From assembly GCA_041690595.1 (NCBI GenBank), contig JAWLHB010000028.1, positions 62,001 through 104,562 on the forward strand: a stretch of 42,562 bases of DNA, in the 5' to 3' direction. Origin of the DNA: Lentisphaeria bacterium (GTDB lineage: Bacteria; Verrucomicrobiota; Lentisphaeria; JABSQK01; JAWLHB01). Within the stretch, counting starts at the first letter, position 1. Every line of letters begins with the position of its first letter. This document shows, one piece after another, positions 1 to 42,562 of the stretch. The notes beneath the pieces are model-generated. The model did not search any database, was not told where the DNA came from, and worked only from the letters and a program-made list of their open reading frames with translations. Position numbers and translations under genes: made by a program.

Positions 1-3000
1 GGATACTCGTCCTGATGCCCGTCCAGCTTCCACGTGGTCGGGAACATCTCCTGGTTGCCGAAATTACCGAACTTTGGCGGCCACTCGTTGCCCCAGGGAT
101 ACATCCGCTCCTTACCGCAGCGCGCCATCGACTTCCATTCCTCCGCGGTCGGCAGGCGGAATTCGTACCCGGGGGGCAGGTTGTCGCTCTGGCGCAACGT
201 CGCATTGAGCCAGGCACAGTACGCCATGGCATCGAAATAGCTTATCCAGCAGACCGGCTGGTCATCTCCGTCCAAGGTGAAACCATCTTCCGTCTTCTTG
301 CTGCTGTGCGTCGGTTTGTACTTCCGGTACTGGCCGTTCGTCACTTCGTATCTGCCGGCCCACAGTCGGGCATCCTCCAGCCACACCAACTCGATGCCGA
401 TCCTCGGCACCGTGAAGTTCTGCCCAGCCTCTGCTTGAAAGCGCTTCGCGATGGTCCGGATCCCTTCGCCAATCTCCGCGATCTGCCGATACTGCTCGGC
501 GGCGAAGTCAAAGTTTTCCCGATTCATGGCGTCACGGGCCAGGGCGAGGGCGACGTCGCTCTTCACCCGCAGTTCGTCGATGGACGGATCCAGCCCGGCA
601 AAGGGCGCAACCGCTTTAAGCACAGTGTCCGCTTCCCCGCGCAAGCTTTCAGCTTCTTCGCGGGCCAGGCGCTGCGCTTCGTTCTCCGCGTTGTGCGAGG
701 CATCAAGCGCCTTCTTCAGCAGGTTCACCGCTTCAGCGTACGCATCCTTTTCCACGGCCACCGCCGCCCGCTCGCTCAGCTCACGGATCTGCTGGAGATG
801 GGGCAGTTCCGCGGCGTGACGTTTCTCCCCGAGGACGGCAACCTGCTGCTTCACCGAACCCTCCAGCCGGACCGCTTCCTCCTTCATCTTGGCCAGCAGT
901 GCCTGGCGTCGTGAGTTTTCCTCCGCCGCCAGGTTCCGCGCCTGCTCTTCCACTCGCTCGAGCAGCTCCAGGGTCTGTCGGTAGCTGGTCACGGCACGTT
1001 CATGATTCTCTTCCTTCCATGCCGCCTCTGCCTGGTCGTGCCGGCGCAGCAACTCTTCATATCCGGCAAGGCTCTTAACCTGCTCCTGTGTCGCCAGAGC
1101 AGCCAGTCTCGCCTGAAGCTCCGCCCGGATGTCCGCTGCCTGCTGGCGCAGCCGCTCTCGCCGCTCCGCACTGGCTTGTGCCAGCTCCCGCGCTTGTGCC
1201 ACCACCTGTTCGGACGTTGACAGGGCGCCGCGGAAGTGTGTCACCGCCGCCGCCCAGTCCCCCGCCTCCACGGCCGCGTTTGCCCGTTGGTGAAGCAGCT
1301 CCAACTCGTCTCCCAGCGCGACGTTCGCCGATTCCGGCAAGGTGTCGAGGATCGCCAGCTGTTCCTCCAGAGATAGCCTGAGCTTGTCAATCTCGCCCCC
1401 GCGCTCCGCCTGCAGACCGGCCATCCCCGTCAACTCTTCCGTCGTCTTCGCCCCGCCGCCAGTCGAATCCTCGCTCCCCTCGTCACGATCCTTCAGCAGG
1501 AAGAAGGCAGCGATTGCCGCCAGCAGCACGATCGCGGCTATCCCCAGCACCACCAGCACCGGCGATCTCTTCTTGTCTGGAGCCGTGCACTCCCCGCAGA
1601 GTGCCGCGGTGAATGCCCGGTTGTCACTGAAGCGCTCGCCCGGCTGCTTGGCAAGTGACCGGCGCAGGGCGGCCTGCTCCTGCTCCGCCAGGTGCTCGAC
1701 GACGGGAGGCGGTTGACTGAGCACCCGCCGGTTCATGTTCTTCAGCAGGTTCTGCTCGTTCCCCAGTTCCGTCATGTTCAGCATGGTGGTCGTGCCGCTG
1801 CTCTCGTCCTTCAGCCAGAAGGGCAGCTTGCGCGTCAACATCTCATAGGCGACGACGCCGAGGGAATACTGGTCGCAGGCAGGGGTCAAGGGTTCGCCAC
1901 GCCAAAGCTCGGGCGCCATGTAGTCGGGGCTTGCCAGGGGTATGCGCACACTGCCGCTGCTGACAATCGGTCGGCCGCTGCCTTCATCCGTTATGCCGTA
2001 GTCGAGCAGCTTCACGCGGGTGTTCTCCTCCACCAGGTAAACGCTTTCGGGCTTGACGTCGCCATGGCCGTTTCCGAAACGCTCCGCCACACTGTCCAGC
2101 GCCTCTGCCACCAGCCTCAACACCGGCGCGATCTGCTTGACGTCCAGCGAGCCATGCCGTGATACCTCATGATGCGTGTACTGCCGCAGATTCTGCCCCT
2201 TCAGAAGCTCCATCACGACGAGAAGCTCGCCATTCTCCGCATTCAAGTGTACATCGAAGATCCGCACCAGATTCGGGTGCGTCATCTCTTTCAGCCGCAG
2301 GTAGCTGTCCTGGATCCGCTGCATGCTCTCCGATGGAAACTCGCGCCCGGGTCTCAGGCTCTTTACCGCGCAGTCCCGCTTCGTTTCGGTGTCGACGCAG
2401 AGATAGACGATGCCGGCGCGGCTGCGGCCGAGATGCTGGATGACCCGGTAACGGTTGAGGATCGTCGTCTCCGTCGGATACGTCTCCAGATCCTCTCTGG
2501 TCGATCGACTCTTGCCAAGCGGAATCGTTCCCGAACTGGTGACGAACTGGGTGCTTCCCTGACCGACAATGTTCAACGATGCGCACAACTGGTGCAGGTC
2601 GTGCAGCAATTCATCATAGCTGCCGATGCGGTTGCCGGCATTGGGTTCCAGCATTCGGTCAAGCAGCAGGCCAAGCTCGGCCGGCGCGTCCGTCCGCTTC
2701 TCGGTCAGCGGCTTATACTCCTTCTTCATCTGGGCGATGTAGATCATTGGCGCCGTCTTGCCCTGAAACGCCTTCTCCCCCGTCAGCACCTCGTAGAGCG
2801 TGGCGCCGAGCGCGAAAATGTCCGCGCGGTGATCGATATTCGCGTCACCTGCTGCCTGTTCCGGCGCCATGTACTGTGGCGTGCCGACTGGAACTCCCGC
2901 GCCCGTCAGCTCCGGTATATCGTAATCCGCTTCGGCCGACGCTACCGGCTTGGCCAGCCCCAAATCGACGATCTTCACCTGACCGTCGCCAGTCAGCATG

Positions 3001-3470
3001 AGGTTCTGCGGCTTGATGTCCCGGTGCACGATCTTGAAATGATCCCATGCAAACTTCAGCCCGCCGATTGCCTGCACAAGCATCTGCACGGCTTCGGTTA
3101 TGCTGAAGCTTCTGCCGCTCTCCAACAACTCCGACAGCGACTTGCCATGGATAAGCTCCATCGCGATGAACCAGGTCTCAGTCTCGAAATTCGCTTCGTA
3201 GATCTGCGCCACGTTCGGGTGATTGATCGACGCGGCGCTCCGCGCTTCCCGAATGAAGCGCTGCTCCAGATTCGCCACCACCTCCGGACTGGCCTGCTGG
3301 CCGATCTCCGCCCGGCTCATGAACTTGATTGCGATCCGTCGCGACAAGGTCAGATCTTCCGCCAGGTAAACGGCCCCCATACCCCCTTCCCCCAGCTTCT
3401 TTTCCAGGCGAAAGTGACTGATTGTGCTCCCCGGCTCCAGACTGATTTCCCGCACGGTTCTCTCCAGCAT
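1..3470 (-). CDS. Multidomain protein: Ser/Thr kinase + second degenerate kinase domain + TM helix + helical/coiled-coil region + C-terminal formylglycine-generating-enzyme (FGE-sulfatase/SUMF1) domain; 3' end runs off the window
   Basis: Not in the ORF track (no stop inside the window). Manual translation from ATG at 3470: LGEGGMGAVYLA, AIK, HRDIKPQN, DLG, GTPQYMAPE; second domain HGDVKPES/DYG/YMAPE; TM VLVVLGIAAIVLLAAIAAFFLL (~1500-1560); C-terminal YEVTNGQY, QPVCWISYFDAMAYCAWL, FRLPTAEEW, YPWGNEW. Frame consistent to position 3 (HQDEY). Confidence 0.9.
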   Translation of the reverse strand, partial: MLERTVREISLEPGSTISHFRLEKKLGEGGMGAVYLAEDLTLSRRIAIKFMSRAEIGQQASPEVVANLEQRFIREARSAASINHPNVAQIYEANFETETWFIAMELIHGKSLSELLESGRSFSITEAVQMLVQAIGGLKFAWDHFKIVHRDIKPQNLMLTGDGQVKIVDLGLAKPVASAEADYDIPELTGAGVPVGTPQYMAPEQAAGDANIDHRADIFALGATLYEVLTGEKAFQGKTAPMIYIAQMKKEYKPLTEKRTDAPAELGLLLDRMLEPNAGNRIGSYDELLHDLHQLCASLNIVGQGSTQFVTSSGTIPLGKSRSTREDLETYPTETTILNRYRVIQHLGRSRAGIVYLCVDTETKRDCAVKSLRPGREFPSESMQRIQDSYLRLKEMTHPNLVRIFDVHLNAENGELLVVMELLKGQNLRQYTHHEVSRHGSLDVKQIAPVLRLVAEALDSVAERFGNGHGDVKPESVYLVEENTRVKLLDYGITDEGSGRPIVSSGSVRIPLASPDYMAPELWRGEPLTPACDQYSLGVVAYEMLTRKLPFWLKDESSGTTTMLNMTELGNEQNLLKNMNRRVLSQPPPVVEHLAEQEQAALRRSLAKQPGERFSDNRAFTAALCGECTAPDKKRSPVLVVLGIAAIVLLAAIAAFFLLKDRDEGSEDSTGGGAKTTEELTGMAGLQAERGGEIDKLRLSLEEQLAILDTLPESANVALGDELELLHQRANAAVEAGDWAAAVTHFRGALSTSEQVVAQARELAQASAERRERLRQQAADIRAELQARLAALATQEQVKSLAGYEELLRRHDQAEAAWKEENHERAVTSYRQTLELLERVEEQARNLAAEENSRRQALLAKMKEEAVRLEGSVKQQVAVLGEKRHAAELPHLQQIRELSERAAVAVEKDAYAEAVNLLKKALDASHNAENEAQRLAREEAESLRGEADTVLKAVAPFAGLDPSIDELRVKSDVALALARDAMNRENFDFAAEQYRQIAEIGEGIRTIAKRFQAEAGQNFTVPRIGIELVWLEDARLWAGRYEVTNGQYRKYKPTHSSKKTEDGFTLDGDDQPVCWISYFDAMAYCAWLNATLRQSDNLPPGYEFRLPTAEEWKSMARCGKERMYPWGNEWPPKFGNFGNQEMFPTTWKLDGHQDEY

Positions 3471-3644
3471 GGCGATTTCGGAATGTCCGTAAACGTAGTC
3501 ACCTTTTGAAGGAAATCAACGTCATGTTGTACTCGAGCACGATAGCCGTTTCTGCTCCGTTGCCGCACTGGCGGATGTCCTTCCGCGAATACCAACTCTG
3601 GACTTACTGCGGCCAGGAACGGCCCATGGCAGTGCCCCCCCTTC

Positions 3645-3670
3645 CTGGGCACGCCACTCGCCTGAGTGGC
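3645..3670 (+). repeat. REP-like palindromic dispersed repeat, copy 1
   Basis: ctgggcac-GCCACTC-gcct-GAGTGGC; 24/26 identical to the reverse complement of 42425-42450; intergenic. Confidence 0.7.
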
Positions 3671-3901
3671 TCCGGCGTTGGACGTTACATCTGCACCTGA
3701 CGGGCAGAAATGCCGGGGGGTGTACAAGGTGACCGCCGGATCGGAGGTTCAGGCGTCGATCACTGAGGCGAGAAGTACCTGTCCCCGGGTTGAGGCGCTT
3801 GCATAGGCCAAGACCATTTGATCTGCTCCTCTGCCGTGGACTTTCGCATCCGTCTCGGACTTCTATGCCACCATCGCCGAAAGACTTTCCGCCGTGCGGT
3901 A

Positions 3902-6900
3902 CTAGTCCTGGAGCATGAGGACCAGGCGGACTTCCGGCGGCATCGTCAGGCGGTAGCCATCGGCACCCGGCGTCAGGGTTACACCCGGCGGTGCGTTCAG
4001 CAAGGACAGGGCTCCAGGAGCACGCAGCGTAATCGTATGGTCGAGTTGAGGCTCCATGGGGACTATCACCGTCATCACCGGGCCGGTTTGCAGACTGACG
4101 GGAGCGATCGACGCCAGGAAGGTTCCGTCTGCCAGCTGAACCTCCCCGGCGGCGCCAAGACTGATCACCTTGCCGCCCGTGCGCCGCTCCTGAACAGAAG
4201 CCGCTGTCCCCCGGAAGCGGATGCCGTCTGCCTCAGCCTCGGTTTCCGATGCCGACATGAAGAGGTGGTCGCTGCCAAAATCGCCGTTCACCCGGATGAT
4301 ATGACCATTCCCCTTGGTCTCGAACTGGGGGGCGGCCTCGTTTCGGTCGCGCGGGAAGAGGACAACGAAATAGACGCCGTCTCCCGGCATCTGCAGGTGT
4401 AGCAGATCCTGGTTTTCGGTGTAATGCGCGTGTTCCAGTCCCCAGCGCAACGTATGGCGGGGAGTCTCCCGCGGCGAGGCGATGTAGTACTCGATATCGA
4501 CGCCATATTGCCCGATGGCGGTGAAGCGATCACCCTCGATAAGACGCGCATCCTGCATGCGGTTGCCCGGCTTGTCCGCCAGAAATGCATGCACGTTGGC
4601 TGTCTCCTCCGGCCTTCCGACCTTCTCGGTCAGCGTCCAGTATTGCCAGCGGGTCGGCTGATCGCCCGTGATGGTGTCGCGAAAGACAAAGTAGTTCGGA
4701 CCACTGGTCTCGGGCCCCTTCATGAAGAGGACCTGCCGCTGCCAGTGCACTGGCAATGCCGCCTCCGCCTCCATCACCGGCCATGCGGGAAGGGCTTCCA
4801 CACCGCCATGGTGCTTCGGTTCGGCCTTGGCCAATTCGATGCTGGCCGTCAGGTAATCCTGGCGCGGAAGCGCCGAAAAGTGGGTCAGCTCCCGATTTCC
4901 CTCGTGCTCGAAGCGTGAAAATCGCTGCTTGCGATCGCCGGGATTCCAGGCAGGCAGCACGCGGCTGATCAGCAGCTCCTCCCGCTCCGCGTATCCCTTG
5001 CCGCCGAAGCGCACCGCAATCGGCACCCCACGCGCCCAGATCGCCGCGAACGCCGCCTGTTCACTCGCATAGGCCACCCGCGAGTGTTCCAGCACGAAAA
5101 ATGCATAGCTCTCTCGTGCGGTATCCAGGCCATGACGCAGGATCACGCCTGTCTCAGGAAACCACTCGGAGCGCCAGTCGGGAGTGAGAACAGGCTGAGC
5201 GGCGCGTTCTCCCGGATTCGCCCGTTGCCAGGCCCACCACAGGTCGCGCGCCAACTCCGGATCCGTCGTCTCCAGTTCTTCCGCCATCATGCCAAAGAGG
5301 GCTGGCGCATTGTAGACCGTGCCTCGACCGACCGGCGGTGTAACGCTCCGCGGCGTCGGGTGAAAATTGTGAGGCCGAGGATCCGGCGGCGTCACGATCT
5401 TGGCAAAGAACTCCACCATCTTCTTCATGCGCGGGTCGTTGATATAGTCCGGTCCCCCCGCCGCCCGTGCCAGGCGCGCATTCTTGAGGATCGCTGCCGC
5501 GGAACCCCAGGCGTAGTGCGTCAGGCTCTCGCCGGCGCCCAGGAATTCACCTTTCGGCCCCACGTGCATCTCCAGCATGCGGTTTGCCCAGATGGCTGCC
5601 GGCGCTCCCCAATGTGGCGCCAGCGGGTGATCTGGAATTCGCGAGGCAATATGGCTGAGAGTCAGCACATTGTAGATGGTCATGTTGAGATTTCCGGAAG
5701 CCCATCCGCGCTCGGGAGACCAGTCTCCGGGATCGTTCATCGCATAGCCCAGGTAGGCCATTTGCGCACGGTACAACCGGCGCTGCGCCTCATCAACCAA
5801 CCCGGAGCGTATCACCTCGTCGTAGAGGGTGGGAAGCAGCTCGCGGGTGCCGTACCGCCAGCGATCCAGGTTGCCGAACGCGCTCAGGAAGTAGCCGAGC
5901 CGCTCCACCAGGCGAAGGGATTCTCCCACCTCCGGCGCCCGACCGCTCATGCGGTACGCGCTGATCGCATCGCCGTCGCGATAGGAGAGATTCGAGAAGG
6001 ACCAGTGCGCCCCGCTCTGGAGGCATCTCGCCAACTCCACCGCATCCACGTCGTTGACTATCTCGGGATGCAACGGCTCCAGCAGCTCGTGGTCCCGCCA
6101 TTCCAGAATGAGATCCTTGACCACATTCAAAGACCAGGTCGCCTGCCTTGTGCCTATCCGGCGGGTTGTCCCATGCAGTTGATAACCCGCGCTCCAGCGT
6201 TTTTCCGGAGGCACGGGATCGGGTATTCCCACCTGCCAGCGCCGATGTCCGCTCGCCGTGTTGAAGTCCAGGTAGACGGTATCGTCCGCGCCGCGGACCA
6301 GGGGTACGGCCTTGTGGCGGATTCGTACGTTCATGTATGAGGCCCAGGTACCCGGCTCGGTCGCTTCTACCCACACCCCGGGATCGAGGACCGCGAACTG
6401 CAGCTCCTCTGATCGCGCTTCCACATCTTCGATTCGGGTGAAGGTCAGGACACTTTGCCGGGTCTGGTGGAAGGCGGCCCACGGCAGCAAATCGGCGAGC
6501 TTTCCCACAGGCTCCTTCATCAGGTCGACGATCTGGGGAGTCAGGTCCATGCCGGCATAGGTATACTTCCCGCCTGCTCCACGCTTTCCCTCCATGCGCG
6601 GAGTGCCCCAGCGATTGCGATCGGGTGTCTCCGTATGCTGCACCGCCAGCGCCAGATTGTCGAATCCAGGATTGAGCAGCCACTGCCAGCCGTCCCGGGC
6701 GGCCGTTCTGGACGCTTCCTCTTCCGCTTCGTCCCAGCCGCTCCCCAGCACGAACCTGGCCGCCTCGACCGGATCGTACGGCGAGACAAGCATCGCCCAT
6801 TCCGCCTGTGCGGCGCCTGCCGCCAACTGCACCGTCAGGGTCATCTCGCGTCCATCTTCATACTCATAGCGCATCTGCACCCGCTCCAGCACCGGCCCTG

Positions 6901-7489
6901 ATTCCAGGCGTTGGAAGCCGTAGGCGCTGAGTTTCGTTTCGCCATAAAGGCGACTCCCGCCCGTCCACGTGCCGTTCGCCAGCCGCACTCCGCGCAGTGG
7001 GCCCGGCACTTCGCCAGGCGCCGCCGGCGGGTCATGGCGAAGTGCATCCGTCCGTAAACGAAGTCCGAAGCGGCTATTACTCAGTTCGAGCTGCCCGGGA
7101 CTTTCAATCGCCTTCAGGTCTGACGTCATCGGTGCAACCGGGGCTGTACCGTAGTCGAGGGTGAAAAGGCGGCTCTCCAGGGGAGCAAGGTCCGTTACAA
7201 AGGCTAGTCTGGCGCGGCGGACAAAAGGGGTTCCCGGCCAGCTCTCCACCTCGATGAGTTGCACGGGTTGCGCGCCCGCCGGCCCCGTAAGCGTTATCGA
7301 GGCGGGATGACAGCTTCCTTCGGGGGCTTCGAAAGGATAGGTCAGGAGTTCAGCTGACCAAGCCAAGTTCAACCGCTCACGCACCTCGATCTTTTCCTGG
7401 CCGGCTGATGTACTCAACGCCGCCGCCAGTAAAAGGCAGCGACAAAGGCGAATCAGGGTGCGATGCCATAGGATCTGTCTGCTTTTCAT
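3902..7489 (-). CDS. Large exported protein (~1195 aa), possibly polysaccharide lyase / heparinase II/III-like architecture
   Basis: ORF 3902..7516; likely start MKSRQ at 7489 (AGGAAG upstream) with signal peptide LLLAAALSTSAG; helical middle followed by SEWFPETGVILRH and beta-rich WQRQVLFMK...YFVFRDTI segments resembling lyase C-terminal sandwiches. Confidence 0.55.
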   Translation of the reverse strand: MKSRQILWHRTLIRLCRCLLLAAALSTSAGQEKIEVRERLNLAWSAELLTYPFEAPEGSCHPASITLTGPAGAQPVQLIEVESWPGTPFVRRARLAFVTDLAPLESRLFTLDYGTAPVAPMTSDLKAIESPGQLELSNSRFGLRLRTDALRHDPPAAPGEVPGPLRGVRLANGTWTGGSRLYGETKLSAYGFQRLESGPVLERVQMRYEYEDGREMTLTVQLAAGAAQAEWAMLVSPYDPVEAARFVLGSGWDEAEEEASRTAARDGWQWLLNPGFDNLALAVQHTETPDRNRWGTPRMEGKRGAGGKYTYAGMDLTPQIVDLMKEPVGKLADLLPWAAFHQTRQSVLTFTRIEDVEARSEELQFAVLDPGVWVEATEPGTWASYMNVRIRHKAVPLVRGADDTVYLDFNTASGHRRWQVGIPDPVPPEKRWSAGYQLHGTTRRIGTRQATWSLNVVKDLILEWRDHELLEPLHPEIVNDVDAVELARCLQSGAHWSFSNLSYRDGDAISAYRMSGRAPEVGESLRLVERLGYFLSAFGNLDRWRYGTRELLPTLYDEVIRSGLVDEAQRRLYRAQMAYLGYAMNDPGDWSPERGWASGNLNMTIYNVLTLSHIASRIPDHPLAPHWGAPAAIWANRMLEMHVGPKGEFLGAGESLTHYAWGSAAAILKNARLARAAGGPDYINDPRMKKMVEFFAKIVTPPDPRPHNFHPTPRSVTPPVGRGTVYNAPALFGMMAEELETTDPELARDLWWAWQRANPGERAAQPVLTPDWRSEWFPETGVILRHGLDTARESYAFFVLEHSRVAYASEQAAFAAIWARGVPIAVRFGGKGYAEREELLISRVLPAWNPGDRKQRFSRFEHEGNRELTHFSALPRQDYLTASIELAKAEPKHHGGVEALPAWPVMEAEAALPVHWQRQVLFMKGPETSGPNYFVFRDTITGDQPTRWQYWTLTEKVGRPEETANVHAFLADKPGNRMQDARLIEGDRFTAIGQYGVDIEYYIASPRETPRHTLRWGLEHAHYTENQDLLHLQMPGDGVYFVVLFPRDRNEAAPQFETKGNGHIIRVNGDFGSDHLFMSASETEAEADGIRFRGTAASVQERRTGGKVISLGAAGEVQLADGTFLASIAPVSLQTGPVMTVIVPMEPQLDHTITLRAPGALSLLNAPPGVTLTPGADGYRLTMPPEVRLVLMLQD

Positions 7490-7535
7490 GGTTTCACTTC
7501 CTGGTTTCGTTGGCATTCATGTAAGGTCCGCGGTA

Positions 7536-8240
7536 TCAATCCCAATCGGGCTGGTTCCAGTGGGTCTTGTCGCCAAAGACTCCCCAGAAATGGGGCGCCA
7601 CATCCACTACAGCAGTCGGCAAGGATGTTATGGTGCTTGTGTTGCCGGCTGGATGCACCAGGTTCAGACGGTTCTGGTGACGCGGCCAAGCAATATACGT
7701 CGTGAGATGAACGTCGTCTTTGCGGTTGAACCAGTAGCTCTTGTCCCCGCGTGCGTCGATCAGCAGCATGTACTGCTCTGGATAGGGAAGCCTGTCTACC
7801 TTGACGCCAAGCACGCCGCGGTTGTGGAAGTTCGCGCTGTTTGCGCCTCCGTGTGGAAGATAGCTGCCATAGTAGTTGTGGGTGGGCCCCTTGTTCTCGT
7901 CTCCCAGCGAACCGGGACAGGTCATGAAGGTCTTTCCAAATTCCGGGATGTAGCCCCATTTGGCAAAAGGTCCGCTCACGTAACCCTGTTTAGCCAGAAG
8001 CTTCAGCCACTCTCCCGGATACCAGGCATTGTAGTAGGCCATCGTGAAGCTGTCATTGTCGTCCGCGTAGAGCTGAAAAGTCAGCCCGAACTGCCGCAGA
8101 TTGCTCAGGCATGACGCGGAGCGTGCCTTGTTTCGCGCGTTTACCAATGCCGGCAGGAGCATCGATGCAAGTACACTGATTATGGCCACGACCACGAGGA
8201 GCTCGATGAGGGTGAACAGAGATCGCCTGCTGGTTTTCAT
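7536..8240 (-). CDS. Prepilin-type N-terminal cleavage/methylation domain protein (DUF1559-like)
   Basis: [29 protein letters not shown]....C..NLRQ.G, CP motif, C-terminal [18 protein letters not shown] overlap with the regulator stop. Confidence 0.9.
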
Positions 8241-9349
8241 TTCGGACCTTCTCCACTGCTTTTTCTGATGATGAGTTTGGGTTGAACGTACTGCAGTCGT
8301 GGCTCCTGGTCGCCGGCGAGCAGCAGCGCTACCGCCAGGCGGGCCAGCTCCTCTAATCCGCAGTCAATACTGGTCAACGGAATAGGCCCTTCATGACTCC
8401 AGGGGGTGTTATAGAGACCAACCAGAGCCAGATCGTCAGGCAGCTTCAGGCCCAACTCGGTAGCGACATGCCCCACCTGAACGGCCAGGGTATCGCTTTG
8501 GCAGATGACGGCCGTGGGCCGCGGAGTCGCGGTCAACAGCCGTACCAGTTCGGTATGCCGTAGTTCGGGCGTACTGAAGATATTGCGCTGCTTCTCCACG
8601 ATTCGCAATTCCGCTGCCATGCCATGCTGTTCCATTGCGCGGCGATAACCATTGCTGATCTGGCCGAGCGGTGTCCGGTCATAATGCTCCGCGCTGCAAC
8701 TCTCCAGTTCCGCCGGCAATCGCACCGTCATCAAGGCAATCCGCCGATGCCCGAGATCGACCAGGTGCTCGACTCCCGAGGCAATGCCGCCAGCCAGATC
8801 CGTCAGCACCGCTGGCCCCGGAAGGGGGCCGTCCGCATCGAAGCAATGTACGATAACCGTTGGACGCTCGATCTCTTCCAGAAAGCGAAAACGCCAGTAA
8901 AAGAGTCCGTTGACGATCAACCCGCGGATGGGCGCACCCAGCAATCGGCGGATTGCCCGACGTGTGCTCTCTGGTGGCGCCCAATCTTCCGTCAGACCCG
9001 CGTTGTGAACACTAAGCGCGAAACAATCCTTCCGCAAGAGCTCACTGCAGATGGCTTCGTGGAGCGGACCATAGAAATGATCATGGCGAGGAGTCATCAC
9101 TCCCACTTGCTGAAGCAACGTGAGGGGACGGCTGCCATCGCGCACGAAGGTGCCGTGGCCTTTGACGCGTTCCAGCAGGCCCTCTTCCCGCAGGAGGTTC
9201 AACGCGCGATTGACCGGCACTTTGCTGACATTGAACTCCGCCGCCAGTTGTCCGTCACGCGGCAAGCGGCCATTCGCATAGGCACCCGCCGCAATCCGCT
9301 CTCTCAACCGTGCTGCCACCTGCTCATACTTGTAAAGACCTGTGTTCAC
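8237..9349 (-). CDS. GntR-family wHTH fused to a LacI-type sugar-binding domain (AraR-like transcriptional regulator)
   Basis: [19 protein letters not shown]...[32 protein letters not shown]-terminal [37 protein letters not shown]; likely GTG start at 9349 with GGGAG RBS (track starts at 9382). Confidence 0.9.
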
Positions 9350-9370
9350 CGCCACTCCCGTAAATAATAG

Positions 9371-9402
9371 CGTAAACCACAATGTAGTTTACGATGTGGT
9401 TT
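9371..9402. promoter_or_regulatory. Putative operator: palindrome plus a third tandem half-site
   Basis: CGTAAACCACA-A-TGTAGTTTACG (one mismatch, 9371-9393) followed by ATGTGGTTT; overlaps the predicted regulator promoter. Confidence 0.65.
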
Positions 9403-9414
9403 CCCCTATTGCAA
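9386..9414 (-). promoter_or_regulatory. Sigma70-type promoter for the regulator/prepilin/lyase-like operon
   Basis: Minus strand TTGCAA-N17-TAAACT. Confidence 0.6.
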
Positions 9415-9540
9415 GGATAACATTGTTTTGCTTATAACATCGTGAAGCCTTATCGCTTGAGATCGAATTTGCCTTGATATTGGGAAACTGTGTGATTAAT
9501 GTAGTTCTGGAACCGCGGTACGAAAGGAGTATTCTTAACC

Positions 9541-10383
9541 ATGGCAACCGGAGGACCCACCCCCATGATCAGTCGCTCTCATCGTCCGAGCACTGGCCGC
9601 TTCACGCTCATCGAGCTGCTCGTGGTCGTGGCAATTATCGCGGTACTGGCCTCGATGCTGCTGCCGGCCCTCAGCAACGCACGCGATGCTGCCAAGAGTA
9701 CAAGCTGCATGTCACGCCTCAATCAGATTCACCTTGCGTTGACCATGTATACCGATGACAATGGTGGCTACCTGGTCTGGCCACCCACCAAGACTAATTG
9801 GACCTATGTCGGGCTCTGGGCACGCTACCTGATGGAGGATGGTTATATGCCTTTCGACTATGGAGCCACGAAAGTTGATCCGTGGGGGCGGAGCTATCAG
9901 GTATGGCGTGGGTTTGTCTGCCCGTCGGATCCAGACAGGATTGTCCATAACCACATGAGCTTCAATTACTCGCGCGGCAATTACGCGCTCAACACGGAGT
10001 TGGCCGGGTACCCGACTTCGCCGACTCCTATTCACCGTGTTGCCAATCCCAGCTACGTCGCTCTGGTCTCCGACTCGAACCCGACGAGGATGGGGTTCCA
10101 CCAGTTCTCCAATCCTCCCTTCGCCTCGGGATTGTCCATTGCGGGGTATGGCATACACCGCGGCATGACAACCGCCAATATCTACTTCGTCGACGGCCAC
10201 GGGGAGAATCTCCACAAGGATATCTACATGCGTAATTCCGGCGTCGATTTCCTGGGCGCCTATCGCTATGGCGCGTGGGAAGTCAATGCACGCTTCCCTA
10301 AGAGTTTTACGCCGGAGCACTGGCGACACGACCTGGTGCTTGACAGCCTTGGCCAGACCTACGCCGAATTCTCCAGGTACTGA
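9541..10383 (+). CDS. Prepilin-type N-terminal cleavage/methylation domain protein (DUF1559-like, H-Xn-DG C-terminal motif)
   Basis: [31 protein letters not shown]....C...[24 protein letters not shown]; alternative start at 9565 after GGAGG. Confidence 0.9.
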
Positions 10384-10396
10384 GCGCTCGCAGAAT

Positions 10397-11125
10397 TCAC
10401 TCCTGCTTATCGAGATCCTGCAGCAGCCTTGGGTCGAGGATGAGGCGCTCCATCTGAGGGGGCGCGAAAAGCTGATGTTCAGCCAGCTCGTTGAGAGCAC
10501 TGCGCACGTGCCGAAAGTCTTGCGCAATGAGCTGGAAGGTGTTGTCGACATTGAATTCCCAAGCCAGCCGCTGGGCAGCCGCGGAGGCATAGCTCGACGC
10601 GCCAAGATGATCGCAGTAAGCGATGCTGTCGCGGCCATCCGTGGGCGGAGGCAGGCGCTCCGGAAAAAGACCTCCCATCAGCAGGGCATAGTTGCCCAGA
10701 TAGGAGTAGACCATGAACCTGCCTTCGAGATTGGTTGTCCGCAAGGATTGCACCAGCTTGCGCAGGTGTTGCACGTCGAAGGTGTGCTGAGGCAAGGTAT
10801 TTGGCGTACGTTCAGCATAAGCATAAGATGAAAGCAAGGCCGCCACATAGCGAGCGAGGTCGCGATCTTCAAGGCCTGCGCGAAGCAGGGCAGGGCGCAC
10901 CAATACATAGAAGTCCAGCGGTGAGATCGCCTGCACTTGGTGGACACGCGCCACCTGCGCTTCCTGCAGGCTGCAATTGTCGAGGATGATATCGATGGCT
11001 TCAGGATCGGCAAGCACCCGCTCAAGCCCTGATCGCTGTTGAGCCGAAGTGCCCAGAATCGAGACGATGAAATCCCGATCACTGTCGCTCAGGAGGCACT
11101 CCATGGTTGGGAAAACAACCAGCAT
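10397..11125 (-). CDS. Hypothetical protein
   Basis: ORF 10397..11203 with protein-like composition (LDFYVLVR..L, DRDLARYVA.LL, LGNYALLMGGLFPERL); start uncertain (11125 or 11104). Confidence 0.7.
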   Translation of the reverse strand: MLVVFPTMECLLSDSDRDFIVSILGTSAQQRSGLERVLADPEAIDIILDNCSLQEAQVARVHQVQAISPLDFYVLVRPALLRAGLEDRDLARYVAALLSSYAYAERTPNTLPQHTFDVQHLRKLVQSLRTTNLEGRFMVYSYLGNYALLMGGLFPERLPPPTDGRDSIAYCDHLGASSYASAAAQRLAWEFNVDNTFQLIAQDFRHVRSALNELAEHQLFAPPQMERLILDPRLLQDLDKQE

Positions 11126-11368
11126 GACTCTTTCTCTGCCTCTATCTACAAGGGTGATACGTGGGGACCTTCCTCTCGAACCCCGGTATGTGAGGACTGC
11201 CAACGACTCTGGCGGCTCTTCATCCTACTGCAACCTGGCGCTTGCCGATATTGGTTTCGCCAAACCGCACATGCCGCATGGTCGTTCTGTCCTCACGTGA
11301 ACCTGTGTATGAGACACGCGGTTCCCCCGCTGAGTTGCATTGGGGGAGGCCAAAATGACCGCAGCGCC

Positions 11369-13213
11369 TCAGACAAAGAGGCGCCGGTGAAAGACGACCC
11401 ATTCAAGCAGCAGCAAGCCGAGCGCTACCGCCAGCAGCACGGTACTCAGTTCCGTATTCACCTGCCGCGACAGCTGCACGGCTTTCAGTTGCTCGCCGCT
11501 CACCTGTGGATCCGGTTGTACCCCAAGGCGCGACTCCTGCGTGTCGAAGAGATTGGCCGCAACCTTACGACTCAGGCCTGATCCAGTTTCAACACCATAA
11601 ATGCCCAGCTGATTTACCCCCGCGAATACGTAGCCGCCTTCACCGGTCTGCTGCATGGGGACTGTCGCGCCATTCGGCAGCCGGATCGTCGCGGCGCCGA
11701 ATTCCGCGGGGCTGGTAATCGTTCGTCCGACCAGCAGATTCGCATTCTCGGCCTGCGCATACTGCTCGTCGAAGTAGTTCAGACAATTATGGAGGAATAT
11801 GGGGAATGAAACCAGCAATGGCCAGTTGGAGGCAAAGGGATTGAAGGCTACGATGCAGAGACTGTGCATATCGACGCTGGTCAGCCCGATCAAGGCGCTG
11901 GTCGGACTGGAAAGCAGCGCCTGCCCCCCTTTCGGCAGCATCATCAGTGGCGATTCCTGGATCAGCAGATTGCTGAAGTCGATGAAGCGATTGACCGGAT
12001 GGGAGTTGTCCCAATCCATGATCGACGGACTCTGCACCAGCTCTCCTGTCTGCAACCCATCCAGCTCAGGAAAACAGCCGAGGTAGATGTTGTTCGTCTT
12101 CGCGATCTCTGGATCTGCAACCCGATTCCAGATGACGGCGGTGTACTCCGCTGCGTCTTCAGCAACAAAATCTTCTCGCGGTCGACTATCGACGACGACA
12201 TTGCCGGCCGCCTCAAAAACGCGTTCCAGAAAGTAGTTTCGCTTGCCGACAATCATGACGCTGCGCTCTTGGGGCGGCAGGACGATCTGCCAGGCATCAT
12301 TGTCCGCCGCCAAGGCATCTTCCACGTCGAGATGCACACGCACCTCCCCGCTTTCGGCAAGTCTGGCCTCGAAAATCTGGGAGAGAGTCTTGCCCGCTTC
12401 GAGAGAGACGAACTTGCTGTCGAGAAGAACATCATCCAGGAAGACCTGCATGTTGCCGGCCATGCTTTCGGTGCCGAAATTCTGCAGGGACACGAACATC
12501 TCGACGAGCAGGCGATCACGCAGGGAACGGCGTATGTCCAGGCTGGTGATGGCCAGGTTCGGGAGATCGTTACCGATCATCTGGTACTCGATCTGCATCG
12601 GCAGTTCAAGCAGCCCCGGATCGGGAAAGGCGCCGTCGCTGAGTACCGCCAGCCGCGCGTTGGGAGCCGAACGCTGTAACGACTTCGCAAGCATGAATGC
12701 ACCGCGAATGCTCGTCGGGCGCTGCGTCTGGTCGATGGCATCCACCGCATCATGCAGTTGCCGCTTATTGCTGGTGAAGCTTTGCAGGATAGTCGCGTTG
12801 TCGCTGAAGCCGATGAGCATGAGTTGATCTTCGCTGGTGACGTTGTCGATCAGTGACCGCAACTCCTCTTTCGCCAGGTGCAGGCGGCTCTTGCCGCTTG
12901 GTTCAAGCGCCCCCATGGAGGCGGATGTGTCGATCAACACGATCATGCTCTTCTTGAGTATCGCATCCGTCTTGATAAAGGGTCTGGCCAGAGCCAGAAT
13001 GAAGAGGAGCAGGATGAGCAACTGCAACAGCAGAAGCAGGCTGCGCCTCAGCCGTTGAAAAGGAGAATTGACGCGCAGATCCTCCACCACCTTGCGCCAC
13101 AACAAGGTGCTGGGGACAACCACTTGCGGCCGCTTCAGCTTGAGGAAATAAAGCAGAATCAACGGTGGTATGATCGCCAGAAAGCCCAGCATCCATGGAT
13201 TGAGCAGGTTCAT
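11369..13213 (-). CDS. BatA N-terminal + von Willebrand factor A domain membrane protein
   Basis: MNLLNPWML..LYFLKLKR..VPSTLLW..LALARP (BatA), MIDAS DTSASM, VLSDG, C-terminal TM LLLLEWVVFHRR; start 13213 overlaps DUF58 stop (ATGA). Confidence 0.9.
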   Translation of the reverse strand: MNLLNPWMLGFLAIIPPLILLYFLKLKRPQVVVPSTLLWRKVVEDLRVNSPFQRLRRSLLLLLQLLILLLFILALARPFIKTDAILKKSMIVLIDTSASMGALEPSGKSRLHLAKEELRSLIDNVTSEDQLMLIGFSDNATILQSFTSNKRQLHDAVDAIDQTQRPTSIRGAFMLAKSLQRSAPNARLAVLSDGAFPDPGLLELPMQIEYQMIGNDLPNLAITSLDIRRSLRDRLLVEMFVSLQNFGTESMAGNMQVFLDDVLLDSKFVSLEAGKTLSQIFEARLAESGEVRVHLDVEDALAADNDAWQIVLPPQERSVMIVGKRNYFLERVFEAAGNVVVDSRPREDFVAEDAAEYTAVIWNRVADPEIAKTNNIYLGCFPELDGLQTGELVQSPSIMDWDNSHPVNRFIDFSNLLIQESPLMMLPKGGQALLSSPTSALIGLTSVDMHSLCIVAFNPFASNWPLLVSFPIFLHNCLNYFDEQYAQAENANLLVGRTITSPAEFGAATIRLPNGATVPMQQTGEGGYVFAGVNQLGIYGVETGSGLSRKVAANLFDTQESRLGVQPDPQVSGEQLKAVQLSRQVNTELSTVLLAVALGLLLLEWVVFHRRLFV

Positions 13214-14091
13214 CGCACCAGCCCCCGTCGCGCCAGAAGATCGAGAACCAGCTTGTCGAAGGGCAGCGCCGTCGAGGTGAGCAGGTAGATACCGCCACGC
13301 GCCAGGATGAACCGGCGCAATCCGCCGCAGAAGGAATCCAGGCTCCGTTTGTAGAGCTCGAGTACTCCCCGTCCCATCGACACGTCGGTGGAATCCGCCA
13401 TCTCGCAATCCACCAGGCGAACGTCGCCCTGCAGCTCGGGTGCCAGCTCTTCAGGTGAAAGCAGGTGAATGACGAAGACCTCGAACTGCCGGCCAAAGAG
13501 ATACCGCAGAGCCTGCTCGTAGCCATCCTTGTCGTAGAAATCGGAGATCAGCACGACCAGCCCCTTGCCGCGGGTGCCGACCGAAAAGCTGCGCAGCGTC
13601 CGCTCCAGAGACGTCTCCTCCGCAACTTCAAGAGCGTTGAGAAAGTCGAAGCAGGCCGGTGCATTGGCTTTGCCCCGCTTGGGGCCGAAGGTGCCGAGAA
13701 GCTTGTCGCCGAAGGCGCGTACAGTCAGATTGTCCATCCCGCACATGGTGATGTAGCCGAGAGCCGCCGCTGCCTGTTTCGCATAGTGCAGCTTGTTCGG
13801 TTCGCCATAGTCCATGGAGCGACTGACATCCACCAGGATGTGCACGTTGAGGTTCTCCTCTTCCAGGAAGAGCTTGAGGAAGAGCCGTTCGAGCCGCGCA
13901 TAGACCTTCCAGTCCAGGAAGCGAAGATCATCGCCCGAGACATAGTTGCGATAATCGGCGAAGTCGTTGCCGGAGCCGCGTCGCCGACTGCGACGCTCCC
14001 CTTTGATGCGCGACGCCGCCATCTTGCGCGAGAGCATGTGAAGCTGCTCGAAGCGTCGCATCAGATCCGCGTCGATCAACGTTGCCGCCAT
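13210..14091 (-). CDS. DUF58 family protein (MoxR-associated)
   Basis: GERRSRRRGSGNDFADYRNYVSGDDLRFLDWKVYAR, LVDVSRSM, VVLISDF. Confidence 0.92.
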   Translation of the reverse strand: MAATLIDADLMRRFEQLHMLSRKMAASRIKGERRSRRRGSGNDFADYRNYVSGDDLRFLDWKVYARLERLFLKLFLEEENLNVHILVDVSRSMDYGEPNKLHYAKQAAAALGYITMCGMDNLTVRAFGDKLLGTFGPKRGKANAPACFDFLNALEVAEETSLERTLRSFSVGTRGKGLVVLISDFYDKDGYEQALRYLFGRQFEVFVIHLLSPEELAPELQGDVRLVDCEMADSTDVSMGRGVLELYKRSLDSFCGGLRRFILARGGIYLLTSTALPFDKLVLDLLARRGLVR

Positions 14092-14224
14092 AGGTCACCA
14101 ACTCCTGTTCGCCCGTATGAAACCCTGCATACTATACACCTTCCCCTACCAGCTGCGACTGTGACTTCCCGCTTCCGTCACTCCGCGGCGCTGTCAATCC
14201 ATCGTCAGCTCGACTCCCGAGGTT

Positions 14225-14267
14225 GGAAACAAGACAGCCGGCTCACCTGATGCGGAGAGCCGGCTGT
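14225..14267 (-). terminator. Intrinsic terminator downstream of infB
   Basis: 11-bp inverted repeat ACAGCCGGCTC / GAGCCGGCTGT (14234-14267) followed on the minus strand by CTTGTTTCC. Confidence 0.65.
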
Positions 14268-14302
14268 AAAGGTATGGAGAGAGGCAGTGGCCCGACTGTT
14301 TC

Positions 14303-16444
14303 CTAGAGCTTCACTTTCTCTTCGATATAGTCATAGCACTGCACGATGTCACCAGGCTCGAAGTCCATGAAGTTGTCCAACCGAATGCCGCATTCCAGGC
14401 CGGCATCCACTTCGCGGACATCGTCCGTGAAACGGCGCAAAGACTGGATGACACCATTGTAGATGATCTCCTTGTCCCGGAGGACCCTGGCATTCTTGCC
14501 GACGCGGATGTTGCCCTTCAGGCAGCGGCAGCCGATCACCTTGCCTCTGGACAGATCGAAGATCTTGAGGATCTCGGCCTGGCCAAGTGGCACTTCGCGC
14601 AATTCGGGCTCCAGCATCCCTTCCATGGCGCTGCGAACCTGCTCGATCAGCTCATAGATAATGCTGTAGAGCCGGATCTCGACGCCTTCGTCCTTCGCCA
14701 GCTTGTTGACGCCGGGATTGACGCGAACGTGGAAACCGACAATGATCGCGTCGGAGGCGGCAGCCAGTAACACGTCGTTCTCGGTTACCGCGCCCACACC
14801 AGCATGAACCACGTCGGTGTGAATTTTGTCGCAGTCCAGCTTCTTGAGAGACTGCACCACCGCTTCGGAAGTACCCTGCACGTCAGCTTTTACAATGACG
14901 TTGAGGTCCTTGCGGTTCTCTTCCTCGATCTGGCGGAAGAGGTCGTCGAGGCTGGCGCGGCGGGTGCTCTGGAGCTGATCCTGCCGGGCCTGATCTTCCC
15001 GATTCTCCGCCAGCTTGCGCGCCTGCTTGTCGTCTTTGCAGCCAACCAGTACCATCCCGCATTCCGGCAAACCGGACAGACCGACCACCTTGACTGCTTC
15101 GCTGGGGCCGGCCTTCTTGACGCGCTTGGACTGGCTGTCAATCAAGGCCTTGACCTTCCCTTGATGCGGGCCGCAGATGATAATGTCACCGACGGAAATG
15201 CTGCCGTTCTTGACGAGGATACTGACGGTTGGTCCGTGACCCTGTTCCAGCTGCGACTCAAGAACGACCGCTCGAACCGGCAGCTCTGGATTCGCCTTCA
15301 ACTCGAGCATTTCCGTTTCCAGAACGATGCGCTCCAGAAGGTGCTGGATGCCGTCGCCAGTTGCGGCGGAAACCTGGATAACGCCTACATCGCCACCCCA
15401 GTCTTCCGCTGTCAGGCCGTTCTGCTGCATGTGCAGAAAGATCTTGTCGACATTGGCCCCGGGCAGATCCATCTTGTTTGCCGCAACAATGATGGGCACC
15501 TTGGCGGCGCGCGCATGATTGAGCGCCTCAACGGTCTGCGGCATGAAACCATCGTCAGCGGCAACGACCAGGACGACGATGTCCGTCGTGTTGGCGCCGC
15601 GGGCCCGCATCGAGGTGAACGCTTCGTGGCCCGGCGTATCGATAAAGGTGATCTTGTGGTTGTTCCACTCGATCTGCGAAGCACCAATATGCTGGGTGAT
15701 ACCGCCGGCTTCCCCCGAGACTATGTCTGAACTGCGAATGCGGTCCAGCAAGGAGGTCTTGCCATGGTCGACGTGACCGAGAAAGGCGACAACCGGGGGA
15801 CGGGCTGAGACTTCGGCATCCTCGAAGACAATGTCCTCGGGGTTGACCTGCGTCCCTTCACCTGTACCACCGGCCTTGATACGCTTTTCAACGACGTAGG
15901 TGAAGCCGTGCTTAGCGCACAACTGCTCGACGGTCGGCCCCTCCAGCGATTCGTTAATCGTGGCAAAGACGCCCTGGCTCATCAATTCCTGGATGAGCGC
16001 ATTCGGCCGCAGCTGCATCGCTTCAGCCAAAGACTTCACCGTGATCGGCGACTTGAGGCTGATCTCTTTGCTGTCGGCGCTGGGCGGGGGGGGCGGTTCC
16101 TTACGCTTGGGCTTCTCAATGTGCTCGCTGACGGCGACGGGCTTGACGGGGCGCGGCGGTTTGACGCTGGCACGCAACTTGGGCGGCAACTCCGCCACAA
16201 CTTCCGCTTCCTCTTCATCGTCGGCGACAATGGGCGGCACAGCTTCCGGCCGCTTGGCTGCCTTCTTGACCTTGGCAGCACGCTGCTCCATGATCTGCTC
16301 ACGTACCAACTCGGCGATATCGCTGTCGATACCGGACAAGTGGGACGTCACGTCGATGCCCTCTTTCTTGAGGACTTCCAATAGTTCGTCGCTGGCCAGA
16401 TCCAATTCTTTGGCCAACTCGTGCACTCTGACTTTGTTCACCAT
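14303..16444 (-). CDS. infB: Translation initiation factor IF-2
   Basis: [10 protein letters not shown]-terminus, [59 protein letters not shown]. Confidence 0.99.
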
Positions 16445-16474
16445 AACAAGACCGCCTCCTTGTCGGAGCTGGGT

Positions 16475-17713
16475 CTATTGAGAGACGCTGTTCTTGATCG
16501 CTTGGGCCATTTCGTCATCGATACCATCAATATCCGTTAAGTCTTCCAGGTTTGCTTCACGCAGGCCATCTGTCGACAGAAATCCGTTGTTGACCAACGT
16601 TTGCGCGATGTCGCGCGAGATGCCGGGGAGCGCGGCCAGGGTGTTCACCGCCTGACTGATGCGTTCCTCAAGAGAGGCTTCCTTCTTCTCCTCAACCTTC
16701 TTGATGTCGATCTTCCAGCCCGTGATTTTGTGGGTGAGCCGCGCGTTCTGTCCGCGCTTGCCAATCGCCAGCGAAAGCTGGTCCGGCTCCACCAGGATCC
16801 GTACCTGCTTGTTTGCTTCGTCGATCTGTATCGACTTGATCTGGGCGGGCTGCAGCGCATTGGCCACGTAGGTGCGCAAGTCCGCATCCCAGCGGATAAT
16901 GTCTACCTTCTCTCCGCTCAGTTCGCGTACAATGGTCTTCACCCGTGAGCCACGAATGCCGACGCATGCTCCGACAGGATCAACTTTGGGCTCCTTGCTG
17001 TGAACGGCGATCTTGCTGCGAAAGCCAGGCTCCCGCGCGACTGCCTTGATCTCAACAATACCCTCCGCGATCTCGGTAACCTCACGCTCGAAAAGCCGTT
17101 TCACCAGCTCGGGATCCGTACGCGAGACAACGAGGATCGGTCCTGGCCGCTTCACGTTGACCTCCGTCAGGATGCAGCAGATATGATCGCCATTCTGATA
17201 ATCTTCCGAGGGGACGCGGCCGCTGTGGCGCAGGACGCCTTCCGCACGTCCGAAATCGATGACGACCTCGCCCTGCTCATAGCGCGTGACGACGCCATAG
17301 AGGATGTCGCCAATACGATCGGTAAATTCATCGCGTACGCGATCCTTTTCCGCCTGGCGGAGCCGCTGCATGATGCCCTGCTTGGCTGTCTGCGCGGCGA
17401 TTCGTCCAAAATTGCTGGGTGTCACTTCCCACTCTACCTGCTGGCCGAGTTCGGCTTCGGGAAGTTTGGTGCGAGCCCGTTCGAAGGAAATTTCGCTATC
17501 CGGATGCATCACGTGCTCGACAACCGTCAACGTTGCGGTTGCCTGCAAGTCGCCCGTCTTGGGATCAAGCTTTACCTTCAGATCATTGGCGGGGCCGACT
17601 GCCTTTCGGGCAGCTGAAACGAGCGATTCCTCGATGACGCGCACCAGTACATCACGTTCCAGACCACGATCACGCTCGAGGTAATCCAGTATGGCTACCA
17701 GTTCATTGTTCAT
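16475..17713 (-). CDS. nusA: Transcription termination/antitermination factor NusA
   Basis: FGRIAAQTAKQ, AREPGFRSKIAV, DPVGACVGIRGSRV, LSLAIGKRGQNARL; start MNNEL at 17713 with GGAGG RBS. Confidence 0.99.
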   Translation of the reverse strand: MNNELVAILDYLERDRGLERDVLVRVIEESLVSAARKAVGPANDLKVKLDPKTGDLQATATLTVVEHVMHPDSEISFERARTKLPEAELGQQVEWEVTPSNFGRIAAQTAKQGIMQRLRQAEKDRVRDEFTDRIGDILYGVVTRYEQGEVVIDFGRAEGVLRHSGRVPSEDYQNGDHICCILTEVNVKRPGPILVVSRTDPELVKRLFEREVTEIAEGIVEIKAVAREPGFRSKIAVHSKEPKVDPVGACVGIRGSRVKTIVRELSGEKVDIIRWDADLRTYVANALQPAQIKSIQIDEANKQVRILVEPDQLSLAIGKRGQNARLTHKITGWKIDIKKVEEKKEASLEERISQAVNTLAALPGISRDIAQTLVNNGFLSTDGLREANLEDLTDIDGIDDEMAQAIKNSVSQ

Positions 17714-17830
17714 TAAGTTGGTGCCTCCGGCATCAAAGATTTCGGGCGCAGTCACCCACATATGTGGGGGAGGTGGCTAGCCGGCAAAAGCCGGTGTCCA
17801 CGGGGCTCCAAGTGGGTGCCGCCTATAAAG

Positions 17831-17854
17831 AAAAAAGCGGGACATGCCCACTTT
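17831..17854 (-). promoter_or_regulatory. rimP-leader-like terminator/attenuator hairpin in the nusA 5' leader
   Basis: Minus strand AAAGTGGG-CATGT-CCCGCTTTTTT, between the predicted promoter and nusA. Confidence 0.7.
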
Positions 17855-17896
17855 ATGCTGCTCACACCATTAGCTGCTGTGGATAGCTCAATATTC

Positions 17897-17924
17897 AATA
17901 TAACGATGAGTGAGAGCAATGCAA
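17897..17924 (-). promoter_or_regulatory. Sigma70-type promoter of nusA-infB
   Basis: Minus strand TTGCAT-N16-TATATT. Confidence 0.5.
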
Positions 17925-17946
17925 ACTGCTCCGCACAAAGTGTTGT

Positions 17947-19221
17947 TCAAGGTTCTGGGTAAAGCTCAGCCAACGCCTGCATGGCTTCTTCATTCTGCCG
18001 GGCGGCCGCCATTTCGAATAGCTGTCGCGCCTTGACGCTGTCCTGGGGAATGCCGATGCCGCGATGGTAGGCCCAACCGAGCGCGCAAAGAGCGTCGCTG
18101 TTGCCTTGGTTGGCGGCTTGGCGATACCAGTAGAAGGCAAGCTCTGGATCGCGTGCCGTGCCGTTGCCGTCAGCATACAGGGTAGCCAGCGCATATTGAG
18201 CACGGTGAAGCCCGTCCCTGGCGGCGCGGGTGAAGGCTGAGAACGCTTTTTCCGGCGACACCTCGGTGCCTTCGCCCATCATGTGGCAGACACCGAGATT
18301 GTAAAAACCAAGTGGATGACCACGATCGGCAGCTTGACGATAAAGGTCGAAGGCCTTTGCCAGATCGCGAGGTACGCCGAGCCCGACTGAATGGCAGTGG
18401 GCAAGATTGAGCATTGCCGGAACGTGATTCAGTTCCGCGGCTCGCTGGTACCATTTCACCGCTGTAGCTGTATCGGCGGGCCTGCCGATGCCTGCCTCAT
18501 AGCAGTATCCGATCTTCGACATCGCCTCGGGGGAGTCCTGCGTGGCAGCTTGCCAGAGATAGTCGAACATCTTTTCCGGGTCGGCATTGATGCCGTCGGT
18601 ATTGCCGCTGTAGCAGTCAGCAAGAAAAAGGATTGCCTCAAGATCGCCATTGCCTGCCGCCTTCTCCAGGTATTCGATTCCCATGTCTACATCCCGTTCC
18701 ACACCCTCACCCTTGACATACATCTTCCCGATCTCGCGCTGGCATACGACATTGCCCTGATTCGCGGCCATCTCGAAATATTTCGCCGCCTCCTCCAGTC
18801 CCTGCATCTCCTGAAGGGTCAACGCGCAGTTGAGCTGCGCTTTCTCCAGGCCCATGTTGGCAGCCTGCCGATACAGATCCAGAGCGCGGTTCATGTCCTG
18901 CTTTACGCCAAGACCACGCTCATGGCAGATACCCAGGTTGAAGATGGCATTGGTGTTGCCTTGGGCAGCGGCCTGCTCATACCAGTGTATCGCCAGCTCG
19001 TAGTCCTTCTTCTCGCTTGTCAGAGAGCGGATGAAATAATAGGTGGCCAGATCGTTCTGCGCAGCGGCACTGCCATTCTTGGCCAGCTTCTCCAATTCCG
19101 CCAGGCGATCCGGCGCCTTTTCCTTTGCCGCCGCCGGAAAGCTGGTGACAAGGAGGACCGCGCCCAGCCATAGAGTCATCACGGCAGCATGGCGCGGCCG
19201 GAATAGATCAAGAGGTCTCAT
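17947..19221 (-). CDS. Exported Sel1-like repeat (SLR/TPR) protein
   Basis: Repeated A..WY..AA.QG...A..NLG..Y..G.GV..D units; signal-peptide-like N-terminus from MRPLDL (19221); track start 19398 is probably too long. Confidence 0.9.
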   Translation of the reverse strand: MRPLDLFRPRHAAVMTLWLGAVLLVTSFPAAAKEKAPDRLAELEKLAKNGSAAAQNDLATYYFIRSLTSEKKDYELAIHWYEQAAAQGNTNAIFNLGICHERGLGVKQDMNRALDLYRQAANMGLEKAQLNCALTLQEMQGLEEAAKYFEMAANQGNVVCQREIGKMYVKGEGVERDVDMGIEYLEKAAGNGDLEAILFLADCYSGNTDGINADPEKMFDYLWQAATQDSPEAMSKIGYCYEAGIGRPADTATAVKWYQRAAELNHVPAMLNLAHCHSVGLGVPRDLAKAFDLYRQAADRGHPLGFYNLGVCHMMGEGTEVSPEKAFSAFTRAARDGLHRAQYALATLYADGNGTARDPELAFYWYRQAANQGNSDALCALGWAYHRGIGIPQDSVKARQLFEMAAARQNEEAMQALAELYPEP

Positions 19222-19390
19222 GAGCAGTGTACCTGCGCCTTGCGGTGGTGAAAGAGGGGCCGTTCGGCCTGTTGCAATCCGACCTATTACATGATATTTT
19301 CCGAGTGTCTCTTCAAGTCCAAATGAAACAAAAAGTCTGGCCTCCTGCCTGCCTGAAGTCGTTGCGACCGCATTTCGACGGAGTGTTTTT

Positions 19391-20206
19391 ATGAACATGA
19401 CTCAACTCGGCCAGATGCTTGAAGGCGTTGCCGCGGGAAAACTCTCCGTGGATAATGCACTGTCGGCGTTGCGCCGACTCGAGATCAGCGATCTGGGATT
19501 TGCGCGCATCGATCACCATCGGGAGGTGCGTTGCGGTCTGCCGGAGGTGGTCTACGGCGCCGGCAAGACGGCAGAGCAAATCATTGGAATCGTGCGTGAT
19601 TTCCGCGAGCGGGGCAATAATGCATTGGTGACGCGGGTGCGCCCCGAAGCGGCCGAGTCGCTGACAGTCGCGCTGCCGGAGGCGGAGTACGATGTCGCCG
19701 CCAATACGCTCATGTCCCTGGTTCACCCGCCGGATACGCGGCCGGGATTCGTGGGGATCGTGGTAGCGGGGACCTCCGATCAGCCGGTTGCCATGGAGGC
19801 GGTCAACACCCTGCGCTTCTTCGGCATTGCCACCGAGTTATTGATGGATGTGGGGGTAGCTGGGCTTCATCGGCTGTTGGCAAAGCAGGAACGGCTGCAT
19901 CGGTATGACGTGGCGATTGTCGTGGCCGGCATGGAAGGGGCGCTGCCAAGCGTGGTCGGCGGCTTGATCGGCGCGCCAGTAATCGCCGTCCCCACGAGCG
20001 TCGGATATGGCGCGCATCTGCAAGGGCTTGCTGCCTTGCTGAGCATGCTTAACAGCTGTGCCAGCGGTATTACGGTAACAAATATAGATAATGGCTATGG
20101 CGCTGCCTGCGCAGCGGCACGGATGCTGCGCTTGCTGCAGTCTGCATCTGGTGCTGAGAGTTCCGCGGCCGATGCGGTCGGAGACTCTGGCCACTCAAGG
20201 AGCTAG
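19391..20206 (+). CDS. larB: Nickel-pincer cofactor biosynthesis protein LarB (PurE/AIR carboxylase-like)
   Basis: DLGFARIDHHR..RCGLPEVVYGAGKT, AGTSD.PVA.EA, DVGVAGLHRL, VAGMEGALPSVVGGL, AVPTSVGYG, MLNSCASG.TV.NIDNGYGA. Confidence 0.93.
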   Translation: MNMTQLGQMLEGVAAGKLSVDNALSALRRLEISDLGFARIDHHREVRCGLPEVVYGAGKTAEQIIGIVRDFRERGNNALVTRVRPEAAESLTVALPEAEYDVAANTLMSLVHPPDTRPGFVGIVVAGTSDQPVAMEAVNTLRFFGIATELLMDVGVAGLHRLLAKQERLHRYDVAIVVAGMEGALPSVVGGLIGAPVIAVPTSVGYGAHLQGLAALLSMLNSCASGITVTNIDNGYGAACAAARMLRLLQSASGAESSAADAVGDSGHSRS

Positions 20207-20209
20207 ATC

Positions 20210-22117
20210 GTGAAATTCGGTAAGAAATCAAAAGACGAGACGCCAAAAAACGAGATGGCAGAGCCGACCGAAATGGATGCGGGGCACGAGGAGGCAGGCG
20301 TCGATCCGTCCTCCATCTGTGACGATTTTCTGCGCAACGGCATGACCGGCGACAAGTACCGGATGCATGGCCAGATCGGGCAAGGCGGGATGGGAACCGT
20401 CTTCAAGGTTTTCGATGAAGGGTTGAAGCGGACGACCGTCCTCAAGGTGCTGTCGCCGGAGATGATGGACAATCCGCAATATCTCAAGCGCTTCGTCGAT
20501 GAAGCCCGGATCACGGGGCAGCTGGAGCATCCCAATATCATACCCGTGCACGATATCGGGGTGGTGGATCGATCCAGAATCTACTTCTCCATGAAGTATA
20601 TCGAAGGGGAAGAACTGGGCGGAATCCTGCGCCGCCTGCGCCGCGGCGATGAAGATGCAGCCAAACGCTATAGCCTCTATTCACTGCTGACCATCTTCCG
20701 CAAGGTCTGTGACGCTGTCGCTTTTGCGCACTCGCGCGGCGTCATACATCGCGACATCAAACCCGACAATATCATGGTCGCCAAGTACGGCGAAGTGATG
20801 CTCGTTGATTGGGGACTGGCGCGGCCGGAAAACGCCCACGACCGCGATACGTGGCCCGAGGGAGACATGATCACCGCCATGAACGATACCTCCAGCCTGA
20901 AGACCCGCGACGGGATGATTAAGGGGACGCCTGCCTACATGGCGCCCGAGCAGGCCAGCGGGCAGGTCGGCCTGGTTGACCGGCGCACGGATATTTTCCT
21001 TCTGGGGTCGACTCTGTATGCCATTGCGACGCTCCACCCTCCGTACACTGGCGACAATATCTACGACATTCTCGACAATGCCGAAGCCGGGGTCTTTCAA
21101 GCGCCGGGCCAGCGGGCGCCCGAGCGGCAACTGCCCGAGGAACTCTGCCGCATCATCATCCGCGCCATGGCACTCGATCCCGATGAGCGCTATCAATCGG
21201 TGGAGCGGCTGTCGGAGGATCTGGATGCCTTACTCGAAGGTCGCACCGTCTCGATCCACAAGCGCTTCCTGGCTGGAGAAGTCCTCATGAAGGAAGGCGA
21301 TCACGGCGATGAAGCCTACGTTATCGTTTCGGGCGAAGTGGAAGTGTTGAAAACGATCCGCGGGCAGGATGTGGCGGTCGTCACCCTCCGAGAGGGGGAT
21401 ACAGTGGGTGAGATGGCGATGATTTCCAATGCCCCGCGATCCGCAACCGTTCGCGCCACCCGGAATACGGATGTGGTCGTCATAACCGAAGATCTGATCA
21501 CCCAAGGGCTTGCCAAGTTGCCGCCATGGATGGGGAAAACCGTGGAAGCGGTGGTCGATCGCCTGCGCGCGGCGACATCGCAGATTCACCCGTTAGCGGC
21601 TGGTGACTGCACCTATCATGTCGTTAACCAGCTTCGCCTCCTCTATCCATACTGGGGATGTCCGGTTCATGTGCCGGAGGGGGGGCAACGCATCGCACTG
21701 CCGCTCGAGGCGACCGTGCTCGAAATCGCCATCACGCTCTGCCTCGATAAGGATCGTGTGGCTGAACTTCTGTCGCGGCTGCTCGACGCCCGTCTGGTGC
21801 TCCCGCTCGAAGGTGGCACCATCCATATCCCTCATTATCAGCTCTTCTGCGACTTTGTCGCCTTTGCGCGCCAGAAATGCCACGTCGAGTCTCCACTCTG
21901 GCGCTCTTCGATGTCCACGCTTTACGCGAGTGCGAATCAACTGGCCCTTTCGCAGGTCCTGGATGAATCCGGGGCGGAGAGCGACGAAGTGGCGGAGGTA
22001 CTGGCTCCCGATGTTCAGGAACTGCTCGGTTGTGAAACGCCGGACGAGCTGGCCGACTGCTTTGAATCCATCTTCAGCAACCTGCAGCAGCAGGTCGGCA
22101 GCCAGAGCGGGGGGTGA
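20210..22117 (+). CDS. Ser/Thr protein kinase fused to a cyclic-nucleotide-binding domain and a CRP-like winged helix
   Basis: IGQGGMGTV, HRDIKPDN, DWG, GTPAYMAPE; AGEVLMKEGDHGDEAYVIVSGEVEV, GEMAMISNAPRSATVRA; EIAITLCLDKDRVAELLSRLLDARLV...IHI. Confidence 0.88.
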   Translation: MKFGKKSKDETPKNEMAEPTEMDAGHEEAGVDPSSICDDFLRNGMTGDKYRMHGQIGQGGMGTVFKVFDEGLKRTTVLKVLSPEMMDNPQYLKRFVDEARITGQLEHPNIIPVHDIGVVDRSRIYFSMKYIEGEELGGILRRLRRGDEDAAKRYSLYSLLTIFRKVCDAVAFAHSRGVIHRDIKPDNIMVAKYGEVMLVDWGLARPENAHDRDTWPEGDMITAMNDTSSLKTRDGMIKGTPAYMAPEQASGQVGLVDRRTDIFLLGSTLYAIATLHPPYTGDNIYDILDNAEAGVFQAPGQRAPERQLPEELCRIIIRAMALDPDERYQSVERLSEDLDALLEGRTVSIHKRFLAGEVLMKEGDHGDEAYVIVSGEVEVLKTIRGQDVAVVTLREGDTVGEMAMISNAPRSATVRATRNTDVVVITEDLITQGLAKLPPWMGKTVEAVVDRLRAATSQIHPLAAGDCTYHVVNQLRLLYPYWGCPVHVPEGGQRIALPLEATVLEIAITLCLDKDRVAELLSRLLDARLVLPLEGGTIHIPHYQLFCDFVAFARQKCHVESPLWRSSMSTLYASANQLALSQVLDESGAESDEVAEVLAPDVQELLGCETPDELADCFESIFSNLQQQVGSQSGG

Positions 22118-22226
22118 GGTGCTGAGCCCCAGGATTCGCTGCGCATTGCGCATTACCAGGCATGGCGACGTGTCCTGTCGCGCTGCGAACTTTAATTGCT
22201 CGGCCAAAATATTTTACCTGAAGCCC

Positions 22227-22255
22227 TTGAGATAGTAAATGGTAATTCATAGACT
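22227..22255 (+). promoter_or_regulatory. Sigma70-type promoter of pilin copy 1
   Basis: TTGAGA-N17-TAGACT; AT-rich palindrome AAAATATTTT just upstream (22206-22215). Confidence 0.6.
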
Positions 22256-22338
22256 GTACTCAGAACTTGGGAATGCGTAGCCTCAGGCTAGCTGGACCCA
22301 ACCAAAAAGAGTTAACCAAATCCTCAAGAGGAACCACC

Positions 22339-22842
22339 ATGAAGAATCGCAAGAAAGGTTTCACCCTGATCGAGCTGCTGGTCGTCGTGGCGATTATCGC
22401 CATCCTGGCCGGAATGCTCCTGCCCGTGCTGAGCAAGGCCCGTGAAAAGGCCCGTCGCGTCAATTGCGCTGGTAACCTGAAGCAGATCGGTCTCGCTCTG
22501 CTCATGTACTCCGGTGACTTCGACGGCTTCTTCCCGAACCCCAACGACCTGACTGCGCCGCCTGCGAACAACTTCGAGCCATTGGCTTCCGGCAACTACG
22601 TCCAGGACGGCAAAGTCTGGGCATGCCCGAGCCGCAGCGAAGTGCTGACGCTGGCCTCGTACTCCGCCTACCGTTACATCGGTTCCGGTCTGAAAGATGA
22701 CAACTCCGATGCTACCGGCAACACGCTGGCTTACGACACCACGATGAACCATCCCAACAACGACTGGTCGAATGCTCTGTTCATCGACGGTCACGTTGAA
22801 GGTGGCAATCCGCGTAACAAGGACTTCGCGAAGAATAACTAA
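22339..22842 (+). CDS. Short type IV pilin-like (DUF1559-type) protein, tandem copy 1 (167 aa)
   Basis: [59 protein letters not shown]. Confidence 0.93.
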
Positions 22843-22869
22843 TTCTCGCATGGTTCTTGTCTAGGTTCT

Positions 22870-22903
22870 GGCGAGGAGACTTCGGTCTCCTCGCCTTTTT
22901 TTT
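22870..22903 (+). terminator. Intrinsic terminator after pilin copy 1
   Basis: GGCGAGGAGAC-TTCG-GTCTCCTCGCC-T8. Confidence 0.95.
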
Positions 22904-22923
22904 AAAAGATCTTCTTCTTCATC

Positions 22924-22952
22924 TTGCAATCGAAGGGAGCAATTGCTATGAT
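22924..22952 (+). promoter_or_regulatory. Sigma70-type promoter (extended -10) of pilin copy 2
   Basis: TTGCAA-N17-TATGAT with TGn directly before the -10. Confidence 0.7.
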
Positions 22953-23028
22953 GCTGCTTAGCGTATGAGTATCGCGGACCTAAGGCTCAACGCAAACAAC
23001 ATCAAAACTCTCCAAAGGAGAAGAACGC

Positions 23029-23547
23029 ATGAGAAGTCGCAAGAAAGGTTTCACCCTCATCGAGCTGCTGGTCGTCGTGGCGATTATCGCCATCCTGGCC
23101 GGAATGCTCCTGCCCGTGCTGAGCAAGGCTCGTGAAAAGGCCCGTCGTGTCAATTGTGCCGGCAACCTGAAGCAGATCGGTCTCGCTCTGCTCATGTACT
23201 CCGGTGACTTCGACGGCTTCTTCCCGCAAGTCAACTTGAGGTACGAAGACGCAGCCAACCTGGTCGCGTCGAACAACTTCGAGCCGCTGGCAGAAGGCAA
23301 TTACATTCAGGACGGCAAGGTCTGGGCATGCCCGAGCCGCAGCGAAGTGCTGACCATGGCTCACTACTCGGCCTATCGTTACATCGGTTCGGGTCTGAAA
23401 GACGACAACTCCGATGCCACCAGTAATACGGTGGCCCACGACATGACCTTGAACCACCCGAACAACGACTGGTCGAACTCGCTGTTCATCGACGGCCACG
23501 TCGAAGGTGGCAATCCGCATAACAAGGACTTTGCGAAGAACAACTAA
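23029..23547 (+). CDS. Short type IV pilin-like (DUF1559-type) protein, tandem copy 2 (172 aa)
   Basis: [57 protein letters not shown]. Confidence 0.93.
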
Positions 23548-23575
23548 TTCTCGCACTGGTTCTTGTCTGTGTTCA

Positions 23576-23607
23576 GGCGAGGAGGCTTCGGTCTCCTCGC
23601 CTTTTTT
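23576..23607 (+). terminator. Intrinsic terminator after pilin copy 2
   Basis: GGCGAGGAGGC-TTCG-GTCTCCTCGCC-T6. Confidence 0.93.
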
Positions 23608-23718
23608 GTACCCATTCAGTGGCATTGTGAGCCCTGCGTGAAGCAAGGCGCGAGGAGGGGTGTATAGTGACGGTGTCGGCGACATCACCTGAGCGTTTGC
23701 GGGAAGACGGGAGAGACT

Positions 23719-25584
23719 ATGGAGCAATGGATCCAAGGGCTTGGCAACGGCATGGTGGGAATGCTGGTGGTGCTGAGTATGCTCGCGGGAGCATCGGCGG
23801 TCGGCAGTGTGATGCTGCGCCTCTGCCAGGTTCGGGTACGACGCCATCCGATCGATGCCGTGCTGGTCGCGACCATGATTGGACTGGCTTTGATCACCTG
23901 GGGAGTGGGGGCCATCGGCTGGCTCTGGCTTCCGGGCCCCAAGGGGAGTGTGCTGCTGAGTGTTGTGCTGGGATTGGCTGGTGCAGTTGCTGTGGCTGTG
24001 CGGCACCGAGAATGCATCAGCATGCTGCGCCATCTTCTTCATCGTCCGGGGGTGCTTTTCCTGATCCCGCTGCTCATGTTGCCCCTGGGAAAAGCGCTGG
24101 CTTACCCGGTTGGCTGGGATGAGCTTGTCTATCATCTGGCAATACCCATGCGCTGGCTGGCCGACGGCAAGGCAATTGTTTATTCGGATATGCCCTATTC
24201 GGCGTTGCCGAGCGGGCTGGAACTGGTGAATGTCCTGATGCTCGGGGCGGGCGGGATCACTGCTCCCGGCGCGCTCAACTATCTTCTGTGGCTCGTGTGT
24301 GCGGCGCTGCTGTATCGCCTCCTGCGATCCACGGCGTCCCGACTGACATCGGTAATTGTGACCGCGGTACTGCTGTACACGCAGGTTATGCTGATGCTGG
24401 CGTTGGAAGTTTATGTCGAGATGCCGATGGCCGCGTGTCTGCTGGCGGGATTGATGATTCTGCGGCACGAGCGGGGACGCCTTGCCATCAAGGTGTGTGT
24501 GCCGGTGGCGCTGCTATGTGGTTTTGCCAGCGCGATGAAACCAACCGGGGTGCTGCTGGCGCCTGCCCTCCTGATCGTGGCTTGGCGGCTGCTGAAACCT
24601 TTGACATTTTCCCATATCTGGCGTGTGTTGATCGTCTCGGGCCTTGTTTTTCTGGTCGTGATCCTGCCTTTCTTCATGCGACCGTGGGTGGCCACCGGCA
24701 ATCCGCTTTATCCCTATTATGCTTCAGTCTTCACCCCCATGCAGGATGCGACACTGCAGATGAGTGACTATTATCACCAGGGTTCGATATTGTATGGACT
24801 GGAGGGCTGGTGGACGTTGCCGATCAGTCCGTTCGCGTTAGGATGGATGCGCGCGGAGTACGATGGCACCTATGGGTATCAATGGCTCATCATCCTTGCT
24901 GTGCTCCTGTGCAGCATGGTCTGGAAGCGGCAAATATCGGAGATGACGATCGCCGGTGCGCTCTGCTTTTTCGTTTGGTTCGCAACCGCGCAGCAGGCCC
25001 GATTCGCGCTGTCGGCTGTTGTTCTGCTGTGGCTCGCCGGCGGCAGGGCGATCGGGCAACTGCGAGGTTGGTATCGCCATTCCGTGCTGGCCGCCCTGGC
25101 GGTTGGCGCGATCTTCAGTGTGGGCTCCAGCTATTGGCATCGCAGTCTGATCCACTGGAAGACGGCGCTCGGCGCCATTTCAACCGCCGACAATCTCTAC
25201 CGATGGACAGGCTCAGGTTACCTGCCCATCGCCGATGCCGTTTCTGTATACACGGAGCCCGATGCGTGTATTCTCATGCTCTTCGAGCATCGAACGCTCT
25301 ACATACCGCGACAGGCGCGAATCGGCACCCCATTCTGGCAGGATGCGGTATTCATGCCGCCTGAGCAATACTCCGGCGTGGAGGCATTTGTTGAGGAATT
25401 GCACCGCGCTGAGGCTGATTATGTCGTATTGGGCTTTACCTGGCTGGATCCCGATCGAGTGCCTGCCTATCTTCAGCGATCGCAGGCGCTGCTCTATACA
25501 GCGCTCGAGGCGATAGGCAGTGGCGCTCTCGAGGTCGTCTACAGGGACAGTACGCACATGTTGCTGAGGGTTCGAGAACCATGA
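23719..25584 (+). CDS. Polytopic membrane GT-C-fold glycosyltransferase (ArnT/PMT/GT39-like)
   Basis: Many TM helices; first-loop motif WDELVYHLAIP..W; GFASAMKPTG; WVATGNPLYPY; QQARF; soluble C-terminal domain. Confidence 0.72.
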   Translation: MEQWIQGLGNGMVGMLVVLSMLAGASAVGSVMLRLCQVRVRRHPIDAVLVATMIGLALITWGVGAIGWLWLPGPKGSVLLSVVLGLAGAVAVAVRHRECISMLRHLLHRPGVLFLIPLLMLPLGKALAYPVGWDELVYHLAIPMRWLADGKAIVYSDMPYSALPSGLELVNVLMLGAGGITAPGALNYLLWLVCAALLYRLLRSTASRLTSVIVTAVLLYTQVMLMLALEVYVEMPMAACLLAGLMILRHERGRLAIKVCVPVALLCGFASAMKPTGVLLAPALLIVAWRLLKPLTFSHIWRVLIVSGLVFLVVILPFFMRPWVATGNPLYPYYASVFTPMQDATLQMSDYYHQGSILYGLEGWWTLPISPFALGWMRAEYDGTYGYQWLIILAVLLCSMVWKRQISEMTIAGALCFFVWFATAQQARFALSAVVLLWLAGGRAIGQLRGWYRHSVLAALAVGAIFSVGSSYWHRSLIHWKTALGAISTADNLYRWTGSGYLPIADAVSVYTEPDACILMLFEHRTLYIPRQARIGTPFWQDAVFMPPEQYSGVEAFVEELHRAEADYVVLGFTWLDPDRVPAYLQRSQALLYTALEAIGSGALEVVYRDSTHMLLRVREP

Positions 25585-25585
25585 T

Positions 25586-28282
25586 ATGCACTGCAAGCCA
25601 TCCCGAGATCGCGTCATGAACCGCGTTGCCGACATCGTACTGCATGGCTATATCTGGTTGCTGGCGGGACTCATTCTGTTTAGCTATCCGCTGGGGCTGA
25701 TTCCCGCCTCCGTTCGACTGGACTCGCCGGTTGTGCGAATCGGCATGATAATGGCTGGCGTCGTGCTTGCCTCCGGCGCCTGGATGTTTCGGCAGCTTTC
25801 GACGCGACGATATGTGGTCATCAGCGGCTCAGGATTGCTACTGCTTTTCGCTGGATTGTTTCTGCCGCCGGGTCTGAACGGCAGCGCCAACTATCTGGTC
25901 CTGCCGGCGGCCTATCTTGCCGGAACGTGGGGTGTTGTGTGCCTGGCGCTGGTGAGCTTTCGCTTGCCGAGATGGTGGTGGCCGCTGGCGCTGATCTTTC
26001 TTGTGGCGGTTGGTTGGCAGCCATTGCGTCCGCGGATCGATGCATTCTCCGCGGTGGAAATGCTGGCATTGGTTGCGGCGCCGCTGGCTGTTGCGTCTGT
26101 CATGCGCTGGCGGCCGACGCTGGTGCGCATGGTGGTCGCCGCCTTGGCCCTATTCTGGCTGTTATCGCTGGTGAAGGGCATGGATCAGTGGATTCGCGGG
26201 CAGGAGGTGATCGGTTTCGCGATGAATCGCAACTGGTTTGCCACGGCACTTCTGGCCACGGCGCCATGGGTGCCGCACGCGCTGCGCGAGTGGTGCTCGA
26301 TGTCGATCCAGTCCTGGCGTTGGCGGGTATCGGCCGCGGCGGTGAGTGTGATGACACTTCTGCTGGTCTATCAATGCGAGAGCCGGGCAGCCTGGCTCGC
26401 ACTTATCTGCTACGGGCTGCTGCTGCTTTTCTGGAAATGGTCGCGCTCGCGACAGCGGTTGATTCTGGGCGCGACCCTGCTGCTGGCCGTCTTCGCGGCG
26501 GTGATTCTCTTTCGGGCGGAGGTGGGCACCGCGATGGAGAGGGACATTCGCCTTCCGCTCTGGAAGGGGACATTGCGGCTGATTGCCGATCAACCCGCCA
26601 TGGGCGTTGGCCCAGGCAGGTATGTCGAGGAACAGATTCTGCGTCTGGATGAATCCTATCACCGCCGATTGATGGCGGCGCCGCTCGTCTCGCATCCACA
26701 CAATGAGCTTCTGCATGTGGCCGCTGCCGCGGGCGTTGTGCCGGCGTTGGCCTGGCTGCTGCTGATGGTGTCCGTTCTCCGGCGGTTTCCGTCTGAGGAC
26801 GATTCCGTGCATCTGGCGAGATTCGGTGCGTTTGTCCTGCTTCTGCACGGGATGCTGGACATGGTGCTTGTGCAGCCGCCGGGCAGCATTGTTGCGTTTG
26901 TCCTGATCGGGATGGTCTGGATGCCGCGAACAGGCGCCGTGGTATTTCCGGCGCGTTGGATGCGGGCGCTGCCGGGGCGTGTGCTGGTGGGGCTGCTGAT
27001 CGCGGGCGCCTTGGTCTGGAGTGTGGCCGAGACGAGCCGGCAGCTGGGATGGGGATGGCACTTCCGACGCGGACATCAGTATCTGCAGATTCAGGATCTT
27101 TCGACGGCGCTGACCCATTTCAGAACGAGCACCAGGATACAGCCGGAGCGCGTCGCGGGTTGGTACGCCAAGGCAACGGTCGAGATCCGGAATCAGCAGG
27201 CGGAGCAGGCGCTGGAGAGCCTTGATCAGGTGGTTCAGCTGAACAGGAATTACGCGCACGTGCATCGTCTTCGCGGCAACACGCTTCTCCGGCTTGGGCA
27301 GGCGGAGGACGCAATGGAGGCCTATCGATCCGATCTTGCCCTGCATCCGAACAGCCTGGCAACGCTGCTCAACTATTATACCGCTGCATTTGCTGCTAAC
27401 AGAGCTGGTCAGGCTGGGGCCATTGCCGGACATGTGCGCGCTGTCAGTGGTGGCTGGTTGCGCCAGTTGCATGGCGAGCGAGGAGAGCGTCTCCGGGAAG
27501 AGTGGCAGGCGGCTGTCTCCGGCGGCGACGTCGCGCGGGCCGTCGACCTGGCAAACCGCTTGACGGATCACCCAAATCTGCGGTTGCAGATGGCGGATCC
27601 ACTGCTCTACACTACCGCTGTGGGGGGCGAGTTTCCCGGTAATTATGTCCATGGCACCTATGCGGCTGCCGACGTTGCCGGTTGGCGCGCGCATAGGCTT
27701 CGGGCCGAGGTAATCGGTTCAGCCGGCGCCAGTGTCGAGTCCGTCGGCCAGCTCGTGCGACACTTCGCGAGCCAGGTGGCCGTGGCGCCGGAGGCCAACG
27801 TTGCCTTGCCAGAGGAGGTCTGGCTGGAGGCAAAGGGGCAGCTTCGGGATATTCATGCTTCCCTGGCCTGGCTGATGAACGGGATCGAGGGGGTGCAGGC
27901 GCTCACCTATTGCCCTGAGGCGAAGACCGAGGAGTGGGCTGTCTACGCTCTCCTGCCGAGCCACCTGCTTCTGCGATGCGATCCGAAAAACGGCATCGTG
28001 AAGGCGGTTTCGTCCAGCGACGTACCGGCGGATTTCGGCATGGTCGCCCGCCTGGTGATACATCCCGCTGACTTTTTCATGCGGAACCAGATTCTCTACA
28101 TTGCACTAGGTTCCTTTGGTGCCGGTGACCACTGGCTGCGCAAGGAATGGCCATTGGTCAGAACGATCGAGACGCTGCAGCGGTTTGCAGCGCTGGCTAA
28201 ACCGATTAACGTACAAGCTCGTCTTGACGAAGCCTCCCTGATCGAATTCAACCGACGTCTGCAACAGCGACCGGCAGAATGA
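25586..28282 (+). CDS. O-antigen ligase family (Wzy_C; WaaL/PglL-like oligosaccharyltransferase) protein with TPR repeats, paralog 1
   Basis: NRNWFA, ESRAAWLAL, RLPLWKGTLRLIADQPAMGVGPG, HPHNELLH, HGMLD; TPR region ~27050-27400; alternative start 25616. Confidence 0.85.
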   Translation: MHCKPSRDRVMNRVADIVLHGYIWLLAGLILFSYPLGLIPASVRLDSPVVRIGMIMAGVVLASGAWMFRQLSTRRYVVISGSGLLLLFAGLFLPPGLNGSANYLVLPAAYLAGTWGVVCLALVSFRLPRWWWPLALIFLVAVGWQPLRPRIDAFSAVEMLALVAAPLAVASVMRWRPTLVRMVVAALALFWLLSLVKGMDQWIRGQEVIGFAMNRNWFATALLATAPWVPHALREWCSMSIQSWRWRVSAAAVSVMTLLLVYQCESRAAWLALICYGLLLLFWKWSRSRQRLILGATLLLAVFAAVILFRAEVGTAMERDIRLPLWKGTLRLIADQPAMGVGPGRYVEEQILRLDESYHRRLMAAPLVSHPHNELLHVAAAAGVVPALAWLLLMVSVLRRFPSEDDSVHLARFGAFVLLLHGMLDMVLVQPPGSIVAFVLIGMVWMPRTGAVVFPARWMRALPGRVLVGLLIAGALVWSVAETSRQLGWGWHFRRGHQYLQIQDLSTALTHFRTSTRIQPERVAGWYAKATVEIRNQQAEQALESLDQVVQLNRNYAHVHRLRGNTLLRLGQAEDAMEAYRSDLALHPNSLATLLNYYTAAFAANRAGQAGAIAGHVRAVSGGWLRQLHGERGERLREEWQAAVSGGDVARAVDLANRLTDHPNLRLQMADPLLYTTAVGGEFPGNYVHGTYAAADVAGWRAHRLRAEVIGSAGASVESVGQLVRHFASQVAVAPEANVALPEEVWLEAKGQLRDIHASLAWLMNGIEGVQALTYCPEAKTEEWAVYALLPSHLLLRCDPKNGIVKAVSSSDVPADFGMVARLVIHPADFFMRNQILYIALGSFGAGDHWLRKEWPLVRTIETLQRFAALAKPINVQARLDEASLIEFNRRLQQRPAE

Positions 28283-30867
28283 CTATCCTGCGTACCAGAC
28301 TTCTGTGCATCTACCTGCTGCTGGCGGGATTGCTGCTGCTTGTCGTCTATCCGATTGCCGCGTTGCCCATGGCGAGGTTCTCGCTGGAGTACGACGTGAG
28401 CCTGCCTGGAATGGCTATTGTGGGGCTGTTGTCGATCCCGGCGATAGCGGTAGTGCGCTGGCGCCCAACACGCTGGCTCGGGATCGTTGTCAGCGTTTTT
28501 CTGCTGACGCTGGTCATTGCCGTCGTCTCCACCAGCTTCAGCATGGAAGCAGTGGAACTGATGGCGCGGGTGCTGGTGCCGTTGGCCGTGGCAGGAGCCG
28601 TCTGTGAACTTCCCCTGGCGTGGCGGCGGTACATGATCTGGGTGCTCGGGATATACTGGTTGACCCAGGTCAGCAGCGGATTCCTGAGCCTGGCCCGCGG
28701 ATACGAGGTCATCGGCATCGCCGGCAACCGTAACTGGATGGCCGCTTTGCTGTTGATGACTGCACCATGGGCAATGGCCACCATTCTGGATCTGCTCTCC
28801 GGATTGCGGCGGCGGCGCCTGGCGGTCACATGTTCCGTGGTCCTGGTTCTTGTACCGACGCTGTGGCTGCTGGCGGCTGCATCGAGTCGGGCGGCCTGGC
28901 TGGCGCTGGGCGTCCTTCTATTCTGGTTCCTCTGGATGATATTTTCGTGGCGTCTGCGCATTCTGCTGGGAGTGCTGATGTCGCTCATCATGGTGTCGAT
29001 CCTGATTCTGCACACAGATACCGTTATTCGCACAATGAAGGATGACGTACGGCTGCCGATCATCGGGCGTACCGTCGCGATGATGTCTGATTACGATGTC
29101 TTGACCGCGGCAGCGGAAGCGGTGATGACGCGCTCGCTGACTCCCTTTCGGGAGATGCGCAACGTGAGTGGGGTGGGGCCTGGCAATTATCGGCGGGACT
29201 TCACGCCATACCGGGCGCAGTCCACCTATGGCCAGCGCCTCAATGCGGCGGCCACGACCATTCACCCCCACAACGAACTGCTCAATATTGGGGCGCAGAT
29301 CGGACTTCTGGGGGCTCTGGCCTGGCTGGCTTTGCTCTGGCCCGTTATTCAGAAACCGGTCTGGCCGTCGACGTTTCATGGCGTCGCCAAGGTATCCGCG
29401 TTGCTTGTTTTCACGCACGGCATGTTCGACATGACCCTGGTGCAGGCGCCAGTCAGTTACGCGGCGCTGATTGTGCTTGGGATCTGCTGGACGCCGCACA
29501 TGCGGCTGCCGGTTCATGGTGAAGGGAAGGACGGGGCATGGATATCGTCACGCGCGGCGGTGCTTGCGCTTGCGACAGTGATGGTTGGCCTGGTTGTGGT
29601 GGTATCGGTACAGGATGTTCGTTCCGACGTGCTGATGCGACGCACGGAGCTTTTGAAGCGGGTGGGGCGAAACGCCGAAGCGGCTGAATTGTACGGCCGT
29701 GCGCTGGAGATTTCGAACGACATCGGCGCGCTCTATCGCCTGGGCGCCATGCAGGTGGAGTACCTGGAGCAGCCGGAGGCGGCAATCGAGACGCTGCAAA
29801 AGGTCGTGGAGCAGGATCCGAATTATGCGCATGTGCATAGCCTGCTTGCTTTCGCGTATCTGCTGCGGGGCAAGCTGGGACCCGCGTTGGAGCATGCACT
29901 TCGCGAGTGTCAGTTGTACCAATACGATGCGGTAGCCTGGCAGAAGTACTTCAGCTATCTGGCTGCAGCCAATGAACGCACGGGTATGGTGAAGGTGGGG
30001 GAACGCATCGACGCATTGTACTTGGAGAAAGCTCTGCTGCGCAGGAGCAAGGATGACCTCCGGGAGATTCTGGAGCGTTGGCAAGTTGCGGTGGCGGACG
30101 GTGCCGAAGAGGCCGCCATAGCCGCCGCGGAGGAGGCTTGCCTCCATCTGCAGATCACCTTTCTGGATCCGCTATTCCAGTTTCTGGCGGGCGATACCGC
30201 CCTGCCGTCAAGCTTTCTGTACGATCGCTTCAACACGTCCGACTATGCGTACTGGCGGCAATTGCTCTTTGCCATGGAACTGCTGGGCGCATTGCCTGAG
30301 ACCGAGAGTCCCGGTGAGGAGCTGCAGCGGCTGGTTCAGGGCTTTTCGCGACAGCTGAAGATCGAGCCGGGGATCAAGGAGTTCCGGTATCTGGATCAGG
30401 CCTGGCGTGAAGAAGCGGTGAATCCCATGTCGGCGTATTGCGCGCTTTCCTTCGTCTTACGTTCCCGGGGATGGTGGATGGATATCGCCGTGGATGCGCA
30501 GGGTCAGCCGGTTTCGGGCATCGCTCGTGGCTTCGGGCAAGTTGTGGAGTGCAGGTTGACGGATGGCAGCGTGCGTCCTCTCGAGCCAGACCAGGTGAAG
30601 GAAATCGGCCAACGCCACCTCTCCTTCTTCTACTTTCAGGAGTTCTTTTTGAAGAACCGCATATTGGGGCTCCTGTGCCGGCATGCACTGGAAACCTTTC
30701 CGATAGGCTTCGATCACTATCCCACGCTGCGGCTCTGGAATCACCGGGCTGAACTCACACCCCAGTCCGTGCCCCCGTTCCTGTCATTGCCGAACTACTG
30801 CGTGCAGGATCAGTTCCACCACATAGCTGCCCGCCTTGGCCAAGTGCAGGAGCCGAGCCCAGAGTGA
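28279..30867 (+). CDS. O-antigen ligase family (Wzy_C) protein with TPR repeats, paralog 2
   Basis: GNRNWMA, SSRAAWLAL, DVRLP, GVGPGNY, HPHNELLN, HGMFD; TPRs; ATGA overlap with paralog 1. Confidence 0.85.
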   Translation: MTILRTRLLCIYLLLAGLLLLVVYPIAALPMARFSLEYDVSLPGMAIVGLLSIPAIAVVRWRPTRWLGIVVSVFLLTLVIAVVSTSFSMEAVELMARVLVPLAVAGAVCELPLAWRRYMIWVLGIYWLTQVSSGFLSLARGYEVIGIAGNRNWMAALLLMTAPWAMATILDLLSGLRRRRLAVTCSVVLVLVPTLWLLAAASSRAAWLALGVLLFWFLWMIFSWRLRILLGVLMSLIMVSILILHTDTVIRTMKDDVRLPIIGRTVAMMSDYDVLTAAAEAVMTRSLTPFREMRNVSGVGPGNYRRDFTPYRAQSTYGQRLNAAATTIHPHNELLNIGAQIGLLGALAWLALLWPVIQKPVWPSTFHGVAKVSALLVFTHGMFDMTLVQAPVSYAALIVLGICWTPHMRLPVHGEGKDGAWISSRAAVLALATVMVGLVVVVSVQDVRSDVLMRRTELLKRVGRNAEAAELYGRALEISNDIGALYRLGAMQVEYLEQPEAAIETLQKVVEQDPNYAHVHSLLAFAYLLRGKLGPALEHALRECQLYQYDAVAWQKYFSYLAAANERTGMVKVGERIDALYLEKALLRRSKDDLREILERWQVAVADGAEEAAIAAAEEACLHLQITFLDPLFQFLAGDTALPSSFLYDRFNTSDYAYWRQLLFAMELLGALPETESPGEELQRLVQGFSRQLKIEPGIKEFRYLDQAWREEAVNPMSAYCALSFVLRSRGWWMDIAVDAQGQPVSGIARGFGQVVECRLTDGSVRPLEPDQVKEIGQRHLSFFYFQEFFLKNRILGLLCRHALETFPIGFDHYPTLRLWNHRAELTPQSVPPFLSLPNYCVQDQFHHIAARLGQVQEPSPE

Positions 30868-31760
30868 GTACCATGCTCGAACGCATCCAGGAATTCATCG
30901 CCTACGCCAGGATCGAAAAGGGACTCGCGGATCTCTCGCTGGCAGCCTATCAGGGGGACCTTGTGCAAGTGGCGACCTTTCTGGAAAAGCGCGAGGTCGT
31001 CTCCCTGGAAGCCGTGACCCGGGATCATCTGCTGGACTTTCTGGAGAGCTGCCGCGACGAGCAGGAAAGCTCCACGGTTGCCCGCAAGCTGGTCAGCATC
31101 AAAGTCTTCTTCCGCTTTCTGGCGGCGGAGCGGTACCTGACGAAGAATGTGACGGATGTGATGGACAGCCCACGATTGTGGCAGTTGCTGCCGGAGTTCC
31201 TGACTGAGGCCGAGGTCACGCGGCTGTTGAAGGTCTTCAAGAAGGCGCGCAGCCCACTGGCTCGGCGCAACTGGGCAATCATCGAATTGCTGTATGCATC
31301 TGGACTGCGGGCAAGCGAGCTGACGTCCCTGACCATCGACAATCTGCGGTTCGACCTGAATGTTGTGCACGTGATCGGCAAGGGGGGAAAGGGACGGCTG
31401 GTGCCAATAGGCAAGCCGGCGCAGGAGCAGATCAACTACTACGTGCAGCACATCCGTTCGCAACTGCTGCGGCATGGGCCGGTGCCGGAGGTCTTCGTCT
31501 CGAAGAATGGCCATCCGCTGACCCGCGACTGGATCTGGCGCATCGTCAAGAATGCGGCTCGTGATGCCGGTATTCAGAAGAATATCTATCCGCACATGCT
31601 GCGGCATTCCTTCGCCAGCCATCTCCTTGCCCACGGCGCGGATCTGCGCGTCATTCAGGAGATGCTGGGTCATGCGGACATCAGCACGACGCAGATCTAT
31701 ACCCACGTCAGCCAGGAGCATCTGGTACGTGCGCATCGCGCGTTTCATCCCCGGGGATAG
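30864..31760 (+). CDS. xerD: Site-specific tyrosine recombinase XerD
   Basis: EKGLA..SL.AYQGDL, LPEFLTEAEV, ELLYASGLRASEL, GKGGKGRLVP, PHMLRHSFASHLL.HGADLRVIQEMLGHADISTTQIYTHV, FHPRG; start GTG 30864 or ATG 30873. Confidence 0.92.
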   Translation: MSTMLERIQEFIAYARIEKGLADLSLAAYQGDLVQVATFLEKREVVSLEAVTRDHLLDFLESCRDEQESSTVARKLVSIKVFFRFLAAERYLTKNVTDVMDSPRLWQLLPEFLTEAEVTRLLKVFKKARSPLARRNWAIIELLYASGLRASELTSLTIDNLRFDLNVVHVIGKGGKGRLVPIGKPAQEQINYYVQHIRSQLLRHGPVPEVFVSKNGHPLTRDWIWRIVKNAARDAGIQKNIYPHMLRHSFASHLLAHGADLRVIQEMLGHADISTTQIYTHVSQEHLVRAHRAFHPRG

Positions 31761-31859
31761 AGCCGTGCGCGTGTGTGATCGGCGTGCTTTTTTCGACGAA
31801 TAAGTGGCCATGAATAACGTCCGCACGCAAGGAAATGGGGCGTGAACGTTCAGTAGAGG

Positions 31860-31888
31860 TTGACACGCCTTTAGAGGCGCTATATTTT
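31860..31888 (+). promoter_or_regulatory. Sigma70-type promoter of the Fur-family gene
   Basis: TTGACA-N17-TATTTT; spacer contains inverted repeat CGCCT-ttag-AGGCG. Confidence 0.55.
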
Positions 31889-31945
31889 CACTTGGGTTCA
31901 AATATCCTTGTTCTGCAATCGTGAACCTGAAGGGGAGTTAGTGAA

Positions 31946-32362
31946 ATGGAACAGTCCAACCAAGTGGACTACGAACAGGTCGAGCAGCAGTTGGTGGAGG
32001 CGGGGATTAAGCCTACCGCGCAACGCATTGCGATCTGTCAGTATGTCCTGCAACAGAGTGACCACGCATGCGTAGAGGAAATCAAGCGTTGGGTAGACGC
32101 TCATTTTCCGAAAATCAGCCTGGCCACTGTCTACAACACGCTCAATCTGCTGGTCGACGCGGGGTTGCTGAAAGCAGTTCGTCTGCCGGAAAGCGACAAG
32201 GTGCGTTACGACAGCAACATCACGACCCACTGCCATTTCCTGGATGAAGAATCCGGTGAATTGGAGGATCTTGATCCTGGGGCGTTCAAGCTGAGCAGTA
32301 AGCTCGGCAAAGAGTACAAGATTCGCGATGTTCAGGTGCTGCTGCGCGGCGTACGCCGCTAG
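31946..32362 (+). CDS. Fur-family transcriptional regulator (Irr/PerR-like, no CxxC motifs)
   Basis: GIKPTAQRIAI, ISLATVYNTLNLLVDAGLL, RYDSN..THCHFLDEESGELEDL. Confidence 0.9.
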   Translation: MEQSNQVDYEQVEQQLVEAGIKPTAQRIAICQYVLQQSDHACVEEIKRWVDAHFPKISLATVYNTLNLLVDAGLLKAVRLPESDKVRYDSNITTHCHFLDEESGELEDLDPGAFKLSSKLGKEYKIRDVQVLLRGVRR

Positions 32363-32368
32363 CGGTTC

Positions 32369-33187
32369 TCAATCGCGGTCGTCCTCAGGCAAGAGAGACG
32401 TGAGTAAGCGCCGGGCGTTACCATGGAGGATGGAACGCCTGGCCCCATCGTCAATGGCGGCTCCGAGCAGAGCACCGACGTAATAGTGATGATTGAACCA
32501 GGGACAGTCGGTGCCGAAGACGATTCGTTCCGGCCCGAGCGCGTCGACGAGCGTGGCCACGATATCACAGTCATCGAGCACCGCGGTCAGTTCGAGGAAA
32601 ACGTTGGGACACTCGCGGGCGACATCGATGGCGGCCTGCCATTGACCGTGCCAGGAGTGGCCGGCGAGTATCTGTGCCTGTGGATAGGCATGAGCCATCC
32701 GCTTCACCTGTTCGGGGCCGGAGAAGGTGCTGCCGCCCCAGGTGTGGAGAAGCATCAGCAGCCGCTTTTCGTGAGCCAACTCCCACGCGGCGCGGTAACG
32801 CGCGTCGTCGATGGAGACCTGGTGATAATCGGCGAGAAACTTGAAGCCGACATAGACGTCGGAGAATTGGTCAAAGGAGTCGATGTCCTGCTGAACCAGC
32901 TCGGGATAATTGGGGTTGATGCCGCAATAGGCGCGGAAGCGGCCGGGGTGACGTCGCACGGCCTCGATGTTTGGGCGATTGCCGATGTCAGGGGCAAAGA
33001 GGCTGGAATGATGGCAGAAGACCAGCCAGCGGACGCCGGCCCGGTCCATCTGGGCCAGCATGGCCTCTTCGGTGCAGCAGGGCAAGTGGGCGCCGGGCAG
33101 CGGTCCCATGTGGCCGTGCAGATCGTAGATCGGGCAATCCGGAACGACTGGCTGGCGCCAGAAAGCTTCGCGCAGGCTGGTCGTCAT
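32369..33187 (-). CDS. Metal-dependent amidohydrolase (Amidohydro_2-type TIM barrel)
   Basis: YDLHGHMG, GFKF, LLHTW, ILAGHS, ERIVFGTDCPW, ILHGNARRLL. Confidence 0.88.
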   Translation of the reverse strand: MTTSLREAFWRQPVVPDCPIYDLHGHMGPLPGAHLPCCTEEAMLAQMDRAGVRWLVFCHHSSLFAPDIGNRPNIEAVRRHPGRFRAYCGINPNYPELVQQDIDSFDQFSDVYVGFKFLADYHQVSIDDARYRAAWELAHEKRLLMLLHTWGGSTFSGPEQVKRMAHAYPQAQILAGHSWHGQWQAAIDVARECPNVFLELTAVLDDCDIVATLVDALGPERIVFGTDCPWFNHHYYVGALLGAAIDDGARRSILHGNARRLLTSLLPEDDRD

Positions 33188-33945
33188 GAGAGGTTGGCCT
33201 CCGCCAGCAGGTGGTCCAGATTCTCTGAGGCGATGGCCGCCTTGTCCGTGGCGGGAAGGGCGGCATGGATGAGTTGAAGCATCGGCGCCTCGATATAGCG
33301 TTTGGGATAGCCGCTGCCGAAAAGAAGGCGTTGCGGACCAACGGCGGCAGCCACGGCCTCGACAGCGCCATCGGCAAGAGCCAGCATGCTGGTCTCGACA
33401 TAGACACGCGGCCAGCTTCGCAGAACGGGATAGAGGTAGCGGTTGCTGCTCCAGGATCCCAGATCGCAGAGGACGCAGGTAAGGTCCGGATAATCCGTCA
33501 TCAGGTCGTAAATGGCTTGCCAGCGAATGCCTCTCTCCAGAGAGAGAAAGAGTGGAATGCGGCGCGCGCTGACGTCGTCGAGGAAGGAGCCGAAGGTGGG
33601 TCGCCGCATGAGGTAACGGTGGTCGTCCGGGAAGGCGCGCAGCGCGCGAACATTCGCCCGCCGCATGTTGGCGAAGAAATCATCGCCGATGAGCGGATCG
33701 ATGTCCGGCGGCAGCAGGGTCCAGCATGCGCTCAGTTCCGGCGCCTGAGCGATCGCGGCATCCAGAAGTGGATTGGCATCGATGGGCGAGGCATCGATCT
33801 GGGCGGCATGGTAGACCAGCGCCTTGTCGACGCCGGCGCTGCGCATGGCTGGCAACAGGTCATCGGCGGTGGGCGCGAAGGGCCATGAAGGACGCAGCAT
33901 GGGGCGTCCCAGGATCACATTGGCGTCGTGAAAGGTCAGGTGCAT
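33184..33945 (-). CDS. Amidohydrolase-fold protein lacking canonical metal ligands
   Basis: HDANVILG in place of DxHxH, VYVETS, QRLLFGSGYP, AIASENL; ATGA overlap with downstream paralog. Confidence 0.8.
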   Translation of the reverse strand: MHLTFHDANVILGRPMLRPSWPFAPTADDLLPAMRSAGVDKALVYHAAQIDASPIDANPLLDAAIAQAPELSACWTLLPPDIDPLIGDDFFANMRRANVRALRAFPDDHRYLMRRPTFGSFLDDVSARRIPLFLSLERGIRWQAIYDLMTDYPDLTCVLCDLGSWSSNRYLYPVLRSWPRVYVETSMLALADGAVEAVAAAVGPQRLLFGSGYPKRYIEAPMLQLIHAALPATDKAAIASENLDHLLAEANLS

Positions 33946-34297
33946 GAGAAGCCTGCGTGGTACGAGAAATACGGACGGAACTGCAAGTCCCCTGACGTTG
34001 CCACGCTGCCGGCCTTATGTCAACTGGCGGCGCAAAATGTCGCCGGCAACAGAGTTGCGATGACAGACCCATCAGGCGCTGGGGTGCCATTTTGGTTGGT
34101 AGAATTGCATTACCGGCATTGAATTGCGGCCGCGGGTGTCAATTTGGTATGTCGGATGCGTATATTGGGGCGACGAGGTGCCGTAATGTGGCTCTTGAGA
34201 GGGAAATCCTGCGTTACCTGTTGCACAGCACTTGCAATGTGCGGGTCGAGTCGCATATTTCGGTTCATTCTAAATGTGGTTTGAATGAGGAGCAGGT

Positions 34298-34588
34298 ATG
34301 GCGGAGAGTGAAAGAATTGGCGTCAAGAACTGTGGCAGCTGTCATGAATGTCCGCTTGGGCAGGAATCACCTGACGCAAGCGGCACGGGGTGGCGGCTGG
34401 TGGCAAGCAGCGCGGGCGTCTTTCTCTGGCCATTGCTGGCGGCACTGGGCGGCTCCATGCTTGGGGGTGATCAGCAAAATGGACAACTGGTTGGCGGAAT
34501 CCTGGGCTTTGGTTTTGGGGCAGGTGTTGCCTGGGTGCTTTGCCGGCTAGTGTCTTCTCGAACGAAACGGGATACCGAATCACTATGA
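34298..34588 (+). CDS. Short RseC/MucC-like membrane protein heading the rnf operon
   Basis: GAGGAG RBS; CGSCHEC motif; two TM segments (VFLWPLL..; LVGGILGFGFG); ATGA overlap with rnfC. Confidence 0.65.
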   Translation: MAESERIGVKNCGSCHECPLGQESPDASGTGWRLVASSAGVFLWPLLAALGGSMLGGDQQNGQLVGGILGFGFGAGVAWVLCRLVSSRTKRDTESL

Positions 34589-35931
34589 CGACTTCAGCGC
34601 AAGGTGAGCGTTCATTTGCGCGGGGCATCCATCCCGGCGACTGCAAAGCGCTGGCCATGGAAGCTGCCATCGAGGTCCTGCCGACTCCATCGGCGGTGAC
34701 CATTCCCCTGCAGCAGCACCTGGGTGCGCCCTGCAAGAACATCGTTTCCGCGCGTCAGCAACTGGAAGTGGGGGATGTCGTGGGCGAAGCGGGCGGCTTC
34801 GTCTCGGCGCCGGTCCATGCCAGTGTGCGCGGCAAAGCAGCCAAGGAAGGCGTGGCGACGCTGCCCAACGCGCGGCACGTGGCCTCCGTTCCCATCAAGG
34901 CGGACGACGAGCAGCCGCTTTCGGGGCAGGCGCTCTATGATGATGTTTACGGTGGAAGCTGGCAGTTGGAGCCGCTCGAGACATACGAGCCGGCGGCGAT
35001 AGCGCAGGCAACGCTGAATGCAGGGCTGGTAGGGCTTGGCGGCGCGGCCTTTCCGACACATGTGAAGCTGCGCCGGCAGGAGAAGAAGCCGATTCAGCAC
35101 CTGCTCATCAATGGAGCGGAGTGCGAGCCGTACCTGACGGCGGACTACCGCGTGATGCTGGAGGCGCCGGCGGCGATTATCGCCGGGGCGCTGCTGGGCA
35201 AGGCGGCGACTGGCGCGGCAGAGGTGATCATCTGCATCGAGGACAACAAGCCGAAGGCGATCGCGAGCTTGCGCAAAGCGGCGGAAGGCACGGCGGTCCA
35301 AGTCCTTCCCTTGAAGACGAAGTACCCGCAGGGCGGTGAAAAGCAGCTGGTGTGGGCCGTCCTTCGCAAGGAAGTGCCAACTGGTGGGCTGCCGCTCGAC
35401 GTGGGTGTGGTGGTGATGAACGTAGGGACGTCGGCATCGCTGGCGCGGGCAGTGCTGCGCGGCAAACCGCTTACGCATCGGGTGGTGACGGTCTCCGGCA
35501 GCGGCGTCAAGCAACCGAAGAACCTCCTGGTGCCGGTCGGCGCTTATTATGAGGATCTGGTGAATTTCTGCGGAGGGCTGACGGACGATGCCGCGCGGAT
35601 CATCTCGGGCGGTCCGATGATGGGCTTCACCGTTGGCGATCTGAGAGTACCGGTGACGAAAGGGACGAGCGGCGTGACGGTGCTGACCCATGCGGATGTT
35701 CAGCGAGCGGAGGAAACGGCGTGTGTGCGCTGTGGCCGCTGCGTAGATGTCTGCCCGATGCGGCTGGTACCGACGAAACTGGCGATGGCGAGTCGCTGGG
35801 AGCAGCCGGATCTGGCGAAGCGGTATCATATCGCGGCGTGCATGGAGTGTGGCTGTTGTGCTTACGCCTGTCCGGCAAACATTCCGCTGGTGCAGCTCAT
35901 CCGCGTCGGCAAAATATTGGTAAGGAAGTAA
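34585..35931 (+). CDS. rnfC: Rnf/Rsx electron transport complex subunit C
   Basis: GIHP, IPLQQHLGAP, GLVGLGGAAFPTHVK, INGAECEPYLTADYRVM, KYPQGGEKQL, GGPMMG, CVRCGRCVDVCP, CMECGCCAYACP. Confidence 0.97.
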   Translation: MTTSAQGERSFARGIHPGDCKALAMEAAIEVLPTPSAVTIPLQQHLGAPCKNIVSARQQLEVGDVVGEAGGFVSAPVHASVRGKAAKEGVATLPNARHVASVPIKADDEQPLSGQALYDDVYGGSWQLEPLETYEPAAIAQATLNAGLVGLGGAAFPTHVKLRRQEKKPIQHLLINGAECEPYLTADYRVMLEAPAAIIAGALLGKAATGAAEVIICIEDNKPKAIASLRKAAEGTAVQVLPLKTKYPQGGEKQLVWAVLRKEVPTGGLPLDVGVVVMNVGTSASLARAVLRGKPLTHRVVTVSGSGVKQPKNLLVPVGAYYEDLVNFCGGLTDDAARIISGGPMMGFTVGDLRVPVTKGTSGVTVLTHADVQRAEETACVRCGRCVDVCPMRLVPTKLAMASRWEQPDLAKRYHIAACMECGCCAYACPANIPLVQLIRVGKILVRK

Positions 35932-35934
35932 TCG

Positions 35935-36927
35935 ATGGCGAAGGAACCGGAAAGCGACAGGACTCTGGCACAGGCGCACGTGGCGCCATCGCCGCATATC
36001 TCGAATACGAGCTTCACGACACGTCGCATGATGCTGGACGTGATCATCGGGCTGCTGCCGGCGATTGCGGTTGGCATCTATGTCTTCCACTGGGGAACGG
36101 TTATCCAGCTGGCGCTGGCGGTGGCTGCCTGCATCTCGGCGGAGTCGATCTTCACGGCGATGCGGGGAAGGCGGGCGAATCTGGGCGATCTCTCAGCCTT
36201 GGTGACGGGGCTGATCCTGGGCATGTCGCTGCCGGCGGCGGCGCCGTGGTACGTGGCCGTCATCGGCGGCTTTGCGGCGATCGGTCTGGGCAAGGTCGTC
36301 TTTGGTGGGCTTGGCTACAACATCTTCAACCCGGCGATGGTGGGACGGGCATTTGTCATGCTCAGCTTTGCGGGAGTGATGGGCGCGGCGCAGTATGAGA
36401 AGGCGATGCTTCACGTGGATGGCATTGCGTCGGCGACACCTTTGACCGCGGCGCGGGCTGGGGGAATCCTGCCCGAGCTTTGGCCGACCTTCATCGGGAC
36501 GGTGAATGGATCGGTGGGCGAGATCAGCGCTCTGGCGCTGCTGTTGGGCGGCCTTTATCTCTGCCTGCGGCGGGCGGCCAGCTGGGAGATTCCGGCGGGG
36601 ACGCTGGCGGGCACGCTGGTATGGGCGGCACTGGCGTACTGGCTCAACCTGACGTCGCTTCCGCCGGGATTGCATCTGTGCAGCGGCGCGTTGATGTTCG
36701 GGGCCTTCTTCATCGCCACGGATCCTGTCTCGAGCCCGCTGACGCCGCTTGGCAAGTTTATCTTCGGCGTGGGGGTGGGTACCTTCGTGATGCTGTTGCG
36801 CGTCTTCAGCGGATATCCGGAAGGGATGATGTTCGCGATCCTGCTGATGAACGCATTGGCGCCGATGATCAACCGGATGACTGTCCCCCGCCCCTTGGGT
36901 GGACCTGCCCCACAACCCGCAGGCTAG
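35935..36927 (+). CDS. rnfD: Rnf/Rsx complex subunit D
   Basis: SPHI, FGGLGYNIFNPAMVGRAF, SATPL (FMN-Thr), GSVGEIS, GAFFIATDPVSSP, GYPEG. Confidence 0.97.
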   Translation: MAKEPESDRTLAQAHVAPSPHISNTSFTTRRMMLDVIIGLLPAIAVGIYVFHWGTVIQLALAVAACISAESIFTAMRGRRANLGDLSALVTGLILGMSLPAAAPWYVAVIGGFAAIGLGKVVFGGLGYNIFNPAMVGRAFVMLSFAGVMGAAQYEKAMLHVDGIASATPLTAARAGGILPELWPTFIGTVNGSVGEISALALLLGGLYLCLRRAASWEIPAGTLAGTLVWAALAYWLNLTSLPPGLHLCSGALMFGAFFIATDPVSSPLTPLGKFIFGVGVGTFVMLLRVFSGYPEGMMFAILLMNALAPMINRMTVPRPLGGPAPQPAG

Positions 36928-36941
36928 CACGGAGAATGGTA

Positions 36942-37556
36942 ATGACGGAAGAAGCAAAAAGCGGCAGTTATCTGGGCCAGGCCTGGTTGGTGATCATCCT
37001 GGCCATTCTTTACGGCGCGGCTCTGGCAGCCGTGCAGATCGGCTGGTCCGATCGCATCGAGACGAACAAGCGCAACAAGATCTATGACCGCATCCCCAAC
37101 CTGGTAGGTTCTGAAGCTATCGTGGTCGAGGAGCGGCTGGTGACGGGCAAAGACGGCAGAGAGAAGACCGTCTACCGGGTCGCGGACACTGAAGGCAGCC
37201 TGATTGCCTGGGTGCTGCGAGCGGAGGGGCAGGGTTTTGCCGACAACATCGAGCTGCTGGTCAGCGTCGATCCCCTCTTCACGACAATCAAGGGAATGTC
37301 GGTGATCAGCCAGAAGGAGACGCCTGGACTCGGGGATCACATCACCAGTCCGGAGCGTTTTACCGGCCAGTTCGCGGGCATTACCGCGCTGAAGCCGCTG
37401 ACGGTGGTGAAGGAGACAGCCAGCGCGCCGCATGAGATTCAGGCGGTGACCGGCGCCACCATTTCGTCGGAGAGTGTGACGACGATCATCAACCGCGCTA
37501 TCGACAACTTCAAACAGCCTGTGCTGCAGTCAGAGCGTGAAAGGGAGACTACCTGA
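36942..37556 (+). CDS. rnfG: Rnf/Rsx complex subunit G
   Basis: N-terminal TM, GQGFADNI, ETPGLG, AVTGATISS (FMN-Thr); GGAGA RBS; track ORF is over-extended. Confidence 0.93.
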   Translation: MTEEAKSGSYLGQAWLVIILAILYGAALAAVQIGWSDRIETNKRNKIYDRIPNLVGSEAIVVEERLVTGKDGREKTVYRVADTEGSLIAWVLRAEGQGFADNIELLVSVDPLFTTIKGMSVISQKETPGLGDHITSPERFTGQFAGITALKPLTVVKETASAPHEIQAVTGATISSESVTTIINRAIDNFKQPVLQSERERETT

Positions 37557-37557
37557 T

Positions 37558-38190
37558 ATGGCTGATAGTGGACCTACTGCCGGCGAACGCTTCATCAACG
37601 GCATCCTTCCGGAGAATCCGGTATATCGGCAATTGCTGGGCATGTGTCCGGTGTTGGCCGTCACCAATGGGCTGATGCCGGCCATGACCATGGCGGGCGC
37701 GACGACCTTCGTGCTGGTATGCGCCAACGTCATCACCAGCCTGATTCGGAACCTGCTGAAACCGCATCTGCGGATCCTGGTTTTCACGCTGACGATCGCG
37801 ACCTTCGTCACCGTTGCGGACCGATTTCTGGCGGCGTTCATGCCGGAGATGAGCGATGCGCTGGGGCCATATGTGCCGCTGATTATCGTGAACTGCATCA
37901 TCATTTCAAGGTGCGAGATCTGCTCGTCGAAGCAAGGGTTGGGAACGTCGATCGCGGACGGTTTCGGGATGGGGTTGGGCTTTACGGTGGCTTTGTTGAG
38001 CATCGCCGTGGTGCGTGAGGTGCTTGGCTCGGGCTCGGTGTTTGGCTACGAGCTGATGAGCGAGGGCATGTGGCCGCGCTGGGGCGTGATGGTGCTGCCG
38101 CCCGGGGCCTTTCTCACCTTCGGTCTGCTGCTTGGCGCCGCGGAGTGGTTCGGGATGAAACGCCGCGAACGCGCGCTGGGGGAGGCATAG
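37558..38190 (+). CDS. rnfE: Rnf/Rsx complex subunit E
   Basis: ENPVYRQLLGMCPVLAVT, PLIIVNCII, REVLGSG, LPPGAF. Confidence 0.95.
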   Translation: MADSGPTAGERFINGILPENPVYRQLLGMCPVLAVTNGLMPAMTMAGATTFVLVCANVITSLIRNLLKPHLRILVFTLTIATFVTVADRFLAAFMPEMSDALGPYVPLIIVNCIIISRCEICSSKQGLGTSIADGFGMGLGFTVALLSIAVVREVLGSGSVFGYELMSEGMWPRWGVMVLPPGAFLTFGLLLGAAEWFGMKRRERALGEA

Positions 38191-38193
38191 ACG

Positions 38194-38943
38194 ATGGAAA
38201 CCTTCAACACTCTGCTTATCATCTTCGTCAGTGCAGCCCTGATCAACAACTTCGTGCTGCACTATTTCGTGGGGATCTGCCCGTTCCTGGGTGTATCGCG
38301 GCGGATCGATACCGCCTTCGGCATGGGCTTGGCGGTCACCTTCGTGATGTCGATCGCCTCGTTCTTGAGCTGGTTCTTCACGTATTACATTCTGCGACCC
38401 GAGGCGCCGGTGCCGGCGCTGGTGGCGGGTTGGCTGGGCATGCAGGAGGGGCGAACGATCGATCTGTCGGTGCTCAGCTATATCGTCTACATCTTCGTGA
38501 TTGCCTCTTCGGTGCAATTCGTGGAGATGTACGTACGGAAGTTTTTCCCGCCGCTGTACAAGTCGTTCGGTGTTTTCTTGCCGCTGATCACGACGAACTG
38601 CGCGATCCTCTTTGCGTGTCTGGAGATTCTGAAGCATCTGCAGGATCCGACGAAGCTCTGGGGGCTTCACCATGCACTGGTCCTGGCGATCGGTGGCGGT
38701 CTTGGCTTCACGCTGGCAATTTCGCTGATGGCCGGGATTCGCGAAGAGCTGGACATCTGCGACGTACCCCGTCCCCTGCGCGGGGCGGGTGTGGCGCTGA
38801 TCGTGGCGGGGATCCTGGCGATGGCGTTCATGGGCTTCACAGGTGTCAGCAAAGGGCTTGAAGACGCCCTGAGCGGACCGCGGGCCAGTGCCGTTGCCCA
38901 GCCCGCGGATATCGATCTACTGGACATTCCCCAACCCGAATAG
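38194..38943 (+). CDS. rnfA: Rnf/Rsx complex subunit A
   Basis: [51 protein letters not shown]. Confidence 0.95.
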
Positions 38944-38958
38944 GGAGGTTTTACACAT

Positions 38959-39873
38959 ATGACAACACTTGCAACTCTGGCGCTTGCCGCGGGCGTGCTC
39001 GCGGTCCTGGCGGTCGTCATGGGCTACATACTCGGATGGGCCAACCGGGCCTTTCATGTGGACGTCGATGCCCGTGTAGCGGCCATCAATGAAGCCTTGC
39101 CCGGGGCAAACTGCGGCGGCTGTGGCTTTGTCGGCTGCGGCGACTATGCCGAGGCCGTGGTGCGGGGGGAGGCGAAGGCGGATCTCTGTGCGCCGGGTGG
39201 CGCGGGCTGTGCGAAGAAGATTGCCGAAGTGCTTGGCATCGAGGTGAGCGACAGCCTGCCCTACCGTCCCGTCATCCATTGCGTCGCCAAGAAAGAGCAC
39301 AAGCTGCTGAAGATGGAGTATCATGGTGAGCAAAGCTGCACGGCCGCCAACCTGGTGGCCGGCATTCAGGGCTGCACCTATGGCTGCCTCGGCTTTGGCG
39401 ATTGCTACCGGGCCTGCAACTATGGCGCGATCAAGATGGTGGACGGCGGCCCGGAGATTATTTACGACAAGTGCGTGGGCTGCAAGGCCTGCGCCAAGGC
39501 ATGCCCGCGCAATGTCATCTCGATGGTGCCGTGGAAAGCCGATACCATGCTCGTCGTGGGCTGCTCGAATCAGGATACGGCTCTTGCCGTCAAGGAAGTC
39601 TGCGAAATCGGCTGTATCGGTTGCTCACTGTGCGCCAAGAAGAGCCCCGGACTCTTTACGATGAAGGGCAACCTGCCCGCGGTCGACTACGAGATCTACG
39701 ACCCGTCGAAACGGGATGAGGCGCCGGCACTCGAGAAGTGCCCGCGTCAGAGCCTCGTCTACGTCGGCAAGCCGCGCAAGGAAGATGTGGAAGCGGTGGC
39801 GGACGAAGTGCTTCCGGAGCAGATTCGTGCCGATTTCGAGACGACGGCCGACGAGACCGAGTGGCGCGGCTGA
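38959..39873 (+). CDS. rnfB: Rnf/Rsx complex subunit B
   Basis: N-terminal TM, LPGANCGGCGFVGC, CAPGG, CTYGCLGFGDCYRAC, CVGCKACAKACP, CIGCSLC. Confidence 0.95.
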   Translation: MTTLATLALAAGVLAVLAVVMGYILGWANRAFHVDVDARVAAINEALPGANCGGCGFVGCGDYAEAVVRGEAKADLCAPGGAGCAKKIAEVLGIEVSDSLPYRPVIHCVAKKEHKLLKMEYHGEQSCTAANLVAGIQGCTYGCLGFGDCYRACNYGAIKMVDGGPEIIYDKCVGCKACAKACPRNVISMVPWKADTMLVVGCSNQDTALAVKEVCEIGCIGCSLCAKKSPGLFTMKGNLPAVDYEIYDPSKRDEAPALEKCPRQSLVYVGKPRKEDVEAVADEVLPEQIRADFETTADETEWRG

Positions 39874-39942
39874 GTCTGGGAGTCCCCGGCCGGCCGCTCT
39901 CTCAGCGGCGACCTGCTGCTCCCGGGGAGGCTGTCGAGGTGA

Positions 39943-39982
39943 TCGAATGAATCGACTTGATCGAGAAAATCGATTCATTCGA
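39943..39982. repeat. 13-bp perfect inverted repeat between convergent genes (possible terminator or protein-binding site)
   Basis: TCGAATGAATCGA-N14-TCGATTCATTCGA. Confidence 0.6.
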
Positions 39983-40037
39983 AACCGCTGAACTCGAGGC
40001 TCCCGCCTGATGCTTGCGTTTCCGCGTCACCGCGGAT

Positions 40038-40730
40038 TCAGATCTGGAAGCGGCCGTGCTCGTGCTCCCGCAGGATCAGGGCATAGACGACGGGCAGGTA
40101 GGCCATCCGCTTGCTCAATTCCCCGATCTGCGCCTCGAACGATTTGCCGCGCTTGTAGTCCGCCACGTACTGCTTGATGGTCCGATAGTCGTCCAGCGCC
40201 TCCTTCGCAAGCGCCTTCGGCACCCCGGCGTGCTTCACCAGATTGCGAAGTATCTCCTTCTCGGAAAGCTTCGCCTCGATCATCCCGCCGATACCGCGAA
40301 AGAGCGCCACGAACGCTTGCGCCCGTTGGCCCTGCTGCCCCGACAGGTCGATGGTTGCCAGCAGCTCGTCATAGCCCAAGGTGCCGCCATCTTCGTCTTC
40401 CTCTGCCTCGCCCCCTTCCTCGTCCATTGTCTGGAACTTCCGCGCGATCTCCTGAAGCAGTGTACGCTTCACCTCATCCGGGGCACTGAAAGAATCCAAC
40501 TCCACCATGGCCTCCGCCTCGTCGATCTCCCCCTCCTGCCACATCAGCGCCTCCCGGCAGGCGGAGAGCGCAAACTGATTGCACAGCTCGGTCATCCGGA
40601 AGTCCAGCCCGAGTTGCTTCGCACGAAGCCGCGCCGTCGATTCGTTCACTTCCTGCAGGTGCACGGCCACAAAAGCCCGCAATGCCGCCTGCATGCTTTT
40701 CGACTCATATGGGATCGTCTCTTCGCTCAT
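40038..40730 (-). CDS. Hypothetical acidic alpha-helical protein
   Basis: 230-aa ORF, AAAGGA RBS, genome-typical codon usage, no recognised motif. Confidence 0.75.
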   Translation of the reverse strand: MSEETIPYESKSMQAALRAFVAVHLQEVNESTARLRAKQLGLDFRMTELCNQFALSACREALMWQEGEIDEAEAMVELDSFSAPDEVKRTLLQEIARKFQTMDEEGGEAEEDEDGGTLGYDELLATIDLSGQQGQRAQAFVALFRGIGGMIEAKLSEKEILRNLVKHAGVPKALAKEALDDYRTIKQYVADYKRGKSFEAQIGELSKRMAYLPVVYALILREHEHGRFQI

Positions 40731-40792
40731 AACGATAATCCTTTGTCCATGGTCATGTCACTACCATTCAATGCCGAGAAAGTCGCCTGCCC

Positions 40793-42238
40793 CTATTCCC
40801 CGCCTTCAGCGTCCTTCTTCTTGCGCGCCTCTTCCATCTTATATCTCAGCACCCCAGCCGCTAGCCAACTCATGTCCTTGTCAGGAAAAAGACCTTGGAT
40901 ATGATCGTAAATCAAAGGATTTCCAATGGTTATACCTATAGCCATTCCCATTTTGTCAAGATCCTTATCATCCAAGACGCCTATCAACCTGTATCTATTC
41001 GTCTCCGAAACCTGGAAATCATCAAAAAGGATATAATAATCTGGGCATATCTCCAACCAAAAATCACGATAATTAATAATTTCCTCCAGTATGTTGATCA
41101 CATCTTTGGCAGTGAACCTATATCGGCTCGAGACCGAATCGACAACGGCATCCTCCAAGGTTGCGTCGAGGCTACCTAAAGTCCAATGATACCGCTCAAC
41201 AAGCTCCCGCCACTTTCCGGCTTTGGCATACACCAGAGCCCCATTCAGCATGGCTGCGATTTCCTTCTCCTTTTCAGGCGGGACGGCCCTCGGAAATCCT
41301 TCCGGAAAGGCGCCTTCCACAGTATAGCGGAGTCGCTTGGCCTCCAAGGGGTGGATCTTGCGCGGACGGTCAGGCGCTTCCGGATCCCCGATAAAGAAAT
41401 CTGACTGTTCCTGCTGCTTCAGGCCCAGTGTGGTCCGCATCAGTTCCAGGCTGGCCAGGCAGCCGGAGAGCCGTCGCAGATCTTCGGCCCGGCTCTCAGG
41501 ATTGAGCAGGGGCTGGGACTTGTAGGAATCGAGAATCAGGTACCCTTCGCTGCCCACCTTCTCCACGAACTCACGCTGAGCCAGGTATGCCAAACGGCGT
41601 TCTTCAGGCTCACCCGCGCGGTTCGTCAGACTCTTCTTGCGCTTCAGCAGGATCCCTTCCACCTGGCTGCAATACCAATCCAGCAGCAAGGATGCCCGAT
41701 GATAGTCGTCGCCACGCTCGAAGAGCTGATAGATCTCCAGTAGGTGGTGCTCCAAGCCCAAGTGCTTGGCGGCGGCCTGATCGTAGTAGAAGTCTGTCTC
41801 CAGACGCTTCTGAGCCGCGTTCGGGCCCGCCAGCAGCTCGGCTACTTTATCGGGGGTGCCGAAGCTGATACCTTTATCGGCAAGTGCCAGCAGCTCGTGG
41901 AGCTGCATGACGAAAAGATCATAGCTGAAGCTCTCATCGCTGCCGAAGTAAGGATAAAGCCGACGCAGCTCATCCTTGCGCTGGTCGATGAAGGCAAGCG
42001 CTTTGCGCAGTGCCTCCGCATCCAGCAACTCCGGCCATTTCACCTTGGTCGGCTCGTCGCTTGCGCTCTTCACGCAGCCACGGTACGCCACGACCGCCTG
42101 CACAACCTCCTCCACGGTCCCCGCCTTCTCGACCGCCGCAAGCAACTCCGCCCCACTGCAAAGCGCACCCTCAGCCATGGCGCCAGAAGCAGATGCCACG
42201 ACCAGGCAGACGAAGAGAGCTATAGATTTCCTGCGCAT
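40793..42238 (-). CDS. Hypothetical exported protein with a low-GC C-terminal segment
   Basis: 481-aa ORF; signal peptide MRRKSIALFVCLVVASASGAMA. Confidence 0.75.
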   Translation of the reverse strand: MRRKSIALFVCLVVASASGAMAEGALCSGAELLAAVEKAGTVEEVVQAVVAYRGCVKSASDEPTKVKWPELLDAEALRKALAFIDQRKDELRRLYPYFGSDESFSYDLFVMQLHELLALADKGISFGTPDKVAELLAGPNAAQKRLETDFYYDQAAAKHLGLEHHLLEIYQLFERGDDYHRASLLLDWYCSQVEGILLKRKKSLTNRAGEPEERRLAYLAQREFVEKVGSEGYLILDSYKSQPLLNPESRAEDLRRLSGCLASLELMRTTLGLKQQEQSDFFIGDPEAPDRPRKIHPLEAKRLRYTVEGAFPEGFPRAVPPEKEKEIAAMLNGALVYAKAGKWRELVERYHWTLGSLDATLEDAVVDSVSSRYRFTAKDVINILEEIINYRDFWLEICPDYYILFDDFQVSETNRYRLIGVLDDKDLDKMGMAIGITIGNPLIYDHIQGLFPDKDMSWLAAGVLRYKMEEARKKKDAEGGE

Positions 42239-42424
42239 TTACAGACAGAGATTCGGGGCTGAGCGTGGATACCAGCGTGGGTGCATGCCGATGCAGAACA
42301 ATGAATGACACTGAGGACGATAAGGACTACTCTCAACGGCTCTCCATGTCAAGCAGAAAGCGTCAAGCTTTGGGGGGGCAGGGGGAGGGAGGTTAGCGAT
42401 GCGTTGCCTGATTGGCACCGCAGG

Positions 42425-42450
42425 GCCACTCTGGCGAGTGGCGTGCGCAG
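42425..42450 (-). repeat. REP-like palindromic dispersed repeat, copy 2
   Basis: Reverse complement ctgcgcac-GCCACTC-gcca-GAGTGGC matches 3645-3670 at 24/26. Confidence 0.7.
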
Positions 42451-42562
42451 AATGGGGGAGGCTCAGTCGCGGTTCGGAGAACCCCTCCCAACTATGTATG
42501 CCTTCAAGTGTTCATGGCTAAAAGATCTCCAGATTTTTTGTGAATGGCTGCGACGAGTGCGT

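Follow-up and report, generated by a model that had tools for sequence, protein, structure and literature searches.

The window, a stretch of 42,562 nucleotides from a Lentisphaeria genome (hereafter the source genome), carries two tandem pilin genes, followed on the same strand by genes for a 621-aa membrane protein and for two proteins that combine a Wzy_C domain with TPRs, Wzy1 and Wzy2 (Table 1). A sequence-only reading had taken these five genes for a candidate pilin glycosylation locus of a PVC bacterium, from the motifs KKG/FTLIE in both pilins, WDELVYHL in the membrane protein and SRAAW, RLP, GVGPG and HPHNE in each Wzy_C protein. Genes, strand and motifs were all located, and the named relatives are Lentisphaeria. 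Each pilin gene has a sigma70-like promoter and a hairpin/T-run terminator of its own, so the enzymes are probably on a separate or read-through transcript. A Shine-Dalgarno-like stretch precedes the pilin 1 ATG at 22339. Further downstream, a 1-nt gap separates the membrane protein gene from wzy1, and ATGA and GTGA overlaps join wzy1 to wzy2 and wzy2 to xerD. The XerD-like recombinase is translationally coupled to Wzy2 and is probably a passenger; no xerD match was found in the 12 loci screened.

Table 1. Features of the locus, in window coordinates
Feature	Position	Strand	Remarks
sigma70-like promoter, pilin 1	22227..22255	+	9/12 consensus positions, pattern match only
Pilin 1, 167 aa (mature 160)	22339..22842	+	conserved DUF1559-type clade; candidate major pilin
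Intrinsic terminator after pilin 1	22870..22903	+	11-bp stem, UUCG loop, T run
sigma70-like promoter, pilin 2	22924..22952	+	extended -10 TG; pattern match only
Pilin 2, 172 aa (mature 165)	23029..23547	+	recent duplicate of pilin 1, by sequence
Intrinsic terminator after pilin 2	23575..23610	+	near copy of first terminator
Predicted GT-C(A)-fold membrane glycosyltransferase, 621 aa	23719..25584	+	predicted model, fold searches, conservation, topology
Wzy1, Wzy_C+TPR, 898 aa	25586..28282	+	O-ligase-fold domain, TPR, C-terminal extension
Wzy2, Wzy_C+TPR, 862 aa	28279..30867	+	old Wzy1 paralogue, by sequence; equal architecture
XerD-like tyrosine recombinase	30864..31760	+	overlaps Wzy2 end

Both pilins have a class III signal (G/FTLIE) and scored over the cut-offs of Pfam N_methyl (41.2 and 40.0 bits), Pfam SBP_bac_10/DUF1559 (44.9 and 42.9 bits) and TIGR02532. 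At the C-terminus we take an H-X9-DG motif to be the label of DUF1559-type pilins; the H..DG spacing is 11 residues in the window pilins versus 9 in most members of their clade, and no H-X9-DG NCBIfam model was among their matches at E<=0.1. The two proteins share 89-90% amino acid and 86% nucleotide identity, and the terminator is duplicated too; judged by sequence, they are recent duplicates. Among the 190 pilin-like ORFs of the source genome, the window pair falls in one conserved orthologous clade, which is present in 176 of 301 class genomes and makes up a small minority of the pilin genes (2 strong matches among about 200 candidates in the source genome). In ribosomal-like codon use the window pilins take places 2 and 3 among the 190, after a 24-aa fragment, a weak bias (about 2 SD) relative to a reference set chosen by motifs. 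The source genome encodes pilus assembly ATPases and secretins. We infer that the conserved clade pilin is likely the major pilin, the subunit present in abundance in a type IV filament.

Both window pilins end in Asn, as the sequence-only reading had stated, and contain no N-x-S/T sequon; that reading had seen no D/E-x-N-x-S/T sequon. Its further claim that they differ from TfpO targets extends to the clade, in which a C-terminal Ser occurs in 2/44 pilins and a C-terminal Thr in 0/44. TfpO and TfpM are pilin-specific oligosaccharyltransferases (OTases), Wzy_C enzymes encoded beside their own pilin and acting on a C-terminal Ser/Thr acceptor; the present locus resembles them in gene placement and differs in the acceptor end. 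The missing sequon likewise sets the window pilins apart from clients of PglB-type N-OTases, although 38/44 clade pilins do have an N-x-S/T sequon, mostly at a conserved N-H motif. Ser/Thr content is 11-12% in the window pilins, 13.0% in the other pilins of the source genome and 17.5% in the clade.

The 621-aa protein, with WDELVYHL at residue 133, matched no Pfam family at E<=10, TPR families included, and its GT-C assignment therefore rests on fold. Its predicted structure (pLDDT 74.5) ends in an alpha/beta domain of strands and helices, and Foldseek gave 24 matches at E<=0.001, each of them a GT-C enzyme. VIA Z scores were 19.6 for Pmt4 (rmsd 3.7 over 343), 19.5 for ArnT (rmsd 5.1 over 438) and 19.1 for ALG12; the GT-C(A) enzymes Pmt4 and ArnT differ from it by an identity of 12-15% and by three extra N-terminal helices. 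The protein has about 12 predicted transmembrane helices and a DUF8201/DUF1420/PMT_2-like character. Among 52 sequences, Asp134 of the WDE motif is conserved in 100% and E135 in 90%, and hydropathy and charge place the Asp134 loop in the predicted periplasm, so that the first external loop carries the acidic residues. By fold, the protein is thus predicted to be a GT-C(A) glycosyltransferase with its putative catalytic residues intact, which bears out the earlier GT-C call at the level of a predicted model. The source genome also encodes a 41%-identical paralogue, whose surroundings contain no pilin out to about 9 kb. No paper on DUF8201-like GT-C proteins was found in the literature searched.

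In Wzy1, an O-ligase-fold domain (about 120-450) is followed by TPRs (about 480-625), predicted to be periplasmic in both Wzy_C proteins, and by a C-terminal extension of about 270 aa. The key residues are R267, R322, H372 and D425 in Wzy1 and R204, R258, H331 and D384 in Wzy2; the Arg/Arg/His set of each aligns to R191/R265/H313 in WaaL, an O-antigen ligase, and R322, H372 and D425 are invariant among 98 Wzy orthologues. On the TPR surface, H558, E583 and P588 are kept in 81-94% of these 98, which fits a protein partner. The extension is conserved in 17 aligned members and had no PDB match; a transglutaminase-like resemblance is a lead only (Atlas 0.75-0.77; 2/17 members, at E of at least 0.036). 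Wzy1 and Wzy2 are 29% identical and fall in separate lines, each common to same-order genomes with one pilin at the locus, and are by this measure old paralogues. The two-pilin, two-OTase design read from the sequence is not supported: because the pilins are recent duplicates but the Wzy_C genes old paralogues, a one-to-one pairing was rejected.

Wzy_C_2 and PglL_A are the accessory Pfam domains of PglL and PglS. Neither was found in Wzy1 or Wzy2 at E<=10, nor in 30 family members at E<=0.01, all 30 of which have the Wzy_C domain. The proposed O-OTase likeness holds for the O-ligase fold, the intact Arg/Arg/His and the periplasmic-predicted TPR and fails for the PglL-type accessory domains. 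The closest solved structure to the membrane domain, nearer than any solved OTase, is WaaL of Cupriavidus metallidurans (PDB 7TPG; Z 18.9, rmsd 4.5, 313/403 aligned). A membrane-only profile matched WaaL at E 3e-17 and did not match the OTase PDB 9RMK at E<=0.1, whereas chain A of 9RMK ('Oligosaccharyltransferase', 610 aa) has a profile match over nearly its full length, positions 25-541 including the TPR region (E 1.6e-13). 9RMK was unlisted in either Wzy1 fold search, which excludes nothing. With the Wzy1 model as query, itself of low confidence (pLDDT 53), Foldseek listed only TPR/helical-repeat proteins. Single-sequence PDB searches with Wzy1 gave no ligase or OTase among the matches listed, and a single-protein scan of genome contigs gave no confirmed relative. 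Modelled as a complex, Wzy1 (120-625) and pilin 1 scored 0.00, a result counted neither way.

The WaaL resemblance, which goes in the direction of the grouping with WaaL ligases that the sequence-only reading had named as a refutation, raises the possibility that Wzy_C is a lipid A-core ligase. GT-C would then be a modifier like ArnT or Gtr, both enzymes acting on LPS or another surface glycan and lying beside the pilin as co-inherited surface genes. The tie of ArnT for top GT-C match and a KdtA-family gene in the source genome agree with this. We consider it unlikely, since the genome has other Wzy_C genes, some without TPR, that adjoin Wzz/Wzc-, WecA-, sugar-transferase- or epimerase-like genes, and in a quick tree of Lentisphaeria proteins only, these 12 other Wzy_C-like proteins stand apart from Wzy1/Wzy2 (support 93). 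The annotated window genes include no LPS, Wzx, Wzz or Wzc genes, the conserved TPR surface again suits a protein partner, and in Planctomycetota the GT-C follows a pilin without Wzy. The Wzy_C family also covers polymerases, and Wzy_C could polymerise an exopolysaccharide that is exported together with the pilus and given its side branches by GT-C: 1/30 members weakly matches an NCBIfam repeat-unit polymerase model, and conserved Arg, Arg, Asp and His are found in one polymerase clan too (passages of PMC10920833). This is very unlikely, as the His aligned to O-ligase His313 is kept in 98/98 orthologues, where ligase-clan polymerases have Asp/Glu according to the same passages, and a Wzz/Wzc/Wzx partner was not found in the window.

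We compared the neighbourhood across Lentisphaeria, where 82 of 105 GT-C loci had at least 3 kb of upstream sequence. Pilin, Wzy_C/TPR and GT-C genes were adjacent in 32/82 (13/27 genera, 5 families), a synteny that the sequence-only reading had set as a check; over all GT-C loci the count was 36/105 (6 families). Wzy_C lay directly upstream of GT-C, or was fused to it, in 62/82. The single-ORF fusions come from 9 genomes of one genus, g23, in which, all fusions included, no locus has an adjacent pilin (0/22). In family f11, Wzy is beside GT-C in only 2/13 loci. The pilins in 1,661 kb of GT-C loci comprised 42 clade members and 20 non-members. Among three Victivallis vadensis records, one has the pilin-Wzy-GT-C triple and two Wzy-GT-C only. 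Wzy has a pilin at a distance of no more than about 3 kb in 7/14 same-order genomes, in 13/14 of which GT-C was not found; the same holds for 2 genomes from other classes in the phylum. In Planctomycetota, a DUF1559 pilin stands within 2.5 kb of GT-C in 14/26 loci, at a density of 0.126 per kb versus 0.027 farther out; these pilins are 43-94% identical among themselves and belong to a clade different from that of Lentisphaeria. Membrane proteins with TPRs beside the pilin in genomes G012, G014 and G259 were not assigned to a GT-C family.

A chance meeting of common genes might be expected in a genome with 190 pilin-like ORFs and 13 Wzy_C matches, and the present gene order was not seen in any relative. 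Expectation on one strand of 4 kb is nonetheless about 0.05 for any pilin-like ORF and about 0.0005 for two clade pilin genes, and none of the 12 other Wzy_C-like genes has a pilin within 5 kb. Three orthologous families recurring together in the Lentisphaeria loci refute chance, which we regard as scarcely credible: the link between pilin and enzymes is beyond chance. One DUF1559 gene was seen about 5.1 kb from another Wzy_C-like gene of the source genome.

Could the Wzy_C/TPR protein, with GT-C, instead be a broad-range Lentisphaeria OTase that serves many exported proteins as well as many of the DUF1559 pilins, with the conserved pilin as one ancestral client? A Wzy orthologue is nearly universal (82/99 class genomes besides G000, mostly single-copy) and persists unlinked from the pilin. 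In 13/82 Wzy-bearing genomes the clade pilin was undetected even at E<=1e-10, some of these cases being contig breaks. PglL, a general OTase, also has a C-terminal TPR (passages of PMC2943079) and is unlinked from pilE (passages of bioRxiv 10.1101/2020.04.19.049825). We hold this to be a real though doubtful possibility, given that in different families and classes the enzyme gene lies close beside members of one pilin clade, the lack of PglL-type Pfam domains in all 30 members, and the co-absence of enzyme and clade pilin: the latter occurs in 57/82 genomes with a Wzy orthologue versus 1/17 without, counts in which kin are not independent, while PilB/PilT-family ATPases were found in 36/36 genomes tested. 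Family f6 has clade-like pilins in 10/11 genomes tested and neither enzyme orthologue; its 1,150-1,230-aa Wzy_C-like ORFs were left out of the fusion count, the parts examined of three of them having given no GT-C match.

We favour, with a probability of roughly 0.55, a reading in which an uncharacterised OTase of the ligase type and the GT-C together O-glycosylate the pilin. The clade pilin would be the client while its N-terminal helix anchors it in the inner membrane. The Wzy_C enzyme would transfer a lipid-diphosphate-linked oligosaccharide, synthesised elsewhere in the genome, en bloc to the pilin, with Arg/Arg holding the diphosphate, His activating the acceptor and the TPR selecting the protein. 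GT-C would transfer a single sugar from a lipid-monophosphate donor, to a pilin Ser/Thr or to the glycan. The two enzymes may act as one unit, since one genus has them as a fusion whose topology is compatible. Several observations weigh against this pilin reading: many genomes keep enzymes and pilin apart, some Wzy-bearing genomes show no clade pilin, GT-C was not found in most same-order genomes, family f6 has clade-like pilins and neither enzyme, the GT-C paralogue of the source genome has no pilin nearby, the membrane-only profile matches WaaL and not 9RMK, terminators stand between pilins and enzymes, the GT-C fold matches a protein mannosyltransferase and a lipid A modifier equally well, the codon bias is weak, and the window pilins are not Ser/Thr-rich.

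The acceptors would be internal hydroxyls of the pilin. DLTAPPA, put forward earlier, is not supported, as its Thr65 is absent from pilin 2 and 72% of the clade have a gap at this position. In the numbering of mature pilin 1, Ser93, Ser116, Thr119 and Thr122 make better candidates than Thr65. Ser91 was rejected as a specific acceptor, being invariant in the enzyme-less f6 too and part of a CP[ST] motif found in 93/183 source-genome pilins. Family f6 pilins have no Ser/Thr at positions 93, 94, 115/116 and 121, a hint only, from one lineage of uncertain orthology and alignment register.

A more specific 'prime and ligate' scheme would have GT-C place a sugar on an internal pilin Ser/Thr and a WaaL-type ligation follow onto that sugar, as WaaL ligates onto LPS core, with the TPR between both enzymes holding the pilin. 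In some genomes a single polypeptide of 1,200 aa would carry out both steps, whereas Planctomycetota would retain the priming step alone, on their own conserved DUF1559 pilin. This would explain the WaaL-like rather than PglL-like ligase domain, the fusion and the GT-C-only loci. It seems quite unlikely: of the 13 same-order genomes without a detected GT-C, 7 keep pilin and Wzy_C together.

Precedents exist for both halves of the favoured glycosylation reading. TfpW of Pseudomonas aeruginosa group IV is a pilin-glycosylating GT-C (bioRxiv 10.1101/2020.04.19.049825). Going by its published description in the passages cited rather than by sequence, TfpW is likewise encoded directly downstream of the pilin gene, has an acidic motif in a periplasmic loop and a similar size (646 versus 621 aa), and uses internal Ser/Thr acceptors, as proposed for the window pilins. 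It differs in having its own C-terminal TPR and needing no Wzy_C enzyme; in the present locus the TPR is on the Wzy_C partner and GT-C ends in an alpha/beta domain. A Wzy_C membrane domain with TPR is known from WsfB and PglL (passages of PMC2943079). According to the cited parts of PMC12800693, PMC9239064 and PMC2943079, PglL, PglS and WsfB share with the present enzymes the Wzy_C domain, Arg/Arg/His, an acidic residue further along, at a spacing of 53 from the His in the present enzymes and of 55 in PglS, and a C-terminal periplasmic domain. The PglL-type accessory domain is absent from 30/30 present members, and a partner GT-C, a fusion and a DUF1559-type client are undescribed for those enzymes in these passages. 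WaaL (CAZy GT121, subclass GT-C(B); passages of PMC10920833) has the same fold, marked by two Arg and a His in periplasmic loops, and equivalents of the three residues, whereas the present enzymes add the TPR and the extension and are pilin-linked rather than in an LPS cluster. A TPR may also occur on the Myxococcus O-antigen ligase and was not used as evidence.

Pilin-adjacent glycosylation enzymes are already known, so the principle is not new; no published description of the present system was found, in a search that reached few subscription papers. If true, the reading would add an O-OTase family outside PglL/PglS/TfpO/TfpM, a role for DUF8201-like GT-C proteins and a natural fusion of two GT-C subclasses, and new OTases with internal acceptor sites would be useful for glycoconjugate engineering. 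PVC bacteria have tens to hundreds of DUF1559 pilin-like genes, on which almost nothing was found in the literature searched. From among these, the locus points to a single conserved orthologue in Lentisphaeria, and to a different one in Planctomycetota, as the subunit that is probably major and modified, so that the question can be put to the test in the cultured gut genus Victivallis.

The five genes lie where the sequence-only reading placed them, all on the forward strand and with the motifs it quoted. Both pilins pass the N_methyl and SBP_bac_10/DUF1559 Pfam cut-offs; each ends in Asn, as had been noted, and lacks N-x-S/T. By pattern matching, each pilin gene has its own sigma70-like promoter and strong hairpin terminator. 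Promoter-like sites numbered 3 versus 0.6 in shuffles, and terminators 3 versus 1.9, a count so near the shuffled level that the case for the terminators is their 11-12-bp stems, not their number. The genes for the 621-aa membrane protein (GT-C), the two Wzy_C/TPR proteins (Wzy1, Wzy2) and then xerD lie downstream, joined to one another by a 1-nt gap or an overlap. The gene immediately upstream of pilin 1 encodes a Ser/Thr kinase joined to a cNMP-binding domain; at locus L020, Wzy is likewise preceded by a kinase gene.

Features of the window and of two further contigs (C32, C7) of the source genome (G000)
Feature	Position	Strand	Remark
299-aa ORF	15-914	+	no Pfam family over cut-off
446-aa ORF	2169-3509	+	no Pfam family over cut-off
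1204-aa ORF	3902-7516	-	no Pfam family over cut-off; directly after pilin-like gene 7536-8240
DUF1559-type pilin-like gene	7536-8240	-	not in conserved clade
GntR/LacI-type regulator	8237-9382	-	between two more DUF1559-type pilin-like genes
DUF1559-type pilin-like gene	9541-10383	+	not in conserved clade
268-aa ORF	10397-11203	-	no Pfam family over cut-off
infB and nusA	14303-17761	-	
Kinase/cNMP-binding fusion	20210-22117	+	
Pilin 1	22339-22842	+	
Pilin 2	23029-23547	+	
GT-C	23719-25584	+	
Wzy1	25586-28282	+	C-terminal extension 27461-28282
Wzy2	28279-30867	+	C-terminal extension 30001-30867
XerD-like gene	30864-31760	+	
Rnf-type electron transport genes	34540-39873	+	ordinary
481-aa ORF	40793-42238	-	no Pfam family over cut-off
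Pilin-like trio (L250)	G000:C32:602-2267		
Second cluster (L246, L247)	G000:C7:121500-141000		

The source genome (8.1 Mb; named relatives are Lentisphaeria) contains 190 pilin-like ORFs and 13 Wzy_C matches, numbers that required chance adjacency to be tested. The GT-C family is present in 126 of 301 genomes of the class, and DNA around the gene was surveyed from 105 of the 125 positive relatives; 7 of 112 GT-C loci, comprising second copies and the source genome's own paralogue, were excluded from the count. Upstream sequence of 3 kb or more was available at 82 loci, and at 62 of them a Wzy_C/TPR gene lies immediately upstream of GT-C or is fused to it. Pilin, Wzy and GT-C stand in a row (the triple) at 32 of these 82 loci, in 13 of 27 genera and 5 families, and at 36 of all 105 surveyed loci (6 families), so that the pilin linkage first read from the window recurs in relatives. 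Throughout the surveyed loci, the pilin of the triple comes from a single clade of short DUF1559-type pilins, whose profile, built with both window pilins, ranks these two first in the source genome. Among 14 same-order genomes, 7 have pilin and Wzy no more than about 3 kb apart and 7 have them on separate contigs; two genomes from other classes carry them side by side. Of the class genomes, 57 of 82 that have a Wzy orthologue yielded the clade pilin, versus 1 of 17 that lack one, and assembly ATPases were present in 36/36 genomes tested. Because kin are not independent, the linkage counts measure conservation and are not a p-value. The neighbourhood is real and conserved, and chance assembly is barely credible.

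Gene order differs in some lineages: seven loci (L127, L128, L039, L136, L137, L037, L040) have multi-TM genes with TPR or PMT_2, plus GT2 genes, often adjoining pilin, Wzy or GT-C. At L223, a pilin-pilin-Wzy-GT-C locus, Wzy and GT-C are broken over several frames by sequencing error or decay.

Several observations argue against strict dedication of the enzymes to the pilin. None of 22 loci of genus g23 has an adjacent pilin, Wzy is beside GT-C in just 2 of 13 loci of family f11, and the clade pilin lies directly upstream of Wzy in 4 of 20 further Wzy loci, picked mostly from unlinked families. The pilin went undetected at E<=1e-10 in 13 of 82 Wzy-bearing genomes (contig breaks probably explain some), and no GT-C turned up in 13 of the 14 same-order genomes. 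A 41%-identical GT-C paralogue in the source genome has no pilin nearby, and family f6 has clade-like pilins without an orthologue of Wzy or GT-C. A general oligosaccharyltransferase (OTase) would fit such loci, and the recurrent single-clade triple fits it less well; we regard it as unlikely.

The Wzy membrane domain is WaaL-like (Z 18.9, rmsd 4.5 over 313, from a model of pLDDT 53). In a profile alignment, its SR, D-x-R and HxH motifs fall on WaaL R191, R265 and H313, described in the available part of PMC10920833 as Und-PP-binding and acceptor-activating residues. R322, H372 and D425 are invariant among 98 orthologues and retained in both window copies. The full-length profile matches a solved "Oligosaccharyltransferase" (9RMK) across positions 25-541; the membrane-only profile does not match it, and no PglL-type accessory domain was found in either window protein or the family members scanned. 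This WaaL likeness could also belong to a ligase for LPS or a surface glycan, accompanied by a modifier, a reading that we consider distinctly unlikely. A quick tree with long branches separates the family (support 93) from the source genome's 12 other Wzy_C-like proteins, several of whose genes adjoin Wzz/Wzc-, WecA-, sugar-transferase- or epimerase-like genes. That Wzy_C is a polymerase is very improbable.

Both Wzy proteins have a C-terminal extension of about 270 aa, kept in this order and some families and missing from Victivallales-type 600-aa forms; its transglutaminase-like resemblance is a faint lead. The proposed design of two OTases for two pilins was abandoned: Wzy1 and Wzy2 belong to different lines, each common to same-order genomes (Wzy2 with support 91, Wzy1 unresolved in the tree), and the pilins are 89-90% identical, with the terminator duplicated too.

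The 621-aa protein has no family match in the scanned Pfam copy; its homologues carry PF26626/DUF8201 and PMT_2. Its model (pLDDT 74.5) matches exclusively GT-C enzymes at E<=0.001, with Pmt4 (Z 19.6), ArnT (Z 19.5) and ALG12 (Z 19.1) tied as best. These matches, together with Asp134, invariant among 52 homologues, make an active GT-C(A) transferase very likely. The class assigned by the sequence-only reading is thus supported; transfer onto the pilin, which it also proposed, we infer, as the acceptor is not readable from the predicted fold.

In nine g23 genomes (L027-L035), Wzy, TPR and GT-C form one ORF of 1,183-1,254 aa; the WDE motif was not found in L035. By hydropathy and charge, the tail with the TPR and the N-terminus of GT-C are both predicted to lie outside, an arrangement compatible with fusion.

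Planctomycetota have members of the GT-C family too, which form one FastTree branch (support 99) that includes one Lentisphaeria-binned row. A DUF1559 pilin lies within 2.5 kb of GT-C at 14 of 26 loci, upstream, downstream or on the opposite strand, and pilin density farther away is 4.6 times lower. These pilins share 43-94% identity and fall outside the Lentisphaeria clade; no Wzy orthologue was seen at those loci. The link counts as one evolutionary event, involving a different pilin, and connects GT-C itself to pilins. At six loci (L175, L183, L186, L191, L201, L202), a small lipoprotein-like gene separates pilin and GT-C; two that were scanned match a carboxypeptidase-regulatory-like domain below cut-off.

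In ribosomal-like codon use, only a 24-aa fragment ranks above the window pilins, which come second and third of the 190 pilin-like ORFs; the bias is weak and was measured against putative ribosomal genes chosen by motif. The source genome also encodes PilB/PilT-family ATPases and secretins, and the clade pilin may be the major subunit. The suggested acceptor Thr65 (in DLTAPPA) is missing from pilin 2 and not conserved; Ser93 and Ser116 are retained in both pilins, and Ser/Thr is common at or beside these columns across the clade. The next-best clade-profile matches in the source genome, three tandem short genes with degenerate signal peptides (L250), are possibly minor pilins. Another cluster (L246, L247) combines a PMT_2+TPR gene with genes for a PilB-family ATPase, a secretin, a DUF1559 protein and a Wzy_C/TPR protein distinct from those of the window.

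We favour, at a probability of roughly 0.55, O-glycosylation of the clade pilin. At the outer face of the inner membrane, the Wzy_C/TPR enzyme would transfer a glycan en bloc onto the pilin, and GT-C would add one sugar to pilin or glycan. The locus is seen as gene content, conservation, folds and residues, from which we infer donor, acceptor and order of action. In the portions available, TfpW (bioRxiv 10.1101/2020.04.19.049825) and WsfB/PglL/PglS (PMC2943079, PMC12800693, PMC9239064) appear to work similarly; by the membership tests run, the window locus probably falls outside both. Our literature search returned no description of this pilin-Wzy-GT-C system, and the available part of the Akkermansia pili paper (PMC4960237) holds no pilin glycosylation data. 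Pilin-adjacent transferases are already known, and these precedents limit novelty. The locus stands out for a triple found across the class, for the naturally occurring fusion of the two GT-C subclasses and for a further link to pilins in Planctomycetota; it also offers a handle on the DUF1559 expansion.
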